DNA of 64,000 nt from positions 1,504,001-1,568,000 of the forward strand of contig OY760175.1 of NCBI GenBank assembly GCA_963663165.1, given 5' to 3'. Below are positions 1 to 64,000 of this stretch, piece by piece. Below the pieces are notes generated by a model. The model was not told where the DNA came from, did not search any database, and saw only the letters and a list, made by a program, of their open reading frames with translations. The stretch is from an uncultured Desulfospira sp. (lineage in GTDB: Bacteria; Desulfobacterota; Desulfobacteria; Desulfobacterales; Desulfobacteraceae). Within the stretch, counting starts at the first letter, position 1. Every line of letters starts with the position of its first letter. Both the position numbers and the translations under genes were made by a program.

Positions 1-1155
1 ATAATCCTCGGGCGTGTTCAGCCGCTGGTAGAGTCCCTTGATCATACCGGTCCGGATAACATGGGCCATGACCCGGTCCACGGTCTGCTTTTCGGCCACG
101 CCAAGGGTGGCCAGAATAGAGCGGATCATGCTCATGGCATTGATGGTCCGGTACCCCCCGAAATACCCGAGATCACTTTTACTTTCCCGGTGAATCTTTC
201 CCTTTATGGGCAGCTTATATCCGCACCGGCAGATGCCGTCAGGCCGGCTGTGGTTAAGGCTGGCGCACATGGGGCCGAAAAAACCCCGGGACATGATGGT
301 TTCTTTGCACGACGGACACCGGGAGTTAAGGTGGCCGGTTCCCGGGGTATTGAACAAAAAGACATGGTCCAGATGGGCCTCAAGGCGACGGCAAAGATCC
401 TCGGCCTCAAGGGCGCTGGGTTCCATGTCCACCGAGGCCGTGCCAAAGGGGATGAACCGCATGACCTGGCAGGGGATTTCCCGTGACAGGGAGGCAATAA
501 ACCGGGCGGTGTCTTCAACCTCAGCTTCTTTGGCCTTTCTGAAAACCACAGACACTTCAATGTAAACATTCTTTTTGTACAGATACTCGATGTTCCGGAA
601 AACCGGGGCCGGGTCCGGTATGCCGCACTCCCTGTAAACCTCAGGAGAGGTTCCCTTGATCCCGATGTTGACAAAATCAAGGTAGGGGATCAGGGCGTCC
701 AACGCCTTCAGGGTCATGTATCCGTTGGTGGAGCAGCCCATCAGAAGCCCTTTGGTTTTGGCGATAATGGCCAGACGCATAAAGGTAAAATAAGAGACCG
801 TGGGCTCGTTAAAGCAGAACATCACCCCGATACACCCGGTCTCTTGGGCCAGCGCCGGGATCTGCTCCGGGCTGACTTCGGCAAACTCTGCCCGGACCGC
901 CCCGATGTGGTCGGTGATAATTTCAGACACACACCCGGGACATTTAAAATTACACCCCACCGTACACACCTGCAAAAATTTCCCATTGGGATGATAATGG
1001 ACCAGGGGCATGGATTCAATGGGCGTATCCACTGCCGCCAGGATTCTGTCCGGATACACTTCCCGGATCAGGTTGCCGGCAGCGGTAATCATTCCGCACC
1101 GGCCGGTTCTTCCTTCTTTGATGTCACAACCAAGTTCACAAATCGAGCATTTCAC
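1..1155 (-). CDS. Radical SAM protein, PflA/AmmeMemoRadiSAM-like (3' end runs off the window)
   Basis: Translated by hand from GTG at 1155: MKCSICELGC...RTGRCG...CTVGCNFKCPGCVSE (CxxxCxxC motif plus N-terminal Cys cluster), later FNEPT and STNGY. Frame is open to base 1. Absent from the ORF track because it has no stop in the window. Confidence 0.85.
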   Translation of the reverse strand, partial: MKCSICELGCDIKEGRTGRCGMITAAGNLIREVYPDRILAAVDTPIESMPLVHYHPNGKFLQVCTVGCNFKCPGCVSEIITDHIGAVRAEFAEVSPEQIPALAQETGCIGVMFCFNEPTVSYFTFMRLAIIAKTKGLLMGCSTNGYMTLKALDALIPYLDFVNIGIKGTSPEVYRECGIPDPAPVFRNIEYLYKKNVYIEVSVVFRKAKEAEVEDTARFIASLSREIPCQVMRFIPFGTASVDMEPSALEAEDLCRRLEAHLDHVFLFNTPGTGHLNSRCPSCKETIMSRGFFGPMCASLNHSRPDGICRCGYKLPIKGKIHRESKSDLGYFGGYRTINAMSMIRSILATLGVAEKQTVDRVMAHVIRTGMIKGLYQRLNTPEDY

Positions 1156-1252
1156 AGGCGTTTTTCCTCTATTAGATTTTGGATCTTAGACTTTAGAAAG
1201 GCCACCGCAGAATCGTTTTCCGATCTCCTGTTTCCGGTTTCCGCTCTCCCCC

Positions 1253-3292
1253 TTAAAATCTGAGCGTCACACCGGCCAGAAAGTTAAACCCGGGTTCAGG
1301 GCCGTTGGTTTCATAATAATCCTCATCCAGAAGGTTGCTTCCCTGGACAAAGAGCTCCGGCTCCACCGCCCCCACCTTGTCAAATCTCTGGGATAATTTC
1401 GCGTTAACCAGAAAATAGGACGGCAGCTCTTCCCATTCATAGGTATCTGAATTTTCCCAATGCTGGCCCCGGTTGTAGCAGGCCTGAATGTCGGCTTTGA
1501 GCCCGAAAGAAAACGTGTATCCCAGAACCAGGTTAAGCCGGTGCCGGGGCCGGCCTTCAAGGTCCCGGTTATCGTTGGATTTATCCTTAGTGGACATATA
1601 GGTGTAATTAAGGCCGATATTCAAGGATGGGGACAGGGCAACATCAATACCGGCTTCAACACCGTAAATAACGGCTTCATTAATATTGATATAAGCGGTG
1701 TCACCGTTAATTCTGGTGGTATCAATTAAATCTTCCACATCATTGTAAAAAAAGGCAGCGCTGGTCTGAATCCTGGGGTTAACCCGGTGGGATAGTCCCA
1801 CTTCATAGGCCAGGGTTTTTTCCGGGTCCAGGTCCGGGTTGCCGCCCACAAGGTCGCTGTAAAGTTCCTTTAAGCTTGGGAACCGGGTTTTTTGACCCAC
1901 TGACGCGTGAATACTGGTGGCCTCGGTGGCCTTAAACACGACCCCGATCTGAGGATTAAAGGCATCGCTTTTGCCGGGTTCGGGCTGGTCAGCGGTTTTG
2001 GTGGGTTCAAAAAAATCCCAGCTGGTCCCCACCACAATGGTCACCCTGTCCCGCAGGGAGAACTCGTTCTCCACGGCAAAGGTATAGGTCCGGGCCGTGT
2101 ATTTCTGGGGGTCGTCCCAGCCTGTAGCGGCCCATCCGTTTAAAACCGAGAAACAGTCACTGCTTAAATAGTTGCCCTCTTTGTGATTGTCTTCCATGAA
2201 ATTAACCCCTAAACGCAAGGTATCCTTGGCGCAAAGTTCGAAAGCGCCCTGCAATTCTCCGCCGGTGGAGGTATCTTCATAAAAGCTTTTTTCAAACCAT
2301 TTTTTCCCGCTGGTGGTATGGTCGGCATCCCAGCTCACATCGGTAAGGCCGTCTTCGTGGCTGACATAGAACAGCCTGGCCTTGACCCTGGCCTTTTCAC
2401 TGAAGTGATGCTCCCCAGCCAAATTAAGCTGCCATTGTTTCCAGTGGTCATAGGCCCAGTACCGGTTGTAAAAAGTGGGAACCCCCCGATCGTTATCCAC
2501 ATAATTAAAGGATAGATAAAGGCTTGAATCACCGCCGGGATCATATCCGACCTTCATGTCCAGATTTTTCTTTTCATAATCGCTCAAATCCCGCTTGCCG
2601 CCGTCTTCGTTGTACGGGGTGCCCAGGCCGACCACGGGGTCGGACGGGTCGAAATCACTGGACAACCGGTAACCGTCGCTGGTTTTAATCCCTGCAGAGA
2701 GCCAGTAATTGAAATTTTTGGAACTTCCCCCGTGACTTGCCGAATACTGGGCGGTATTATAATCGCCAAAAGCGGCGGACAGGGAGGTCTCAGGGGTCTT
2801 GCCCCCCCTTTTGGTAATAATGTTGATGACACCACCCATGGTATTGGCACCGTAAAGTACCGAGCTTGCCCCTTTGGTGATGGTAATCTTTGAAATGGTG
2901 TCCGCCGGCAACATGGACAGGTCCACAGTACCAAAATAGGTTTCCCTGGCCGGCACACCGTCGATGAGAATTTTGACCTGGCGCTGTTCAAAACCCCGGA
3001 TGCTGACATGGACATCGCCTTTGCCGCCGGACTGGACAAACACCCCGGGAATAAATTCAAGGGCCTGGGCGGCTGTAGTTGCGCCTTTGGCAGTGATTTT
3101 GGCCATAGAAACCTCTGTGGTGGTGGTGGCAAGGTCAGCGGCAATCTGCCGGCCGGTGATAATGACTTCACCCAGTTCAAATACCCGGCTGTCAATGGTT
3201 TCATCTTCTTGTGCAAAGGCCGTTACCGGCCAGGCCGCAACAAGCCAGCAGGACATTAACAGAAAAACGGTTCGCTTCATCATCAAGTTCAT
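1253..3292 (-). CDS. TonB-dependent outer-membrane receptor
   Basis: Signal peptide, plug motifs (SIRG, ILIDGVP, KGASSVLYG...GGVINIITK), NLLDEDY and a terminal Phe. Confidence 0.93.
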   Translation of the reverse strand: MNLMMKRTVFLLMSCWLVAAWPVTAFAQEDETIDSRVFELGEVIITGRQIAADLATTTTEVSMAKITAKGATTAAQALEFIPGVFVQSGGKGDVHVSIRGFEQRQVKILIDGVPARETYFGTVDLSMLPADTISKITITKGASSVLYGANTMGGVINIITKRGGKTPETSLSAAFGDYNTAQYSASHGGSSKNFNYWLSAGIKTSDGYRLSSDFDPSDPVVGLGTPYNEDGGKRDLSDYEKKNLDMKVGYDPGGDSSLYLSFNYVDNDRGVPTFYNRYWAYDHWKQWQLNLAGEHHFSEKARVKARLFYVSHEDGLTDVSWDADHTTSGKKWFEKSFYEDTSTGGELQGAFELCAKDTLRLGVNFMEDNHKEGNYLSSDCFSVLNGWAATGWDDPQKYTARTYTFAVENEFSLRDRVTIVVGTSWDFFEPTKTADQPEPGKSDAFNPQIGVVFKATEATSIHASVGQKTRFPSLKELYSDLVGGNPDLDPEKTLAYEVGLSHRVNPRIQTSAAFFYNDVEDLIDTTRINGDTAYININEAVIYGVEAGIDVALSPSLNIGLNYTYMSTKDKSNDNRDLEGRPRHRLNLVLGYTFSFGLKADIQACYNRGQHWENSDTYEWEELPSYFLVNAKLSQRFDKVGAVEPELFVQGSNLLDEDYYETNGPEPGFNFLAGVTLRF

Positions 3293-3319
3293 TCTTTTCT
3301 CCTTTTTCAGGTGGGTGGG

Positions 3320-4423
3320 CTACCCGGGCGGCAGATGAGAAAGGATCTGTTTCGCCTGGGTCAACGTCAGGTTGTAATGATAAAATCGGGCATAATAATC
3401 TATAAGTTCGCCCGGCAGGTTAAGGTTCTGGAACAGGTCCGGATGGAACAGCCTGGCCATAAACAGGATGCACAAAAAGGACTCCGTGCTGAAATGGCTC
3501 CAGTAAAACTGGCCTTCAGGACTCATCACCACGTTCTGATTTTTAACGGCTTTGATGTGTTGAAACCGGGGGTTGGAGACGATGGGATCGATGGAGGGCA
3601 GGGTACTGACGATAATAATATCCGGATCCCATAAGATCATCTCCTCCGTGCTGACCGTAACATAATAGGAGGATTCGTCATGGGTGAGCATGGTCCCCCC
3701 GGCAGCGGTCACCAGCCAGTCCGCCGTAGAATGGCGGGTCTGGGTACTGGTTGAGCCATTAATCTGTCCGCAAAAATAAAATACCCTGGGCCGCTCGGAT
3801 AACGGGATCTGAGAGGTGACACGGGTCACTTTCCGGATCCGCTCATCCGCCCATGTACAATAGGCCTTTGCCTGTTTCCAGGCATCGGGGCCCAGCACCT
3901 GGCCATAAAAGCGGATCTGGCCGTACCAGTCTTCAAGAAAATCTTCCAGGGTATGCTGCCGGACGCCGCCGTCGTAAGGAACCACTACGGGAAGTCCGGC
4001 AGAAGTCATCAGGTCAATCTGTTTGGCAAAGGGATGGTAAATCACCAGGTCAACCTTCAGGTTAAGCATCTGCTCCACATCCGGGGCCCCGTAATTGCCT
4101 GACGCCGGAATACTATTTAAGCCGGGATTAACAACCATGTTCCAGGGCAGTGATACATTGGCTGCCATGGCCACCCGGTCAACAGCACCAAGGGCTAAAA
4201 GCTTTTCATAACTAGGTCCGAAAAGGCAGGCCACCCGTTGGGGAACCATAGGGATTTCAACACGACGGCCGGCCCTGTCCGTAACCACCCGGGTTTCCCC
4301 ATCTGCCCAAACCGGGGGCAGGCTGTTCAAACAAAACATTACCATCAGGATATACGCCAAAAGCCCGGGCCGGACGGTTTGAATTATCAAGGATCCATTT
4401 TTCGTGGTGAATCTCAGTGTCAT
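3320..4423 (-). CDS. ABC transporter periplasmic binding protein (BtuF/FecB-type, iron-chelate/cobalamin class)
   Basis: VTDRAGRRVEIP..PQRV, EQMLNLKVDLV, VSTEEMILWDPDII and AVKNQNV motifs; operon context. Confidence 0.88.
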   Translation of the reverse strand: MTLRFTTKNGSLIIQTVRPGLLAYILMVMFCLNSLPPVWADGETRVVTDRAGRRVEIPMVPQRVACLFGPSYEKLLALGAVDRVAMAANVSLPWNMVVNPGLNSIPASGNYGAPDVEQMLNLKVDLVIYHPFAKQIDLMTSAGLPVVVPYDGGVRQHTLEDFLEDWYGQIRFYGQVLGPDAWKQAKAYCTWADERIRKVTRVTSQIPLSERPRVFYFCGQINGSTSTQTRHSTADWLVTAAGGTMLTHDESSYYVTVSTEEMILWDPDIIIVSTLPSIDPIVSNPRFQHIKAVKNQNVVMSPEGQFYWSHFSTESFLCILFMARLFHPDLFQNLNLPGELIDYYARFYHYNLTLTQAKQILSHLPPG

Positions 4424-4431
4424 GATATAGT

Positions 4432-5454
4432 TTATCCTTTGTCATTCCAGGGATTGGACCGGTTACGGATCAGAAGGTATCCAAAACAGGGGGCGCCGAT
4501 AATGGCGGTGAGAATGCCCACGGGGATTTCACCACCGGGCAGAAGCCGGGCGGCCGTATCCATGGCCAGCATAAAAATGCCGCCCAAAAGGGCTGAAAAC
4601 GGGACCAGCACATCATGGTCAGCCCCCACGGTCATCCGGGCCATATGGGGAATCATCAACCCGACCCAGCCGATACTGCCGCAAGGTGCCGTGGCCGCCG
4701 ATACCATCAAGGTGGCCAAAATAATATAAACGGCCCGGCGTCTTTCCGTGTTGACCCCTAAGGACAAGGCCTCTTCTTCTCCTAAGGCCATGGGGTTGAG
4801 CCCCCAGGAAAATGCCCGGCAGACCAAAATTCCGGCAAGAATCACGCCTCCGCCGCCGGCCACATCCGTCCATGTCACGCTGTTAAAGCTGCCCATTGTC
4901 CAGAACACAATGGCCGGCAGCTGTCCTAAAGGGTCTGCCTTGCACTTGATGTAAGACAGACCGGCAACAAAAAGGGAGGACACAATCACCCCGGCCAGAA
5001 CCAGGGTCGTGATGGACCGGTCCGCGCGTTTGCCAATCATATAGGTAATCCAGACCGCCACAAGGCCCCAGAAAAAAGCGGATATCTGGATAAACACAGC
5101 TGATCCTGAAAAGAAAAGCAGGCCCAGGGCTGCCCCGAAATTGGCACCGGAGGTAACCCCTAGAATGCCCGGAGAGACCAACGGATTCTTAAACAAACTT
5201 TGAAACACCGTACCAGAGACCGACAAGGCCGCCCCCACCAGGACCGACATCAGGATCCGGGGCATCCTGACAGACCAGAGGACAAGGCCTGGACCGACAA
5301 GGTCAGGGGTAAACTCCAACAGCCCGGTTTTGCAGACAATCAGTTTTCCCAGGGTGGATAGGCCAAGGGGATATTTTCCTGCGGCCAGAGCGATGCAGGA
5401 AAGGCCGCCGAGAACGAGAAAACCAATAAAAAATAACGGGTTGAATCTGGTCAC
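4432..5454 (-). CDS. FecCD/BtuC-family ABC permease
   Basis: RMPRI...GAALSVSG.VFQ.LFKNPLVSPGILGV; GWVGLMIPHMAR; EIPVGILTAIIGAP. Confidence 0.93.
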   Translation of the reverse strand: MTRFNPLFFIGFLVLGGLSCIALAAGKYPLGLSTLGKLIVCKTGLLEFTPDLVGPGLVLWSVRMPRILMSVLVGAALSVSGTVFQSLFKNPLVSPGILGVTSGANFGAALGLLFFSGSAVFIQISAFFWGLVAVWITYMIGKRADRSITTLVLAGVIVSSLFVAGLSYIKCKADPLGQLPAIVFWTMGSFNSVTWTDVAGGGGVILAGILVCRAFSWGLNPMALGEEEALSLGVNTERRRAVYIILATLMVSAATAPCGSIGWVGLMIPHMARMTVGADHDVLVPFSALLGGIFMLAMDTAARLLPGGEIPVGILTAIIGAPCFGYLLIRNRSNPWNDKG

Positions 5455-5466
5455 AGCACGCCCCCC

Positions 5467-6282
5467 TTATGCCCTGGCAACCGACTTCAGCACCAGGGGG
5501 GAGCCCTGGTTCATATCCGGGATAATGGTCACATTACCGGAGGCCTTGCCGGCAACAATGACCTTTATACCGTACACGGATTCAATGGTTTCGGCCTGGA
5601 ACAGGTCCCGGGCAGGGCCGCAGCCAAACACCCTTCCCTGTTTGAGCATCACAACGGTATCGCAGTACCGTGACGCTAAATTGGGGTCATGAAGGGAGAC
5701 CACGGTGGTCAGGCTTTCCTGTCTGGTGATCCGGTGAACCGTGTCCAGAATCAGGTGCTGATTTTTAAAATCCAGGTGGGCCGTGGGTTCGTCCAGCAGA
5801 AGAACGGAAGGAGACTGAAACATGGCCCGGGCCAGCAGAATAATCTGCCGTTCGCCGCCGCTAAGGGCATTGTAGGGCCGCTGACTTAAGTTTCCCATGC
5901 CAAGGGTTTCCAATATATTCTCTGCCTTTCCTGCATCATCCAGGGACGGGCGCTGCCACATGGAAAGCCTGGCTGCCTTTGCCATGAGGACCATGTGCAG
6001 GGCGGTAAATGAAAAGGCCACATCGCTTTGCTGGGGCACCACGGCCATAAGGCCGGCCACGGCCTTTCGAGACATGTCCCCTACCCGTTTTCCGGCAAAG
6101 CTTACATACCCTTTCCGGGGCTCAAGCAGCCCGTTCAGGCATTTGAACAGGGTGGTTTTCCCGGAGCCGTTGGGCCCTATAAGGCCGCAGATCCTGCCCG
6201 GTTCTACGCCAAAACTGATGTCCATTAAGACAGGGGTTTCTGAGTAAGCAAAATCAAGGTGATGAACATCAAGGGTCAGCAT
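5467..6282 (-). CDS. ABC transporter ATP-binding protein (FecE/BtuD-like)
   Basis: GPNGSGKT, LSGGERQ, LLLDEPTAHLD; start moved to ATG 6282, which follows a GAGGAG RBS. Confidence 0.93.
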   Translation of the reverse strand: MLTLDVHHLDFAYSETPVLMDISFGVEPGRICGLIGPNGSGKTTLFKCLNGLLEPRKGYVSFAGKRVGDMSRKAVAGLMAVVPQQSDVAFSFTALHMVLMAKAARLSMWQRPSLDDAGKAENILETLGMGNLSQRPYNALSGGERQIILLARAMFQSPSVLLLDEPTAHLDFKNQHLILDTVHRITRQESLTTVVSLHDPNLASRYCDTVVMLKQGRVFGCGPARDLFQAETIESVYGIKVIVAGKASGNVTIIPDMNQGSPLVLKSVARA

Positions 6283-6537
6283 GGGGCTCCTCAAATTCAG
6301 GGTTATCGGGTACGCTGCCAAAAATGTCGTTTAAAAATTATCTTTGTAGTTTAATCACGACACCATGAGAATGAGACATACTATTTGTCGTTTATAGTTG
6401 TCAATAACAATTTATTCACGTCAAACCCAACGGGTAATTTTTTCGCGAAAAATTTTGGAAATAGATTATGGGGGGGGGGACAAACCTATGGAAAGGAAAC
6501 GACGAGCCCGGATGTTACAATCATCTGGGATCTCGCG

Positions 6538-6584
6538 GTTGGAGTGGGCCATGGCCACGATTTGCGGACATTGCCCGCTCCAGC
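6538..6584. repeat. Degenerate REP doublet (inverted pair)
   Basis: GTTGGAGTGGGCCATGGCCACGA-TTTGCGGACATTGCCCGCTCCAGC, similar to the perfect copy at 63534-63584. Confidence 0.7.
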
Positions 6585-6668
6585 CGGACTTTTTTTCATG
6601 CTTTTTCTCTTGATCGAATTATTGTTTGGTGTTTGAACAAAAAGTCACCCATCTGCCATCACAATCCA

Positions 6669-7637
6669 TCAGGCCCGGGCAATAAACACGGCCCGGACAG
6701 GGGCCGGATACCCCTCAACGGTTTTCATGGGATTTTCAGGGTCCAGAAAATCTTTGAGGGACTCTGTCTGAACCCAGTCTGTTTTCCGCTGTTCTTCACA
6801 ACTGGTCCGGGTGACGTCAACACACTGAATATCTTTAAATCCGGACCGTTCAAGCCATGATCCCATGACCGCAAGGTCCGGGATAAAGAAAACATTTCTC
6901 ATTTTGGCATACCGGTCTTTGGGGAACAGGCAGCGGTGATCTGTCCCTTCAAGCACCAGGTTCTCCAAAATAATATACCCCCCGGGCTTAAGGGAATCAT
7001 GAATGGTTGACAGCATCTCAAGGGGCGATTTTCTGTGATACAGAATCCCCATGCAAAAAACCAGGTCAAATACCTGCTCTATTGGCGGCAGCCGGTCATA
7101 GGGAACCGGCAGGCAGAACACCCGGTCCTGTTTTAACAGTTTTCTGGCCGTCAGATACTGGTAGTAAAAGGCACTCTGGGGTTCCACCCCCAGGACAAAC
7201 TGCGGGGCATGGGCCGCCATCCGGAACATGTAATACCCGTTGCTGGAGCCGATATCCAGGATCCGCTTATATTTCAGGTCCGGCAGATGGGGCACCAGGC
7301 GGGACCACTTCATCCAGGACTGCCATTCGGCATCCACTTTAACCCCGAAAAAATCAAAAGGGCCTTTGCGCCAGGGGCTTAAGCGTTTGAGGGCGGCTTC
7401 AAGTCTGCGGTGTGCTCCAGGCTCCAGGCCGGTTTCCGATCCTGCCGTGACAAACCGGCCCCCAAGGTCGATGCGGGAAGGGGAAAGATCCGGAATTTCT
7501 TCAAATACCTGCCGGTGTTTGGCATAATTGCCCCCGGCCTGATCCAGAAAGGTGCGGGTTTCCTCTACCAGATTGAAAAGCGGGTCCTGATACCGCTCAA
7601 ACCCGAATTCTTTATACTGTTCTAAAAAGGCTTCCAT
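6669..7637 (-). CDS. cmoB: tRNA U34 carboxymethyltransferase CmoB
   Basis: PWRKGPF, DAEWQSWMKW, RYAKMRNVFFIP, EQRKTDW, TVEGYPAP; adjacent to cmoA; start set to MEAFLEQY. Confidence 0.93.
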   Translation of the reverse strand: MEAFLEQYKEFGFERYQDPLFNLVEETRTFLDQAGGNYAKHRQVFEEIPDLSPSRIDLGGRFVTAGSETGLEPGAHRRLEAALKRLSPWRKGPFDFFGVKVDAEWQSWMKWSRLVPHLPDLKYKRILDIGSSNGYYMFRMAAHAPQFVLGVEPQSAFYYQYLTARKLLKQDRVFCLPVPYDRLPPIEQVFDLVFCMGILYHRKSPLEMLSTIHDSLKPGGYIILENLVLEGTDHRCLFPKDRYAKMRNVFFIPDLAVMGSWLERSGFKDIQCVDVTRTSCEEQRKTDWVQTESLKDFLDPENPMKTVEGYPAPVRAVFIARA

Positions 7638-7648
7638 TTTATTTCCTG

Positions 7649-8374
7649 CTACTTTACAGCGATAAATGATGTGAAATGATGCCACTTAAGCCAGATGTCC
7701 GTCCGGGCGAACCCTGCCCGGGCCAACCGCTGAATATGGGTATCCACGGTTTCAGGCACCAGAACCTTTTCCAGGGCATCCCGTTTCTGGCTGATCTCAA
7801 GTTCCGAATACCCGTTGTCCAGTTTAAACTGCCGGTATTCGTCCAGCACAAGGTCGTTGATGATCCCCGGGGGCGGGGCAATTTTTTCAGTGAGCAGCAA
7901 TATCCCGCCGGGCAGCAGCCCGTCGTAAACTTTTTGGATCAGCCCGGTCCGTTTTTGAAGTTCCAGAAACTGTAGGGTTAGGTTAATGATCACCACCGAG
8001 GCATTGGTAATGCCGATATCTTCCATGCCGGCGCAGACCAGATCAATTTTTCCCAAAGCCCCTGATGCTTCGAGCCGGGACCGGTACTTCTCGATCATGG
8101 GAAGGGAATTGTCCACGGCCGTCATGGCAAAGGAACTGTCCCCAAACTGTTCCAGGATCAAAAATCCCAGGTTGCCATGGGAACAGCCCAGGTCATAGAT
8201 CCGGCTGTTTTCCCGGTAAAACCGCCTGGCCATCCGGGCCTGGCACCTGACCCCCTCCCGGTAAAGGGGGACTGAACGCTCCAGCATATCGTCAAACACC
8301 CGGGCCACCTCCCGGTTAAAGGCAAACGGCTGAACCTTATCTTTTTTTTGTGCAAATACCTTATCTTTTTCCAT
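7649..8374 (-). CDS. cmoA: Carboxy-S-adenosyl-L-methionine synthase CmoA
   Basis: FAFNREVARVFDDMLERSVPLY, YDLGCSHG, NGYSELEISQKRDALE. Confidence 0.95.
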   Translation of the reverse strand: MEKDKVFAQKKDKVQPFAFNREVARVFDDMLERSVPLYREGVRCQARMARRFYRENSRIYDLGCSHGNLGFLILEQFGDSSFAMTAVDNSLPMIEKYRSRLEASGALGKIDLVCAGMEDIGITNASVVIINLTLQFLELQKRTGLIQKVYDGLLPGGILLLTEKIAPPPGIINDLVLDEYRQFKLDNGYSELEISQKRDALEKVLVPETVDTHIQRLARAGFARTDIWLKWHHFTSFIAVK

Positions 8375-8454
8375 ATTCCCTGCCTGTCCAGTTTGCCGGC
8401 ATTTTTATCCTATTTAATCGGCAATAGCAAGATACATGAGCCCGGCGTTTTCGG

Positions 8455-8503
8455 TCTCCTGTCTCCCGTCTCCTGTCTCCTTTTCCTTGTTTCTTATCTC
8501 CTG
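8455..8503. repeat. Degenerate heptamer tandem repeat (TCTCCTG-like)
   Basis: tctcctg tctcccg tctcctg tctcctt ttccttg tttctta tctcctg. Confidence 0.7.
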
Positions 8504-8573
8504 TCATGGTATTTTCCATTTATCATCCCGCCGTCTGCCGGAGATTCGGAAATATTCACAAGGAGGAAGAACC

Positions 8574-9722
8574 ATGGAAATAATGGGAATTGATGTGGGG
8601 TTTGGTTTTACAAAAGCATATAACTCAAAAAACTCTGTCATATTCAAGTCCCTGATCGGTGACGCCACAGAGATCCAGTTCCGGTCCGCTTTAGACGAAA
8701 CATCCGCCGCATCCAGACTCCATATCACCCTGGAAGGAAAATCCTATTTTTTAGGAAACTATGCCGAGCTTCAATCGAGCATTACCGAATATACCCTGGA
8801 CCAGGATACGCTCCTTGAAAAATTTGTCAAAATCATGGCCGTGGCCGCCGCCGGTGTATGCACTGATTCAGAAGGACCCATCAATGTGGTCACAGGACTT
8901 CCCGTGGGCTTTTTGAAACGCGATTCCAGACGGCTTAAGGAAATGATTAAAGGATTCCACGAAATCACCTTCCATTCGGAAAACGGCGACCAGACCACCC
9001 GGCAGATCCACATTGACCAAGTCCATGTCATTCCCCAGCCCATCGGCTCTATTTTCAATCTGATTTTTGACGAATTCGGCAAAATTACAAACCGGCCCCT
9101 GGCGACCAGTAAGATCGGCGTAGTGGATGTTGGCTTTAAAACAACGGATTTTTCCATATTTGACCATCTCCAGTATGTTGAACGGGGATCGTCCACCATT
9201 GATACGGGCATCTCCAAATGCTTTTCAGTGATTGCCAACAAACTGCGCCAGGAAAGCGGTATCAATATCGAATTATACCGGATATTCAAATTTATCGAAT
9301 CGGGCACCATCAAAATCAAGGGTAAAGAGTACAACATCACCAGTCTGAAGAAAAAAGTCTATAACCATGCTGCCAGCACCATTGCCTCTCACCTGAACCG
9401 GTTGTGGGAAAATGACTGGGACATGGATACCATTGTCCTGTCCGGCGGCGGCAGCACCCCCCTGGCCGTTTATCTGTCCCCTTTGATCGAAGGCAATGTG
9501 ATTCCTATCCAAAAGGACATAGATGCCCGGTTTAACAATGTTCAGGGGTATTGCAAATTCGGCCATTATAAATGGGGCAAACTCATCAATGAGGCAAAGG
9601 CTTCCCAAACCAGGCCTTTGGCCCTGCCTGAGCAAAACGGCCCGGATCAGCCGGCTTCAGATCCGGATCATCTGGACGGGACCCCCAAGGGACTGGCATG
9701 GCTCAGACGGCAGAACAACTGA
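8574..9722 (+). CDS. ParM/StbA-family actin-like ATPase
   Basis: GIDVGFGFTK, VTGLP, PQPIG, VVDVGFKTTD, LSGGGS, NVQGY; AGGAGG RBS before ATG 8574. Confidence 0.88.
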   Translation: MEIMGIDVGFGFTKAYNSKNSVIFKSLIGDATEIQFRSALDETSAASRLHITLEGKSYFLGNYAELQSSITEYTLDQDTLLEKFVKIMAVAAAGVCTDSEGPINVVTGLPVGFLKRDSRRLKEMIKGFHEITFHSENGDQTTRQIHIDQVHVIPQPIGSIFNLIFDEFGKITNRPLATSKIGVVDVGFKTTDFSIFDHLQYVERGSSTIDTGISKCFSVIANKLRQESGINIELYRIFKFIESGTIKIKGKEYNITSLKKKVYNHAASTIASHLNRLWENDWDMDTIVLSGGGSTPLAVYLSPLIEGNVIPIQKDIDARFNNVQGYCKFGHYKWGKLINEAKASQTRPLALPEQNGPDQPASDPDHLDGTPKGLAWLRRQNN

Positions 9723-9729
9723 TAATAAG

Positions 9730-10476
9730 ATGAACCAGGAATTTATAACCGACCTGCTGTCCCGGGTGGCCGACGGGAGCCTGGATGTCAAAGACGCATC
9801 AGACAAGCTTAAACACCTGTCCTTTGAAGACATTGATTTTGCTCACATCGATCATCACCGCTCCCTTCGCAAAGGGTTTCCCGAAGTGATTTTCGGCCAG
9901 GGCAAGACCAGTGAACAGATCAACGGCATCCTTGAACGGATGGACCATGAAAACCAGATCCTGGTCACCCGGATTGATGCCCAAAAGGCCGCTGATGTGC
10001 AGCAAAAGTTCAGCCGTGCCGAATATTTTGAAGATGCCAGGCTGCTTCGAATACAAAACAGCCCCGCTGTCATCACGGGTAAAGGCACTATATTAATTGT
10101 CAGTGCCGGGACATCGGATATTCCCGTGGCCAAAGAGGCCCTTATTACAGCCGAAACCATGGGAAACCGTGTCCAAACCCTTTATGACGTAGGCGTGGCC
10201 GGGATTCACCGGCTGTTTGCCTATCAGCAGACCATTGTTGAGGCCGATGTGATTGTGGTGGCCGCCGGCATGGAAGGGGCCCTGCCCAGTGTGGTGGCCG
10301 GCATGGTCAAGGCCCCGATCATTGCCGTGCCCACCAGTGTGGGCTACGGTACCAGCTTTAACGGCCTGACCGCGTTGCTCGGGATGCTCAACTCGTGCAG
10401 CTCCAACGTGGCGGTGGTGAACATCGACAATGGATTTGGGGCGGGGTATATGGCATCGGCTATTAATCATGTTTAA
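9730..10476 (+). CDS. larB: Nickel-pincer cofactor biosynthesis protein LarB (PurE-related)
   Basis: DHHRSLRKGFPEVIFGQGK, AGTSDIPVA, DVGVAGIHRL, AGMEGALPSV, VPTSVGYG, VNIDNGFGA. Confidence 0.92.
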   Translation: MNQEFITDLLSRVADGSLDVKDASDKLKHLSFEDIDFAHIDHHRSLRKGFPEVIFGQGKTSEQINGILERMDHENQILVTRIDAQKAADVQQKFSRAEYFEDARLLRIQNSPAVITGKGTILIVSAGTSDIPVAKEALITAETMGNRVQTLYDVGVAGIHRLFAYQQTIVEADVIVVAAGMEGALPSVVAGMVKAPIIAVPTSVGYGTSFNGLTALLGMLNSCSSNVAVVNIDNGFGAGYMASAINHV

Positions 10477-10484
10477 TTTTTTTG

Positions 10485-10511
10485 TTGACAGACAGGAAAT
10501 TAATATATAAT
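10485..10511 (+). promoter_or_regulatory. Putative sigma70 promoter of the ilv/leu operon
   Basis: TTGACA (10485) and TATAAT (10506) upstream of the leader ORF; the 15-nt spacing is short. Confidence 0.5.
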
Positions 10512-10539
10512 AAATCAAATTAAGAAAGAGTGAATATTT

Positions 10540-10623
10540 ATGATAAATAATATAATTAACATTCTACTAGTTGTCATTATCGTGGAGGTGGTCCTTGACA
10601 CCTCCCAACGACGGGGCTCCTAG
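10540..10623 (+). CDS. Ile/Leu/Val-rich attenuator leader peptide (MINNIINILLVVIIVEVVLDTSQRRGS)
   Basis: 27-codon ORF with 14 I/L/V codons, directly upstream of a terminator hairpin and ilvD. Confidence 0.85.
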   Translation: MINNIINILLVVIIVEVVLDTSQRRGS

Positions 10624-10645
10624 TGGCATAAATTAAGACTCAACC

Positions 10646-10692
10646 AAAAAAGCCGTTATCAGCCCCAAAGGGGGGGCAGATAACGGCTTTTT
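10646..10692 (+). terminator. Attenuator (intrinsic terminator) of the ilvD operon
   Basis: AAAAAGCCGTTATCAGCCCC-loop-GGGGCAGATAACGGCTTTTT, ending 6 nt before the ilvD ATG. Confidence 0.85.
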
Positions 10693-10698
10693 CAGTTT

Positions 10699-12417
10699 AT
10701 GGAGATTTTAAAAAAAATGAGAAGCCATATTGCAACCAAGGGCGTTGCCAGAGCCCCCCACAGAAGCCTTATGAAAGCCATGGGGTATACGGACCGTGAG
10801 ATCCGCCAGCCCCTGATCGGCATTGCCAATTCAGCCAATGAGCTCATCCCGGGACACATGCACCTGGACAACATCGTTAAAGCCGTGAAAGCCGGGGTCT
10901 CCATGGCCGGGGGAACCCCCATGGAATTCTCCACCATCGGGGTATGCGACGGCATTGCCATGAACCATGCGGGCATGCATTATTCCCTGGCATCCAGGGA
11001 ACTGATTGCCGACTCCATTGAGGTTACGGCCACGGCCCATCCCTTTGACGCCATTGTCCTGGTCCCCAACTGCGACAAAATTGTGCCGGGCATGCTCATG
11101 GCCGCGGCCCGGCTGAACATCCCGGCCATTTTCATCAGCGGCGGCCCCATGCTGGCCGGAAAACATCCGGATGATAAAACCCAAAAAGTCGACCTGATTT
11201 CCGTGTTTGAGGCTGTCGGGGCATTCCAGGCCGGCAAAATCGACCAGGCCCAGATGGACCGGATCGAAGACTGTGCCTGTCCCACCTGCGGGTCCTGTGC
11301 CGGCATGTTCACGGCCAACTCCATGAACTGCCTGACTGAGGCCATTGGCATGGCCCTGCCCGGCAACGGCACCATCCCGGAACCCATGTCCGAAAGAATC
11401 CGGCTGGCCAAGGAAACCGGCATTAAAATCATGGAACTGCTGGAAAAGAACATTACCCCGGACAAGATCATGACCCGGACCGCCTTTATGAACGCTTTAG
11501 CCGTTGACATGGCCCTTGGCTGTTCCACCAACACGGTCCTTCATTTAAAGGCCGTGGCCGCCGAAGCCGGGGTGGACATTGACCTTAACCTGATCAACGA
11601 GGTCAGCGCCAAGACCCCCCATCTGTGTTCCCTGAGCCCGGGCGGTCCCGACCACATTGAGGACCTCAACCATGCCGGCGGCATCCAGGCGGTAATGAAA
11701 GAACTCAGCGATCATGGAATGCTGGAGACCGGCATCATCACCGCCACCGGAAACACCCTGAAAGAAAATCTTGATACCGTTGAGGTCAAAGACAGACAGG
11801 TTATCCGGCCCGTTGAAGATCCCTACCATAAACAGGGAGGGCTTGCGGTGCTGTTCGGCAACCTGGCCCCGGAAGGGTGCGTGGTCAAGCAGTCTGCCGT
11901 GTTGGAAGAAATGCTGGTCCACCAGGGGCCTGCCCGGGTTTTTGATTCCGAAGAAGATGCCACCGCCGCCATCCTGGACTGTAAAATCAACCCCGGTGAC
12001 GTGATCGTGATCCGGTATGAAGGACCGGCCGGGGGACCTGGCATGCGGGAGATGCTCACCCCGACCTCAGCCATTGCCGGCATGGGGCTTGACGCCACCT
12101 GTGCCCTGATTACCGACGGCCGGTTTTCAGGGGGGTCAAGAGGGGCATCCATCGGCCATATCAGCCCGGAGGCGGCTGAAGGCGGGCTCATTGCCGTGAT
12201 CAAAGAAAATGATCCCATCAAGATCAACATTCCTGAAAAAACCCTTGAACTCATGGTAGACGATCAGGAAATCAAGGCCCGGTTCAAAGAATGGCAGAAA
12301 CCGGAGCCCAAAATTAAAAAAGGATATATGGCCCGGTATGCCCGGCAGGTCAGTTCGGCCGGCCACGGGGCGGTGTTCAAGATACAAGAGACAAGAAACA
12401 AGAAACAAGAAATTTGA
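10699..12417 (+). CDS. ilvD: Dihydroxy-acid dehydratase
   Basis: [55 protein letters not shown]. Confidence 0.97.
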
Positions 12418-12522
12418 AACAAGAAACAAGAAATTCGAAACGAGATACAAGAAAAATAAAGGAACTCAGACTGGATACAGGACAAGAATTCTTGTTTCTT
12501 GTATCTAGTTTCTAGTTTCTTG
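12381..12522. repeat. Heptamer arrays (ACAAGAA)n ... (TTCTTGT)n in inverted arrangement
   Basis: Read directly from sequence; overlaps the ilvD 3' end. Confidence 0.8.
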
Positions 12523-12534
12523 ATCGGAGACCCA

Positions 12535-14226
12535 ATGAAACTCACAGGGGCACAGGTCCTCATAAAAATGATTAAGGCCCAGGGCGTGGACACCATTTTC
12601 GGATATCCCGGAGGGGCCACCATTGACATCCACGACGAACTTTACCGTCACAAAGATATCCGCCATATCCTGGTCCGCCACGAGCAGGGGGCGGTCCATG
12701 CGGCAGATGCCTATTCCAGAACCCATGGCACAACCGGTGTGGCCCTGGTCACCTCGGGCCCCGGGGCCACCAACGCGGTCACGGGCCTTGCCTCGGCCCA
12801 TTCAGATTCCATTCCCATGGTGGTCTTTACCGGCCAGGTGCCCACAGGGCTCATCGGCAATGACGCTTTCCAGGAAGTGGATATCGTGGGCATCACCCGG
12901 CCATGCACCAAACACAACTACCTGGTCAAAGATCCGGACAAGCTGGCCGCCATCATCCAGGAGGCCTTTTACATTGCCCGGTCCGGCCGGCCCGGGCCGG
13001 TTCTGGTGGATCTGCCTAAAAACATTATCCAGGCCCAGATTGACTTTCAAATGCCCGAAGAAACCAAGCTGCGCTCGTATAAACCCAATTACAAGCCCAA
13101 CAAAAAGCAGATGGCCAAAGTGGTCTCCATGATCCAGAAAGCCAAAAAGCCCCTTATCATGGCCGGGGGCGGGATTATTCTGTCAAAGGCGTCCAAAGAG
13201 ATTACCAAAATTGCCGAACTGACCCGGATACCGGTCACCGGCACCCTCATGGGCCTTGGGGCTTTTCCCGGCTCCCATCCCTTGTGGCTTGGCATGCCCG
13301 GCATGCACGGGACCTTTCGGGCCAACATGAGCATCGGCCACTGCGACCTGATCCTGGCGGCCGGGGTGAGGTTTGACGACCGGGTCACGGGAAAGATTGA
13401 GAGCTTTGCCCCCAACGCCAAGATTATCCAGATTGACATTGACCCCACCTCTATCCACAAAAACATCGAGGTCCACTGCCCCATTGTGGGAGACTGTAAA
13501 AACGCCCTGAAAGGTATTCTGGATCTCCTTGAAAAAGAAACGCCTGAATCCCTTACAAAGGACCGGGATGCCTGGCTTGAGCAGATCGACCAGTGGAAAC
13601 AGACCATGCCGCTCCAATATGTTCAGGATGAAAAGACCATTAAACCCCAGTTTGTGGTGGAAAAACTCTATGAAGTCACCAGGGGAGAGGCCATTATCAC
13701 CACTGAGGTAGGGCAGAACCAGATGTGGGCGGCCCAGTATTACCACTTTGATAAGCCCAACCATTTTGTCACCTCGGGGGGCTTGGGTGTCATGGGGTTC
13801 GGCCTGCCCGCCGCTATTGGTGCCAAGGCGGCCTGCCCGGACAAAGTTGTCGTTGATATTGCCGGAGACGGCTCCATCCAGATGAACAGCCAGGAACTCA
13901 TGACCGCGGTTGAATCCAAACTGGACGTTAAAATTGTGATCCTTAACAACCGGTACCTGGGCATGGTCCGCCAGTGGCAGGAACTGTTTTATGACAAGGT
14001 CTATTCCGCCACCAACATGGAAAATGCCCCGGACTTTGTCAAACTGGCCGATGCATACGGGGCCAAAGGATTCCGGTGTGATGACCCCGCAAAGGTGGAA
14101 GAGACCTTAAAGGAGGGATTAAACACGCCGGGCACGGTGATCATGGAGTTTGTTGTTGAACGGGAAGAGTCGGTCTACCCCATGGTGCCGGCCGGCAAAT
14201 CCATTACGGACATGCTGCTGGTGTAA
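12535..14226 (+). CDS. ilvB: Acetolactate synthase large subunit
   Basis: FGYPGG, RHEQGA, TSGPGATN, GMHG, RFDDRVTG, GDGS..MN, LGMVRQWQ; start at MKLTGAQ. Confidence 0.96.
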   Translation: MKLTGAQVLIKMIKAQGVDTIFGYPGGATIDIHDELYRHKDIRHILVRHEQGAVHAADAYSRTHGTTGVALVTSGPGATNAVTGLASAHSDSIPMVVFTGQVPTGLIGNDAFQEVDIVGITRPCTKHNYLVKDPDKLAAIIQEAFYIARSGRPGPVLVDLPKNIIQAQIDFQMPEETKLRSYKPNYKPNKKQMAKVVSMIQKAKKPLIMAGGGIILSKASKEITKIAELTRIPVTGTLMGLGAFPGSHPLWLGMPGMHGTFRANMSIGHCDLILAAGVRFDDRVTGKIESFAPNAKIIQIDIDPTSIHKNIEVHCPIVGDCKNALKGILDLLEKETPESLTKDRDAWLEQIDQWKQTMPLQYVQDEKTIKPQFVVEKLYEVTRGEAIITTEVGQNQMWAAQYYHFDKPNHFVTSGGLGVMGFGLPAAIGAKAACPDKVVVDIAGDGSIQMNSQELMTAVESKLDVKIVILNNRYLGMVRQWQELFYDKVYSATNMENAPDFVKLADAYGAKGFRCDDPAKVEETLKEGLNTPGTVIMEFVVEREESVYPMVPAGKSITDMLLV

Positions 14227-14243
14227 ACACAAAGGAAACTCAA

Positions 14244-14735
14244 ATGGAAAAAAACAGATACGTACTATCGATTCTCGTTGACAACGAACCCGGGGTCCTG
14301 TCCCGGATTGCCGGTCTGTTTTCCGGCAGGGGATTTAACATCGATTCTTTGAGCGTGGCCGAAACCATTGACCCTGAAGTCTCAAGGATCACCATGGTCA
14401 CCAGCTGTGATACCCACATCATTGAACAGATTAAAAAGCAGCTCCATAAACTGATCAATGTCATCACGGTAACCGACCTGACGGAAAAAAAATTTGTGGA
14501 GCGACAGCTGGCCCTGATCAAGGTCCATGCCAAGCCGGAAAAACGGGCCGAAATTTTAAGAATTGTGGACATCTTCAAAGCCAAGGTAATTGATGCCGGC
14601 CATACCCACTATATCATTGAGATTTCAGGGGACATGGAAAAACACGAGGCATTTATCTCTTTATTAAAACCCATGGGAATCATGGAGGTGGCCAATACCG
14701 GCACCATTGCCCTGGCCCGTGAACCTTTAAAATAA
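14244..14735 (+). CDS. ilvN: Acetolactate synthase small (regulatory) subunit
   Basis: LVDNEPGVLSRIAGLFSGRGFNIDSL ACT domain. Confidence 0.96.
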   Translation: MEKNRYVLSILVDNEPGVLSRIAGLFSGRGFNIDSLSVAETIDPEVSRITMVTSCDTHIIEQIKKQLHKLINVITVTDLTEKKFVERQLALIKVHAKPEKRAEILRIVDIFKAKVIDAGHTHYIIEISGDMEKHEAFISLLKPMGIMEVANTGTIALAREPLK

Positions 14736-14745
14736 CCATCAGGAC

Positions 14746-14827
14746 ATGGGATATGGGACTTGGGACCTGGGACTTGCTTAAAAAAATTTGCAGGGCAATC
14801 CAAATCCCATATCTCAAGTCCCAAGTC
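14746..14827. repeat. Inverted heptamer arrays (TGGGACT)n/(AGTCCCA)n
   Basis: atgggat atgggac ttgggac ctgggac ... atcccat atctcaa gtcccaa. Confidence 0.75.
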
Positions 14828-14849
14828 TTTCATAAAATTAGGAAAGAAT

Positions 14850-16451
14850 ATGGAAAACGTCTTTCTTTACGACACCACCCTAAGGGACGGGATGCAGGGA
14901 GAAAACATCTTTTTCTCGCCCGAGGACAAGCTCAAAATTGCCAGGCGCCTGGATGATGCCGGTATCCATTACATTGAAGGCGGATGGCCGGGGTCCAATC
15001 CCGGGGCCCAGCATTTTTTTGAGCTTGCGGCAAAACAAACCTTCAAGCATGCCAGGATTGCCGCATTCGGCTCCACCCGGCGGCAGGGCATCCCATGCGA
15101 ACAGGACCCGAATCTTTCCGCGCTCATTGCCTCCAAAGCGCCGGTAATCACCATATTCGGCAAATCCTGGGATCTTCACGTCACCGAGGTCATGGAGAAC
15201 ACCAGAGCAGAAAACCTGGACATGATCACCGGGTCCGTGGCCTATCTCATGGGCCATGGCCGGGAAGTGATCTACGATGCCGAACACTTTTTTGACGGAT
15301 ACAAGGCCAATAAAGCCTTTGCTTTAGAAACCCTTGAAGCTGCGGTCAAAGGGGGCACCGACACCCTGGTGCTATGCGATACCAACGGCGGGTCCACCCC
15401 CTGTGAGATTGAAGACATTACCCGGGCCGTGGCGGCTCATTTTAAGGCAACCCCGGGGATCAAAATTGGGATTCATACCCATGACGACTGTGCCATGGCC
15501 GTGGCCAATGCGGTTACCGCCGTTCATGCCGGGGCCGTGATGGTCCAGGGCACCATTAACGGATACGGGGAGAGGTGCGGAAATGCCGATTTAACGGCCA
15601 TCATCCCCATCCTTGCCCTGAAAATGAACCGGAACTGCATCTCAAAAGAAAACCTGGCCAAGCTGCAGAACCTGTCCCGGTTTGTGTCCGAGACGGCCAA
15701 TATGCCGCCGGTCAGCACCCGGGCCTTTGTGGGAAAATCCGCCTTTGCCCACAAGGGAGGGGTCCATGTCTCGGCCATCATGAAGAACCCCAAAGCCTAT
15801 GAGCATATCAGTCCGGAACTGGTGGGCAATGTGAGACGGGTGCTGGTGTCTGAACAATCGGGAAAAAGCAATATAAGGTACAAGGCCCGGGAACTCGGGG
15901 TGGACATAGGAGACGATGAGCGGATTCACCGCCAGATCGTTTCCACCATCAAGGACCTGGAAGACGACGGGTTTGAATTTGATGCGGCGGAAGGCTCCTT
16001 GAAGCTGATCATGGAAAAGATCACCGAACAGTACCAGTCCTACTTTGACCTGGAATCTTTCCGGGTAATGGTGGAAAAGGACAAGGAAAACCCCTGCTAC
16101 TCCCATGCCATGATCAAAATCCGGGTAGGGGACAAAACCGAAATCACATCCGCCGAAGGCGACGGCCCGGTATCGGCCCTGGATAACGCCTTAAGAAAGG
16201 CCTTGTCCACCATTTATCCCCAGATCCAGGACATGCACCTGGTGGACTTTAAGGTCCGTGTCATTGACGGGTCAGACGGCACCGATGCCAAGGTCAGGGT
16301 ATTGATTGAATCCAGGGATGCGGAAAATATCTTTTCCACCATCGGGGTGTCCGAAGATATTATTGATGCCAGCTGGCAGGCTCTGGAAGACAGTTTCCAA
16401 TATAAGCTTAGTCTGGATAAGAATGTGGCAAACGGGAATAACGGTATATGA
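14850..16451 (+). CDS. cimA: Citramalate synthase
   Basis: YDTTLRDGMQGE, YIEGGWPGSNP, AFGSTRR, IFGKSWDLHV, YDAEHFFDGYK, AHKGGVHVSA. Confidence 0.92.
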   Translation: MENVFLYDTTLRDGMQGENIFFSPEDKLKIARRLDDAGIHYIEGGWPGSNPGAQHFFELAAKQTFKHARIAAFGSTRRQGIPCEQDPNLSALIASKAPVITIFGKSWDLHVTEVMENTRAENLDMITGSVAYLMGHGREVIYDAEHFFDGYKANKAFALETLEAAVKGGTDTLVLCDTNGGSTPCEIEDITRAVAAHFKATPGIKIGIHTHDDCAMAVANAVTAVHAGAVMVQGTINGYGERCGNADLTAIIPILALKMNRNCISKENLAKLQNLSRFVSETANMPPVSTRAFVGKSAFAHKGGVHVSAIMKNPKAYEHISPELVGNVRRVLVSEQSGKSNIRYKARELGVDIGDDERIHRQIVSTIKDLEDDGFEFDAAEGSLKLIMEKITEQYQSYFDLESFRVMVEKDKENPCYSHAMIKIRVGDKTEITSAEGDGPVSALDNALRKALSTIYPQIQDMHLVDFKVRVIDGSDGTDAKVRVLIESRDAENIFSTIGVSEDIIDASWQALEDSFQYKLSLDKNVANGNNGI

Positions 16452-16507
16452 GACTTGGGACTTGGGACTTGGGATAAATTCCCCATATCCCAAGTCCCAT
16501 ATCCCCA
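16446..16507. repeat. Inverted heptamer arrays (TTGGGAC)n/(TCCCAAG)n
   Basis: Same family as 14746-14827. Confidence 0.75.
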
Positions 16508-16532
16508 TAACATTTTATAAGAGGACGAAAAA

Positions 16533-18077
16533 ATGAGCGAATCAAATAGAATCATTGTATTTGACACCACCTTGAGGGACGGGGAACAGTCTCCGGGGGC
16601 CAGCATGAACCAGGCGGAAAAACTCAGGATTGCCACCCGCCTGGAAGACTTGGGGGTGGACGTGATCGAAGCCGGGTTCCCGGCGGCCTCACCAGGGGAT
16701 TATGAGGCGGTCAAGGCCATTGCCGGGGTTTTGAAAAAAAGCCAGATCGCGGCCCTGTGCCGGGCAAACGAAAGCGATATCTTAAGGGGATGGGACGCCA
16801 TCAAGGATGCGGCAAAACCCAGAATCCACACCTTTATTGCCACTTCGGAACTGCACATGAAGTACAAGCTTCAGATGGAAGCGGACGATGTCCTCAAGCA
16901 GGCCGTGGAAGCTGTCCGCCTGGCCAAAAGCTTTACGGACAACGTTGAATTCTCCGCCGAAGACGGGTCACGGTCCGACCCTGACTTTTTGTGTGCTGTC
17001 TTTAAGGCGGTGATCGAAGCCGGGGCCACCACGGTCAACCTGCCGGACACCGTGGGATACGCCATTCCCGAAGAATTCGGCAACATGGTCAAATATGTCA
17101 TGGCAAACACCCCCAACATGGACCAGGCCGTTTTAAGCGTTCACTGCCATAATGACCTGGGCCTTGCCACGGCCAATACCCTGGTGGCCATTCACAACGG
17201 GGCCCGGCAGGTGGAAACCACCATCAACGGCATTGGCGAGCGAGCCGGCAACACCTCCATGGAAGAGGTGGTCATGACCCTGAACACAAGGCCCAATTAC
17301 TATCCCCAGACCACCGGGATCGACACCACCAAAATCTATCCCTTAAGCCGTCTGGTTTCCATGATCACCGGGATCATGGTCCAGCCCAACCGGCCCATTG
17401 TGGGGGCCAATGCCTTTGCCCATGAAGCCGGGATTCACCAGGACGGGATCCTCAAAAACCCCATGACCTATGAGATCATGAAGCCTGAAACCGTAGGCAT
17501 TTCCACCAACAGCCTGGTATTGGGCAAACATTCGGGCCGCCATGCCCTTAAGGCCCATATCGAGGAAATGGGGTATGAACTGTCTGAACAAGACATCAAT
17601 GTGGTCTTTAAAAAGTTTAAAATCCTGGCTGACAAGAAAAAAAGAATCCAGGACGAAGACATTGAGGCCCTGATCAATGAAGGTGTCTTAAGAAGCTCAG
17701 AAGTCTTCAGCCTGGAGTACATCCATGTCGTAAGCGGCAACACCGTATACCCCACAGCCAGTGTCAAGCTGTTGATCAACGGCCGGCCGGCCCAGTGTTC
17801 CCTTGAAGGCACCGGCCCCATTGATGCCGTCTACAACGTGATTTCCAAGCTTACCGGCACCAAGTCCGAACTGCTCCGGTTTACCATCTCGGCGTTGACC
17901 GAAGGCACCGACGCCCAGGGCGAGGTGATTGTAAGGCTCAGGGAAGACGGCATCACGGCCCTGGGAAAAGGCTCGGATTCCGATATCATCACGGCCAGCG
18001 CCTTGGCCTATATCAACGGCCTGAACCGCCTCGAATACTTAAAGGAACACCCGCCCAAAAAACAGCAGGTGGTGTAA
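16533..18077 (+). CDS. leuA: 2-isopropylmalate synthase
   Basis: FDTTLRDGEQSPG, HCHNDLG, GIGERAGN, HEAGIHQDG, LGKHSGR, C-terminal regulatory domain. Confidence 0.96.
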   Translation: MSESNRIIVFDTTLRDGEQSPGASMNQAEKLRIATRLEDLGVDVIEAGFPAASPGDYEAVKAIAGVLKKSQIAALCRANESDILRGWDAIKDAAKPRIHTFIATSELHMKYKLQMEADDVLKQAVEAVRLAKSFTDNVEFSAEDGSRSDPDFLCAVFKAVIEAGATTVNLPDTVGYAIPEEFGNMVKYVMANTPNMDQAVLSVHCHNDLGLATANTLVAIHNGARQVETTINGIGERAGNTSMEEVVMTLNTRPNYYPQTTGIDTTKIYPLSRLVSMITGIMVQPNRPIVGANAFAHEAGIHQDGILKNPMTYEIMKPETVGISTNSLVLGKHSGRHALKAHIEEMGYELSEQDINVVFKKFKILADKKKRIQDEDIEALINEGVLRSSEVFSLEYIHVVSGNTVYPTASVKLLINGRPAQCSLEGTGPIDAVYNVISKLTGTKSELLRFTISALTEGTDAQGEVIVRLREDGITALGKGSDSDIITASALAYINGLNRLEYLKEHPPKKQQVV

Positions 18078-18124
18078 GCCAACAGGTTCATGCCGGGATT
18101 CGCTTTACCAGCCGAAACCCGGCA

Positions 18125-18173
18125 TTGACAAAACCGGCAAACTGAATTACCATTTTTTAAAAAAGGTAATTCA
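18125..18173 (+). promoter_or_regulatory. Promoter plus inverted-repeat operator of the TA operon
   Basis: TTGACA-N17-TACCAT overlapped by TGAATTACC...GGTAATTCA. Confidence 0.7.
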
Positions 18174-18185
18174 ACGAGGTGATTT

Positions 18186-18410
18186 ATGAGAAGCACAATC
18201 ACAGCACGGGGCCAGACAGTTATCCCGGCTGCCATTAGACAAAAATTTAATATAACCAGTGCGGATCGCTTAGAATGGATCATTGAAAATAATAATTTAC
18301 GGGTAGTGCCGGTTAAACCCAATCCAATTGATGAATTTCGTGGTAAAGGAAAAGGCGGGTCGGCCAAAAGACTTGTGGCCGACCGGAAAAAAGACCGGGG
18401 CCTTGAATGA
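18186..18410 (+). CDS. AbrB/MazE/SpoVT-family antitoxin
   Basis: STITARGQTVIPAAIRQKFNI; overlaps the downstream PIN gene (ATGA). Confidence 0.88.
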   Translation: MRSTITARGQTVIPAAIRQKFNITSADRLEWIIENNNLRVVPVKPNPIDEFRGKGKGGSAKRLVADRKKDRGLE

Positions 18411-18811
18411 AACGATATGTTTTAGATACATCGGCATTGTTAACTTTGCGCGATGATGAAAATGGTGCCGATATTGTCGCCGACCTGCTTTACGAGGCTC
18501 AAAATCAAAAATGCCGGTGCTACGGCTGTTTTCTTTCCCTTATGGAAATATTATACCGGGTCTGGAAGGATGAAGACGAAATGGCCGGCCGGATAGCTTA
18601 TGAACAATGCCAATCTTTGCCGATTACATGGATCCATGAAACCAAAGACCTGCTCGAACTTGCCGCTAAAATTAAAGCAGAAAACTCGCTTTCCGTTGTT
18701 GATGCCTGGATAGCGGCCGTTTCAATACACAAAGACGCTGTTTTGGTCCATAAAGACCCGGAATTTAAAACCATTTCGTATCCTCAGTTAGAACTTCCGT
18801 ACAAAAAATAG
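18407..18811 (+). CDS. PIN-domain (VapC-like) toxin
   Basis: YVLDTSALL, E in helix, LSVVDAWIAA, LVHKDPEF. Confidence 0.9.
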   Translation: MKRYVLDTSALLTLRDDENGADIVADLLYEAQNQKCRCYGCFLSLMEILYRVWKDEDEMAGRIAYEQCQSLPITWIHETKDLLELAAKIKAENSLSVVDAWIAAVSIHKDAVLVHKDPEFKTISYPQLELPYKK

Positions 18812-18850
18812 ACCTGCCGATTGAAACATATCCAGGCCAAACCAACATCA

Positions 18851-19034
18851 TATAACGGCCACGGGCCGCCTTGGTTATCCAACCAAGAACCGCCCACAAC
18901 GAATAATGAAAGTCTTCTCAGGACGTTAGTGAGACTTTCATATAACGGCCACGGGCCGCTTTGGTTATCCAACCAAGAGCCGCCCACAACAAATATTGAA
19001 AGTCTTTTCAGGACCTTAGTGAGACTTTCATATA
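18851..19034 (+). repeat. Two tandem copies of a 90-bp two-hairpin element
   Basis: Exact 90-nt period; hairpins CTTGGTT-ATCC-AACCAAG and ATGAAAGTCT...AGACTTTCAT; other copies at 32659-32751, 51810-51908 and 56601-56692. Confidence 0.9.
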
Positions 19035-19067
19035 AAAAAAGGCGGGCACATTTTTGTGCCCGCCTTT
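19035..19067. terminator. Intrinsic terminator (likely bidirectional)
   Basis: AAAGGCGGGCACA-loop-TGTGCCCGCCTTT between convergent genes. Confidence 0.8.
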
Positions 19068-19084
19068 AAGCTAATGGCTAACGG

Positions 19085-20896
19085 CTACCCCATAAACGCC
19101 TCATCCGGCATGTCCATGATGGCCGGAATATTGGTCTTCAGGGCCTCCATTTTGCCCAGGGTGGCGGGCAGAATCCAGTTGATAAAGTACTCGGCCGTCT
19201 TGACCTGTCCCTGATAAAATGCCAGATCTTTTTTCTTTGCCTTTTCAATCTTGGGCTGGGCCACCACGGCCCGCCACAGTTCCATCCAGGCCATGCACAC
19301 GTCTCCGGTGACATCCAGGAAAGGATGGGCGATGGAAAAGGCATTGAGCACCTTTTCGGACATGGCGGTCATGCCCATGTGCATGGCCACTTCGCCCAGT
19401 TTGTTCACGGCCTGTTCCACCTTGGCGGCCAGGGGTTCCAGGGTCTCAATGGCCTTGGCTTGGGCAATGACCTGGTTCATCTCTCCCAGCAGGTCCATGA
19501 AGGGCTTGCCCTTTTTAAGGCCCAGTTTCCGGCCCAGAAGGTCCATGGCCTGGATCCCGTTGGTCCCTTCGTAAATGCTGGTGATCTTGCAGTCCCTGAG
19601 CAGCTGCTCCTGGGGATATTCCTGGGTAAAGCCGTAACCGCCGTAGATCTGGATGCCCTGGATGCAGACCTCAGCGGCTCGGTCCGTGCAGTAGGCCTTG
19701 GTGATGGGGGTTAAGAGTTCGATCAGGCCCTGCCATTTGTCTTTTTCCGCTTCATCTTCCGCTGTTAAGGCCCGGTCAAAACAAAAGGCGGTATAGTAGA
19801 CCAAAGACCGCATTCCGTCCACATTGGCTTTCATGGAAAGCAGCTGGCGCCGAACATCGGGATGGTTGATGATGGCAACGGGTTTGGGATCACTGTCAAA
19901 CATTTTCATTAAGTCCACCCCCTGGACCCGTTCCCTGGCATAGTTCACCGCATTGATATAAGAGCTGGTGGCAAAGGCAAACCCCTGGAGCCCAACCCCT
20001 AACCGGGCCTCGTTCATCATGACGAACATGGCCTTCATGCCCTTGTTTTCCTCACCCAGAAGTTCGCCAATACAGTTGCCCTTGGAGCCGAAAGAAAGGG
20101 AGGCCGTGGCATTGCCGTGGATCCCCATTTTTTCTTCAAGCCCTGTGCAGGCCACGTCATTGGGTTCGCCAAGGGAGCCGTCTGGGTTGACCCTGATTTT
20201 GGGAACCAGGAACAGGGAAATTCCTTTGGTTCCGGCCGGAGCGCCTTCAATCCTGGCCAGCACCGGATGAATAATGTTTTCGGTCAGGTTCTGTTCTCCG
20301 CCGGAGATAAAAATTTTATTGCCGGTGATGGTGTAGGTGCCGTCATCGTTCTTTTTGGCCGTGGTGGACAGATTGCCCACATCAGATCCGGCTTCCGGTT
20401 CGGTCAGGCACATGGTCCCGGCCCACTTGCCGGTATAAAGGTTCTCAAGATAGATTTTTTTCTGTTCCGGGGAGCCGAACTCCTCTACCAGCTTGCCGGC
20501 CCCGTGGGTCAACCCCGGATACATCTGGAAGGCGCAGTTGGCCCCCACGAACAGCTCGCCGGCTGCCGTGGCCAGAACCCTCGGCATGCCCTGGCCGCCG
20601 TATTCGGGATCATCGCACATGGCAATCCATTCGCCTTCACAATACAGTTCATAGGCTTTGCGAAAGGACTCGGGGATTTTAACCTCGCCCTTTTCCAGGG
20701 TGCAGCCCTGCTCGTCACCGTCCTTGTTGGTGGGCAGCAGCTCTTTGACGGCCAGGTTCCTGGCTTCAGAGACCACCATATCCATGGTTTTTTTGTTAAA
20801 GTCCTGAAACACTTCATGAGAGGACAGGCTTGATGCATCAAGCACCTCATGAAGAACAAATTCCTGATCCCGTCTGTCAGCGATGGATTGTGCCAT
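19085..20896 (-). CDS. Acyl-CoA dehydrogenase (long ~600-aa type)
   Basis: GTMCLTEPEAGSD, GNKIFIS, KGISLFLVPK, EEKMGIHG, MMNEARLGVG, YEGTNGIQAMDL. Confidence 0.95.
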   Translation of the reverse strand: MAQSIADRRDQEFVLHEVLDASSLSSHEVFQDFNKKTMDMVVSEARNLAVKELLPTNKDGDEQGCTLEKGEVKIPESFRKAYELYCEGEWIAMCDDPEYGGQGMPRVLATAAGELFVGANCAFQMYPGLTHGAGKLVEEFGSPEQKKIYLENLYTGKWAGTMCLTEPEAGSDVGNLSTTAKKNDDGTYTITGNKIFISGGEQNLTENIIHPVLARIEGAPAGTKGISLFLVPKIRVNPDGSLGEPNDVACTGLEEKMGIHGNATASLSFGSKGNCIGELLGEENKGMKAMFVMMNEARLGVGLQGFAFATSSYINAVNYARERVQGVDLMKMFDSDPKPVAIINHPDVRRQLLSMKANVDGMRSLVYYTAFCFDRALTAEDEAEKDKWQGLIELLTPITKAYCTDRAAEVCIQGIQIYGGYGFTQEYPQEQLLRDCKITSIYEGTNGIQAMDLLGRKLGLKKGKPFMDLLGEMNQVIAQAKAIETLEPLAAKVEQAVNKLGEVAMHMGMTAMSEKVLNAFSIAHPFLDVTGDVCMAWMELWRAVVAQPKIEKAKKKDLAFYQGQVKTAEYFINWILPATLGKMEALKTNIPAIMDMPDEAFMG

Positions 20897-20908
20897 TGGT
20901 TTTCTCCT

Positions 20909-21541
20909 TTAATTTTTTTTATAGCTATTGGCGATGCCCTTGGTAAGCATTTCAAATATCATTAAAAGCCTCTGGTTGATCTGGCTTTCATCCTCTTCCC
21001 TGAACAGGGAGGCCCAGGCCGCCGAATGGGCGATATGGCTGAACAGCTCGGCCATGTCGGGTGCGGGATAATCCCTGATTTCCCCGGCCTCAATGCCCTG
21101 CTCCAGGATGTCCTGAAACAGGCTGACCATTTTTTCATTGAGCCGGTTGACCCGCTCATTGAGTTTGGGGATGGCCACCGCATCAATATTGGACCGCTCG
21201 GAAATATAGATCTTCACCACCTCCTGGTTGGCCCGGTAAAATTCAGACTGGGCTTTCATGCAGGCAAACAGCTTTGAGGGGGCATCCATATCCTTATTTT
21301 GCTTGATATCAACCATGATATGGCCCAGCTCATGAATCCGCTCAATGACCAGGTCATGGTACATTTCCTTTTTCCCCGGGAAATATTTGTAAATCGTTCC
21401 CAACGGATACTGGGAGGCTTTGGAGATCTGGACCATGGTGGTTCCGTGAAATCCCCTGGCCGCAAAGATCTGGCAGGCAGTTTTTAAAATTTCCTGCCGC
21501 TTTCTTAAATCGTCCCTCTCTTTTCTGGTCACCCGGCCCAT
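20909..21541 (-). CDS. TetR/AcrR-family transcriptional regulator
   Basis: FAARGFHGTTM.QI....GTIYKYFPGK HTH. Confidence 0.92.
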   Translation of the reverse strand: MGRVTRKERDDLRKRQEILKTACQIFAARGFHGTTMVQISKASQYPLGTIYKYFPGKKEMYHDLVIERIHELGHIMVDIKQNKDMDAPSKLFACMKAQSEFYRANQEVVKIYISERSNIDAVAIPKLNERVNRLNEKMVSLFQDILEQGIEAGEIRDYPAPDMAELFSHIAHSAAWASLFREEDESQINQRLLMIFEMLTKGIANSYKKN

Positions 21542-21561
21542 GCAAATCCTTGTTTCAAGAT

Positions 21562-21577
21562 TAGAATATATATTCTA
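21562..21577. promoter_or_regulatory. Perfect palindrome, putative TetR operator
   Basis: TAGAATATATATTCTA overlapping the -10 region of a minus-strand TTGACA promoter. Confidence 0.6.
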
Positions 21578-21879
21578 TAAACAGAAGTGATATTTTTGTC
21601 AAGAAAATTTAGGGAATTAGAGCAGAGACTGAAGCAGGGGCAAATCCGGAAGCCACGGGGTTGTTCTTTATAACTGTCCGGCCAATGCTGAGAAGCAAAC
21701 CAAAATCAGGGACCGTAGCGGCTCTATATGCCCCGGTCGGCTGAGCCCCCCGATATGATGAACACCACGGTCATAAAACCCATGAAAGACAAATTCAAAT
21801 CAACACGAAGAAAAAAGCTTCAAAATCTGAGCTGTTTGAACGGGTATAAAGATAACCAACCTTACTGTGCTAAACCGCA

Positions 21880-21990
21880 TTTTTTGGGGTTAAAAAGGGT
21901 CGATTAAGGCCATAAAACCCCTTACTTTTATAACCTTTTCTCTATATTTCAAGCCGCTTAGCGCGGCCCGACCCCCGCCGCCGACCGCCG
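21880..21990 (+). repeat. R0: diverged, inverted copy of the cassette-array repeat end, with junction stutter
   Basis: TTTTTGGGGTTAAAAAGGGTCGATTAAGGC...TTAGCGCGGCCCGACCCC matches the reverse complement of R1 (...TTAGCGTGGCCCGACCCC); followed by cgccg ccgaccgccg. Confidence 0.75.
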
Positions 21991-22217
21991 AAAGCCAAAA
22001 GAAAAAAAGGGAAAAAAACCTCACACCATTGTTACTTTTTTTTCATAATTGTATTACTTTTTTTTCACAATTTCTCCATATCTTTCGCAATCACAAATAA
22101 AAAATAAAAACTGAATGCTATTCATAATATTTTTTCTAATTTATTTATATTCAAAAACACCTGCCAATAAGCTTTTTCAAAATTATATTTCATTTCTCAT
22201 TCTCAAATTGTTGAAAT

Positions 22218-22233
22218 TGGCACGCCTCTTGCT
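22218..22233 (+). promoter_or_regulatory. Sigma54 (-24/-12) promoter
   Basis: TGGCACGCCTCTTGCT fits TGGCAC-N5-TTGC and lies upstream of the PEP-CTERM gene. Confidence 0.85.
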
Positions 22234-22442
22234 AACTTTTATATTCAGTGAGTGCCTAAATACACGACCGTATTTTTAGAAAATTGGCATCATGAACGCT
22301 CACTATGTAAAATTTTCAGGGCAATATGCCTATCGCAGTCAAAATACTGCTGGAATCCCAATAGTATGTAGTGCGTTTGGGAAATAAGCCCTCGAGAATC
22401 AAACTTAATTTACGTTATTTTTCAAAAGGAGGAGGTTTGCAC

Positions 22443-23567
22443 ATGAAAAAAGGTTTATTAGTCTTCTTTACTTTAATTTTTTTAAGTTTCAGTTCAGCTT
22501 ACGCCACCACGTACAGCGAGGAATTAGCGGTTGTTAATGCGATAGCTCAGTATCTGGTGGATAATCAAAATAATGACGGTGGATGGGACTGGACACAGGC
22601 TGCTGATGGCTCTGGAGATACGAATTCCGACACTGGATCAACCCAGAACACGGCAGGTGCAACTGCCCGTGGCCTGGTTTCTGCGTATAATCTGACAGGA
22701 AATGTTGACTATCTAAATTCGGCTATTGCAACTGCAAACTACATTATAGAGAACCAGACGACTGTGGCTGGAGCGCATAAAGACTCTTTGTTTCTGTATG
22801 AACTTGATCAAACCCTTACAAATTCGGGACTTGATAATACATATAATGGAACAACTAAAACCTACGGGAAGTATGCCCAAGACGCTGTCTCCGATGCCAT
22901 AACTGCATTCACAACAACTGGAAAATATAAGACTTACTCATGGACAACTTCTGGAAAACTTTCAACTGATATTATCGCTGCTTTTAATGAAATGAGGGGA
23001 ACAGATACTGACACCTACGCCGCATTAACACTCTGGGAAGCAGGCGAGTGGGCACAGGCAATCTATACAATCTCTACTGACACGAATTATAAAACTGAAG
23101 CAATCGAACTTGCCAACACATTATTTGATTTAGCTATAGGAGACGATGGTCTTTTTAACACCACAGATGATGATTATCTTGGAGCATATGCAGATATGTA
23201 TGCGCTTGGGCTTTCAGGACTTCTTGAAGGCATGGCAACAGTAGGCTCCGATTTATCAGACATTGAAGCTCTTGTAGAATACCTTAGTTCATTAGGCACC
23301 TATGGAGATTATCAGGTAGCCGGATATTACGCTCTTGCAATGGAGTTGGCAGGAGAAATTGCTTTGGCTGAGGCTGCTGGTGTTGATATATATGATATCT
23401 ATGAGTCTTATGGATTAAACAATGGTTATAGTGCAATTTACGTGGAATGCCTGGGAGAAGCCCTTCATGGGCTATCAAGCAACATGGTTCCCGAGCCCGC
23501 CACTATGGCCCTTTTCGGACTCGGCCTTTTGGGAATTGCTGGCATTAGCAGAAGAAAAAACAGCTAA
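22443..23567 (+). CDS. PEP-CTERM exosortase-sorted surface protein
   Basis: Signal peptide MKKGLLVFF..AYA; C-terminus VPEPATMALFGLGLLGIAGISRRK; QNNDGGWDW motif like prenyltransferase/alpha-alpha barrel repeats; AGGAGG RBS. Confidence 0.92.
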   Translation: MKKGLLVFFTLIFLSFSSAYATTYSEELAVVNAIAQYLVDNQNNDGGWDWTQAADGSGDTNSDTGSTQNTAGATARGLVSAYNLTGNVDYLNSAIATANYIIENQTTVAGAHKDSLFLYELDQTLTNSGLDNTYNGTTKTYGKYAQDAVSDAITAFTTTGKYKTYSWTTSGKLSTDIIAAFNEMRGTDTDTYAALTLWEAGEWAQAIYTISTDTNYKTEAIELANTLFDLAIGDDGLFNTTDDDYLGAYADMYALGLSGLLEGMATVGSDLSDIEALVEYLSSLGTYGDYQVAGYYALAMELAGEIALAEAAGVDIYDIYESYGLNNGYSAIYVECLGEALHGLSSNMVPEPATMALFGLGLLGIAGISRRKNS

Positions 23568-23632
23568 TTACGGGAATGAAATGTAAATTGAAATGGGTTT
23601 TGAATTGTTGTTGAAAATTGTGAAATGGGTTG

Positions 23633-23864
23633 AAATGGGGTCGGGCCACGCTAACCTATTTAAAATACAATGGATAGGCTTAATTTTTGACCCTATTTCC
23701 GCCTTAATCAGCCCTTTTTAGACCCAAAAACAAAGGATTAAGGGATCAAAAGCGAGGAACGCAAGTACCCCATACCCCACAGTACCCCGGCCCCCAAATC
23801 AGGGCCCGACAAAAACCAAAAGCCGGTCGAAATTTCCTTTTCGACCGGCTTTTGGTTTAATGCT
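23633..23864 (+). repeat. R1 cassette-array repeat
   Basis: AAATGGGGTCGGGCCACGCTAAC... ending in hairpin AAACCAAAAGCCGGTCGAAA...TTTCGACCGGCTTTTGGTTT. Confidence 0.92.
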
Positions 23865-23887
23865 CCCCATAGCCTGGTAAACAGTTT

Positions 23888-23935
23888 TTAAGGTTTCAGG
23901 ATCTGCATAATGTTTCTGGCACCATGAAGTACTCT
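23888..23935 (-). pseudogene. 3' remnant of a ParE toxin gene
   Basis: Encodes RVLHGARNIMQILKP*, compared with RVPHGARNIIQILKA* for the parE at 32881; the downstream flank is also homologous. Confidence 0.8.
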
Positions 23936-23940
23936 TTGAG

Positions 23941-24163
23941 AAATGGGGTCGGGCCACGCTAACCTGTTTAAAATACATTAAATAGCCTTAATTTTTGGCC
24001 TTATTTCCGCCTTAATCAGCCCTTTTTAGGCCCAAAAACAAGGGTTAAGGATTTATAACAGGCGAACGTAAAAACCCCATAAACCCCCGGCCCAAATTAG
24101 AGCCGGACAAACCCCAAAGGCCGGTTGAAATTTTCTTTTCGACCGGCCTTTGGGGTTCATGCT
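23941..24163 (+). repeat. R2 cassette-array repeat
   Basis: Same start motif and terminal hairpin as R1. Confidence 0.92.
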
Positions 24164-24266
24164 CTTTGCCGGTACTTGATTTCGGCCACCACAGCCGGTG
24201 TCCCAGCTATATCAATTGTTTTCATAACCTCTCTGGATAAAAACAATTCAATCCCTATAATTATCG

Positions 24267-24674
24267 TTACGCCTTCCGGGCATCAAGGGTCTTGACGTGG
24301 GGATATGCCAGGATTCTATTATCCGCCGTAATCAGCTGTAAATTATGCTTTCTGGCCGATGCCACAATAATCTGGTCAGCAGGATCTTTGTGAAACTCCC
24401 CGGGAAGGGTGTTGGCCTCAATGGAAATATCAATTGATAATGGTACAATCCTGATCCCTTTAGGATTAGCAGCAGCTGTCAGCCAGTCAGCCAGAGGCAA
24501 AGACAGACACAATTTTCCCAAAGAAACTTTCTTGGCAATTTCCCAAGGGGTAATGGCCGATATGGCGAGGTCTTCCGAGCTGGAACGGCGTAGAACATCG
24601 CTTATGTTTCCGGATAAATCACCCGAGGACTCAGCCATCCAGATCAGGACATGGGTATCAAGTAAATACGTCAT
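24267..24674 (-). CDS. PIN-domain toxin (VapC-like)
   Basis: MTYLLDTHVLIW, SAITPWEI, HKDPADQIIVA, LITAD. Confidence 0.92.
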   Translation of the reverse strand: MTYLLDTHVLIWMAESSGDLSGNISDVLRRSSSEDLAISAITPWEIAKKVSLGKLCLSLPLADWLTAAANPKGIRIVPLSIDISIEANTLPGEFHKDPADQIIVASARKHNLQLITADNRILAYPHVKTLDARKA

Positions 24675-24909
24675 TTTCGGACGCTTCCCATTCATCGTCC
24701 CCCAGGGGAGAGTCAAAATCTTCTGCTATGTATGTAACGGTACCTGCCAGAGCTCCGAAAATTGGGTTTCCCCTTTTCTTTGGCGCAGGACAGGAAACAA
24801 CAGCCACAACTTTTCCCCGGTTCGTTACATGAATAGGTTGATCCAAATCCGGCAGCTTTCTTAAATATTCTGTGCATTTTGCTTTAAATTCAGTGACGGC
24901 GACCCGCAT
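24658..24909 (-). CDS. Phd/YefM-family antitoxin
   Basis: VTEFKAKC...IHVTNRGKVVAVV; overlaps the PIN gene; GAGGTG RBS. Confidence 0.9.
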   Translation of the reverse strand: MRVAVTEFKAKCTEYLRKLPDLDQPIHVTNRGKVVAVVSCPAPKKRGNPIFGALAGTVTYIAEDFDSPLGDDEWEASENDVFT

Positions 24910-25064
24910 ATCACACCTCATTTTTAAACTATTTAACCATATTATATAGTCCCAAGGTCGATTTATCAAGACAGATTATACAACGGGTCCGTGTCGTTGT
25001 ACCAAACCGCCAATGCGGAAATGGGGTTTGGAAATTTGGAAATGGGGTTTGGAAATGGGGTTGG

Positions 25065-25293
25065 AAATGGGGTCGGGCCACGCTAACGTATTTAAAACAC
25101 AGTAAATAGCCTTAATTTTTGGCTTTATTTCCGCCTTAATCAATCCTTTTTAAGCCCAAAACAGGGATTAAGGGGGGGATGCCCGAACCAACGAGCTCAA
25201 ATACCACATAAAACCCCCGGCCCCCCAAATCAGGGCCGGACAAAAACCAAAGGCCGGTCGAAATTTTTTTTTCGCCCGGCCTTTTGGGTTCAT
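25065..25293 (+). repeat. R3 cassette-array repeat
   Basis: Same start motif and hairpin; preceded by stutter at 25017-25064. Confidence 0.92.
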
Positions 25294-25348
25294 ATTTTAA
25301 GTTAGCAAGACTGGAAACCGGGAAATCGCCCCCGGAGTTGTTAACAGA

Positions 25349-25684
25349 TTATTCGCCGTACATGTCGGTTATCAGTTTCCTTAGTTGGGCTGTTTTGGTT
25401 TCAGACAGGCGGTCAATTCTATTTTTTAATCTTTGTTTGCTGATGGTGCGAATTTGATCAACGGCAATTTCAGCATCTTTCTGCGCGCATTTAATCTGTA
25501 ACCGGGTTCTCCATCTTGGATGAAGCTTTGAAGTCAATGGACAGATGACAATGGTTTCAAGGTATTGATTCATTTCATCACGGCTGACAACCACGACCGG
25601 CCGGACCTTTTTGATCTCACGGCCAAGGGTGGGGTCAAGATCGGCAAAATAGATATCATACCGTTTAATATCCAAAATCCTCAT
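25349..25684 (-). CDS. PemK/MazF-family toxin
   Basis: YFADLDPTLGREIKKVRPVVVVS, PLTS, DQIRTISKQRL; start codon uncertain (25684 or 25675). Confidence 0.92.
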   Translation of the reverse strand: MRILDIKRYDIYFADLDPTLGREIKKVRPVVVVSRDEMNQYLETIVICPLTSKLHPRWRTRLQIKCAQKDAEIAVDQIRTISKQRLKNRIDRLSETKTAQLRKLITDMYGE

Positions 25685-25940
25685 CCTCGAGTCCATCCGC
25701 CAGCGTTACATCAAACTCATCCCAATTTTCCTTTTCCCCGGCCATTTCTTTACACGTTTCCTCCCAGGACAGCTTGCCTTCCTCTTCTTTTTTCCGGAGA
25801 AGGAGTCCTTTATCGGTTTCTTCAAGCACCAGCATATTCATGAATCCATACTTTTGAATGATGTCCTTTGGGATACGGATTCCCCTTGAGTTTCCAATGG
25901 GAATGAGTTTAATGGTATTCACCCGCTTTGCTTTTTCCAT
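25665..25940 (-). CDS. AbrB/MazE-family antitoxin
   Basis: LIPIGNSRGIRIPK; acidic C-terminus; overlaps the toxin gene. Confidence 0.9.
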   Translation of the reverse strand: MEKAKRVNTIKLIPIGNSRGIRIPKDIIQKYGFMNMLVLEETDKGLLLRKKEEEGKLSWEETCKEMAGEKENWDEFDVTLADGLEDEDFGY

Positions 25941-26088
25941 TTGAGCCCCTCTCTTTGATTGGATAGCGTAGTTACAGTAATTACAATAATAATGAAAATC
26001 ACAATCAGTGTCAATGCGTGGTCACCCAAAGCTTCAAAAGGGTTCAAGGAGTGGTGGCAAAGGCGTGAAATGGAAATGAAATGGTGTG

Positions 26089-26306
26089 AAATGGGGTCGG
26101 GCCACGCTAACCTATTTAAAATACAATAGATAGGCTTAATTTTTGACCCTATTTCCGCCTTAATCAGCCCTTTTCAGGCTCAAAAAACAGGAATTAAGGA
26201 TTAGCAAGCTCAAAGATGCTATAAATTCACCGGCCCCATATTAGGGCCCGACAAAAACCAAAGGCCGGTCGAAATTTTTTTTCGACCGGCCTTTGGGGTT
26301 CATGCT
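26089..26306 (+). repeat. R4 cassette-array repeat
   Basis: First ~85 nt differ from R1 at one position; terminal hairpin present. Confidence 0.92.
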
Positions 26307-26370
26307 GTTTGTTTGTTGAGGTACTTTTGAAAAATGAGGTCTGCCTTGCCATGACAGGAACCCGATCAAA

Positions 26371-27531
26371 TTAAAGGCTGCTGCCACATGCCCGCCACCC
26401 CATAACCTGTATCCCCTTTTGCTGATAGGAGTCATCTCCGGCGTAAATCAACGTCGGCGTTTGGGCTTTCTCTTTGGCAAGGGAACACCATTTTTTAAGT
26501 CCGGCAAAAGATTCATGTGTCAAAGTGCGGCCCGACTTAATTTCAACCGGAGTTAAATAGATCCCGTTTTCCATAATAAGATCAACTTCATTGCCGTTGC
26601 TGTCCCGCCAGAAAAAAAAGGCCGGTTTTTCGCCCTGGTTCAGTTTTGATTTTATCATTTCTGAGACAATAAAAGTTTCAAAAATACTGCCCCGCAAGGG
26701 ATGGGTTATCATCTGTTCAGATGTTCTGATCCCTAAAAGCCAGGATACCAGGCCAACATCGTAGAAATAGAGCTTGGGCATTTTTACCAGCCGTTTATTA
26801 AAATTCTCATGATGGGGACGAAGAAGAAAAATGATATAACTTGCCTCAAGGACAGATATCCATGATTTTACAGTATTATGGGTAATCCCGCATTCAGTCG
26901 CCAGAGAAGAAAGGTTTAGAAGCTGCCCTGTCCTGCCGGCGCACAGCCTTACAAAGCGCTGGAATGTTTCCAGATCCTGAATTTTGAGCATTTGCCTGAC
27001 ATCCCGTTCTACATAGGCGGTTACATAAGCGCTGTACCAGGCAGAAGGCTGAAGTCCCCGGTCATAAATCGGTGGATAACAGCCGGTCAGCAGCATGGTA
27101 TCAATACTGCCTGGCAACGCACTCGCAAGGGTAAGTTCCGGTATGGAAAAAGGCAGCAGTTCAACAAAGGCCGTCCGTCCGGCAAGGGATTGTGTAATAC
27201 CGGACATCAGGCCGAACTGCTGAGATCCCGTCAATATAAAAAGCCCCATTCCACCGTTATTATCCACCAGGGTTTGGAGATAGGACAAAATTTGAGGACA
27301 TCGCTGCACTTCATCCAGAACCGCTCCGTTTGGAAACCGGGCAAGAAAAGAACGGGGATCTTCTGTTGCGGCCTGCCTGAGATCCGGCTCTTCAAGAGAT
27401 GCATATGGGTGATTTGAAAAAACCGCCCTGGCAAGGGTAGTCTTACCTGATTGGCGTGGTCCGGTCAGGGTTACAACGGGAAATCCGCCCAGCAGGTTTT
27501 CAAGTATTTCTCTTGCATTTCGATGAATCAT
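26371..27531 (-). CDS. AAA+ ATPase with C-terminal DUF4143/PD-(D/E)xK-like domain
   Basis: GPRQSGKTTL, LDEVQ, LTGS, LAGR, KMPKLYFYDVGL, FETF, RDSNGNEVDLI, VEIKSG. Confidence 0.88.
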   Translation of the reverse strand: MIHRNAREILENLLGGFPVVTLTGPRQSGKTTLARAVFSNHPYASLEEPDLRQAATEDPRSFLARFPNGAVLDEVQRCPQILSYLQTLVDNNGGMGLFILTGSQQFGLMSGITQSLAGRTAFVELLPFSIPELTLASALPGSIDTMLLTGCYPPIYDRGLQPSAWYSAYVTAYVERDVRQMLKIQDLETFQRFVRLCAGRTGQLLNLSSLATECGITHNTVKSWISVLEASYIIFLLRPHHENFNKRLVKMPKLYFYDVGLVSWLLGIRTSEQMITHPLRGSIFETFIVSEMIKSKLNQGEKPAFFFWRDSNGNEVDLIMENGIYLTPVEIKSGRTLTHESFAGLKKWCSLAKEKAQTPTLIYAGDDSYQQKGIQVMGWRACGSSL

Positions 27532-27593
27532 GGCAAATTTCTATAAACCTCACTCAAAATGAAATATAAATTCATTTCATACATTAAGCCGGA

Positions 27594-27630
27594 TTATGCA
27601 ATTTGTAAATAACTTTTACAAATTGCATAA
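27594..27630. promoter_or_regulatory. 16-bp perfect inverted repeat upstream of the ATPase gene
   Basis: TTATGCAATTTGTAAA-N5-TTTACAAATTGCATAA. Confidence 0.6.
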
Positions 27631-27700
27631 AAGACTCTTGGGGCCTATATATTTTGGGAGTGAAATGTGAAAAAAGCGCCGCCCACCGCGCACACGCATT

Positions 27701-27832
27701 CTAAAACAAATCAGAATGTGTTCCGGTCCGTTCAAAAACAACTTTATCCGGTTCAATTATATAGATCAGCAGCCAATCAGATTCAATGTAACATTCCCGG
27801 CACCCCTTCCAATTGCCGATCAGCTTATGATC
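27701..27832 (-). pseudogene. yafQ: YafQ toxin, 3' half (split by transposon)
   Basis: DHKLIGNWKGCRECYIESDWLLIY...FERTGTHSDLF*. Confidence 0.9.
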
Positions 27833-27975
27833 CCGGTTGAGAATGGTCACAAAAAATCATGGAAAAATTGAAGATAATTTGCAAGATATGTCAGGTTTGA
27901 GGCAGAAGTTCCCCTGTTTATCTCGCAAATAATCGTGAAACTCCTGCCTCCCCACCCAATAACAGGGCAGGAGAT

Positions 27976-28563
27976 ATGCTATCAGAAGTTCTGAAAAACG
28001 AAAGTTTTTTTTGGGATCTATACAAAATAGATCTGGCAACAGCCGAACGTTATAGACAGATGAAGTGCCCCCACTGCCAGGGACCGTTGTATTATGCCAA
28101 TTATCCGCGCAAACCCAGGGGGGAGCCTGAAGGGTTGTCTGAAGAATGTTTTTTACAATTCAGTTTATGTTGCGGAAGGGAAGGCTGTCGACGTCGTTTG
28201 ATCCCGCCAACCTGCCGTTTCCTTGGTAAAAACATTTACTGGTATGCGGCCATTCTGACGATTGTGTCCGACTGGCAGAACCAATCTGTAGGTATCACGA
28301 TGTCCAGGTTTGCTGAAACAATCGGTATCTCCCGCAACACCCTTAGCCGCTGGGTCAGCTTATTCAAAGAAATATTTCCAACAAGCTCTCAATGGAAGAA
28401 AATCCGGGGCCGAGTACCTGCAAGCGTAAAAAATGATCGTCTTCCAGCAAGTTTGGTCAACTTCTATCTGCATCAACAGGCGTCCATCAAAAAAACGTTG
28501 ATCTCCTGTTTGTCATTCTTGTCTCAAGGCAGTGAAATATCACAAAAAATAAGGGCCGGGTAA
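27976..28563 (+). CDS. Transposon accessory protein (Zn-ribbon plus putative HTH)
   Basis: CPHC ... CCGREGCRRR; IGISRNTLSRW. Confidence 0.75.
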   Translation: MLSEVLKNESFFWDLYKIDLATAERYRQMKCPHCQGPLYYANYPRKPRGEPEGLSEECFLQFSLCCGREGCRRRLIPPTCRFLGKNIYWYAAILTIVSDWQNQSVGITMSRFAETIGISRNTLSRWVSLFKEIFPTSSQWKKIRGRVPASVKNDRLPASLVNFYLHQQASIKKTLISCLSFLSQGSEISQKIRAG

Positions 28564-28678
28564 TCTCACGCAGAAGATGGGCGTGGCCTTGGGCGCTCAA
28601 CTGTTCTATCAAAGGGGCCGGGATTTTTATCAGCATTTCGCTGAAAATTTTAACTCAAAATTGAAAGGACCCCGGCCT

Positions 28679-30124
28679 ATGAACAGTAAAAACCAAAGTC
28701 CGGTTGATAACTGGGCTTTGTTTCGCTTCTCAGTCGTTGGCGGTTTGCTGGCAAATCCGCCGGCCAAAGGTGAGCTGCGCAAGGAACTGGAAAAGCTTTC
28801 CTATCAGATTTACACCCATCCCATCACGAACGAATCAACGGTATTTCATTTTTCAACTATTGAAAGCTGGTATTACAAGGCAAAAAATGCCCAGGACCCC
28901 ATTATTGCTTTAGGGCGGAAAGTTCGTTCTGACTATGGCGGTTCAATTGTATTCACACCTGAACTGATCCGGATGCTGGGCAGACAATACCGGACTTATC
29001 CGAACTGGAGCTACAAACTGCACGCAGATAATTTCGCAGCAGAACTCCAGGAAAAGGAGGCTTCAGTATCGGTACCATCCTATGCCAGTGTCCGGCGGCG
29101 GATGATCGAAAGGGGGTGGACCAGGAAGCCCTCAGCAAAGAAAAAACAGACAGCGGGTATGAAAATTGCCGCAAAGCGGTTCGAAAGCCATGAAATCCGA
29201 GGATACGAAGCAGAATATGTTCACAGCCTGTGGCATCTGGATTTTCATGAAGGCAGTCTGCGGGTGGTGGATAACAACGGTAACTGGTATACGCCCAAAG
29301 CCTTATGTATTCTTGACGACCATTCCCGCCTGTGCTGCCACATCCAATGGTATTCAGGAGAAACCACCCAGGATTTGATTCATGGATTGACCCAGGCATT
29401 TTTCAAAAGGGGGCTTCCCAGGGCACTGATGACGGACAACGGATCTGCCATGACCTCCCATGAGTTTTGCAACGGTCTTAAAAAAACAGGGATACTTCAT
29501 GAAACGACACTGCCCTACAGCCCTTATCAAAACGGTAAGCAGGAAGCCTTTTGGGGAACCCTTGAAGGCAGATTGATGGCCATGCTGACCCGGGTGGACC
29601 CTCTGACACTGGAATATCTCAATCACAGCAGTCAGGCCTGGGTCGAGATGGAATATAACAAAACCAGGCATAGTGACATCGGCACATCTCCTGTTCAACG
29701 CATGCTTGAAGGCAAAGATGTTTCCCGGCCGGCACCGGATGAAGAGCAACTGAGGTTCGCCTTTACAGTCTGCGAATCCAGAAATCAGCGAAAATCTGAC
29801 GGTACCGTGTCCATCAACGGGGTAAGATTTGAGATCCCTTCCCGGTTTCACCATATCCCTCGGTTACATGTCTGCTTTGCCAATTGGGATAAATCCATGG
29901 CCTGGCTCATGGACCAGAGAACCGGCAAACAGATTGCGCAGATCTACCCCCAGGACAAAATCAAAAATGCTTCAGGAAAACGAAAGATCAAGTCGAGACC
30001 TGAGCATACCATTCTACCGGATGAAACATTGAAAGAATCCGAGCCTGCATTATTAAGAAAACTGATGGCCGAGTATGCCCAAAGCGGCATGCCTCCAGCC
30101 TATCTTCCCAAAGGAGAATCATGA
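28679..30124 (+). CDS. DDE integrase/transposase (rve core, Mu-like C-terminus)
   Basis: LWHLD, ILDDHSR, LMTDNGSA, PYSPYQNGKQE; RKSDGTVSINGVRFEIP. Confidence 0.92.
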   Translation: MNSKNQSPVDNWALFRFSVVGGLLANPPAKGELRKELEKLSYQIYTHPITNESTVFHFSTIESWYYKAKNAQDPIIALGRKVRSDYGGSIVFTPELIRMLGRQYRTYPNWSYKLHADNFAAELQEKEASVSVPSYASVRRRMIERGWTRKPSAKKKQTAGMKIAAKRFESHEIRGYEAEYVHSLWHLDFHEGSLRVVDNNGNWYTPKALCILDDHSRLCCHIQWYSGETTQDLIHGLTQAFFKRGLPRALMTDNGSAMTSHEFCNGLKKTGILHETTLPYSPYQNGKQEAFWGTLEGRLMAMLTRVDPLTLEYLNHSSQAWVEMEYNKTRHSDIGTSPVQRMLEGKDVSRPAPDEEQLRFAFTVCESRNQRKSDGTVSINGVRFEIPSRFHHIPRLHVCFANWDKSMAWLMDQRTGKQIAQIYPQDKIKNASGKRKIKSRPEHTILPDETLKESEPALLRKLMAEYAQSGMPPAYLPKGES

Positions 30125-30948
30125 ACAACAAACAGCTTCTGGCTTATTACGGCCTTAAATGGAACCCTTTTTTTCCTAATATCCCCGTGGAAGCCTTATG
30201 GCATCCGCCATTGATGAACAGTTTTATTTTTCGTCTTGAGAATATGACCCTGAACGGGGGCTTTGCTTTGATCAGCGGGGACCCCGGCCTTGGCAAATCC
30301 AAGGCGTTGCAGATGATTGCCCAAAAGTTCGGTAAACTTGACGAGGTAGTTGTCGGGGTAATGGAACGTCCCCAAAGCAGTGTCGGAGACTTTTACCGGG
30401 AAATGGGAGTTTTGTTTGGTGTCAATTTGAGCCCTGCCAACCGGTACGGCGGGTTCAAGGATCTTCGGGAGCGCTGGAAAAGTCATGTAAAAACCACCTT
30501 GTTCCGGCCCATCCTGCTCATAGATGAGGCCCAGGAGATGCTGACCGGATGCTTAAATGAACTGCGTTTGTTGAACAGCGCGGACTTTGACTCCCAAAAC
30601 CTGTTGACCACCGTGATTTGCGGCGATGACCGGCTCCCGGAACGGTTCAGATCAAGATCCCTGGTATCGCTGGGAAGCCGGATGCAGTTCCGGCTGACGC
30701 TGCTTCCCTATGTCCGGGATGACCTGCTGGATTACATGGATCACAGCCTGAACCAGGCCGGCGCCCCGCACTTAATGACGAAAACTCTGATCAGGACCCT
30801 TGCAGACCATTGCGCCGGCAACCTGCGGGTTCTTAACAATATGGCCGCAGACCTGCTGACTGCGGGGATTGAAAAAGAACTCAATCAATTGGACGAAAAG
30901 CTTTTTATGGAAGTCTATTCCAGACAGCCGCCCAATAAAAAATCATAG
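30121..30948 (+). CDS. ExeA-like AAA ATPase (transposition helper)
   Basis: Walker A GDPGLGKS, Walker B ILLIDEAQ; ATGA coupling to the transposase. Confidence 0.9.
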   Translation: MNNKQLLAYYGLKWNPFFPNIPVEALWHPPLMNSFIFRLENMTLNGGFALISGDPGLGKSKALQMIAQKFGKLDEVVVGVMERPQSSVGDFYREMGVLFGVNLSPANRYGGFKDLRERWKSHVKTTLFRPILLIDEAQEMLTGCLNELRLLNSADFDSQNLLTTVICGDDRLPERFRSRSLVSLGSRMQFRLTLLPYVRDDLLDYMDHSLNQAGAPHLMTKTLIRTLADHCAGNLRVLNNMAADLLTAGIEKELNQLDEKLFMEVYSRQPPNKKS

Positions 30949-30957
30949 GAGAACAAT

Positions 30958-31140
30958 ATGGGTATTTATGATGATCCGGACATGAAACTGGAAGAAATCA
31001 CACAGGAATTGGAACATTTTATCCTGGATATGGTCCTTGCCGGACTTGAAAGCTTGAATATGGAATATCGGGCCTTCAGGCGATTCCAGAAACAAAGGCT
31101 CACGGAAAAGAACCGTCATAAAGAACACGAGCCGTTTTGA
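30958..31140 (+). CDS. Small hypothetical protein in the transposon
   Basis: 60 aa, AGGAG RBS, co-oriented within the element. Confidence 0.65.
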   Translation: MGIYDDPDMKLEEITQELEHFILDMVLAGLESLNMEYRAFRRFQKQRLTEKNRHKEHEPF

Positions 31141-31177
31141 ACGTACGCCCGGACTCCAAAGGTCCGGGCCTGCCTCA

Positions 31178-31966
31178 ATGGAAAAAATACTTTGGAAAAT
31201 CGGCAATTATTTTAAGCACCGCTTCAGCCTGGCAGTTCTTGATGAAATTAAGGGCCGGTGGCCCGTTCTCCCCTCTTGTAAAAACATCCCTTATCTTAAA
31301 GCTGAAAATGCCGGAGGAAGGCACATCCTGATCAGACCTGATCCTGTTATTCAGCCTTATTATTTTCTTGCCGACGATTTAAACATTGACCTGCTTATCC
31401 GGCATCATCAATCCATATCAAACCGCTTTAAACCAGGCAGGATGGTTATAGAAACATCTCCCGGCAATTATCAAATTTGGATTCACAGTGACCGTCCGTT
31501 AAGCCTTCCCGAAAAAAAGTATTGGTTGGAAAACATGCACAGTGATCCCGGCGCCGACCCGAAAAACAGGTGGGGCAGATGCCCCGGGTTCAGGAACAGA
31601 AAAGCAAAACACAGAACGCCTTCAGGACAATACCCTTTGGCAAAGCTATTATGGGTGGACTGGAAATGCCAGGCTATTGTCCCTGAAATAGAATTATCCT
31701 CCCAACCTCAAGAAGTCTTTTCCCATCAACCCCGGGGGGGAGTGTGCCATAACGGTAATATTTCCCGCTCCCTCTATGATAAGGGTGACGAATCTGCCAC
31801 TGATTTTGCATATGCTCTGGCCCTCTATAGAAGAGGTTTCTCACGAATGGAAATTTACAATCGCATTATCAATGAAAGGCAGGATTGGATTAATCATGCG
31901 GGTGAACGAAAAAAAACACAGTATCTGATCAGGACATTACAGAAAGCTGAAAAAATTATCAGTTAA
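31178..31966 (+). CDS. RepB'-like archaeo-eukaryotic-type DNA primase
   Basis: LADDL, VIETSPGNYQIW, DPGA...WGRCPGFRNRK, C-terminal GDESATDFAYA...YLIRTLQKA resembling RSF1010 RepB' motifs (recognised by eye). Confidence 0.8.
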   Translation: MEKILWKIGNYFKHRFSLAVLDEIKGRWPVLPSCKNIPYLKAENAGGRHILIRPDPVIQPYYFLADDLNIDLLIRHHQSISNRFKPGRMVIETSPGNYQIWIHSDRPLSLPEKKYWLENMHSDPGADPKNRWGRCPGFRNRKAKHRTPSGQYPLAKLLWVDWKCQAIVPEIELSSQPQEVFSHQPRGGVCHNGNISRSLYDKGDESATDFAYALALYRRGFSRMEIYNRIINERQDWINHAGERKKTQYLIRTLQKAEKIIS

Positions 31967-32043
31967 AATCGGGCTCTCTTGGCCTCCGGGAAAGCCCTTA
32001 TTTACCATGAAACGTTGTCCATGAATTATCGTGATTGCTCTCA

Positions 32044-32178
32044 CCGGTGAATGGGATCAAGCACTTCTTCCGCCACAAGAGAGCGAATGATTATTTTTAA
32101 CTTTTCGAGATTTTTCCCACGTTCTTTCATTTGCCTGATGTCACGCTCAAACTGCTTTGTATATGCAGGCGTAAGCAT
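32044..32178 (-). pseudogene. yafQ: YafQ toxin, 5' half (split by transposon)
   Basis: MLTPAYTKQFERDIRQMKERGKNLEKLK...LDPIHR, then the transposon end; TGATG coupling with the antitoxin. Confidence 0.9.
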
Positions 32179-32438
32179 CAGATTCCCAATTTTTTGAACA
32201 TGTCATCCGTATCTTTGCAAATGACCAGATCCCGTCCGGCATCCGTCTGCGAAAAAGTTTTGAGCGTTGTTTTATTGGGAATTGCCACATCAAACGGAAG
32301 CCCTTTTTTCAATTCAACCTGTTTATAAAATAAGGTGATCGCTTGAGTTGTGGTTAGCCCAAGCTGCTGAAATATATGCTCGGCTTTACCCTTTAAATCC
32401 GGTTCAATTCGAGCCCTGATGGTGGATGTTTTGCCCAT
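32178..32438 (-). CDS. dinJ: RelB/DinJ-family antitoxin
   Basis: IRARIEPDLK.KAEHIFQQLGLTTTQAITLFY.QV...GLPF. Confidence 0.88.
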   Translation of the reverse strand: MGKTSTIRARIEPDLKGKAEHIFQQLGLTTTQAITLFYKQVELKKGLPFDVAIPNKTTLKTFSQTDAGRDLVICKDTDDMFKKLGI

Positions 32439-32550
32439 GATTTACCTCTCTGTGGATATAATATATTTTGTAGCTCAAATGAGGAACACTGTCAAGCAGT
32501 GAGATTTCATCAGGATTCCAAATAAACGCCTCAGATGACTTCTCAGTAAT

Positions 32551-32856
32551 AAATGGGGGGCCACGCCAATGTATTTAAAATACAAACAGCCTTAATTTTA
32601 GGCCTCATTTCCGCCTTAATCAGCCCTGTTTAGGCTCAAAAAACAGGGATTAAGGATTTACATGAAAGTCTTACTAACAATCTGAAAAGACTTTCATTTT
32701 TCGTTGTGGCCCGATGCTCGGTTGGATAACCCAATCGGGCCATGCCCGTTAGTAAACTCAAAGATACTATAAATTCATCGGCCCCATAGTGGAGCCGGAT
32801 CAAAACCCAAAGGCCGGTCGAAATTTTATTTTCGTCCGGCCTTTGGGTTTCATGAT
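32551..32856 (+). repeat. R5 cassette-array repeat, interrupted by a 90-bp element
   Basis: AAATGGGGGGCCACG... plus terminal hairpin; extra segment at 32659-32751 relative to R4. Confidence 0.88.
32659..32751 (-). repeat. 90-bp two-hairpin element inserted in R5
   Basis: TA-CATGAAAGTC...GCCCGT-TA, homologous to the 18851 units. Confidence 0.8.
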
Positions 32857-32880
32857 CCCCATAGCCTGGTTAAACAGTTT

Positions 32881-33168
32881 TTAAGCTTTTAGGATCTGAA
32901 TAATGTTTCTGGCCCCATGAGGTACTCTTTCAATGCGTATATTGGGACCAGCGGTATAAAAAATCAGGTAGGATTTAAATGGAACCATTCTAATATTGTC
33001 CCCGAAATCGGGGCGCAGGGGATATAAATCCGGCGTATCGGTTAACTGTTGACACACCTCCCTGACCTCTAAAATAAAAGACAAAGCCCGCGAAGGGTTA
33101 TCTTTAGCGATATAGTCACCAATTTCTTCAAGATCAAATTCAGCAAGAGGTGAAAAATAACAGTGCAT
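32881..33168 (-). CDS. parE: RelE/ParE-family toxin
   Basis: FSPLAEFDLEEIGDYIAKDNPSRA...YLIFY...HGARN. Confidence 0.88.
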   Translation of the reverse strand: MHCYFSPLAEFDLEEIGDYIAKDNPSRALSFILEVREVCQQLTDTPDLYPLRPDFGDNIRMVPFKSYLIFYTAGPNIRIERVPHGARNIIQILKA

Positions 33169-33174
33169 TGAATT

Positions 33175-33435
33175 TTATCCCTTTGTTCCCCAATCTCTAT
33201 ATTTGGCTTCCAGGCGATTGAAAACTATGTCCACTGGTGTGCCGTCACCACTGTCTTTTCCGGCTTGAATTTTCGCTTTCAATTGTTGAATCTGAATAGC
33301 GTGAATTTCTTCTTGTTCTTCAAACAAACGCAACGCTTCCCGTATGACTTCGCTGGCACTGGTATATCGCCCGCTTTCCACTTTGCTTTTAATCATATTT
33401 TCAAAATGTGGTCCTATGGCATAACTACTTGGCAT
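33175..33435 (-). CDS. parD: ParD-family antitoxin
   Basis: VESGRYTSASEVIREALRL...IQAGKDSG. Confidence 0.9.
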   Translation of the reverse strand: MPSSYAIGPHFENMIKSKVESGRYTSASEVIREALRLFEEQEEIHAIQIQQLKAKIQAGKDSGDGTPVDIVFNRLEAKYRDWGTKG

Positions 33436-33523
33436 TCCCGCCCCCTTTTATCAGATATTATCACTATTTGATAAATCCTACCATCTTATCGACGAGGTGT
33501 CATCAAAATTTTTAAAATGTTTA

Positions 33524-33660
33524 AAATGGGGTCGGGCCACACTAACGCATTTAAAATACATTAGATAGCCTTAATTTTTGGTCCTATTTCCGCCTTAATC
33601 AGCCCTTTTCAGGCTCAAAAAACAAGGGCTAAGAATATTTTTTTATAACTGGCGAAGGTA
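33524..33660 (+). repeat. R6 cassette-array repeat (truncated, no terminal hairpin)
   Basis: AAATGGGGTCGGGCCACACTAAC...CCGCCTTAATCAGCCC. Confidence 0.88.
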
Positions 33661-33742
33661 AAGGTCTGTAAGAGGCCTGTCCCCCCAGGCAAACGGATAT
33701 CTAAGATGATTGCAGATAACAATCGGCAGGCGTGCGAACGGC

Positions 33743-33789
33743 AAAAAAAAGCGCACCCTAAAGCCATACCGGCTTTGGGGTGCGCTTTT
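33743..33789 (-). terminator. Terminator of the qrc operon
   Basis: AAAAGCGCACCCTAAAGCC-loop-GGCTTTGGGGTGCGCTTTT; T-run on the minus strand. Confidence 0.8.
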
Positions 33790-33832
33790 AAACTTTATGG
33801 CCCTCTCTCTGGTTCAGGAAAGGGTCATGATG

Positions 33833-33991
33833 CTAATGGTGAGAATCGCCCTTATCCGTGACCGTGTCATAGGCGGCCTTAAGGATACAGTAGGTCATGC
33901 CGGCACCGAGGATGCCGATGGCGTACCAGAATCCGCCGAAGAAGACGGCATGGCCGATGTCCCAGGCCCATTCAAAGCAAAATGGAAACAT
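33833..33991 (-). CDS. 52-aa membrane peptide at the end of the qrc operon
   Basis: AAGGAGAG RBS; MFPFCFEWAWDIGHAVFFGGFWYAIGILGAGMTYCILKAAYDTVTDKGDSHH; 15 nt after qrcD and before the terminator. Confidence 0.8.
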   Translation of the reverse strand: MFPFCFEWAWDIGHAVFFGGFWYAIGILGAGMTYCILKAAYDTVTDKGDSHH

Positions 33992-34006
33992 AGGTTCTCT
34001 CCTTTT

Positions 34007-35254
34007 TTATTGTTCAGCCTGGGGCTGGTTCAGTTCGAGTTCCTGGGGAAATACCGGCAGGTAGCGGTAGGCCACGGCGATCAGGATAATCCCGTAAGCC
34101 ACGGGCAGAACCGTTGTGGCGATTTCCTGCCATGAGGGGAAGTACAATGCCCAGGTATCAAAGCTCATGACCGGTACGGCCATGATCTGAAGGACCATTA
34201 CCCACCGGTTAAGGCAGACCCCGATAACGGCAAGGATAATGGCGATCAGCCTGAAAGCGCCGCTTTCACGGGTAGGCCTGAAAATCAGGATAAGCCCGGG
34301 AATTACGCCGCAAAGGATGATCTCGGTAAACAGTATCCAGTATCCGTAAAATCCGTTGTTGCTGTAAAAATGGCCTAAAGTAAAGCCCATGCTTGGGGCG
34401 GTGACATTGGCCCAGTAAATGGTGTCAATGATCTTGGCAATGATATAGGTGGTGATCATCCAGCCTGAAATCTTGGCCAGCAGGTGGATGGTTTTGTCGC
34501 TCACCAGCTTTTTACCGGTGATGGCCTCGGTCATCCTTGTAACCAGCAGGGTGAAACAGGGGCCGAAAGCCGCTGCCGACCAAGTGAACAGGAAAAAGGT
34601 CCAGGGCCAGATGAGCAGCCCTTCCCGGTAGGCAAAAGGACGGCCGAACATAACACCGGCAACCCCGCCCAGGGAACCCTGATGGAAAAAGGACAGGAAC
34701 GCGCCGGTAGCGGCAAAGACCGCCATGACCCCGTGCATGTTGTGGGCCAGGTGGTGGCAGAAGGGCACCTTGTTAAGCTGTCTGTTTTCCAGAATATTGG
34801 GAATAAACTCAATGGTCAGGACCGCAAAGTAGCAGGACAGGCAAAAGGCTACCTCGGTAAGCATTGAGTGGACATTGGCATGCCAGAAGATGAACCAGCC
34901 GCGCAGGGGCTGTCCAATATCAATGGCCAGGATCAGCAGGGCCGAGCTGTAACAGATAAACCCGATGATCACGGCAAAGTTGATGATGTTTTTTAACTCG
35001 TCCACCTTAAAGATGTATTTAAGCAGGCCCGTGAAAAAGGCCCCGCCCCCTACGGCGATGACGGCCAGGTCAGCCCAGATCCAGAGGGCAAACCCGTAAT
35101 AGTCGTTCATGTTGGTCTGGTTCAAGCCCTTGAACCAGCACAGCAGCATGGCGAAAACGCCCCAGAGCAGTACAGCGCCGACAATGACAATCCCAATCAT
35201 AAACTTTGGAAAAGAGCACCGTCTGGCACCTTCGGGTATTAATGCAGAATCCAT
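34007..35254 (-). CDS. qrcD: Quinone reductase complex membrane subunit (NrfD/PsrC family)
   Basis: WIWADLAVIA.GGGAF, DIGQPLR.WF, SMLTEV, HQGSLGG; operon order. Confidence 0.9.
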   Translation of the reverse strand: MDSALIPEGARRCSFPKFMIGIVIVGAVLLWGVFAMLLCWFKGLNQTNMNDYYGFALWIWADLAVIAVGGGAFFTGLLKYIFKVDELKNIINFAVIIGFICYSSALLILAIDIGQPLRGWFIFWHANVHSMLTEVAFCLSCYFAVLTIEFIPNILENRQLNKVPFCHHLAHNMHGVMAVFAATGAFLSFFHQGSLGGVAGVMFGRPFAYREGLLIWPWTFFLFTWSAAAFGPCFTLLVTRMTEAITGKKLVSDKTIHLLAKISGWMITTYIIAKIIDTIYWANVTAPSMGFTLGHFYSNNGFYGYWILFTEIILCGVIPGLILIFRPTRESGAFRLIAIILAVIGVCLNRWVMVLQIMAVPVMSFDTWALYFPSWQEIATTVLPVAYGIILIAVAYRYLPVFPQELELNQPQAEQ

Positions 35255-35278
35255 AGTGTTTGTCTCCTAAGTTTAATG

Positions 35279-36133
35279 TTATCCATGGGATTCGGAACCG
35301 TGATGATTCTTCACCTTGTCCCATTCACCCTTAAGGTAGTTGTCCCCGGCCTTTCTGACCCACTCGCGTTCAGACATGTAATAGACCTTGGGATTGGTCC
35401 CGAGCCGTTCAAGAAGCCGGAACACATTCGGGTTCCTGGATTTTCCCACCACACTGTGGTTCTTTGGATCCGGATGGGGATCTGGTTTGACAATCTGGTG
35501 AACCTGATGGGAGGGATTGTTCAAATCACCGAACACAATGGCCCCTGCCGGGCATGCCGTGGTGCAGGCGGTCTGGTATTCGTTTTCTTCGATTTCCCGG
35601 TCCTCCACATAGGCCTGTTCCTTGGCCAGCTGATACCGGTGGTAGCAGAAGCTGCACTTTTCAACGATGCCCCTCATTCTCGGAGAGACATTGGGGCTTA
35701 AGTAATTTTCCATGCCCTCAGGCCATTTGGGGTCCCACCAGTTAAAATACCGGGCATGGTACGGGCAGGCCCCCATGCAGTACCGGCAGCCAAAGCAACG
35801 GGTGTAAATCTGGCTGACAATTCCCGTGTCATACCCGTAGTCCGTGGCCGTTGCCGGGCATACGGAAACACAGGGGGAGTGGCCGTGGTCCCCTTTGCCG
35901 CCGCAGTGCTGGCAAGGACGGGGAATATAGGCCACCTCAGTGTTGGGAAACGTTTTGCCGTTGGTTATTTTATAAACGCGCATCCAGGTGATGCTGTCCT
36001 TTTTCCTGGACTCATCCTCCTTAAACGGAACGTTATTCTCCGACATGCAGGATACCATGCAGGAGCCGCATCCGGTGCATTTGTCCAGATCAATAACCAT
36101 TCCGAACTTGTGTGCTTTTGTATCGTGTGTCAT
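35279..36133 (-). CDS. qrcC: Quinone reductase complex Fe-S subunit
   Basis: CTGCGSCMVSC, CQHC..CVSVCP, CFGCRYCMGACP, CSFC..CTTACP. Confidence 0.9.
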   Translation of the reverse strand: MTHDTKAHKFGMVIDLDKCTGCGSCMVSCMSENNVPFKEDESRKKDSITWMRVYKITNGKTFPNTEVAYIPRPCQHCGGKGDHGHSPCVSVCPATATDYGYDTGIVSQIYTRCFGCRYCMGACPYHARYFNWWDPKWPEGMENYLSPNVSPRMRGIVEKCSFCYHRYQLAKEQAYVEDREIEENEYQTACTTACPAGAIVFGDLNNPSHQVHQIVKPDPHPDPKNHSVVGKSRNPNVFRLLERLGTNPKVYYMSEREWVRKAGDNYLKGEWDKVKNHHGSESHG

Positions 36134-36159
36134 CAGAACCTCTTAAGATTGTTAGTCAT

Positions 36160-38286
36160 TTAGGCTTTGGAAAGGCTTGCCCTGATTCCAAAGGCAGCAT
36201 CCAGTCCGGAACCGGTTTCAATCACCGGACCGATCAGGTCATTTACATTTACGCCCTTGTTGGAGACAAACTTATTGTCAAAGGTATGGCCAAGTCCCCT
36301 GACCATCCCGATAACGCCGGGCATAATCCCGTGGTTCAGATTCACTCTTACCCGGGCCGAGCCCGCTGGGGTTTCCAGCATGGCAAAGCTGCCGTCCACT
36401 AATCCCCCGGCGGTTTGCGGATTTACTTCCACCAGGATGTCTTTGCCGGCAAGGACCTTGTCGGAAACGGTTTTTACGGCAAAGGGGGAGGCGGCAGGAA
36501 CGGCCTGGGTTAAACGCATATTGTCAATGGGAATCAGAAGAAGTTTGCCCTCCCCTTCAGGTTGAACACTTGCAGGGTTCTGGGACAAAAAGGAAAAATC
36601 AACGTTGGGAAACCCTGAGGGCAACTCCTGGGAAACACTGGCATAGCCGTCTTCTGAAAGGGTGTCCCAGATATCGGCGGCCAGAGCCTCCAGGCATTCG
36701 TCATAGGATTCCCAGGCAAAGCTTTCGGCCACACTGTCCCCTACGGCAGAGGCCAGGGCTATCAGGGCATCCCCCGGGGATTTGGTATCAAAAACAGGAC
36801 CCACCATGGTCCGGGTCAAGCCCACGGTCCGGGCAGGCAGTGCGCCGCCGGGGGCCACATCTTCTGTTTTTTCCAGAAAGGTGCTCATGGGCAGGACAAC
36901 GTCTGCGGCCAAGGCCGTCTCGTCCAGGAAGGATGAAAAGGCCACCACAAAGGGAATTTTTTCAAAGGCTTTTTTAACGGCTTCGGGCTGATTTAAGGTG
37001 TAGCAGGGATTGGCGTTGTAAACCAGCAGGGCATCCAGGGCCGGATCACCGTCCTGTCCCAATGCCTGAACAAGGGCGTTAACCGAGACGGCGGCCTTGT
37101 CTTTGCCGGCACCGGCTTCGGCGGTTTCATCCATGACCGGATCCGGGAAGGACAGATAGCTTTCTTTGGGCAGGACAAACACCCCGCCTTGTTTGTTGAT
37201 GTTTCCCTTTAACAGGTTCAGGGCATAGACCGCTGCAAATTCTTTAAGGCTCTGGGCCCCGGCACCTCTGCCCTTGCCCGGAACCGCCACGGCAGTTTTG
37301 GCATCGGCAAACATCAGGGCGGTTTTCCTGATATCTTCAGCCGATACCCCGGTTACCTCGGCCATCTTTTCAGGGGCATAATCTGTTTCAAGGAAGGCCA
37401 CAAACTTGTTAAACCCGCCTTTAAATGTGGATGTAAACCCTGAATCAAATTTTTTCTCCTGAATCAGCACCGCACACATGGATAGGGCCAAATCCCCTTC
37501 GGTCCCGGGTTTGACCGGGATCCACCTGTCAGCGCTGGCGGCCGTGTTGGACAGGCGCGGTTCAATCTGGAAAAGTTTGGCGTGCCGTTCTTTTCGGGAG
37601 GCATTGGCTTTAAAGCAATGGACCGGAGATCCCCATCCTTCAATGATACCGGCGCCAAAGCTTAACACAAACTCTGAATTTTCAAGGTCAAACCCTAAGG
37701 TATTGCCCTGGCCGTGAAAGGTGGCGGCGGTCAGCTCAAGGGTGGCGTCCAGGCCCGGCATGGCATAAAAATTGGGAGACCCGAATGCGGTCAGAAACCG
37801 TTTAAACAGCCCGGGTACCGAGCCGGCATCCTTGTCACAGATGCAGCCAAGTTTTTCCGGGGCGCTGCCCCTGACCTCACCGAGTTTTTCGGCCACCAGG
37901 GAGATGGCGTCATCCCAGGAAACCGGTTCAAACCCGCTGCCGGTCTTTTTTAAAGGTTGTTTGACCCTTGCCGGGTCATAAAGGTATTGGAGACCGGCAA
38001 TCCCGTGGAGGCAGGCCCCGCCGTCATTGACCGGATATCCGTCAAGGCCCTCTATTTTCACGGGCCGGTTGTCTATTTTTCTAACGCTGATCCCGCAACT
38101 TCCGGGACAGAGGCTGCAAACCGAAGCGTCATATGAAATTTGGCCGTCATTGGGAACAGGGGTCCAGGGCCAGTTCTGTGTCCAGATGGATGAATCATCC
38201 GTCAATTTGACTCCCACAGGGGAAATCGCAACACCGGCAACTGCGCCAAGTCCCAGTCCCAAGAAGCTTCTTCTATCAACTTTCAT
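36160..38286 (-). CDS. qrcB: Quinone reductase complex molybdopterin-oxidoreductase-like subunit (Tat)
   Basis: MKVDRRSFLG Tat motif, DDSSIWTQNW, CSLCPGSCG...C. Confidence 0.88.
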   Translation of the reverse strand: MKVDRRSFLGLGLGAVAGVAISPVGVKLTDDSSIWTQNWPWTPVPNDGQISYDASVCSLCPGSCGISVRKIDNRPVKIEGLDGYPVNDGGACLHGIAGLQYLYDPARVKQPLKKTGSGFEPVSWDDAISLVAEKLGEVRGSAPEKLGCICDKDAGSVPGLFKRFLTAFGSPNFYAMPGLDATLELTAATFHGQGNTLGFDLENSEFVLSFGAGIIEGWGSPVHCFKANASRKERHAKLFQIEPRLSNTAASADRWIPVKPGTEGDLALSMCAVLIQEKKFDSGFTSTFKGGFNKFVAFLETDYAPEKMAEVTGVSAEDIRKTALMFADAKTAVAVPGKGRGAGAQSLKEFAAVYALNLLKGNINKQGGVFVLPKESYLSFPDPVMDETAEAGAGKDKAAVSVNALVQALGQDGDPALDALLVYNANPCYTLNQPEAVKKAFEKIPFVVAFSSFLDETALAADVVLPMSTFLEKTEDVAPGGALPARTVGLTRTMVGPVFDTKSPGDALIALASAVGDSVAESFAWESYDECLEALAADIWDTLSEDGYASVSQELPSGFPNVDFSFLSQNPASVQPEGEGKLLLIPIDNMRLTQAVPAASPFAVKTVSDKVLAGKDILVEVNPQTAGGLVDGSFAMLETPAGSARVRVNLNHGIMPGVIGMVRGLGHTFDNKFVSNKGVNVNDLIGPVIETGSGLDAAFGIRASLSKA

Positions 38287-38332
38287 AAATTTAAGTCCTC
38301 TATAAAATTTGAAAATCGCTGTTGTCGGGGGC

Positions 38333-38998
38333 TTACTTGTGGCACTGGAAACAATAGCCCTGATGGCCGGTTTCCGTTTTGTGACACTCTGCGCAGTCAT
38401 CCATTTTCATCCGATCCCAGGAATGCTTTTTGATTCCCCAGATGTTCTTGCCCCAGATATCCCGGCTGTAGCCGGTAATCCTGTTTTCCTCATAAGGCCG
38501 CGAAGCGGTGGATTCGCCAATGTGGCCGTGACAGGTGACGCACTCCATGCCCGCCTTGTTGATATGGGCGGCATGGGAGAAAAACACACAGTCAGGCTGC
38601 CTTGAATAGACATGCCAGGGGACCTCTTTTTCCTGAGCCACATACTCTTCGGCGAACACGGCTTCATCTTCGGTCTCGCCCATGGCCTCTTCCGTATGGC
38701 ATTCCAGACAGGTTTCCATCTTGGGAATCCCGGAAAAGGTACCGTCCTCTCTTAGGAAATGGCAGGTTTCACAATCACCGGTTTCTTCTACATGCAGCGC
38801 ATGGTTAAAGTTAAAAGGTTGCTCCTTTTTTGAGTAAAGCAACTTAGGAAAAAGCAGCCAGCCGGACAAGAAGCATATCAAGAATGCCGCTATGAAAAAG
38901 ATAACGCCAAGGCCTAACCCTTTGTCATCTTTTGGATCTCCGGCAGTGCCATCCCCTGCACCTTCCATGGAACCCGCTTTGTTTTCTATTTTACTCAT
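38333..38998 (-). CDS. qrcA: Quinone reductase complex multiheme cytochrome c
   Basis: N-terminal TM helix and five CxxCH motifs. Confidence 0.9.
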   Translation of the reverse strand: MSKIENKAGSMEGAGDGTAGDPKDDKGLGLGVIFFIAAFLICFLSGWLLFPKLLYSKKEQPFNFNHALHVEETGDCETCHFLREDGTFSGIPKMETCLECHTEEAMGETEDEAVFAEEYVAQEKEVPWHVYSRQPDCVFFSHAAHINKAGMECVTCHGHIGESTASRPYEENRITGYSRDIWGKNIWGIKKHSWDRMKMDDCAECHKTETGHQGYCFQCHK

Positions 38999-39224
38999 GA
39001 AAACTCCATCAAAGTTAAAAAGTTGATGTTACCTATCGCCTATTTGTCCGGGAACCGCCCGAACCTTTATTTTTTCGCAGGACACCCCTAAAGGCACCTG
39101 CAATTTATCGGTAAATGGGGCAATCAGCGTTATTCTATATTAAGATCCTGTTTTGTTGTCAAGTAAAGGATGAATTATCCCGGCCAAACGCCCTTGCAAA
39201 ACCCTAAAAAAATAAACCGCCCCC

Positions 39225-39299
39225 TCTTATTTCCTGTCTCTTATCTCTTGTTTCTTGTTTCCTGTCTCTTGTTTCCTGTCTCTTGTTTCTTGTCTCTTG
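39225..39299. repeat. Heptamer tandem array (TCTTGTT/TCCTGTC-like)
   Basis: About 10 degenerate 7-mers right after the ccsA stop. Confidence 0.75.
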
Positions 39300-40139
39300 C
39301 TACGCATAGCTGTGAAGCCCTGACAAAAAGTAATTCACGCCAAAATAGGTGAACAGGACGGCCAGGAATCCCACAATGGAAACAATGGCAAGATTTTTGC
39401 CGTACCATCCGCGCATGAGCCTCAAATGCATGAAAATGGCGTAAATAAACCAGGTGATCAACGACCAGGTTTCTTTGGGGTCCCAGGACCAGTATTTTCC
39501 CCAGGCCGAGTTGGCCCAGACCGATCCGGTGATGATGCCGATGGTCAAAAACAGGAAACCAAATACCACCATCTGGTAGGTCAGCTCATCAATGATATCC
39601 CAGTCCGGCAGCCTTGAAAAAAACGATTTTACGGCCGGTTCCTTTGGCTTGACAAAATAAATGATGCTGAACCCGAATGCCACGGCAAAACCGGCATACC
39701 CCAAAAAACAGGTAATCACATGGGCTATGAGCCAGTTGGATTTCAAGGCCGGAATCAGGGGCGTGATCTTTGAACTCACATCCGGGTTAAAGGAGGCATA
39801 GGCAATGGCCAGAAAAATCAACGGAGAGACAAACACCCCGATAATGGTTTCCCGGTATTTGAGTTCCACAAAAATGTAAAGCACGGCCACGGTCCAGGAA
39901 AAAAAGACCAGGGACTCATACATGTTTGAAAAGGGGGCATGGCCGTACCCGAGATGATAGGACTCCACCCACCGCATGATAATGCCGGCTGTATTTACCA
40001 GAAGGCCGGCCACCAGGACAACGAACCCGGCCCGGCCCAAACCGTTTTTCTTAAAGGCGAACAACCCGATATAAAATACCGAGGCCAGTGCATAGATGAA
40101 CGTGGCCCATGATAATGCCATAGAACTGCTGATCCCCAT
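39300..40139 (-). CDS. ccsA: Cytochrome c biogenesis system II heme lyase (CcsA/ResC)
   Basis: GSVWANSAWGKYWSWDPKETW (WWD domain), GLHSY. Confidence 0.92.
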   Translation of the reverse strand: MGISSSMALSWATFIYALASVFYIGLFAFKKNGLGRAGFVVLVAGLLVNTAGIIMRWVESYHLGYGHAPFSNMYESLVFFSWTVAVLYIFVELKYRETIIGVFVSPLIFLAIAYASFNPDVSSKITPLIPALKSNWLIAHVITCFLGYAGFAVAFGFSIIYFVKPKEPAVKSFFSRLPDWDIIDELTYQMVVFGFLFLTIGIITGSVWANSAWGKYWSWDPKETWSLITWFIYAIFMHLRLMRGWYGKNLAIVSIVGFLAVLFTYFGVNYFLSGLHSYA

Positions 40140-40143
40140 GTGT

Positions 40144-41535
40144 TTATCCTTTCCTGACCCGCTGGGTCTTGAACTGTTGGGTCTTAAGCCGTTGGGCAAG
40201 TTTCCTGAGTTTGAGCTTCATGCCCTGGATATTCCGGTTGGTCACACCGGCCACGGTCACATTTACACGGCTGTCTTCTGATGTTGCAATTTCAATATAA
40301 TAAGATTCATGGGACATGAAAAAGGTCACCCAGCATCCCAGGATCATGAGGATAAATCCGGCATACACATACCAGACCCCGGGGTCTTTGGTTACCTGAA
40401 GTCCGGTGTAATACCGCTGGTTAAATTCTTTAACCACCACGGTAAACCGCCCCTTTCTCATCTTGTCGAATGTGGGGAATTGGGTGGGCAGGGCAATGGT
40501 GAACGGGGCTTCGTTTCCCAGGGTGATGCGGCCGAAAAAGGCCTCCCCGAGGTTGTGCCCCTTAAAATCATAGTGGGGCAGAAACCCTTCAAACATGAAA
40601 CTGCCCTGCCCCCCGGGCAAGGGCCCTGCCTGCCCGGCCTCAAGTTCATGGGTGACCTGTTCTTTGGTCTGGTTGTCGGTGATGGCAAACACGGCCGAAT
40701 CCGGGGATGCCGTCCCATAGGAGGCCTGAAAAATATTGATCCCTTTATATCTTAAGGGGTGATTGACCAGGATGTCCTTTGAAAGACTGTCCCTGCCGTT
40801 TTCCACAATGGTCAGGGTGGAGCGGAACTCTTCAGGGGCGCCGGTGTCATAAAACTTTACTTTAAAATCGTCGCACCGGATGGCAAAATCAAGCTTGATG
40901 GGAACCTTTGTCCGGAATGCGGTGACACTGTCGGCCGATTCTCCCTCGTCCAGCCTTAAATTGGCCTTGAATCCGAAAACCGCCCCGATAAGGGCCCCGA
41001 GCAGCAGCAGCAGGATACTGGCATGAACCACATAAACCCCAATTCGGGTCCACCGCCCTTTTTCCGCATACAGGATCAGGCTTTTGTCCAGATCTTTACG
41101 GATCAGCTTTCCCCCCTGCCTCTTTAAGGCCTTTTCACAGATCCCGGCCATGGACGCAAGGTCTTCGGGGCTTGAGAAACTTTCTGTGAGTTTGGTTTTT
41201 CTGAACCGGTCCGGGTTGACCTTTACCTGTCTGGGGAAAATGATTTTCCAGGTATGGGAGAGCCGTTCAACCGAACAGACCACAATATTGATACAAAGAA
41301 TCACCAGCAGCAGCAGAAACCACCAGGCATGGTACATATCGTTGAGGCCCATGGCAAAGATAAAATTGGCCGTACCTTCGCCGTAGAGCCTGACATACTG
41401 CATGGGATTCCCGTTCTGAAGAACAATGGTCCCGACGATTGAGGTTGAAGCCAGCAGAACCAGGGTATACACCGTCAGCTTGACGGAACTGAAAAATATC
41501 CATATCTGCTCAGGAATGGTTTGTTTGTTTTTCAA
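40144..41535 (-). CDS. resB: Cytochrome c biogenesis protein ResB/Ccs1
   Basis: FFSSVKL, VHASILL, VNHPLRYKG, YTGLQVTKDPG; TTG start inferred. Confidence 0.88.
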   Translation of the reverse strand: MKNKQTIPEQIWIFFSSVKLTVYTLVLLASTSIVGTIVLQNGNPMQYVRLYGEGTANFIFAMGLNDMYHAWWFLLLLVILCINIVVCSVERLSHTWKIIFPRQVKVNPDRFRKTKLTESFSSPEDLASMAGICEKALKRQGGKLIRKDLDKSLILYAEKGRWTRIGVYVVHASILLLLLGALIGAVFGFKANLRLDEGESADSVTAFRTKVPIKLDFAIRCDDFKVKFYDTGAPEEFRSTLTIVENGRDSLSKDILVNHPLRYKGINIFQASYGTASPDSAVFAITDNQTKEQVTHELEAGQAGPLPGGQGSFMFEGFLPHYDFKGHNLGEAFFGRITLGNEAPFTIALPTQFPTFDKMRKGRFTVVVKEFNQRYYTGLQVTKDPGVWYVYAGFILMILGCWVTFFMSHESYYIEIATSEDSRVNVTVAGVTNRNIQGMKLKLRKLAQRLKTQQFKTQRVRKG

Positions 41536-41635
41536 ATGTCTCTTTCCAGGTTGTTGTTTGATCAAGAAGGGTCCACCCAAAAGGGTGGCTGTTTATGGAC
41601 GTTCCTGCCCCCCTGTCGGCACCCCATATTTGGGA

Positions 41636-43435
41636 CTAACGGCCTGATGGGTTGCGGGCCAGAGCATCTTCCAGGAAGGCTGACAAATTCGAAGTTTGTT
41701 CCTGCCCTGCCCCCATGGCAGCCCGGATCACGTCCATTTTGCCTAAAATCACGGCCTTTTTTCTGGCCCGGGTCACCCCGGTATACAAAAGGCTTCGGGT
41801 CACCACAGGGGATAACTGGTCCGGGATAATGATCAGCACCGTATCAAACTCAGACCCCTGGCTTTTGTGGATGGTCACAGCCCAGGCCGGTTCATGGGCC
41901 GGAAGATCCGCATACCGGTATGTTCGAATTGTTTTGTCCGGCATTTTAAACCCTGCCCGCTCTCCTTTGCCGTCCTGCCCAAAAACCACCCCGGTGTCTC
42001 CGTTGAACAGCCCTTTGTCATAATCATTTAACCGAATCATAATCATCCGTTTAAAAAATTTGTTCTTTATACCAGAATCCCCCCTGATCCGCAAAATTTT
42101 TTCACAAATGCCGTTCACTTGACCCGTGCCGGCTTCTCCCCGGTTATGGGCGCAAAGTATCCTGAAATCATCTGTTTTTTCTAAGGCATCGGCCAAATTC
42201 CCGGCCGCTGAAAATTTTTGGTATCCCTGTAAAACAAGCTCCTGGAGCAGGGCATTTTTGCCCCCTGCCCTGCCCGGTTCTTTAAACATAAGGTCATCAA
42301 AGTCCCCCTGTTTTAAGACCGCCGTTAATTTGCTGACATCATTTCTCCGGATGGCGTCTGCGATGTTTTCGAGGCCGGTTTTTCCGCCGGACCGGAAATT
42401 GTATTCCAGGAATACCTTGTGGCCATCCAGGGCCGGGGTGGCGCAGATTTCACTGAAAACCGCGCCGGCCTGCACTGGTGACAGCTGGTGGCCGTCCCCG
42501 AGCAGAATTACCCGGGCATATAAGGGAAGGGCCTCTAACAGCCTGGTCATCAAGGCAAGGTCGATCATGGACGCCTCATCAATAATGACCAAATCCGCTG
42601 CCAGGGGGTTGTCCCGGTTGTGAACAAATCCGGGCCTGTCCTTCAAGGGGACCAGGGCCGAGTGAATGGTGGCCCCTTTGGTCAGCCTGGCGGCTGCCTT
42701 GCCCGTGGGGGCCAGGCAGACCACCTTAGGACAGGGAAGGTTCCGGGATTTGGCATATGCCAGGACAAGGGACTGAATGATATCCGTGATATGGGTCTTG
42801 CCGGTGCCGGGTCCCCCGGATATCACGGTGAAATATTGGGTCAACGCCTTTCGGACGGCCTGCTGCTGGGGGCCGGTGGTAACCGGGTCCTGGCCTTGAA
42901 ATGGCAAGGCCGACTGCTGCAGGGCAAAATCCGGGTCCATATCCGGAGAACCGGCCCTGACCCTGCGTCGGATATTGTCTGAAAGTCTTTGCTGAAAATC
43001 GTAATACCTGGACAGATACAGGCACCCGCCCTGGTCCAGAACCAGGGGATGTGCTTTGACAGGGCCGTTCCGGCTGCCAGATGCTTGGCATACCGGGCAG
43101 GCGTTGACCATATGTGCGGTTTTAAGCGATGCGGTCCAATCTTCTATTTCAGGAAGCCTGATGCCTGCCGGCCGGCTGTGATCCTCTTTACCGCCGCGGC
43201 TCAACTCATCATCCAGGAAAGAAGACAGAACCGAGCCGGCCGCTTTTTTAAGGTCCAGAAAGGCCACCCCTTGGGACAGTGCCCTGGACACAAGCGCCGC
43301 AGAAACCAGCACCCGTTCCCCGTCTTCCGGGAAAATCCGGTTCATTGATTTGGCAAAAAAATAATCCTGCCTGTTGATCAGCCCATGCTCAAACAGCATG
43401 TCCAGTCCCGGCTCAACCGGTTTTTGCCCTGCCAT
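41636..43435 (-). CDS. recD: Exodeoxyribonuclease V alpha subunit RecD
   Basis: YLSRY, ISGGPGTGKT, APTGKAAARL, DEASMID, GLFNGD, TIHKSQGSEF, LLYTGVTRA. Confidence 0.9.
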   Translation of the reverse strand: MAGQKPVEPGLDMLFEHGLINRQDYFFAKSMNRIFPEDGERVLVSAALVSRALSQGVAFLDLKKAAGSVLSSFLDDELSRGGKEDHSRPAGIRLPEIEDWTASLKTAHMVNACPVCQASGSRNGPVKAHPLVLDQGGCLYLSRYYDFQQRLSDNIRRRVRAGSPDMDPDFALQQSALPFQGQDPVTTGPQQQAVRKALTQYFTVISGGPGTGKTHITDIIQSLVLAYAKSRNLPCPKVVCLAPTGKAAARLTKGATIHSALVPLKDRPGFVHNRDNPLAADLVIIDEASMIDLALMTRLLEALPLYARVILLGDGHQLSPVQAGAVFSEICATPALDGHKVFLEYNFRSGGKTGLENIADAIRRNDVSKLTAVLKQGDFDDLMFKEPGRAGGKNALLQELVLQGYQKFSAAGNLADALEKTDDFRILCAHNRGEAGTGQVNGICEKILRIRGDSGIKNKFFKRMIMIRLNDYDKGLFNGDTGVVFGQDGKGERAGFKMPDKTIRTYRYADLPAHEPAWAVTIHKSQGSEFDTVLIIIPDQLSPVVTRSLLYTGVTRARKKAVILGKMDVIRAAMGAGQEQTSNLSAFLEDALARNPSGR

Positions 43436-43695
43436 ACCTTAAAAATCCTTTGATTGTTTTTCAGCATTAGCTGAATATCATCACTGTTATCCTGGCGTTT
43501 TAGCAGTATAAACCCCATGTTTCAATTTGATTTTCCATGGTTTTTGAAAAAAGGGCGGATAATGCACGGATTTTTAAACGGTTTGGTTTCTTTGCTTGAG
43601 AAGCTATGAAAAAAGACGGAGACGGAGGGGAGGTAAATGAGAATCAGACCACAAAAGGCCGCCCATTCTCAAAAGGCGATTCCTTTTCTTTTCCA

Positions 43696-43977
43696 TCAGG
43701 TATGGACACCCTGCCTTCTGTCCTGCCCGATTCGGCGGTTGTCCCGAAAAGACAGGCTGACAAAGACGCCGTCTCGAACACAGCTCCTTCGGTCGGCCCT
43801 GGATCTGCGCCTGTCTTTTTTGAACCTTCGGGTAACCGTCTTTCTCCGGCTTGAAAACCCCCTGATCTCTTTGGGCGAATCAACAGTTTCGTTTAAGACG
43901 GGTAATATTTTATAATCAAATGTCATAAGCGCCGGGTCCTTGTTTATTTTCCTCACTTTATTACTGGGAATCGTCAT
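43696..43977 (-). CDS. Small hypothetical protein with DRRRSRADRR/DRR motifs
   Basis: 93-aa ORF with Arg-rich DRR repeats. Confidence 0.6.
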   Translation of the reverse strand: MTIPSNKVRKINKDPALMTFDYKILPVLNETVDSPKEIRGFSSRRKTVTRRFKKDRRRSRADRRSCVRDGVFVSLSFRDNRRIGQDRRQGVHT

Positions 43978-44039
43978 ATGTGACCATAAACTTTAATTTA
44001 CCCGGACACTTATTGCATTTTTTGCCGCAAATCTCCTTC

Positions 44040-44119
44040 TACCGGACCGACCTTTTGGTTGCGAGGATTGCAACTATCCCTGCAACACAGCAGATGGGAA
44101 AGTTTTTGTTCAAACACTA
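44040..44119 (-). repeat. Partial copy of the ~150-bp MITE
   Basis: Reverse complement TAGTGTTTGAACAAAAACTTTCCCATCTGCTGTGTTGCAG...TTGCAATCCTC matches the 61191 element. Confidence 0.75.
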
Positions 44120-44557
44120 TTTTTTCTTGGTGACATCATCAATATACTGATGAATCCTCAAAAACGGTTTGTATTCACAATCACTGGTTTCAATGTGTTC
44201 AACCATCCAGTCCCTTAAATCAACAATGGCTTCCAGGGTCAGATTTTCGACATCCTCGGCTATTTCTCTGCGCATATTGATGCTGGTTTTGATGAAATGG
44301 CGGTGCTGCCTGACATGGGCATCAAAATCCGGATACTTCCGTTTTTTAAGCAGCTTTTCTTCAGAAGAAAAAAACAGTTTCCCGGCATCGTTAATTTCTG
44401 AAATCATGTTGGCAATGATCTTGGGATCTGTCTTTTTTTGTTTCAAATCAATCAGTTCATTGAACTGGTCAAACAGGCTTTTTTGATAATTGTCCACTTC
44501 CTCGACTTCCACACCAAATTTGGGGTCCCAGTCAATGGTTAAATTTTTCTTGCTCAT
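44117..44557 (-). CDS. Hemerythrin-like protein (degenerate iron ligands)
   Basis: W...FGVEEVD, F.SEE.LL...YP...H...H, WMVEHI..SD. Confidence 0.82.
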   Translation of the reverse strand: MSKKNLTIDWDPKFGVEVEEVDNYQKSLFDQFNELIDLKQKKTDPKIIANMISEINDAGKLFFSSEEKLLKKRKYPDFDAHVRQHRHFIKTSINMRREIAEDVENLTLEAIVDLRDWMVEHIETSDCEYKPFLRIHQYIDDVTKKK

Positions 44558-44571
44558 TTTAAAAAACTCCT

Positions 44572-44754
44572 CTACTTTTTTTTGCCCAGCCACATGCTTC
44601 CCAGGACAGCCACTGAAACAATCACGGCCGTCAAGCCGGCAAATATATATCCATTATCGCCAAACCGGGGATAAATTACCATGGGCACCAGAACCACATA
44701 CAATACCGTATGAAATACGCCGATGCCCACAATCCTAATCCAGGCCCGCTTCAC
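44572..44754 (-). CDS. Small two-helix membrane protein
   Basis: 60 aa hydrophobic; overlaps the mpl stop. Confidence 0.65.
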   Translation of the reverse strand: MKRAWIRIVGIGVFHTVLYVVLVPMVIYPRFGDNGYIFAGLTAVIVSVAVLGSMWLGKKK

Positions 44755-46163
44755 GTGATTCGTTCCAGTATCCGCTCATGAATGTTGTCAAAACCGCCGT
44801 TGGACATGACCAGGACCAGATCATTTTCCCTCAAAACCCCGGGCAGAAATTCAAGTATCTCATCCACCTTTCCAAAACAGCGGGCCGGCACCCCCATTGA
44901 ATTGATATCATCCGCCAGTTTTTCCGGTAAAAACCGCTCGTTGTCGGGAATGTTCTTCTTGACACCAGGTTTGCAGATACAGACCATGTCCGCTGCTTTA
45001 AAGGCTGCCGGATAATCGTCCTGGAAGAAATGCCGCATACTGGTATTGGTCCGGGGCTCAAACACGGCAATCAGGCGCCCCTCACTGTAAAAGGGCTTTA
45101 CAGCGGCAATGGTTTCCCTGACCGCTGTGGGATGATGGGCAAAATCATCCATCACCGTGATCCCCTTTTTCACGCCCCGGATTTCCTGGCGCCGTTTTAC
45201 CCCTGAAAAACAGGCCATGGCATCCACCACCGTTCCGGGATCAATGCCGATCATCTGTGCTGCAGCGGCACAGGCCAGGAAATTTAAAAGGTTGTGCCGG
45301 CCCACCATGGGTGTTTCTATGGCATAGTCAATGCCCGGTCCGCAGATCTGGGCCACCGTTTTGCCCTCTTTTTTACCGTACTTGCCCAGGTGCCAGTCCC
45401 CGTTCTTAAGCTCAAAGCCGCCGTAAGTTTGTGCAGGGGCGCTGCTTGACGAAAGAATATCCATTAGAGTGGAATTTTCAAGACAGGCGATGATCCGGGA
45501 TCTGCCTTCATTTTTCTGGACCAGGCCTAAGAAAATCTCTTTTACATGGTCAAGGTCCCTGAAAATATCGGCATGGTCAAATTCCACCCCGGTCATGATG
45601 GTGATATAGGGATCATAATGCATGAATTTTGGGCCTTTATCAAAAAAGGCCGTGTCATATTCATCCCCTTCAATCACCATGTATTCCCCTGACCCGAGCC
45701 GGAAACTGGTTTCATACCCTTTGAGAATCCCGCCGATCATAAACGATGGATCATACCCGGCATGGGCCAGGATATGAGCCATAATGGAAGATGTGGTGGT
45801 CTTGCCATGGGTCCCGGTTACCAGAATAATTTTCTTTTGGGCTGCCACGAACCGGTTCACGGCCTGGGGCATGGACAGATAAGGAATATCCGAGTTGATG
45901 ACGGCCTTTGCCTCAGGATTTTCCCTTGTAACGGCGTTTCCAATGATGACCAGGTCCGGTTTCGGGTCCAGGTGGGACGGATCAAACCCCGCATAAAGCG
46001 GCACGCCGTTTTTTTCTAAAAAAACGCTCATGGGCGGATAGACATTCTGGTCTGATCCGGTGACCTCATGGCCCATCTCCTTTAGAATACAGGCCAGGGT
46101 CCCCATGCCGGTGCCGCAGGCGGCGATCAGGTGAATGCGCAACGGCTTTGACGGCTCTCCCAT
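44751..46163 (-). CDS. mpl: Murein peptide ligase (Mpl/MurC family)
   Basis: ACGTGMG, GSDQNVYPPMS, GTHGKTTT, EGDEYDTAFFDK, DDFAHHPTA, FEPRTN, MSNGGF. Confidence 0.88.
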   Translation of the reverse strand: MGEPSKPLRIHLIAACGTGMGTLACILKEMGHEVTGSDQNVYPPMSVFLEKNGVPLYAGFDPSHLDPKPDLVIIGNAVTRENPEAKAVINSDIPYLSMPQAVNRFVAAQKKIILVTGTHGKTTTSSIMAHILAHAGYDPSFMIGGILKGYETSFRLGSGEYMVIEGDEYDTAFFDKGPKFMHYDPYITIMTGVEFDHADIFRDLDHVKEIFLGLVQKNEGRSRIIACLENSTLMDILSSSSAPAQTYGGFELKNGDWHLGKYGKKEGKTVAQICGPGIDYAIETPMVGRHNLLNFLACAAAAQMIGIDPGTVVDAMACFSGVKRRQEIRGVKKGITVMDDFAHHPTAVRETIAAVKPFYSEGRLIAVFEPRTNTSMRHFFQDDYPAAFKAADMVCICKPGVKKNIPDNERFLPEKLADDINSMGVPARCFGKVDEILEFLPGVLRENDLVLVMSNGGFDNIHERILERIT

Positions 46164-47452
46164 TACTTTTCCAAACCCGCCATGACGTCCTGTGCCGCCG
46201 CCACCGTATCCGCTATGTCCTGGTCTGTATGGGCAAGGCTGATAAAACAGGCCTCAAACTGTGACGGTGCCAGATAAACCCCCCTTTCCAACATTCCCCG
46301 GTAAAAGGCGGCAAACCGCTCCAGGCGGCAGGTCTTGGCGTCATCAAAATTATGGACGGCACGATCTGTAAAAAAGAACCCGGCCATGGAGCCCACGTGG
46401 CCGGCCTGAAACGGAATCCCGGCCGTGTCGGCCGCACTTTGAAAGCCCTCAATCAGGGTTTTTGTTTTATGGTTTAACGCCTCATAGACCCCGTCTTTTT
46501 GAAGTGCGGTCAGGGTGGCAATACCGGCGGCCATGGCCAGCGGGTTCCCGGAAAGGGTGCCGGCCTGGTAAATGGATCCGGTGGGGGCAATGGCATCCAT
46601 GATCTGGCGTCTTCCGCCATAGGCACCCACGGGCAGACCGCCGCCAATGACCTTGCCAAAACAGGACAAATCCGGGGTAATCTTGAACAAGCCCTGGGCA
46701 GACCCTTTATGGACCCGGAAGCCGGTCATGACTTCATCAAAAATCAGCAGGGTCCCGTGTTTTCGGGTCAGTTCCCGCAGGGTTTCCAGAAACCCGTCCA
46801 CCGGCTCAACCATGCCCATATTGCCGGCCACAGGTTCGAGAATCACGCAGGCCACCTGATCTCCCATCTTTTCCATGACTGCGGCAAAACCGTCAATGTC
46901 ATTATAGGTCAAGGAAAGGGTATTTTTGATCACCGGCTCCGGAACCCCGGGGCTGCCCGGAATTCCCAGGGTGGCAACACCAGAGCCCGCCGCCACCAGC
47001 AGGGTATCGGCATGGCCATGATAGCACCCGTCAAACTTAATGATGATATCCCGGCCGGTATATCCCCTGGCCAGGCGGACGGCGCTCATGGTGGCCTCGG
47101 TGCCGGAGTTAACCATCCGGACCATTTCCACAGACGGAACCATCTGCGTTACCAGGGTGGCCAACCGGGTTTCAAGGGCTGTGGGCGCCCCGAAGCTGGT
47201 CCCGGTTTCCAGTACCTCTTTTAAGGCATCAATGACCTCAGGGGGACGATGCCCCAAGATAAGCGGTCCCCAGGAAAGGACATAGTCGATATATGAATTT
47301 CCATCGGCATCATAGAGCCTGGCCTTTTCCCCTTTTTCAATAAACAGCGGCTGTCCCCCGACAGAGCTGCAGGCCCTTACCGGTGAGTTCACCCCGCCGG
47401 GGATCACTTCCCTGGCACCTTTAAACAACTGGTCTGATTTTATCTTCAACAT
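46163..47452 (-). CDS. hemL: Glutamate-1-semialdehyde 2,1-aminomutase
   Basis: [55 protein letters not shown]. Confidence 0.97.
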
Positions 47453-47805
47453 TTAATATCTCCATAACCGTCATAAACAGGTTAACTTTTAACCCCCCAG
47501 GCTGCCGCCATAATCCCGATTAAATATTGTGACCGACAGATTAATGGCTGACAGCTAAAGTATTCGAATATATCAAACCCGGCTTTACAGGGTCAATGGT
47601 TTATTCACCACTCAAACCCCGTTCGCAAAACCATCCGGAACGCCTTCTTTTCATTGGCTAATCATCGCATATCTTATTAATTTTCAAATAGATACGCCCA
47701 TTAAAGCGGATTAAAAACCCAAAAAGAAACCATCCCCAAACCAAATCCTAAAAAATCATTGACAATCAGAAAAATCGCTGGTATTTTTCCAAAGTTTTTT
47801 TCCTG

Positions 47806-47881
47806 GGGCCATTAGCTCAATTGGTAGAGCAACTGACTCTTAATCAGTAGGTCCACCGTTCGATCCGGTGATGGCCCACCA
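47806..47881 (+). tRNA. tRNA-Lys (CTT)
   Basis: GGGCCATTAGCTCAATTGGTAGAGC, anticodon arm CTGAC-T-CTT-AA-TCAG, GTTCGA, ACCA end. Confidence 0.96.
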
Positions 47882-47890
47882 TGAAATCAC

Positions 47891-47926
47891 AAGGCTTTCA
47901 GCGATTTTCTGCTGAAAGCCTTTTTT
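47891..47926 (+). terminator. Intrinsic terminator after tRNA-Lys
   Basis: AAGGCTTTCAGC-loop-GCTGAAAGCCTTTTTT. Confidence 0.85.
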
Positions 47927-48123
47927 ATTTGACATACCTTCTTGTCCCCATTTTTTAATCTATGGGGACTGGTCCCCACTCGCAAGGCCGTGGTGTTTTC
48001 TTGACTCGGCCATCCACTTTCTAATCCTCTTTGGGATTATCGTTCATTCAGGCATATACTTTTGCGTCTGGCCCGGCCTTGATACCATAATTTTAAGTCT
48101 TTCCCTTTCAAATAAAATGGGGC

Positions 48124-48168
48124 CCCGATAGTCGTTCACCCGATAGTCGTTCACCCGATAGTCGTTCA
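48124..48168. repeat. 15-bp tandem repeat x3
   Basis: (CCCGATAGTCGTTCA)3. Confidence 0.9.
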
Positions 48169-48338
48169 ATTTACCGCACGAAAACAGAACCACAACAAAA
48201 ATATATTTTTATTCCATCGGTAACTCGGAAAGGGAACAGATTGGAATGGTAGCTTCGGAATTTAAAAAAGGCTCACCCCCAATCCCCACACCAAACAAAA
48301 AAGCTCTCAGGGGAAACCCCTAAGAGCCTTGTTATCAG

Positions 48339-48415
<77 letters not shown>

Positions 48416-48522
48416 AACAAAAAGGCTTTTTACCAAATACCGGTGTTTTTGGCAAGATAAAAAACCGGCATATTGTACATTTTTGAACCGGGATCGGTAA
48501 AAATCCCATAACCTGTTCCAGG

Positions 48523-48741
48523 CTAATCCGCCTCGGGCAAATGGGTATCATCTTCCATCCGGGCGTGGAAAAGCTGGTTTTCATTTGCCCTGATGAGTTT
48601 CTGGCAGTGAGGGCAGACCATTTTCAGGTTCTGGACGTTTCCTTTGAATAAAAACCGGGAACAGAACGGGCAGTGGTATCTTTTTAAACTGTGGTCGCTT
48701 TCCATGGGCGGGATAATGGGAGTGGGCTTTTCCTGGTTCAT
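48523..48741 (-). CDS. Small zinc-ribbon protein (Com-like)
   Basis: RYHCPFCSRFLF...MVCPHC. Confidence 0.65.
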   Translation of the reverse strand: MNQEKPTPIIPPMESDHSLKRYHCPFCSRFLFKGNVQNLKMVCPHCQKLIRANENQLFHARMEDDTHLPEAD

Positions 48742-48995
48742 GCTGTCTTCTCTTCTGCTTTGGCTTTTAAAAGAGGATCTGGATCCGCAATTCTTGCTTT
48801 CATCTGTTTATACGGTTTTGCTGTAAAACTGTTCCGAGTTGTAAACTGGTACAAGAATATAGCGTTTTTCAGCAGAGTCAAGAAAATTGATGTCATCGGG
48901 CCAAGATAACTTTTTGGTAAAAATATATTCCTTTTATCAGGCCGTTGATAATGGTATATTTAACTTTTTATAAAAACCCATCAAAGGTCCGTGGA

Positions 48996-49961
48996 ATGAA
49001 AAAAGAGCCCGATCAGACAAATCTTCCGGAAGAAAAAAAGAAACTGACAAAAGAAGATTTTCTTGTGCCGGTGTCCAAGGCCAAGACTTCGAGTTCCAAA
49101 GCGCTTGTCAAATCTGACCCTGTCCAGAGTTATTTAAATGAAATCAACCGGTACCGACTGTTGACCAGGGAAGAAGAAATTGAACTGGGCAAAAGAATAC
49201 AGGAAGACGAGGATCAGGAAGCCGCCTATATCATGACCACCTCCAATTTGAGGCTGGTGGTTAAAATCGCCCTGGAATTTCAAAGGATCTGGATGCAGAA
49301 CCTTTTAGACTTGATCCAGGAAGGCAACATCGGACTGGTCCAGGCCGTGAAAAAATTCAACCCCTATAAGAATGTCAAATTCTCCTATTATGCATCTTTC
49401 TGGATCAAGGCCTATATTCTCAAATTTATCATGGATAACTGGCGCATGGTCAAAATCGGCACCACCCAGGGCCAGCGAAAGTTGTTTTTCCGGTTAAAAA
49501 AAGAAAAACAGCTCCTGATTGAGCAGGGCTTTGACCCCAAACCCAAGCTGCTGTCCCAAAGGCTCGGGGTATCGGAAAAAGAGGTCATTGACATGGACCA
49601 GCGGCTGGCCAACTGGGATTTGTCTCTGGATGAACCCTTAAAAGATGATTCCAACACCGAAAGAATTGAATTTGTAAATGTTGAGGCTGAATCCTCTGAA
49701 GACCAGGTGGCCAAAAAAGAGATTGAAGATATTCTTCACACCAAAGTGAATACCTTCAAAAAAACCCTCAATGAAAGGGAGCTTGAAATTTTTGAACGGC
49801 GTATTTTTTCAGACAGCCCTGAAACCTTGCAGGAAATAGGACAGGAATATGCCATTTCACGGGAACGGGTCCGGCAGATCGAAAACAATATCTTAAAAAA
49901 GATGAAAGAATATTTTAAAAAGGATATGCCCGACTTTGATATGTACGATCACAGCCAGTAA
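48996..49961 (+). CDS. rpoH: Sigma70-family factor, RpoH-like
   Basis: NLRLVVKIA, DLIQEGNIGL, SYYASFWIKA, RpoH-box-like QRKLFFRLK, SRERVRQIE. Confidence 0.82.
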   Translation: MKKEPDQTNLPEEKKKLTKEDFLVPVSKAKTSSSKALVKSDPVQSYLNEINRYRLLTREEEIELGKRIQEDEDQEAAYIMTTSNLRLVVKIALEFQRIWMQNLLDLIQEGNIGLVQAVKKFNPYKNVKFSYYASFWIKAYILKFIMDNWRMVKIGTTQGQRKLFFRLKKEKQLLIEQGFDPKPKLLSQRLGVSEKEVIDMDQRLANWDLSLDEPLKDDSNTERIEFVNVEAESSEDQVAKKEIEDILHTKVNTFKKTLNERELEIFERRIFSDSPETLQEIGQEYAISRERVRQIENNILKKMKEYFKKDMPDFDMYDHSQ

Positions 49962-49992
49962 ATCCTCTAAAAAAAAATAAGTGACTGTATCC

Positions 49993-51798
49993 ATGAAAAG
50001 TGCCTTTGCCTCTTTATTGACTGCGTTGCTCATCATCATCTCAGGATGTGCCAAAACTTCAGGGACCCCTGATCTGGTTAAATCTGATCTTCCGGGCCCT
50101 AAGGAAACCGCAGATCTTGAAAATGAGCTTTCAGCCAAATATCTCTATCTTGAATCCAGGATCCACCTTCAGGAAGGCCGGCTTGAACAGGCCGTGTCCG
50201 TGCTGGGGAAAGCCATTGAGAAAGACCCGGAATCCAGTTTGCTCAAACGGGATTTGATCCGGCTTTTTCTCCAGCAGGGCCGGAAGCAGCAGGCCCGTGA
50301 ACTGGCTGAAAAGCTGGTGAAACAGGAACCTGAGAACATTGACAACCTGATGCTCCTGGTCCGGTTTCTGGACGGTGACAACCCCTATGGAGAACAGGAC
50401 AAAGAACTGACGGCCCTGCTCAATAAAATTCTGGATCTGGCCCCGGACAAAAAAGAACCCTACCTGCGGCTGGGCAAGATATATATGGAAACCGAACAGT
50501 TTGCCAAGGCCCTTGACCTGTTTACCGGCATGGTTCAGGAATTCCCGGATTATTATGTGGCCCATTTTTATTTGGGGGAGGCCGATATCCTGACCGGAAA
50601 TTTCGGTGCTGCCAGGAAAGCATTCCTAAAAAGCCTGGAACTTGAGCCCAACCTGATTGAGGCAAGATTCAGGCTTGCCGACATATACCGGCTGGAAAAC
50701 AAATCGGAAGGGACGGCCATGCCCCCGGTCGTTCAGGAAAAGGTGCTGGCCTTGTACCGGAAAATCCTTGAGATAGAACCGGATAATTTTATGGCCCAAT
50801 TTGAAACCGCCATTCTTCACTATAAGGCCAAGCAATTCCAGCAGGCACAAAAAATATTCATCCAGCTTTCCCGGGAAGCCCAGACAGACTCCCGGCCGGC
50901 CATGGTGGCACTTGAAACCTTTTTATCCGACAAACGCAGCCAGGACGCCGCCATTGCCTTTTCCCAGCTTGTAAAGGCGGCACCGGACAATGACATGCTT
51001 CATTTTCTGGCGGGCATGGCTTATGAATCGGCCAAAGCGTATGACCAGGCCATTAACCATTATCTTCAGGTGGGCCCGGATCACCCGGATTACAAAAAAG
51101 CCCTCTTCACCGTTGCCTTTTTGTACCGGGACACGGACCAGACCCCAAAGGCGGTGTCGTTTCTGGAAAGCCACCACCAGCAAGATCCCAAAGATGCGGA
51201 TATTGTCTTATACCTGTCGTCTCTCTATGAAAGGACCGGGGAACTGGACAAGGCCCTGCCCATGCTCAAGCAGTCGGTTCTGGACGCCCCTGAAAATACG
51301 GTTTTGCTCTTCCGGCTCGGGACCGTTCAGGACCTTACGGGATTACGGCAAGACTGTATTGAGACCATGAAAGAGGTCATAAAGATTGACCCTGAACATG
51401 CCGGTGCCCTCAACTATCTTGGGTACACCTATGCGGAAATGGGCATTCATCTGGATCAGGCCATGGACCTGATCACCCGGGCACTGAGAATTCAACCCGA
51501 AGACGGGTACATCACCGACAGCTTAGGCTGGGTGTATTTTCAAAAACAAAACTATGAACAGGCCGTTATCTACCTTGAAAAAGCCGCCCGTCTGAGCAAT
51601 TATGAACCCATTATCGCCGGGCATCTGGCCGATGCCTACGTTAAAACCCGGCAATATCCCCAGGCCCTTTCAGCTTATAAGAAAGCGCTGGCCAACCTGA
51701 AAAAAAAGGATGAAAATAAAATCAGGGAACTTGAGAAAAAAATCCAACAGGTGGAACAGCATTTAGAACAGGAAAACCAACCGGCTCCTGTGGAATAA
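49993..51798 (+). CDS. TPR-repeat lipoprotein
   Basis: Lipobox ISGC; multiple TPRs; ALNYLGY...DSLGWVY. Confidence 0.85.
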   Translation: MKSAFASLLTALLIIISGCAKTSGTPDLVKSDLPGPKETADLENELSAKYLYLESRIHLQEGRLEQAVSVLGKAIEKDPESSLLKRDLIRLFLQQGRKQQARELAEKLVKQEPENIDNLMLLVRFLDGDNPYGEQDKELTALLNKILDLAPDKKEPYLRLGKIYMETEQFAKALDLFTGMVQEFPDYYVAHFYLGEADILTGNFGAARKAFLKSLELEPNLIEARFRLADIYRLENKSEGTAMPPVVQEKVLALYRKILEIEPDNFMAQFETAILHYKAKQFQQAQKIFIQLSREAQTDSRPAMVALETFLSDKRSQDAAIAFSQLVKAAPDNDMLHFLAGMAYESAKAYDQAINHYLQVGPDHPDYKKALFTVAFLYRDTDQTPKAVSFLESHHQQDPKDADIVLYLSSLYERTGELDKALPMLKQSVLDAPENTVLLFRLGTVQDLTGLRQDCIETMKEVIKIDPEHAGALNYLGYTYAEMGIHLDQAMDLITRALRIQPEDGYITDSLGWVYFQKQNYEQAVIYLEKAARLSNYEPIIAGHLADAYVKTRQYPQALSAYKKALANLKKKDENKIRELEKKIQQVEQHLEQENQPAPVE

Positions 51799-51809
51799 CA
51801 GTCATCCCC

Positions 51810-51908
51810 TAAAGGGCAGGAACCAGACTGGCTTAAGTGTTCCCGTCTTAAGCATCGGTCCACAATGAAAAATGAAAGTCTTTTCAACTTGGTTAAAGGA
51901 CTTCCATA
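51810..51908 (+). repeat. Diverged copy of the 90-bp two-hairpin element
   Basis: ...AGCATCGGTCCACAATGAAAAATGAAAGTCTTTTCA...GACTTCCATA. Confidence 0.65.
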
Positions 51909-51933
51909 AACTGCACACGAAAGCCGTTTTCAA

Positions 51934-52698
51934 ATGAAACATCCCAGGCTTTATGCGCCATTTTTTTTATTTCTGATTTTCCTTATTTCAGGATGCGGGC
52001 CAAAGCGGCCTGAAACCGATCCCGGCCAGGATCAGAAAGCCGGCCAGACCGCCTTTGCCCTGTTGTCCCGGAATCAGGAAATAAAGACCAGCAAAGGCGT
52101 GGCCTGGGTCCGCCTTGACACAGACAGCCGAAAAGATAAATTCAGGCTGGCCTGGATTGTCCAGGCCCCGGACAGGGCAAGACTCACCCTTCTTTCCTCC
52201 GGCATTTTATATGAAACCATCATTGCGGACGGGACAGCGGTCCGGTTCATCTCCCATACCAATGAACACAAGCCGTACACCACCCATGTGTCAGATCCTG
52301 ACATGGAAAAATTGATCCATATTCCCATTAAGCTTTCCGAAATTATCTTAATCCTGTCCGGCCGGCTTCCGGTCACGGAATTTGACGATGCCTGGTTTTC
52401 CTCAGATCCCCCTGACCAGACCCGGATTTCACTTAAAAAGAAGGATTCAACATCTCTTTATCAGCTCGAACTTGATTCTTCCGGAATTCTCCGGCACCTG
52501 ACCGCCCAAAAAAGGAACCAGGCGTTTCTATACGGTATTGAGTACCGTTCATGGGAAAAAATCCAGGGATACAACGTCCCGACGGCTCTGACAATAAAAG
52601 ACCGGATAGAAAGGACCTTGCACCTTGAAATGTCGACCTTTCAGATCAACGTTTCCATAAAAGAGGGGGTATTCTGGTTGACAGAACCGGGATCATGA
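51934..52698 (+). CDS. Lipoprotein, LolB/DUF4292-like
   Basis: Lipobox ISGC; position after a TPR gene; beta-rich pattern. Confidence 0.6.
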   Translation: MKHPRLYAPFFLFLIFLISGCGPKRPETDPGQDQKAGQTAFALLSRNQEIKTSKGVAWVRLDTDSRKDKFRLAWIVQAPDRARLTLLSSGILYETIIADGTAVRFISHTNEHKPYTTHVSDPDMEKLIHIPIKLSEIILILSGRLPVTEFDDAWFSSDPPDQTRISLKKKDSTSLYQLELDSSGILRHLTAQKRNQAFLYGIEYRSWEKIQGYNVPTALTIKDRIERTLHLEMSTFQINVSIKEGVFWLTEPGS

Positions 52699-52754
52699 CC
52701 ATAATCTAACCAGTTTTTAACCGGTCCCTCTTATTTTAAGGAGATGCAAATATC

Positions 52755-53630
52755 ATGATTCACGACAGTGTAGACAAGGCAAAACAAAGCGGCGGATGCC
52801 CCTCCCAGAACAACCCTCAGGCAGCTAAACAGCGGGAACAAGAGGCCATGATCAAAGCTTCCCTGGCCAAAATCAAACATAAAATTTTTGTTTTAAGCGG
52901 CAAAGGCGGCGTTGGAAAGAGCAGTGTGTCCGCCAACCTGGCCGCCAGTCTCTCCAGACAGGGATATCAAACCGGCCTGATGGACGTTGATGTCCACGGC
53001 CCCTCCATAGGCCAGATGCTGGGAATGAAAGAGCTTCTGGACATTTCCCAGGACCAGAAAATGCTCATTCCCCAAAAAATCACTGAAACCCTTAAAGCGG
53101 TATCGGTCCAGGCCCTGATGCAGGACAAGGATCAGGCCATTATCTGGCGGGGACCGGCCAAAACCGGCATCATCCAGCAGTTTGTGGGATCCGTTGACTG
53201 GGGGGAACTGGACTTTCTGGTCATTGACGCGCCTCCGGGTACCGGAGACGAGCCCCTCACCGTTGTCCAGAACATCCCCGAAGCGTTGGGCATCATCGTC
53301 ACCACCCCCCAGGAGGTGGCCCTGGCCGATATCCGCAAATCCATCTCATTTTGCAAAACCGTAAAACTCAAAACCCTGGGCATTGTAGAAAACATGTCCG
53401 GGTTCAGATGTCCCCACTGCAACCAGGTCATTGACCTGTTCTCCACCGGCGGCGGCGAGAAAACCGCCAAGGCCCAGGGACTTACCTTTCTGGGGGCCAT
53501 CCCCTTTGACACCCAGGTGGTGGCATCGGGCGATTCCGGTGTTCCCTTGATGCTCCAGGACAAGGAAACTCAATTTTCAAAGGCGTTTCAAACCATCGTG
53601 GACAACATTTTAAAACAGATCAACCCATAA
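52755..53630 (+). CDS. Mrp/NBP35 (ApbC) Fe-S carrier ATPase
   Basis: SGKGGVGKS, DVHGPS, IWRG, DAPPGTGDE, ENMS..CPHC. Confidence 0.93.
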   Translation: MIHDSVDKAKQSGGCPSQNNPQAAKQREQEAMIKASLAKIKHKIFVLSGKGGVGKSSVSANLAASLSRQGYQTGLMDVDVHGPSIGQMLGMKELLDISQDQKMLIPQKITETLKAVSVQALMQDKDQAIIWRGPAKTGIIQQFVGSVDWGELDFLVIDAPPGTGDEPLTVVQNIPEALGIIVTTPQEVALADIRKSISFCKTVKLKTLGIVENMSGFRCPHCNQVIDLFSTGGGEKTAKAQGLTFLGAIPFDTQVVASGDSGVPLMLQDKETQFSKAFQTIVDNILKQINP

Positions 53631-53659
53631 GATCAGCGGCAAAATTTTTTTCAAAACCC

Positions 53660-54850
53660 ATGGCCGTGTCGGAGCCGCTTTTGGAAAACATTTTTAAACA
53701 GGGCGGGGAACTAAAAAAACTTCTGAATTCAAGGGAGATAAATGATTTTAGGTCCCCGGCCTGTTTTTCAGCCAATGCCCTGCGGCGCAAAACAGAAACC
53801 CGCCAGGAAAACGACTACCGCCAGTCCTTCAGCATTGATGCCGACCGGATTCTAAACTCCCTTGCCTTTACCCGGTACATTGATAAAACCCAGGTTTTTT
53901 CCCTGATCCAGAACGACCATTTAACCCACCGGGTTCTCCATGTCCAGCTGGTATCCCGGGTGGCCCGGACCATCGGGCGCTACTTAGGGCTCAACCAGGA
54001 TCTCATTGAAGCGGCCGCGTTAGGCCACGACATCGGCCACCCCCCTTTCGGACATGACGGGGAGGGGTTCTTATCGCGCCTGACAAAGGCCTGCGGGGCC
54101 GGGTATTTTCATCACAACCTTCAAAGCATCCAGTCTTTAGATAAGATTGAAAGAAAGGGACAGGGCTGGAACCTGAGCCTTCAGACCCTGGACGCCATTG
54201 CCTGCCATAACGGAGAGGTCCATTCCCGGAAACTGGTTCCGGAAAACTCCCGGTCTTTTAAAGATTTTGATCTGATGATTGAACAGATGAAAACAAAGCC
54301 GGCCTGTAATGTGATCCCCATGACCCTTGAAGGATGCGTGGTCCGCATGGCAGACACCATATCTTACGTGGGAAGGGATCTTGAGGACGGTATCCGGCTT
54401 GGTGTGGTAAAACGGGAGCAGGTCCCCGAAGAATGTGCCAAAACCCTTGGCCAGACCAACGGCACCATCGTGTTCAACCTGGTAACCGATCTGATTTCCA
54501 ACAGCATTGACCAGCCCTTTATCCGATTTTCTGAAAATGCCGCCCACGCCCTTTTAACCCTTAAACAATTTAATTACAAACACATATACAAAAACCCGCT
54601 TATCAAAAAACATCTGACCACCATTGAGGATATCTTTAAATTCCTGTTTGAAAAATTTCTTGAAGACCTGAATACCGGGAACCAGGACTCGGTTATTTTC
54701 AAAGAATTTCTCATTGACATGGACGACACCTACCCCAATGCCTTTTCACCCCCTGAAATTGTCCGGGATTTTATCTCCGGAATGACCGATTCCTACTTTA
54801 TCCGGCAGGCCCCGGAATCAATGCGGCCCAGGGTCATCGACCATGTTTAA
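53660..54850 (+). CDS. HD-domain dGTP triphosphohydrolase-like protein
   Basis: DADRI...KTQVF, HDIGHPPFGH.GE, AD.ISY...D.ED, DFISGMTD. Confidence 0.88.
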   Translation: MAVSEPLLENIFKQGGELKKLLNSREINDFRSPACFSANALRRKTETRQENDYRQSFSIDADRILNSLAFTRYIDKTQVFSLIQNDHLTHRVLHVQLVSRVARTIGRYLGLNQDLIEAAALGHDIGHPPFGHDGEGFLSRLTKACGAGYFHHNLQSIQSLDKIERKGQGWNLSLQTLDAIACHNGEVHSRKLVPENSRSFKDFDLMIEQMKTKPACNVIPMTLEGCVVRMADTISYVGRDLEDGIRLGVVKREQVPEECAKTLGQTNGTIVFNLVTDLISNSIDQPFIRFSENAAHALLTLKQFNYKHIYKNPLIKKHLTTIEDIFKFLFEKFLEDLNTGNQDSVIFKEFLIDMDDTYPNAFSPPEIVRDFISGMTDSYFIRQAPESMRPRVIDHV

Positions 54851-55571
54851 AGACCGGGACACCTATCGAAAGCTTCACCGCAAAAAGGGGCTGGTCTCCT
54901 TTGATATCACGGTCAGTCAAACCAACCTGAACATCCAGGCAGAACAGAACCTGTCCCGGCAAGCCGTATCTGCCGCCTTAAAATACAGGACATACATTGA
55001 AACCCACATTAAGTCTCACCCCAAGTTTTCGTCCTCTTTTTCTCCATTGCCCCTGCCCGGCTTTGTGCCGGCCATCGTCAAAGACATGTATGACGCCGGG
55101 CTTAAAGCCGGCACAGGCCCCATGGCCGCCGTGGCAGGCGCCCTGTCGGAATCTGTGGGAAAAGCACTGTTAGACCTGTCCGGGGAAGTGATTGTAGAAA
55201 ACGGGGGAGATATCTTTATTCGCTCAAATTCAGACACGACCTTTGGCGTGTTTGCCGGCAAATCCCCCTTGAGCATGAAAGCCGGCATCCAGGTCAAAGA
55301 AAGAAGCGCACCCTTTGGGCTGTGCACCTCGTCCGGCACCATCGGACACTCAAAAAGTTTCGGCAAAGCCGATGCCGTAACGGTTCTGTCTTCCTCCTGT
55401 GCCTTAGCCGATGCGGCCGCCACAGGGCTTTGCAACATGGTCAACACCCCTTTGGACATTGAAAAAGCCATTGACCGGGGAAAGCAGATCCCCGGTGTTG
55501 ACGGCCTTGTGGTGATCCTTGGAAAGCATATGGGATTGTGGGGGGACCTGGAATTGGTGCCGCTGACCTGA
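54843..55571 (+). CDS. UPF0280/ApbE-superfamily protein
   Basis: GPMAAVAGA, ENGGDI, CTSSGTIGHSKSFG.ADA, ADAAAT. Confidence 0.88.
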   Translation: MFKDRDTYRKLHRKKGLVSFDITVSQTNLNIQAEQNLSRQAVSAALKYRTYIETHIKSHPKFSSSFSPLPLPGFVPAIVKDMYDAGLKAGTGPMAAVAGALSESVGKALLDLSGEVIVENGGDIFIRSNSDTTFGVFAGKSPLSMKAGIQVKERSAPFGLCTSSGTIGHSKSFGKADAVTVLSSSCALADAAATGLCNMVNTPLDIEKAIDRGKQIPGVDGLVVILGKHMGLWGDLELVPLT

Positions 55572-55707
55572 CCTGGATGTTGCGAGTCTGTAACGCGATG
55601 CGATTGGAGAGGACGATCGGCTATCTTCTGACCGATACCGCCCTTATGGATATATATTCAATTTTGTTGAAGGTTAAGAAAAGACAAACCGTCTGGCGCC
55701 ATTTTCC

Positions 55708-55881
55708 CTAAATGGCGAAGTCAAACTTAGTCTTAAATTCGGATATAATCTGGCTGCAGACTCCGGTCTGACTGTCCAAAGAAAATGACGGTGCTGAGGA
55801 GACTTCAATCAGCCAGGCCATGATCAGGACAGATACCATCACGGTCAGTACGGACAATAAAATCGCTTTTACCGGTTTCAT
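55708..55881 (-). CDS. 57-aa secreted/membrane small protein
   Basis: MKPVKAILLSVLTVMVSVLIMAWLIEVSS...; AAGGA RBS; sigma54-like site upstream. Confidence 0.6.
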   Translation of the reverse strand: MKPVKAILLSVLTVMVSVLIMAWLIEVSSAPSFSLDSQTGVCSQIISEFKTKFDFAI

Positions 55882-55937
55882 GATCTTTTTTCCTTTTCGT
55901 TGTAAAGGCCATTTTGATCTTGGCTGATAATTTTTAT

Positions 55938-55953
55938 TGCAAAAACCAGACCA
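55938..55953 (-). promoter_or_regulatory. Putative sigma54 promoter
   Basis: TGGTCTGGTTTTTGCA (GG-N10-GC). Confidence 0.55.
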
Positions 55954-56132
55954 GCGAAAAGGAGGAATGCGATTTTATATAAAAGTTATATAACAAACTG
56001 AATTAAAACAACTTTAGATTCACCCCCTTCCAAGGCAACCATTTTAAAAGAAAAAAAGCTGCCGCAACTATGAAAAAAAGGTAACAAATTACGGCAAAAA
56101 ATTAAGAAAAAAAGAACTTTTTTTCATACCGG

Positions 56133-56447
56133 TTATGCGGGTTTATTAACCGGCGCCTTTTTGGCGGGCAAACTTTTCTTGGCCGGTGCAGCGGGTTTGG
56201 CCCCTTTCGGTTTGCCGGGATTGATCCCCCTTAAAATGGAAATCAGGTCATTGCGCTTTTCAGCCATGACCAGGGAGACGGCCTCCATCTGGGACTCATT
56301 AAGACTGAGTTTTGAATCTTCAAGGAATTTGAGCAGATTGTCGGCAATATCAAGCATTTTATCATAGGCGTCTGCTTCTTTTTTTGTCGCAAATGTCATT
56401 TTTTCCTCTCCATTCCTGACCACAATATACTTTGTAATGACAGCCAT
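56133..56447 (-). CDS. YebG-family protein
   Basis: MAVITKYIVVRNGEEKMTFATKKEADAYDKMLD. Confidence 0.88.
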   Translation of the reverse strand: MAVITKYIVVRNGEEKMTFATKKEADAYDKMLDIADNLLKFLEDSKLSLNESQMEAVSLVMAEKRNDLISILRGINPGKPKGAKPAAPAKKSLPAKKAPVNKPA

Positions 56448-56470
56448 TTTTTCTCCTTCAAGGGTTGTGG

Positions 56471-56553
56471 TTAGATGTTAGCACTTAGCTGTTAGCTGTT
56501 AGCTGTTAGCTGTTAGCTGTTAGCTGTTAGCTGTTAGCTGTTAGCTGTTAGCT
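56471..56553. repeat. (TTAGCTG)9 perfect heptamer array with degenerate flanks
   Basis: Nine perfect units at 56485-56547. Confidence 0.95.
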
Positions 56554-56600
56554 TTAAAAAACCAGACATGGAAATTCTTTGTCAAGAACTTTATGGTTTT

Positions 56601-56692
56601 TATATGAAAGTCTCACTAACATCTTGAGAAGACTTCCATTATTTGTTGTGGGCGGTTCTTGGTTGGATAACCAGGGCGGCCCGTGGCCGTTA
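56601..56692 (-). repeat. 90-bp two-hairpin element
   Basis: Near-identical reverse complement of the 18851 unit; TA at both ends. Confidence 0.9.
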
Positions 56693-56693
56693 T

Positions 56694-58253
56694 TTAAGAA
56701 TTGTTTAGGTCCAGGAGCTGCTGGCTGAGCCAGACCAGCACCAGGACCGGGATGCCCATCAGGGCCGTGATCATAAAAAAGGCCGGATACCCCAACGCAT
56801 CGACAATGGCGCCGGCATACCCCCCGAATCCCTTGGGAATCAAGGTCATCAGGGAAGTGAATACCGCATACTGAACCGCCGTAAACCGGATACTGGTCAA
56901 GCTGGACAAAAAAGCCACAAAGGCGGCACTGGCAATGCCGGCGGCCAGGTTGTCCGCCGAAATGACCACGTAAAGCAGGACCAGCTGATGCCCTGCCCCG
57001 GCCAGGGCCATAAACAGCAGGTTGGTCAAAGAAGACAGCAGGGCACCGGCAAACAATATCCGCATGATCCCGTATTTCAGGGACAAAATCCCCCCAAGGA
57101 ATCCGCCGGCAATGGTCATGAACAGCCCAAAGGTTTTGACGATACCCGCGATCTGCGTTTTTGAAAACCCAAGATCCTGGTAAAACACGTTGGAAATAAC
57201 GCCCAGGACAATGTCCGAAATCCGGTACAATCCAATCAAAGCAAGCATCAGCCAGGCCAGAGACAGGCCGTACCGCTTAAAAAAATCCCGGATGGGCTCC
57301 ACATAGGTTTCCTTAACCATTCCCGGGTTGGCCGCCCCTGTTTTCATGACCAGGCAGCCCACGCCAACGGCAGCCCCAAGCCCGGCACAAAGCCGGATGA
57401 ACTCCACCATAAAGCCTGCCAGGGCGTGATTTTTCAACACCTGGGCAAGGTTTGATGTTAACCCTGCGGCCATTCCGGAACTCACATAAAACAATACCAC
57501 AAAGCCGGCCACACCGGCCAGAAACACCAAGAGAGACCCCAGGTAATCTTTTGACGAATAGGGGCTGTCAGCCCTGGCCGTCCCCTTTGGCTCGCCAATG
57601 ATCAGGGTGGTGGCCACGCCCACAAGCATCAGCCCTGCCATAATCCGGTAGGTGGTCTGCCAGGCCATGCTGTCATAATGACCCAAAGATGACCCCAGGG
57701 TTTCAGCCAGAAAAAGTGACCCGGCCCCGGCGGCCAGCATTCCGATCCGGTAGCCCGCAATATAGGACGATGCCATCAGGGCCTGAAGTTCCGTGCCGGC
57801 CGACTCAATCCGGTAGGCATCAATGACAATGTCCTGGGTGGCCGAAGAAAACCCGAGCATCACGGCCGCTGCCGCCATAAACACCAGACTCTGGTGACCT
57901 GATCCCGGATCAATCTGCGCCATCAAAAGAACAGCCAGAATTATCCCGGCCTGGGCCGCCAGAATCCAGGACCGCCGGCGGCCTAAAAGCCTTGTCAAAA
58001 CAGGAATGGGAAACCGGTCCACCAGGGGCGCCCAGATAAATTTAAAGGAATATCCCAGGGCCGCCCAGCTGAAGAACGTAACCGACGACCGTTCCACGCC
58101 GGCCTCCCTGAGCCAGAGGGACAAAGAAGAAAAAATTAACAAAATGGGCATCCCGGCTGAAAACCCGAAAAAAAGCATGGTGATCACCCGGGGATGACAA
58201 AATGCGGCAATGGATTGGCCAAGATGGCGCACGGATGGGCTGCTGATCTTCAC
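56694..58253 (-). CDS. ampG: AmpG-family muropeptide MFS permease
   Basis: GFSAGMP, KFIWAPLVD, GRRRSW, SATQDIVIDAYRIE, GYRIG, TAVQYA. Confidence 0.9.
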   Translation of the reverse strand: MKISSPSVRHLGQSIAAFCHPRVITMLFFGFSAGMPILLIFSSLSLWLREAGVERSSVTFFSWAALGYSFKFIWAPLVDRFPIPVLTRLLGRRRSWILAAQAGIILAVLLMAQIDPGSGHQSLVFMAAAAVMLGFSSATQDIVIDAYRIESAGTELQALMASSYIAGYRIGMLAAGAGSLFLAETLGSSLGHYDSMAWQTTYRIMAGLMLVGVATTLIIGEPKGTARADSPYSSKDYLGSLLVFLAGVAGFVVLFYVSSGMAAGLTSNLAQVLKNHALAGFMVEFIRLCAGLGAAVGVGCLVMKTGAANPGMVKETYVEPIRDFFKRYGLSLAWLMLALIGLYRISDIVLGVISNVFYQDLGFSKTQIAGIVKTFGLFMTIAGGFLGGILSLKYGIMRILFAGALLSSLTNLLFMALAGAGHQLVLLYVVISADNLAAGIASAAFVAFLSSLTSIRFTAVQYAVFTSLMTLIPKGFGGYAGAIVDALGYPAFFMITALMGIPVLVLVWLSQQLLDLNNS

Positions 58254-58262
58254 AAAAGGGGC

Positions 58263-59117
58263 CTATAAGCTAATTTCAAACCCGCTGGGAACCCCAAAAC
58301 AGGGAATGGGCGATGCATTGTCCCGGGCAAGACGATCTTTTAGCATTTTTTGGGCGTCTTTGACCACTTTTTTCATATCCTTGTCAGTCCGGTCCTGATT
58401 GATGTGAACCAGCCCGAGCTGTTTAACACCGGCCGCTGCCGCCAGGTTCACCACATCCGGAACCATGGAGTGGCCCCAGCCGATTTTATTTTTATACTCG
58501 CCGGCCGTGTACTCGGCATCATGGAACAGGATATCCGCGCCTTGACAAAAGCCGACGTAATCATCAAATCCCGCGCCCTGGGGGTGGTCATGCCCTAACT
58601 CATTGTCCGTCAACAGCACAAAGGCCTTACCGTTTTCCTTCAACTTATACCCCATGCTCCCTTCAGAATGGCTGGCAGGAATGGTTTCAATTTCAATGGC
58701 GCCGATACTAAACTGACCGGTTAACGAAGGATCAAAGATAATCCCGGCCTGATAATCTGAAAGGGTTACAGGAAATAAAGGAGGAGACATGATCCGGGAC
58801 AGCACCTGTCGGGTACTGAGGCCTTCAAAGGTTCTGTCCTGAATAATCAGTTGGTTACTGGCATCCAGCAACGGGGCAAAAAACGGCAAACCGATAATAT
58901 GGTCCCAGTGAAAATGGGTGAGCAGCAGATAAAATTTTGATTTCTTTCTCGTGGCCAGTGATTTGCCTAGCCCGCGGATACCGGTTCCTGCGTCTATGAT
59001 GATGATTTCTCCGGAATCGGCTATAATTTCAAAGCAAGTGGTATCGCCGCCGAATTCCAGGTAGCCTTTTCCGGAAACAGGTATGGAACCTCTGGATCCC
59101 CAGCATCTAATGAACAT
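58263..59117 (-). CDS. MBL-fold metallo-hydrolase
   Basis: WGSRGSIP, DAGTG, THFHWDHIIGLPFF, GWGHS. Confidence 0.9.
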   Translation of the reverse strand: MFIRCWGSRGSIPVSGKGYLEFGGDTTCFEIIADSGEIIIIDAGTGIRGLGKSLATRKKSKFYLLLTHFHWDHIIGLPFFAPLLDASNQLIIQDRTFEGLSTRQVLSRIMSPPLFPVTLSDYQAGIIFDPSLTGQFSIGAIEIETIPASHSEGSMGYKLKENGKAFVLLTDNELGHDHPQGAGFDDYVGFCQGADILFHDAEYTAGEYKNKIGWGHSMVPDVVNLAAAAGVKQLGLVHINQDRTDKDMKKVVKDAQKMLKDRLARDNASPIPCFGVPSGFEISL

Positions 59118-59345
59118 GTCTCTCCTGGTATAGGGTGAAAATTTTCATGCAAAACAGCCATTAAAATCGGTCTATATGTTTAACGAATTAAATTCATAAA
59201 CTGAAATTTAATTATTTTTAAAAACGGTTAAACGGTATCAAACTTTTTTAACACCTAACCGTTGACAACCTTACGATTATTGCTTAGGAAAACCTTAGGG
59301 TCTATATAGCATACAACAAACTCATAAAAAAGGGGGCGATTCATT

Positions 59346-61193
59346 ATGGCACAACTTATTGCTGACAGAAGAGATGTGGACTTTGTTCTTCACGAGCAGA
59401 TCGGGATGGTCGAACATGAGCTGTTTGCCGAGTTCAACAAAAAAACCGTTGACCTGATTGTATCTGAAGCAAGGAACCTGGCCATCAAAGAGATCCTGCC
59501 AACGTTCAAAGAAGGGGATGAACAAGGCTGTGTCCTTGAAAACGGCAAGGTCACGACCCCCCCCTCCTTTAAGCGGGCCTGGGACCTGTTCTGCGAAGGA
59601 GAGTGGCTGGCCATGTGCGATGATCCCGAAGCCGGCGGCCAGGGCATGCCCCGGACCGTGGGCAGCGCGGCTTTAGAATATATGGTGGGGGCCAACTCCT
59701 CTTTTATGCTCTACTACGGCATGACCCACGGGGCCGCCAAACTCGTGGAATCCTTTGGCACCGAGGCCCAGAAAAAGCTTTACTTAAAAAATATGTTTGC
59801 CGGCAAATGGGGCGGAACCATGCTGCTCACCGAGCCTGAAGCCGGCTCCGATGTCGGGGCCCTGACCACCACGGCCGTCAAAAAAGGTGACGGCACCTAT
59901 GCCATCAACGGGTCCAAAATTTTCATCTCCGCCGGGGAACACGATCTGTGCGATAACATCATCCATCCGGTTCTGGCCCGGATTGAAGGGGCACCGGAAG
60001 GCACAAAGGGGATTTCCCTGTTCCTGGTCCCCAAGTACCTGGTCAACGAAGACGGGTCCCTTGGACCATTCAACCATGTGGTCTGTACCGGGCTTGAACA
60101 TAAAATGGGAATCCATGGAAATGCCACGGCATCTCTGTCTTTGGGCGAGAAAGGCGAATGCATCGGCACCCTGCTGGGGGAAGAAAACAAGGGCATGCCC
60201 GAGATGTTCCAGATGATGAATGAGGCCCGGGCCTTTGTGGGCATGCAGGGGTTTGCCACGGCATCTGCCTCCTATATGTATGCCTTAGAGTATGCCCGGA
60301 CCAGAATCCAGGGCCGCCACCTGGCCGCCGGCAAGACCGGGGATTATAAAAGCGTGACCATCATCAACCACCCGGATGTCAAGCGCCAGTTGCTGAACAT
60401 GAAGGCCTATACCGAGGGCATGCGCTCGTTGCTCTACTATTACGCCAAATGCACCGACATCGTTCACACCACAGAAGATGAAACCCTCAAAAAAGAGACC
60501 AGCGCCCTGATTGAAGTGCTCACCCCCATTGCCAAAGGGTTTGTCACGGACAAGGCCTTTGAGGTCTGCTCCCACGGGGTTCAGGTTTACGGCGGATACG
60601 GATATATCCAGGAATACCCGGTGGAACAGCTGCTCAGGGACTCCAGAATTTTCATGATCTATGAGGGGACCAACGGGATCCAGGCCATGGACCTTGTCGG
60701 CCGCAAGCTGTCCATGAACAAGGGGGCCTCCTTTGCCTATTTCCTGGACCAGATCAAACAGACCATTGAGCAGGCAAAAGCGATTGAGGGCGTGGAAGGC
60801 CTTGCCGAAAAAGTGGCCCATGCCGTTTCCCGGTTAGAAGAGCTGGCCGCCGAAATCGGCAGCCGGTCCAGGTCTGAGAATATGCTCAATGCCTATGCCT
60901 TTGCCAGTCCGTTCCTGGAAATCACCGGGGAAATCACCTTTGCCTGGATGCATTTGTGGCGGGCCTGTGTGGCCGCACCCAAGCTTGCCAAAAAAGTCGG
61001 CTCCCTGGATAAGGACGAAGTGGCCGCCAAAGCCGCCAAGAACAAGGACGCGGCCTTTTATGCCGGCCAGATGGCCACGGCCCGGTTTTTTATCCATACC
61101 CTTCTGCCGGCGGTTTATGGTAAGATGGATGCGATCCTTGAAGGGGATTCTTGTGTAGAGGATATACAGGACGTCTCCTTTGGATCAAAATAG
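59346..61193 (+). CDS. Acyl-CoA dehydrogenase (paralog of 19085-20896)
   Basis: LTEPEAGSD, KIFIS, EHKMGIHG, YEGTNGIQAMDL. Confidence 0.95.
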   Translation: MAQLIADRRDVDFVLHEQIGMVEHELFAEFNKKTVDLIVSEARNLAIKEILPTFKEGDEQGCVLENGKVTTPPSFKRAWDLFCEGEWLAMCDDPEAGGQGMPRTVGSAALEYMVGANSSFMLYYGMTHGAAKLVESFGTEAQKKLYLKNMFAGKWGGTMLLTEPEAGSDVGALTTTAVKKGDGTYAINGSKIFISAGEHDLCDNIIHPVLARIEGAPEGTKGISLFLVPKYLVNEDGSLGPFNHVVCTGLEHKMGIHGNATASLSLGEKGECIGTLLGEENKGMPEMFQMMNEARAFVGMQGFATASASYMYALEYARTRIQGRHLAAGKTGDYKSVTIINHPDVKRQLLNMKAYTEGMRSLLYYYAKCTDIVHTTEDETLKKETSALIEVLTPIAKGFVTDKAFEVCSHGVQVYGGYGYIQEYPVEQLLRDSRIFMIYEGTNGIQAMDLVGRKLSMNKGASFAYFLDQIKQTIEQAKAIEGVEGLAEKVAHAVSRLEELAAEIGSRSRSENMLNAYAFASPFLEITGEITFAWMHLWRACVAAPKLAKKVGSLDKDEVAAKAAKNKDAAFYAGQMATARFFIHTLLPAVYGKMDAILEGDSCVEDIQDVSFGSK

Positions 61194-61338
61194 GGTTTGA
61201 ACGAAAAGCCACCCATCTGCTGCGTTGCAGAAAAATTTGCAATCCTCACGACCTTCAAGGTTGCTCCGGTTGCAAATTTTTCTGGCTTCTGACCTTTGGT
61301 TACGCCTTGCATCTGGGTACCTTTTCGCCCAAACTCCA
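61191..61338. mobile_element. ~150-bp palindromic MITE-like element
   Basis: Imperfect terminal inverted repeats GGGTTTGAACGAAAAG / CTTTTCGCCCAAACTC; internal CAGAAAAATTTGCAA / TTGCAAATTTTTCTG; partial copies at 44040-44119 and about 6628-6656. Confidence 0.72.
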
Positions 61339-61450
61339 GTTCTCAACCAGATATAACCTAAGTGGGTAGGCCAACGGCTATTAGGCTGAAGTTTGCAATT
61401 CCTTCAGCCTAAACCCCTTCAGCCTAAACCCCTTTACAAAGGAGTCCTTC

Positions 61451-61753
61451 ATGTTGGAAACCATAAAGAAAAGTATTCTTACCGGGATTGGCATGGCCTT
61501 GCGGTCCAAGACGGAAATTGAGGAGATGGCAAAGGAGTTTGCCCAGAATGCCGAAATGAACCAGACAGAGGCAAAGGAATTTCTCAACGAGATTCGGACC
61601 AAATACGATGAGGCCCGGTCCGACTTTGACAAGAAACTGGAATCCGCCGTTGAAACCGTATTGAAAAAACTGGACCTGCCCACCCGGTCGGATATCCGGG
61701 AACTGAACAGCCGAATTGATGAGCTTGCCGAAAAACTGGACAAAAATTCCTGA
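61451..61753 (+). CDS. Phasin-like (PhaF/PhaI-related) coiled-coil protein
   Basis: IKKSILTGIG...LDLPTRSDIRELNSRIDEL; upstream of an ABC1 kinase. Confidence 0.72.
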   Translation: MLETIKKSILTGIGMALRSKTEIEEMAKEFAQNAEMNQTEAKEFLNEIRTKYDEARSDFDKKLESAVETVLKKLDLPTRSDIRELNSRIDELAEKLDKNS

Positions 61754-61762
61754 TCCGGGCCC

Positions 61763-63472
61763 ATGCTCAGCATTAAAAATATCGGCAAGGTCACCAAGCG
61801 GTACCGCCATCTGATCCGGTACCAGCAGATCATCGGGATTATTTTCAAGTATGGGTTTGAAAATATCCTGGAAGCCGTCCGGATCGACCATTACATTGAA
61901 TCCGGTTTAAAGCTGTTTCACCTGGACCGGGCCGATGAGCCCAGCGAGAAAATCCACCGGCTCAACCGGAACCAGAGAATCCGGATGGCCCTGGAAGAAC
62001 TTGGGCCCACCTTTGTCAAGATGGGCCAGGTTCTCTCCTCAAGGCCTGATCTGGTTCCCCTGGACCTGATCGGTGAACTTGAAAAACTTCAGGACAATAT
62101 CCCGAGTTTCGGTTTTGACCAGGTAACGGGCATTATCCTTTCAGAGTTCGGCAAAAGCCATGAAGTCATGTTTGATTCCTTTGACCCTGCCCCTTTTGCC
62201 TCGGCCTCCATCGGCCAGGTTCACCAGGCAACCATCCAGGGCGACATCAAGGTCGCCGTCAAGGTCCAGCGGCCCGGAATAAAAAAGACCATAGAGGCCG
62301 ACCTCGAAATCATGCACCACCTGGCCTCCATCCTTGAACGGAATATCGAAGAAGCCGCCCTTTTCCGGCCGGTCAAAATTGTTGAAGAATTTGCCAAAAC
62401 CCTTGAGAAGGAACTGGACTACACCATTGAAGCGGCCAACATGGAGCGGATGGGCGGGCAGTTTGCAAAGGACAGGTCCATTCATATTCCCAAAACCTTT
62501 CCCCATCAATCCAGTGAACGGGTCCTGACCATGGAGTTCATCCAGGGCATAAAGGCCGACAACATCAAGGCCATTGATCAGGCAGGCCTTGACCGGAAAC
62601 GGATTATGCGGACCGGGGCTGACTTTACCATGAAACAGGTGTTTGAGCACGGGTTTTTCCATGCCGACCCCCATCCGGGGAATATCTTTGTTCTTGAAGA
62701 CGGCCGGATCTGCCCGGTTGATTTCGGCATGACAGGCTACGTGGACCAGACCACCCGGGAAATCTTTGTGGACCTGATCCATGCCATCGGCTCTAAGAAT
62801 TTCAAGGCCTCGGCCACCCTGTTGTGCAGCCTTGCCGAATATGATGCCCTGCCGGACATGGCCTTTTTGGAAAAGGATCTTTCCCAGTTTGTCTCCCTGC
62901 ACCTGACCAAGTCGTTAAAGGACATCAAAACCACCGGAATGCTCAACCGGTTTCTTGAACTGTGTTCGACTCACGGTATCCGGATACCGCCCGATCTTTT
63001 TTTAATGATGAAAGCCTTTATCTGCGTTGAAGGGCTGGCCAGAAAACTGGACCCGGACTTTAATATGATCGCCCATGCCGTGCCCTATGTGGAAAAGGCC
63101 AAATTCAAAAAATACTCCCTGCCCCGGCTCACCGAGGACCTTCTGGGCATTGCCCGGGAATCCCTGGGGCTGTTTCAGACCCTTCCCGCGGACGCCAAGG
63201 AACTGCTCCGGCTGGCCAAAGCCGGCAAACTCCACCTTGACATCAGCATCGACCAGATGGACCGGATGATGAAAACCCAGGACCAGACCTCCAACCGGAT
63301 TTCCTTTTCCATCATCATTGCGGCCCTGATTTTGGGGTCGGCCATCGTGGTCAACTCCGATGCCCAGCCGCTTCTTTTCGGATTTTCGGTCATCGGCATT
63401 GCCGGCTTCATTGCCGCGGCCGTCATGGGAATCTGGCTTTTGGTGGCCATTATCCGGCGAGGAAGGTTATAA
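61763..63472 (+). CDS. ABC1/UbiB-family atypical kinase
   Basis: LGPTFVKMGQ, ASASIGQVH, VAVKVQRP, FFHADPHPGN, DFGM. Confidence 0.93.
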   Translation: MLSIKNIGKVTKRYRHLIRYQQIIGIIFKYGFENILEAVRIDHYIESGLKLFHLDRADEPSEKIHRLNRNQRIRMALEELGPTFVKMGQVLSSRPDLVPLDLIGELEKLQDNIPSFGFDQVTGIILSEFGKSHEVMFDSFDPAPFASASIGQVHQATIQGDIKVAVKVQRPGIKKTIEADLEIMHHLASILERNIEEAALFRPVKIVEEFAKTLEKELDYTIEAANMERMGGQFAKDRSIHIPKTFPHQSSERVLTMEFIQGIKADNIKAIDQAGLDRKRIMRTGADFTMKQVFEHGFFHADPHPGNIFVLEDGRICPVDFGMTGYVDQTTREIFVDLIHAIGSKNFKASATLLCSLAEYDALPDMAFLEKDLSQFVSLHLTKSLKDIKTTGMLNRFLELCSTHGIRIPPDLFLMMKAFICVEGLARKLDPDFNMIAHAVPYVEKAKFKKYSLPRLTEDLLGIARESLGLFQTLPADAKELLRLAKAGKLHLDISIDQMDRMMKTQDQTSNRISFSIIIAALILGSAIVVNSDAQPLLFGFSVIGIAGFIAAAVMGIWLLVAIIRRGRL

Positions 63473-63533
63473 AGCGGAGACCGGAGACTGGAAACCGCCA
63501 GACCGGATGTTGTAAATCCTTTAGCCTTAAATC

Positions 63534-63584
63534 GTTGGAGCGGGCCATGCCCGCGATTCTTTCGCGGGCATGGCCCGCTCCAAC
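63534..63584. repeat. REP doublet (perfect inverted pair)
   Basis: GTTGGAGCGGGCCATGCCCGCGA-N5-TCGCGGGCATGGCCCGCTCCAAC. Confidence 0.85.
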
Positions 63585-63736
63585 CTTGCCAGTGCCGCTT
63601 TATTAGAAAACCATGAGAAGGCTTGGGGTCGCTATACAACCTTGAACCAATCTGCTATTTTCCCGAACCATAAAATTTAACAGGCAATGTGAGGCGCTGC
63701 CTGGCGGTTAAAATGGAAAAAGGGATATGATCAAAA

Positions 63737-64000
63737 ATGGTAGATGATTCACAGCCGGTGTATCGGAAAGACTGGTCCGCCACCCTTAAAACCGCCGCCA
63801 TTGTCTGGGGTGTCAATTTTCTGTTAACCGGATTCAAGTTTCTCATCTACTGGGTGTCCGGCAGCCTTGCCGTGCTGGCCGAGGCCTGGCACAGTTTTAC
63901 GGATATCGCCACCAGCGGCCTGGTTTTTTTCGCCATCTTCTTTTCAACCCGGAAAACCGGCCAGACAGAAGGCCCGGGACAAGGCCCTGAAGGGCCCCGG
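63737..64000 (+). CDS. Cation diffusion facilitator transporter (5' part)
   Basis: Translated by hand: ...VNFLLTGFKFLIYWVSGSLAVLAEAWHSFTDIATS; runs off the window. Confidence 0.82.
   Translation, partial: MVDDSQPVYRKDWSATLKTAAIVWGVNFLLTGFKFLIYWVSGSLAVLAEAWHSFTDIATSGLVFFAIFFSTRKTGQTEGPGQGPEGPR

Follow-up and report, generated by a model that had tools for sequence, protein, structure and literature searches.

Direct repeats between toxin–antitoxin cassettes in an uncultured Desulfospira match the terminal repeats of TIRtron transposase genes

The window analysed here is a 64,000-nucleotide stretch from an uncultured Desulfospira sp. (source genome, G000; GenBank assembly GCA_963663165.1, contig OY760175.1, positions 1,504,001 to 1,568,000). 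Within it, behind a strain-variable PEP-CTERM gene (22443..23567, plus strand, PF07589) that forms the anchor side, lies an array of small gene modules separated by direct repeats, R1 to R6. The six copies proposed in a first-pass annotation are borne out by five exact matches to AAATGGGGTCGGGCCAC (at 23633, 23941, 25065, 26089 and 33524; chance expectation 0.07), and by R5 at 32551, in which 3 nt of the motif are missing. R1 and R4 are, as had been noted, nearly identical at their start, with one difference in the first 60 columns and the next at base 87. Over those 60 columns the copies are 83-98% identical, with lower identity beyond, a divergence which suggests that most events are old. 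The hairpin of about 45 nt reported at the end of every copy except R6 measures 45-48 nt in R1-R5, whose shared identity stops 5-12 nt past it.

R1 (23632..23860, plus strand; E 1.8e-14 against the end model described below) comprises a carried 5-mer, GAAAT, a terminal inverted repeat (TIR) at 23637-23745, a lineage-specific tail and a hairpin at 23812-23858. R2 (23940..24160; E 8.7e-16), also with TIR and tail, R3 (25064..25295; E 2.6e-13) and R4 (26088..26305; E 5.9e-14), all on the plus strand, have hairpins at 24110-24157, 25243-25290 and 26254-26300, respectively. Besides the 3-nt deletion in its motif, R5 (32550..32855, plus strand; E 2.8e-4; hairpin 32803-32850) is interrupted by 95 nt of another repeat (32657-32751) that has about 237 matches in the genome, while R6 and its echoes (33500..33650, plus strand; E 2.5e-12) comprise a TIR alone. 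These echoes are short runs in which the start of the repeat is partly copied in tandem, also found by sequence 5' of R1 (23572..23631, with 7 GAAAT-type words in 65 nt), R3 (25019..25063) and R4 (26066..26087), all on the plus strand. They recur, with no TIR behind them, at 27660..27672 (plus strand), where the promoter region of an ATPase gene meets the 3' end of yafQ at what is probably a seventh joint. A seventh, inverted copy at 21975(-) is a diverged solo end with echoes (21860..21990, minus strand; E 7.6e-13 at 21975-21869), pointing away from the PEP-CTERM gene. The genome as a whole has about 51 diverged copies, and a near-identical copy at 6006357 has no hairpin. The hairpin is confined to the window array and the tail to the lineage (it is absent from 44 of 44 metagenome loci), and sequence comparison indicates that both travelled along with the repeats. 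When folded as DNA, the R4 tail hairpin gives a z of about -7, and the conserved part of the repeat is unstructured (z -0.28 to -0.94).

Pfam confirms the minus-strand toxin–antitoxin (TA) and ATPase modules annotated between the repeats, with matches to PIN, PemK/MazF, AAA_14 with DUF4143, RelB/DinJ, ParE and ParD, and weaker ones to Phd (E 9e-4) and MazE. Nearest the anchor is the annotated ParE remnant (23860..23937), 79 nt with 91% identity to the 3'-terminal part of the intact parE (32852-32930), a truncated copy of a repeat and parE unit, which meets R2 via 7 non-native nt. There follow Phd with PIN (24267..24969) and MazE with MazF (25349..26014), each with its own promoter-like site (24969-24941 and 26014-25986), the AAA_14 and DUF4143 ATPase (26371..27531), dinJ (RelB family) with the 5' part of yafQ (32044..32438) and ParD with ParE (32881..33435). 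The name yafQ rests on a reading of the sequence and on the dinJ partner, without a family match. This gene is interrupted by an unrelated, multi-copy 4.2-kb DDE transposon (27838..32043, plus strand; rve, AAA_22 and RepB primase genes; 5-bp target duplication), which makes up most of the gap between R4 and R5 and is outside the array system; in another strain yafQ is intact, its 3' part (27701..27837, minus strand) being continuous with 32047. Cargo orientation is fixed within an array and variable across genomes: a universal orientation, which holds in G000, G001 and G005, was rejected on the reversed loci L188, L170 and L212.

Over its first ~110-115 nt the repeat corresponds to the terminal inverted repeats that flank Y1/HUH transposase genes of the TIRYT/TIRtron kind, TIRtrons being a little-studied type of single-strand DNA transposon. 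An end model built from 24 TIRYT gene ends, exclusively from other genomes, matches all six window repeats but gives no match in a shuffled genome, and on these sequence grounds we identify R1-R6 as solo ends of a TIRtron of the TIRYT subfamily we call MARANRH. In other genomes the motif lies 110-175 nt upstream of TIRYT genes, and by eye its inverted form follows the TIRYT stop in 15 of 37 rows; the window array has direct solo ends only, without a transposase gene between two inverted ends. The only intact TIRYT of the subfamily in the source genome lies at 4910635-4911432, 3.4 Mb from the window, and a second copy is disrupted by IS200. G001 also has an intact copy, at L206:5872-6642. The intact gene's own ends are too diverged to be among the matches of a model trained on R1-R6. 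The HUH residues H60-x-H62 and the tyrosine Y121, within the motif YIDLNM (YxxxNM), are conserved across 26 sequences. The top fold match is TnpA-REP (4ER8, E 8e-6), whereas searching solved structures by sequence produced nothing beyond weak matches of IS200 type. A conserved helical C-terminal extension is predicted in the TIRYT model, in which Pfam detects no C-terminal HTH. Scored with the family profile, the four other TIR-flanked Y1 genes of this genome reach E 1e-26 to 1e-32, whereas REP-type and IS200 genes reach 1e-8 to 1e-11. The motif is present in 246 of 401 genomes of the order (a backwards control gave mostly 0-1 per genome) and gave 0 matches in viral contigs, and the enzyme has none in plasmids (E 1e-40) or phages (E 1e-20). 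The first-pass suggestion of a Y1/RAYT-like HUH enzyme encoded elsewhere is thus upheld by the end model; its grounds, hairpins and a lack of terminal inverted repeats, are not, given that the repeat is itself such an inverted repeat, its conserved part is unstructured and the hairpin occurs in the window array only. Since it is the end of a described transposon type, the system is not wholly new.

Outer junctions with a TIR-free homologue (24 of the 230 queried) place the element end, on sequence comparison, 5-6 nt beyond GGGG on the outer side, with unrelated host sequence directly adjoining: all 24 have non-native nucleotides ahead of GGGG (5-34, the shortest 5-6), and the 5-mer is native to the target in just one. 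In pairs of TIRs that have at least 90% identity and lie at unrelated sites, the outer 4-mer is common to 16 of 18, the 5-mer to 13, the 6-mer to 8 and the 7-mer to none, junction pairs within one genome not being independent. The joined host sequence has no target motif, so the "site-specific" capture originally proposed is valid for the donor side only. That a target is chosen had been suggested by position 6006360, where the same 6-mer is native in an integrase gene, and was dropped because the wider test found this in 1 of 24. An internal DNA guide was likewise rejected: in the R4 fold the outer GAAAT does pair with an ATTTC further in, but the fold is no better than shuffles, with zero covarying positions across families (none above null in 108-136 ends). 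Echoes occur at 73 of 164 ends, versus 11.4 for shuffled pairing (maximum 22) and 8.7% of random GGGGWC sites. On the inner side, the point where identity ends ranges from +100 to beyond +320 (78 pairs), and G157 has tandem TIRtrons with read-through tails cut at varying points.

Relatives do differ in which cassettes they have and in what order, as the first-pass reading requires. G000 and G001 differ in repeat and cassette units at two other loci; the window array as found in G001 sits in a block shared by the two genomes and was rejected as an independent copy. One contig, from another strain (such contigs showing strain variants only, and no circle), reads ParD, 98 unseen nt, hairpin and MazEF, an order absent from the window that places MazEF directly right of ParDE, and in further contigs the PEP-CTERM gene is bypassed or substituted. 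At the tetR-qrc locus, for which a comparison had been proposed, G002 alone of the eight qrcD genomes scanned retains the neighbourhood, with a different PEP-CTERM gene and no array, and the model trained on R1-R6 matched none of the eight orthologous loci. Arrays also occur in G072, G202, G005, G022 and G438, the genomes examined including 12 chosen for high motif counts. Arrays elsewhere have 9-12 ends, one of them with TA genes in 7 of 10 intervals, and several carry metabolic or housekeeping cargo (L188, L189, L190). Those of G202, G005 and G438 are built of solo ends, and G072, with an end or MITE at almost every cassette boundary over 10 intervals, has units of 260-nt left and right end pairs, the cargo having outer junctions on both sides. 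Cassette boundaries could not be placed through distant cargo homologues, whose matches are limited to coding parts.

We consider it likely that the array was built in trans by a MARANRH-type Y1/HUH enzyme through nicking, extension and rejoining. TIRYT would bind the ~110-nt end and nick one strand 5-6 nt outside GGGG, retaining the 5' end as a phosphotyrosine, while a host polymerase lengthens the free 3' end, copying the end repeat and then the DNA on its inner side. A 3'-OH, of a new strand stopped at a variable point or of other DNA, would then attack the phosphotyrosine. Echoes would result from very short rounds, the 184- and 308-bp units from intermediate ones and units of repeat plus cargo from long ones; placement of each new unit at the existing outer junction would make the array grow in one orientation. 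Whole TA modules with promoters would be over-retained through addiction or defence value, and homologous recombination among direct copies may contribute deletions and swaps. The scheme starts with the inner-side DNA in place, the first joining of foreign cargo being outside it. Repeat identity, the carried 5-6-mer, the lack of a target motif, echoes, variable inner ends and cassette polymorphism enter it as sequence observations; the nick, the role of the enzyme and the order of events are what we infer. The 5-6 nt offset, the joins to unrelated host sequence and the tandem echoes fit nicking, strand displacement and re-ligation. Against the scheme stand the single intact TIRYT of the subfamily, 3.4 Mb away with diverged ends, the age of most events, the modest toxin enrichment near ends, the metabolic or housekeeping cargo of several arrays, the varying orientation between genomes and the joint at 27660 without a repeat.

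A passive pile-up, in which ends or MITEs and TA modules insert independently at a tolerant AT-rich spot behind the PEP-CTERM gene, RecA recombination between direct copies deletes, duplicates or exchanges pieces and the enzyme spreads ends but never cargo, seems to us unlikely. Ends and toxins are both found in AT-rich accessory DNA (GC at ends 44.6% vs 50.0%), and GC matching lifts the expectation for toxins near ends to 3.4 of 28 loci, leaving a modest enrichment (8 of 28, P 0.016). Toxin genes mostly have no end nearby (43 of 51 outside the window array have none within 1 kb), solo ends or MITE pairs that lack such cargo are frequent, and RecA would also yield presence/absence differences between direct repeats. 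However, a control repeat is near toxins at 12 of 180 loci, the G072 boundaries almost all carry an end or MITE, and fragments copied with the repeat stop at arbitrary places, followed by the carried 5-6-mer, a combination that crossovers inside repeats do not make and that argues against pile-up. Genome-wide enrichment of PEP-CTERM genes near ends (3 of 61 vs 0.66, P 0.051) is not established. Alternatively, two-ended mini-elements might flank a gene and the bracketed piece move as a circle, formed by end-to-end or homologous recombination, R being a mini-element with a decayed right end and its hairpin a Helitron-like stop signal. The paired ends of G072 would suit this, as would the loss of identity in R1-R5 just after the hairpin and the GGGCCCGAC-like word that precedes it; yet a right-end model has no match in the R tail, R6 and the copy at 6006357 have no hairpin, the tail is found at 0 of 44 metagenome loci and solo ends form arrays in G202, G005 and G438, making the explanation improbable.

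Far less credible is an integrase-less integron cluster (CALIN) whose attC sites would be atypical and whose integrase would be the IntI encoded elsewhere in the genome. The array is TA-rich and oriented, and an IntI above the family cut-off is encoded at 4194198, the only integron integrase of the genome, 2.66 Mb away from an array that has none beside it. The repeat is nevertheless homologous to transposase ends and unstructured in its conserved part, and nothing in the IntI region matches the end model. Attempts to detect attC-like core pairs gave 0 in 21500-34000, with a scanner that must be insensitive, as it found just one weak site in the IntI region. The annotated alternative of a structured non-coding RNA draws on the strong tail hairpin and can be given almost no weight: Rfam yields chance hairpin matches far under gathering cut-offs, the conserved part does not fold and the tail is lineage-restricted. 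The repeat is not a REP, and is most unlikely to be an integron site or a structured RNA.

In this Desulfospira and in related bacteria the repeats link TA and further small genes into variable rows reminiscent of integrons, probably by copy-and-rejoin. More tentatively, with odds somewhat against it, TIRYT and its ends could constitute a chromosomal, HUH-driven counterpart of the integron that captures whole defence or TA modules. On that still conjectural reading a fixed end would be joined to any free 3' end and units added on the anchor side; other loci might capture RHS toxin tips and surface-protein genes; and the platform could carry its own enzyme as a cassette, echo tracts logging the rounds. 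If true, a large Y1 subgroup would acquire a function where the literature covered gives it none. We found no cassette-array role for TIRYT in the open-access literature and, in the parts covered, no tested activity of TIRYT-type (subclass 2.1) enzymes. If TIRYTs build arrays, they would provide a route of defence-island assembly invisible to integron finders, and the arrays would be places to mine for new defence genes; there would also be technical interest in an enzyme that links one specified single-strand end to 3' ends of any kind. From the locus family come a substrate (the ~110-nt end with its outer 5-6 nt), a position at which a nick is predicted and a set of expected products, which makes TIRYT function directly testable.

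Sedentary integrons and CALINs are oriented, TA-rich arrays of small cassettes, variable between strains, with one repeat per cassette. The window array resembles them in all these respects, and differs in having no IntI nearby, cassettes with their own promoters and imprecise junctions. Gene capture by IS91/ISCR rolling-circle elements and Helitrons has a fixed start at one end and a variable stop, and takes neighbouring genes along; IS91/ISCR elements use a Y2-type transposase, ori and ter ends and a target tetranucleotide, whereas here a small Y1 enzyme is paired with two symmetric ends and no target tetranucleotide. In IS200/IS605 a guide reads a target tetra- or pentanucleotide, whereas targets here lack the 5-mer in 23 of 24 cases.

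TIRtrons were described as Y1 tyrosine transposase genes between terminal inverted repeats starting with GGGG, the repeats occurring single, paired or grouped (Di Nocera et al. 2013, PMC3733652), and the window ends likewise form a repeated family (51 sites in the source genome). The sequence GGGGWSAS is common to some of the published TIRs, not all, and GGGGTCGG departs from it at position 7, a single mismatch; the end here is, in addition, ~110 nt long. The MARANRH subfamily may be among the published examples; the word toxin does not occur in the main text of that paper, and the passages covered describe no cargo, cassette arrays, carried outer 5-6-mer, echoes or mechanism. TIRYT has been equated with TnpA-Y1 subclass 2.1, described as without REP hairpins and present in 14.9% of the strains surveyed (Quentin et al. 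2018, 10.1101/279083), which is the same as RAYT Group 1 (Bertels et al. 2017, PMC5581495). The tyrosine signature of TnpA-Y1 class 2 is YxxxNP, unlike the YxxxNM found here. Subclass 2.1 has an HTH-like C-terminal extension; ours is predicted to be helical and is without a Pfam HTH. In the model proposed for TnpA-REP, a nick and extension are followed by attack of the new 3'-OH on the phosphotyrosine, giving tandem units, and flanking genes could be carried along (Ton-Hoang et al. 2012, PMC3333891). The fold of that enzyme is shared by TIRYT; however, REPtrons have a GTAG-footed hairpin, which is replaced in our alignments by a long unstructured end, and the products here, unlike BIMEs, are multi-gene arrays.

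The six direct repeats reported by the first-pass annotation, R1-R6, are present at 23633, 23941, 25065, 26089, 32551 and 33524, and a 17-mer is exact in five of them (0.07 expected by chance), R5 having a 3-nt deletion within this motif. Each repeat consists of a conserved first part of ~115 nt, followed in R1-R5 by a ~110-nt tail with a strong hairpin at its end, while R6 lacks the tail. The toxin-antitoxin and defence cargo ascribed to the array is borne out by Pfam, and its toxin-antitoxin modules keep their promoter-like sites, which lie at a distance of 75-95 nt to the junction. Several features had escaped that annotation: a seventh, inverted repeat copy at 21975; echoes, tracts within the window in which the start of the repeat recurs in short tandem copies; a 4.2-kb DDE transposon (27838-32043, with rve, AAA_22 and RepB-primase genes and two unassigned ORFs) that interrupts yafQ and is present in 11 copies of 97-100% identity in this genome (two of which appear split); and a foreign 95-nt repeat inside R5 (32657-32751), which has ~237 matches genome-wide and recurs in the window at 18853-19036, 51851 and 56599. 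An AbrB/MazE and PIN pair outside the array (18186-18811) adjoins two copies of this 95-nt repeat, with no end repeat there.

A profile of the first part of the repeat finds 29 sites in the window's genome (G000) at E < 0.05, counting only matches that start near the motif, and one lies ~110 nt upstream of a Y1 transposase gene interrupted by IS200. Two genes of the MARANRH subfamily of TIRYT, the Y1/HUH transposase of TIRtrons, occur in this genome: one is intact (4910635-4911432), its start preceded by a related motif and its stop closely followed by the inverse motif, and the second (G000:C1:804745-806107) is the gene just mentioned that IS200 interrupts, its copy in the sister genome G001 being intact. 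Scanning genome contigs turned up relatives at 51 loci, and an end model, free of any sequence from the window's genome, was built from the 24 of 37 rows listed that have the motif 100-185 nt upstream of the gene (the other 13, where the end was variant, truncated or missing, were not used); an inverted motif after the stop was read by eye in 15 of the 37. This model matches R1-R4 and R6 at E 1e-12 to 1e-15 and R5 at 3e-4, has zero matches in the block-shuffled genome, and is passed by 51 G000 sites at E 1e-3, motif end included. The HUH residues and the tyrosine of the enzyme are conserved among 26 sequences, and TnpA-REP is the closest fold to its predicted structure (pLDDT 82). Because an independent end model matches the repeats and the enzyme has a TnpA-REP-like fold, the first part of R is, judged from sequence, the terminal inverted repeat of a TIRtron. 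The cognate TIRYT gene lies far from the array and its own ends have diverged from R; the tail and hairpin were found in full in this array only, one further copy at G000 6006357 having part of the tail, and in none of 44 metagenome loci.

Nothing shows the repeat to belong to an integron, the IntI gene lying 2.66 Mb from the array, though our own attC scan is insensitive; nor to be a REP or IS200/IS605 element, given that folding finds no structure in the conserved part and that no internal guide covaries with the outer tip of the element across the ends compared. The structured RNA offered as an alternative in the first-pass annotation likewise meets an unstructured conserved part, and an Rfam search did not show the repeat to be an Rfam RNA. 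The region of this IntI gene, a true integron integrase (G000:C1:4178000-4195607), also has PIN and PemK modules beside it that are broken up by intron-like pieces of reverse transcriptase. At G000:C1:1366263-1368179 (L008:2166-4180), a reverse-transcriptase element interrupts an end repeat 11 bases in.

Outer junctions were queried at 230 sites, 24 of which have a repeat-free homologue at ≥85% identity. In all 24 the host sequence breaks off and 5-34 non-native bases, most often 6-10, precede the GGGG that opens the end; the last five were native at the breakpoint in one. End copies ≥90% alike at unrelated sites have their outer 4, 5, 6 and 7 bases in common in 16, 13, 8 and 0 of 18 pairs, versus 97 (4 bases) and 39 (5 bases) of 6735 dissimilar pairs, the pairs and junctions being mutually non-independent. 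Given these non-native bases and the outer bases shared by alike ends, we place the element boundary 5-6 nt outside GGGG, each lineage carrying its own tip and joining partner sequence not chosen by motif. Of 164 ends, 73 have the tip repeated within 45 nt upstream; shuffled pairing, which controls for the inclusion of loci selected for an AAAT tip, gives 11.4, and random GGGGWC sites give 8.7%. Duplicated outer parts peak at 5-6 nt, with longer partial duplicates of 34, 100 and 184 nt, a 308-bp duplicate comprising R1 and the parE remnant, and, in genome G157, whole TIRtrons in tandem with tails cut at differing places. Sister ends cease to match on their inner side at variable points, which in 78 pairs range from +100 to past +320. 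Four further Y1 genes flanked by TIRs, which represent three end types (G000:C1:4833887-4834864, 3023580-3024283, 4888279-4889253 and 4421595-4422263), likewise have echoes at one end or both, and the feature is therefore not confined to the MARANRH subfamily.

Among 401 genomes from the order, 246 have the end motif, versus mostly 0-1 matches per genome for a backwards control. Twelve genomes chosen for high motif counts were surveyed for clusters, with 150 of 189 matches covered and two genomes not among them, and same-strand clusters are clear in at least six (G072, G202, G005, G022, G157, G204) among the matches listed. In the G072 array, mini-elements of 260 nt are made up from 12 left ends and 10 right ends, and the ten intervals hold toxin-antitoxin-type genes (7), the TIRYT gene (1) and polysaccharide genes (2). 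The G202 array comprises nine solo ends, four AAA-DUF4143 genes and a HepT-nucleotidyltransferase pair. Further arrays carry metabolic genes, and cargo direction is not constant from genome to genome. At L209:11007-11816 a TIRYT gene is itself a cassette, with a mini-element to either side, and lies outside both ends.

Cassette content and order do vary among relatives. The sisters G000 and G001 differ by whole units at two other loci. One PEP-CTERM gene is flanked in G000 by a repeat with AAA-DUF4143 and, on its opposite side, by a PemK pair; in G001 the first of these flanks holds nothing beyond echoes and truncated repeats, and the second has a repeat with a TumE pair. Next to the TIRYT gene, a PemK module is found in G000 alone and a repeat with DUF6088-AbiEii in G001 alone. 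In genome G002 the PEP-CTERM gene is a different one, and the interval from tetR to qrcD is free of the repeat. The G001 array is identical to that of G000 and lies within a shared 22.5-kb block, and therefore provides no second observation; this block (21501-44028, ≥99% identity, flanks 86-94%) points either to recent recombination between species or to an effect of binning. Among public contigs (four runs from two studies, contigs only, the best-matching sample possibly being the source sample), one from a 92%-identical strain reads ParD promoter, 98 unseen bases, hairpin and MazF-MazE, an order absent from the window, and others skip the PEP-CTERM gene, have different echoes or keep yafQ intact.

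Outside the array, 8 of 51 PIN, ParE and PemK genes in G000 have an end no more than 1 kb away, versus 0.62 for shifted positions; with GC-matched non-coding positions the figure is 8 of 28 toxin loci against 3.4 expected (P 0.016), and a control repeat lies near toxins at 12 of 180 loci. This enrichment is modest but real. PEP-CTERM/dockerin surface-protein genes also occur at end arrays (G000:C1:1377307-1378820 and 807114-809010; window 21975-23633; L212:2788-6021), three times between outward-facing ends, with borderline genome-wide enrichment. One end subfamily marks breakpoints of apparent RHS/YD-repeat toxin-immunity regions, as read from translations (G000:C1:913117, 1225444, 1227301, 1245770, 1246272, 1262585 and 3252559), a possible case of toxin-tip shuffling.

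A fixed start, variable stop and tandem products would be the expected output of HUH chemistry with a nick just outside the end. The enzyme would nick there and hold the 5' end, which a later 3'-OH would attack, a reaction that Ton-Hoang et al. 2012 (PMC3333891) propose for TnpA-REP and which, as they point out, could carry neighbouring genes along. We consider such nicking and rejoining, with selection retaining whole toxin-antitoxin modules, the probable way in which the array was built. For foreign cargo to become attached on the inner side in the first place, a second step would be needed; candidates are an earlier insertion beside the gene, template switching, or a second end of the kind that G072 has. 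Passive accumulation followed by RecA shuffling is a less probable alternative. The array itself is a real, strain-variable row of cassettes bounded by solo ends of a known, putatively active transposase type; it may also be a genuine capture platform driven by HUH chemistry, a reading that we hold only tentatively. The junction features predict a specific reaction, open to test.

Cassette arrays, carried tips and echoes at TIRtron ends were not found in the main texts of the open-access literature searched. The name TIRtron comes from Di Nocera et al. 2013 (PMC3733652), whose account describes the element from sequence, and Quentin et al. 2018 (10.1101/279083) equate this type with subclass 2.1. 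Compared with the published TIRtron and subclass 2.1, the MARANRH subfamily deviates from the consensus in having GGGGTCGG as its motif and YxxxNM; it probably works like subclass 2.1, and appears to belong near it.

Follow-up and report, generated by a model that had tools for sequence, protein, structure and literature searches.

Solo copies of a repeat lie between small accessory genes in the window, a 64,000-nucleotide stretch of an uncultured Desulfospira sp. genome, and at several of these copies the repeat end is followed by stuttered partial copies of itself. We asked how the stutters arose, and whether the same process may have built the gene array in which they are found.

Read on the minus strand, TTAGCGTGGCCCGACCCC is the end of the repeat, and it is followed by a tip of 5 to 7 nt and then by tandem partial copies. 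These copies have a common end at the tip, and their start points vary within the repeat end. We refer to such a series as a ladder. All of the stutter strings quoted in an earlier, sequence-only reading of this DNA were found in the window (Table 1). The ladders at R1, R4, R6 and the inverted R0 are shorter than that at R3. That reading had reported little or no stutter at R2 and R5; indeed, neither carries a ladder, and the GACCCC terminus of R5 has lost two bases. It had also described a bare stutter, lacking a repeat, between the ATPase and yafQ cassettes, which was confirmed. The number of such repeats expected per 170-bp gap is 0.0008, for a pattern picked post hoc, and the likeliest reading of the bare stutter is that it is the footprint of deleted ends. 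Most of the window repeats carry an extra hairpin part of ~100 bp.

Table 1. Repeats, ladders, cargo genes and insertion element in the window. TIR, terminal inverted repeat.
Feature	Position	Strand	Remark
R0, inverted solo TIR	21864..21975	+	
R0 ladder, tip CGCCG, at inverted R0	21976..21990	+	
PEP-CTERM gene, between outer tips of R0 and R1	22443..23567	+	Pfam PF07589
R1 ladder, tip ATTTCA, adjoins PEP-CTERM stop codon	23572..23636	-	
R1 unit: TIR, hairpin and last ~60 nt of parE-like gene	23637..23937	-	88% to 32801-32930
R2: TIR and hairpin; tip joined into parE remnant with 2 extra bases, no ladder	23938..24162	-	
Cargo: Phd-like antitoxin (below Pfam cut-off) and PIN toxin	24267..24969	-	
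R3 ladder: tip ATTTCC and four tip-anchored partial copies	25017..25068	-	spanned without difference in 4 runs
R3 TIR, ~112 bp, ends GGCCCGACCCC; inner hairpin part continues to ~25293	25069..25180	-	
Cargo: mazE-like and mazF/pemK-like pair	25349..25940	-	
R4 ladder	26066..26092	-	
R4 TIR and hairpin	26093..26305	-	
Cargo: AAA_14 and DUF4143 ATPase	26371..27531	-	
Bare ATTTCA-type ladder without TIR, probable remnant of a deleted end	27659..27673	-	
Possible opposed ladder remnant	27677..27697	+	its 11-mer, like the bare-stutter pattern picked after being noticed, has its sole other genome site in the ladder at C1:1377329
yafQ-type gene, 3' part, split by IS	27701..27838	-	PF15738
Unrelated 4.2-kb insertion element: small ORF, rve integrase, AAA ATPase, RepB primase	27838..32043	+	
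Cargo: relB	32178..32438	-	
R5: damaged tip, no ladder, interrupted by ~95-bp palindromic repeat	32551..32854	-	
Cargo: parD-parE	32881..33435	-	
R6 ladder, tip ATTTTA	33505..33527	-	
R6 TIR without hairpin part	33528..33640	-	

The 4.2-kb insertion element, which has 6 further near-identical copies in the genome and encodes a RepB primase, was considered as the maker of the stutters and rejected: it has short ends of its own, and its other copies lie elsewhere. Two further repeat types were observed in the window. A family of ~95-bp palindromic repeats, for which BLAST gave 209 hits at least 60 nt long in the genome, is represented at 18848-19036, 32657-32752, 51851-51907 and 56597-56706, and one copy lies at the inner border of the R5 TIR. 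Tandem arrays of 7-mers are found between housekeeping genes at 8440-8503, 12378-12452, 39222-39313 and 56456-56560.

Genome-wide recurrence and templating of the ladders

A 45-column weight matrix, trained on 34 of the 53 sites that it finds in the 6.74-Mb genome, found no site in a block-shuffled genome. One of the 53 sites is itself a stutter copy and was left out. When the junctions of the remaining 52 were aligned at GACCCC, the first 5 nt after GACCCC recurred within the next 60 nt at 30 sites, and two or more times at 20. Controls for these 52 sites gave 8/52 on the inner side, 8.3% with swapped tips, 8.8% at random positions and 10.5% in intergenic DNA. We also pooled ends from this genome (G000), its relatives, Y1 loci and metagenomes; ladders were present at 144 of these 292 ends, compared with 3.6% with swapped tips, in a pool that includes related and near-duplicate sequences and 38 ends chosen for a tip starting ATTT. 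Within this pool there was no link between an intact TIR core and a ladder, since ladders were seen at 121 of 245 ends with an intact core and at 23 of 47 others.

Contigs assembled from short reads spanned the R1 and R3 ladders with 0 differences in 4/4 runs from two studies. Among the contig pieces listed, the R0 ladder was spanned in three and the R4 ladder in one. This comparison covered the array up to position 27900, one of its runs may be the source of the window, and rare variants are not visible in contigs. In one run, a low-depth contig carried a different ladder behind a matching gene end. Because the contigs of the four runs reproduce the ladders exactly, as does a second assembly (G001) that carries this segment of the window at 99.9% identity, and because ladders are found in many unrelated assemblies, we regard the probability of an assembly artefact as negligible. 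The stutters are confirmed as real.

The partial copies share an outer anchor at +5 to +8, that is, 5-8 nt outside GACCCC, and reach inward by varying distances of up to 28 nt, with inner boundaries that become steadily rarer as length increases and favor no particular site. Copies seldom share more than 3 nt beyond +5. The 5-mer of the tip recurs on the outside at 145 of 291 ends and on the inside at 12 of 291. The element carries the tip along, as at least five outer bases were common to the two members in 37 of 53 near-identical TIR pairs with unrelated flanks. The sequence-only reading had taken the stutter unit to include junction-specific bases; this holds for the bases beyond the first 5-6, which are local, and fails for the first 5-6, which move with the element. 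The base before a copy was the last base of the TIR concerned in 30 of 37 cases for G, 9 of 9 for A, 11 of 14 for T and 214 of 257 for C. These data show that the copies are templated by the local TIR. The presence of the local TIR variant in the copies, and a different ladder at the orthologous site in G001, agree with the earlier proposal that the stutters formed locally at each junction.

Adjacent copies shared their +6/+7 bases in 89 of 198 pairs, compared with 67.0 +/- 4.2 in within-ladder shuffles; after identical units were collapsed, the values were 78 of 187 and 59.1 +/- 4.2 (0/5000 shuffles). Mean overlap at the junctions was 1.25, compared with 1.1-1.2 in a no-homology simulation. 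Microhomology at the junctions did not rise above this null, and 75 of 140 clean junctions lacked any overlap, as did 15 of 28 long units. Templated bases fully explained 151 of 328 junctions, and the unexplained stretches of 1-3 nt were 40% A on the GACCCC strand, compared with 28% in the flanks. The units of the R3 ladder end in AA, and some adjacent ladder units are identical.

The repeat as an end of a Y1/HUH transposase element

The window repeat is the ~112-bp TIR of a Y1/HUH transposase of the TIRtron type, an identity that the sequence-only reading missed. This genome has 14 PF01797 matches, and several of the non-IS200 ones are framed by inverted GGGG ends with ladders outside. Across 79 loci of the cognate Y1 family, the TIR was found upstream of the gene at 63, downstream at 64 and on both sides at 52, and ladders lay outside 28 of 62 left ends and 31 of 61 right ends. 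When left, right and solo ends were aligned, the TIR measured ~112 bp, and its right copy overlapped the last codons of the gene. Genome G002 carries an intact element with the TIR and ladders on both sides. The present genome holds an intact cognate gene at C1:4910635-4911465, flanked by TIR ends, and a second copy split by an IS200.

In the cognate enzyme H60, H62 and Y121 are conserved, and N125 and M126 are invariant in 59 aligned proteins. The copy from this genome scores 20.7 bits against PF01797, under the Pfam cut-off of 23, which two relatives pass. The top fold match of a structural model (pLDDT 82) was TnpA-REP 4er8 (E 2.8e-7), with further matches to the IS608 and ISDra2 transposases; the C-terminal part of the model is helical, and its tail has low confidence. 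By a hand count in which kin are non-independent, the TIR motif occurred in 19 of the 27 family genomes that have the gene and in 20 of the 85 that lack it.

Several observations concern the surroundings of these ends. In this genome, ladders are likewise found beyond the ends of Y1 subfamilies that have other TIRs, at L006 (C1:4421595 and 4426332) and at C1:4833887, 3023654 and 4888279. TIR tips are joined into or beside very large repeat-type genes, which we take to be RHS-like, at L064 in G001 and at C1:1.22-1.26 Mb and 1.78-1.81 Mb in G000, once in the middle of the gene. In G001, each of the single TIR-bounded elements at L062 and L065 has two outer flanks that match G000 positions distant from one another, and these elements therefore sit at rearrangement breakpoints. 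A PEP-CTERM gene lies between two facing TIR tips both at C1:1377306-1378820 and at window positions 21975-23637, and in both cases the stop codon is near one of the ladders. The idea that PEP-CTERM genes are targeted in general was rejected, with a tip within 600 nt at only 2 of 59 pattern-defined genes. A replication-strand bias of the TIRs (36 of 52 sites) was dropped because the count became 15 versus 13 after clusters were collapsed.

Turnover, candidate mechanism and larger units

Comparison of C1:5936132 with the orthologous site L071 in G001 revealed the same flanks and tip and different ladders, with no ladder unit in common. In two metagenome pairs the ladders differ by one unit, and here the outer unit is shared, which would place growth at the TIR side. 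These comparisons show in-place change of the ladders with time. For those G001 tips that had TIR-free G000 DNA to be set against, the ladder met the flank without a fixed duplication, sometimes inside a gene, among the comparisons seen. The earlier view that these scars differ from a fixed-length target duplication was thus upheld for the junctions compared with TIR-free DNA. No stutter follows the PEP-CTERM gene at the TIR-free G002 locus, as judged by eye.

Between tetR and nrfD, G002 is free of both TIR and cargo, but no alignment runs across the gap, and so a base-level empty site for the window array was not obtained. The G001 segment is 99.9% identical and therefore provides no contrast as an empty site. 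That identity extends over window positions 21502-37405 (G001 C1:4883995 onward), amid flanking genes of only 88-94% identity, and reflects either a recent transfer or a mixed assembly.

From these sequence comparisons we hypothesize, with moderate confidence, that the stutters are tandem tip copies produced by repeated nicking, short inward extension and HUH resealing. The enzyme would bind the TIR and cut the strand reading GGGGTC 5-8 nt outside GGGG, holding the 5' end of the element as a phosphotyrosine and leaving a 3'-OH on the flank. This strand, and the flank 3'-OH, are suggested by polarity alone, because the copies share their outer boundary and differ in their inner one. A host polymerase would extend the flank 3'-OH into the TIR, displacing the bound strand, and the new 3'-OH would then attack the phosphotyrosine. 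Replication would fix the resulting tandem copy, which would be added bluntly and beside the TIR. The cycle could repeat, and as a whole it would amount to an aborted rolling-circle start. Cleavage by HUH enzymes, in the account given in the text of PMC8266576, leaves the 5' end linked as a phosphotyrosine and frees a 3'-OH, which is able either to prime synthesis or to attack that link, and a close scheme is drawn for BIME amplification according to the legend of Fig. 7B in PMC3333891. Points against the proposed mechanism are the untemplated bases, the wander of the anchor from +5 to +8, the independence of the ladders from an intact core, and a direction of growth that comes from the two metagenome pairs. 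The excess of A among the unexplained bases would suit untemplated A addition on the other strand.

We favor nicking, extension and resealing over slippage because of the local templating, the differences between orthologous ladders, the inheritance of +6/+7 bases by neighboring units and the lack of a microhomology excess. That inheritance and the orthologous turnover also indicate separate fixed events and not one burst. The sequence-only reading had offered two origins for the scars. Of repeated insertion and excision at the same nick, the repeated action at one nick is supported by the local templating, the different orthologous ladder and the lack of a fixed target duplication, and the insertion and excision of whole elements is unneeded. 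Its other proposal, iterative slipped synthesis at a free 3' end, was not supported, because junction overlap is no higher than in the no-homology simulation and over half of the clean junctions have none. Set out in full, this idea, which we consider unlikely, has the enzyme nick the GACCCC strand at the tip or leave a free end there, whereupon the 3' end gains untemplated bases, slips into the TIR and re-extends to the tip, once or repeatedly, until it joins the flank. Such a scheme would fit the mild A excess on that strand, the AA ends of the R3 units and the extra bases at over half of the junctions; both the clean junctions and the long units without overlap speak against it, and it would not readily produce units of 100-300 nt. 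Strand transfer alone, whether by joining a fixed cut at the tip to a cut at a varying inner position in a sister copy or by serial ligation of short tyrosine-linked oligonucleotides released from tips, is also improbable. It would be consistent with blunt joins without homology and with the cutting and joining of several sites by TnpA-REP in vitro, as reported in the text of PMC3333891 and PMC8266576, but it requires a second, non-specific cut, and the inner boundaries of the copies have no preferred site.

Ordinary replication slippage or repair at repeat junctions, with the transposase uninvolved, may well enlarge ladders that already exist. As their origin we judge it very unlikely. The genome does contain many 7-mer tandem arrays, identical adjacent units occur, and ladders are found at solo ends far from any Y1 gene; yet the anchor is one-sided, fixed and at a set distance from the TIR, unit lengths are unequal, there is no excess of microhomology, ladders also lie outside other TIR types around other Y1 genes in G000, and the TIR-free G002 locus has no ladder after its PEP-CTERM gene, as judged by eye. 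A further candidate is reverse transcription that starts on an RNA whose end lies at the tip and is then aborted. Target-primed retrotransposition offers a mechanistic parallel, and re-initiation on the 3' end of an RNA would be expected to leave suffix copies that have one end in common and carry extra bases. The ladders occur on both inverted ends and thus on opposite strands, however, and the gene between the ends encodes an HUH nuclease and gave no hit to a reverse transcriptase family, which leaves this explanation with an extremely low probability.

If the nicked flank is indeed extended and resealed, longer displacement would produce units of 34-308 nt, and long displaced strands transferred to another tip would produce one-ended gene-bearing units, for example those of the window toxin-antitoxin array. 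Tip-anchored copies of 34, 99, 105 and 184 nt were found, the last including ~60 nt of the adjacent gene. Of 8 close co-oriented TIR pairs tested, only 2 are plain local copies (34 and 184 nt). We infer that the 308-nt R1 unit is one long tip-anchored partial copy; because it is only 81% like its neighbor R2, it is no recent local copy. Between two tips, G000 carries a 1.7-kb ATPase cassette that G001 lacks. Given this presence and absence and the tip-anchored units of 34-308 nt, the toxin-antitoxin array may represent the ladder process on a larger scale. There was no TIR near any of the four homologues of the window ATPase examined in other genomes, and so, with few plain local copies among the close TIR pairs, the window array does not demonstrate cargo capture.

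In genome G005, TIRs of two types, the present one and a sister type, recur along a 47-kb stretch (L055-L057, C3:715-762 kb), most of them in one orientation and with PIN, HEPN, nucleotidyltransferase and Y1 genes lying between them. In three places in this array the tip supplies an ATG directly after GACCCC. A separate observation in G000 is a pemK-type toxin-antitoxin cassette at C1:806140-806994, within the right TIR region of a Y1 element; it is flanked by a ~25-bp duplication and is absent in G001.

It is conceivable, though doubtful, that TIR-flanked Y1 enzymes in general are tip-priming copy-and-reseal recombinases that generate ladders, duplicate ends and stack one-ended gene units in integron-like arrays. 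If so, they would provide an undescribed route of gene capture, without attC or IntI, for toxin-antitoxin and surface genes such as those of the window and the 47-kb array, and the ladders would be a running record of enzyme activity at each site. If the long units arise likewise, TIR ends would pile accessory genes into islands and promote deletions and rearrangements in sulfate-reducer-like genomes.

Comparison with known systems

The type of element is already in print. TIRtron/TIRYT elements, as presented in the portions of text available from Di Nocera et al. 2013 (PMC3733652) and from Quentin et al. 2018 (PMC6006769), who take them as TnpA-Y1 subclass 2.1, resemble the present one in having a Y1/HUH gene (PF01797) with the HUH motif and a catalytic tyrosine, in the placement of this gene between long TIRs starting GGGG (at both ends in 52 of 79 loci here) and not REP hairpins, and in the dispersal of solo, paired and grouped TIR copies (53 sites in G000). 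In those same portions, the start GGGGWSAS is given for the majority of TIRs and not for all; the TIR here starts GGGGTCGG, with one mismatch to that consensus. The enzyme reads YIDLNM in place of the class 2 signature Y-x-x-x-NP set out there, and three cognate proteins gave no hit to the C-terminal HTH Pfam families (Bac_DnaA_C, HTH_23, HTH_28). Because GGGGWSAS is off by one and the NP and HTH tail are missing, we class the element as TIRtron-like and keep it out of subclass 2.1, which is the group nearest to the cognate enzyme and is stated in the text of PMC6006769 to occur in 14.9% of strains. The running text of PMC3733652 and PMC6006769, figures and supplements aside, does not mention stuttered tips or cargo arrays. 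We found no account of stuttered TIR tips in the TIRYT, TnpA-REP, IS91 and Y1/HUH literature, in which subscription papers are under-covered, and none, biochemistry included, of how subclass 2.1 enzymes act on their TIRs. The present analysis adds tests that separate mechanisms (local templating, neighbor inheritance, no microhomology and in-place turnover) and a continuum of sizes up to gene cassettes. The ladders predict the nicked strand, the position of the nick (5-8 nt outside GGGG) and a requirement for a polymerase.

REPtrons share the fold of the cognate enzyme, and the model of BIME amplification by TnpA-REP, to the extent set out in the text of PMC3333891 and PMC8266576, likewise has a nick, extension by the host, attack on the phosphotyrosine and the addition of one unit. 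In that model TnpA-REP acts on a short GTAG hairpin, which it cuts at CT, and a second cut allows whole BIME units to be added, whereas here the end is a ~112-bp TIR, no fixed cut sequence is seen and the units measure from a few to hundreds of bases. By eye, the flanks of the cognate genes are TIRs and not short GTAG-tagged palindromes. The IS91 family, rolling-circle elements with one-ended transposition in the text portions of PMC13181058, is similar in its HUH enzyme, lack of target duplication, one fixed and one variable end and carriage of adjacent DNA; it differs, by the same source, in having distinct oriIS and terIS, no TIRs and a fixed tetranucleotide target. Here the two ends are alike and inverted, both stutter, no target motif was seen and the outer bases vary. 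Integron cassette arrays consist of repeats of one orientation that separate small accessory genes, with toxin-antitoxin pairs common among these, and the window array has this same layout. It departs from them in that the repeat is a transposon TIR and the units can be of any length, gene fragments included.
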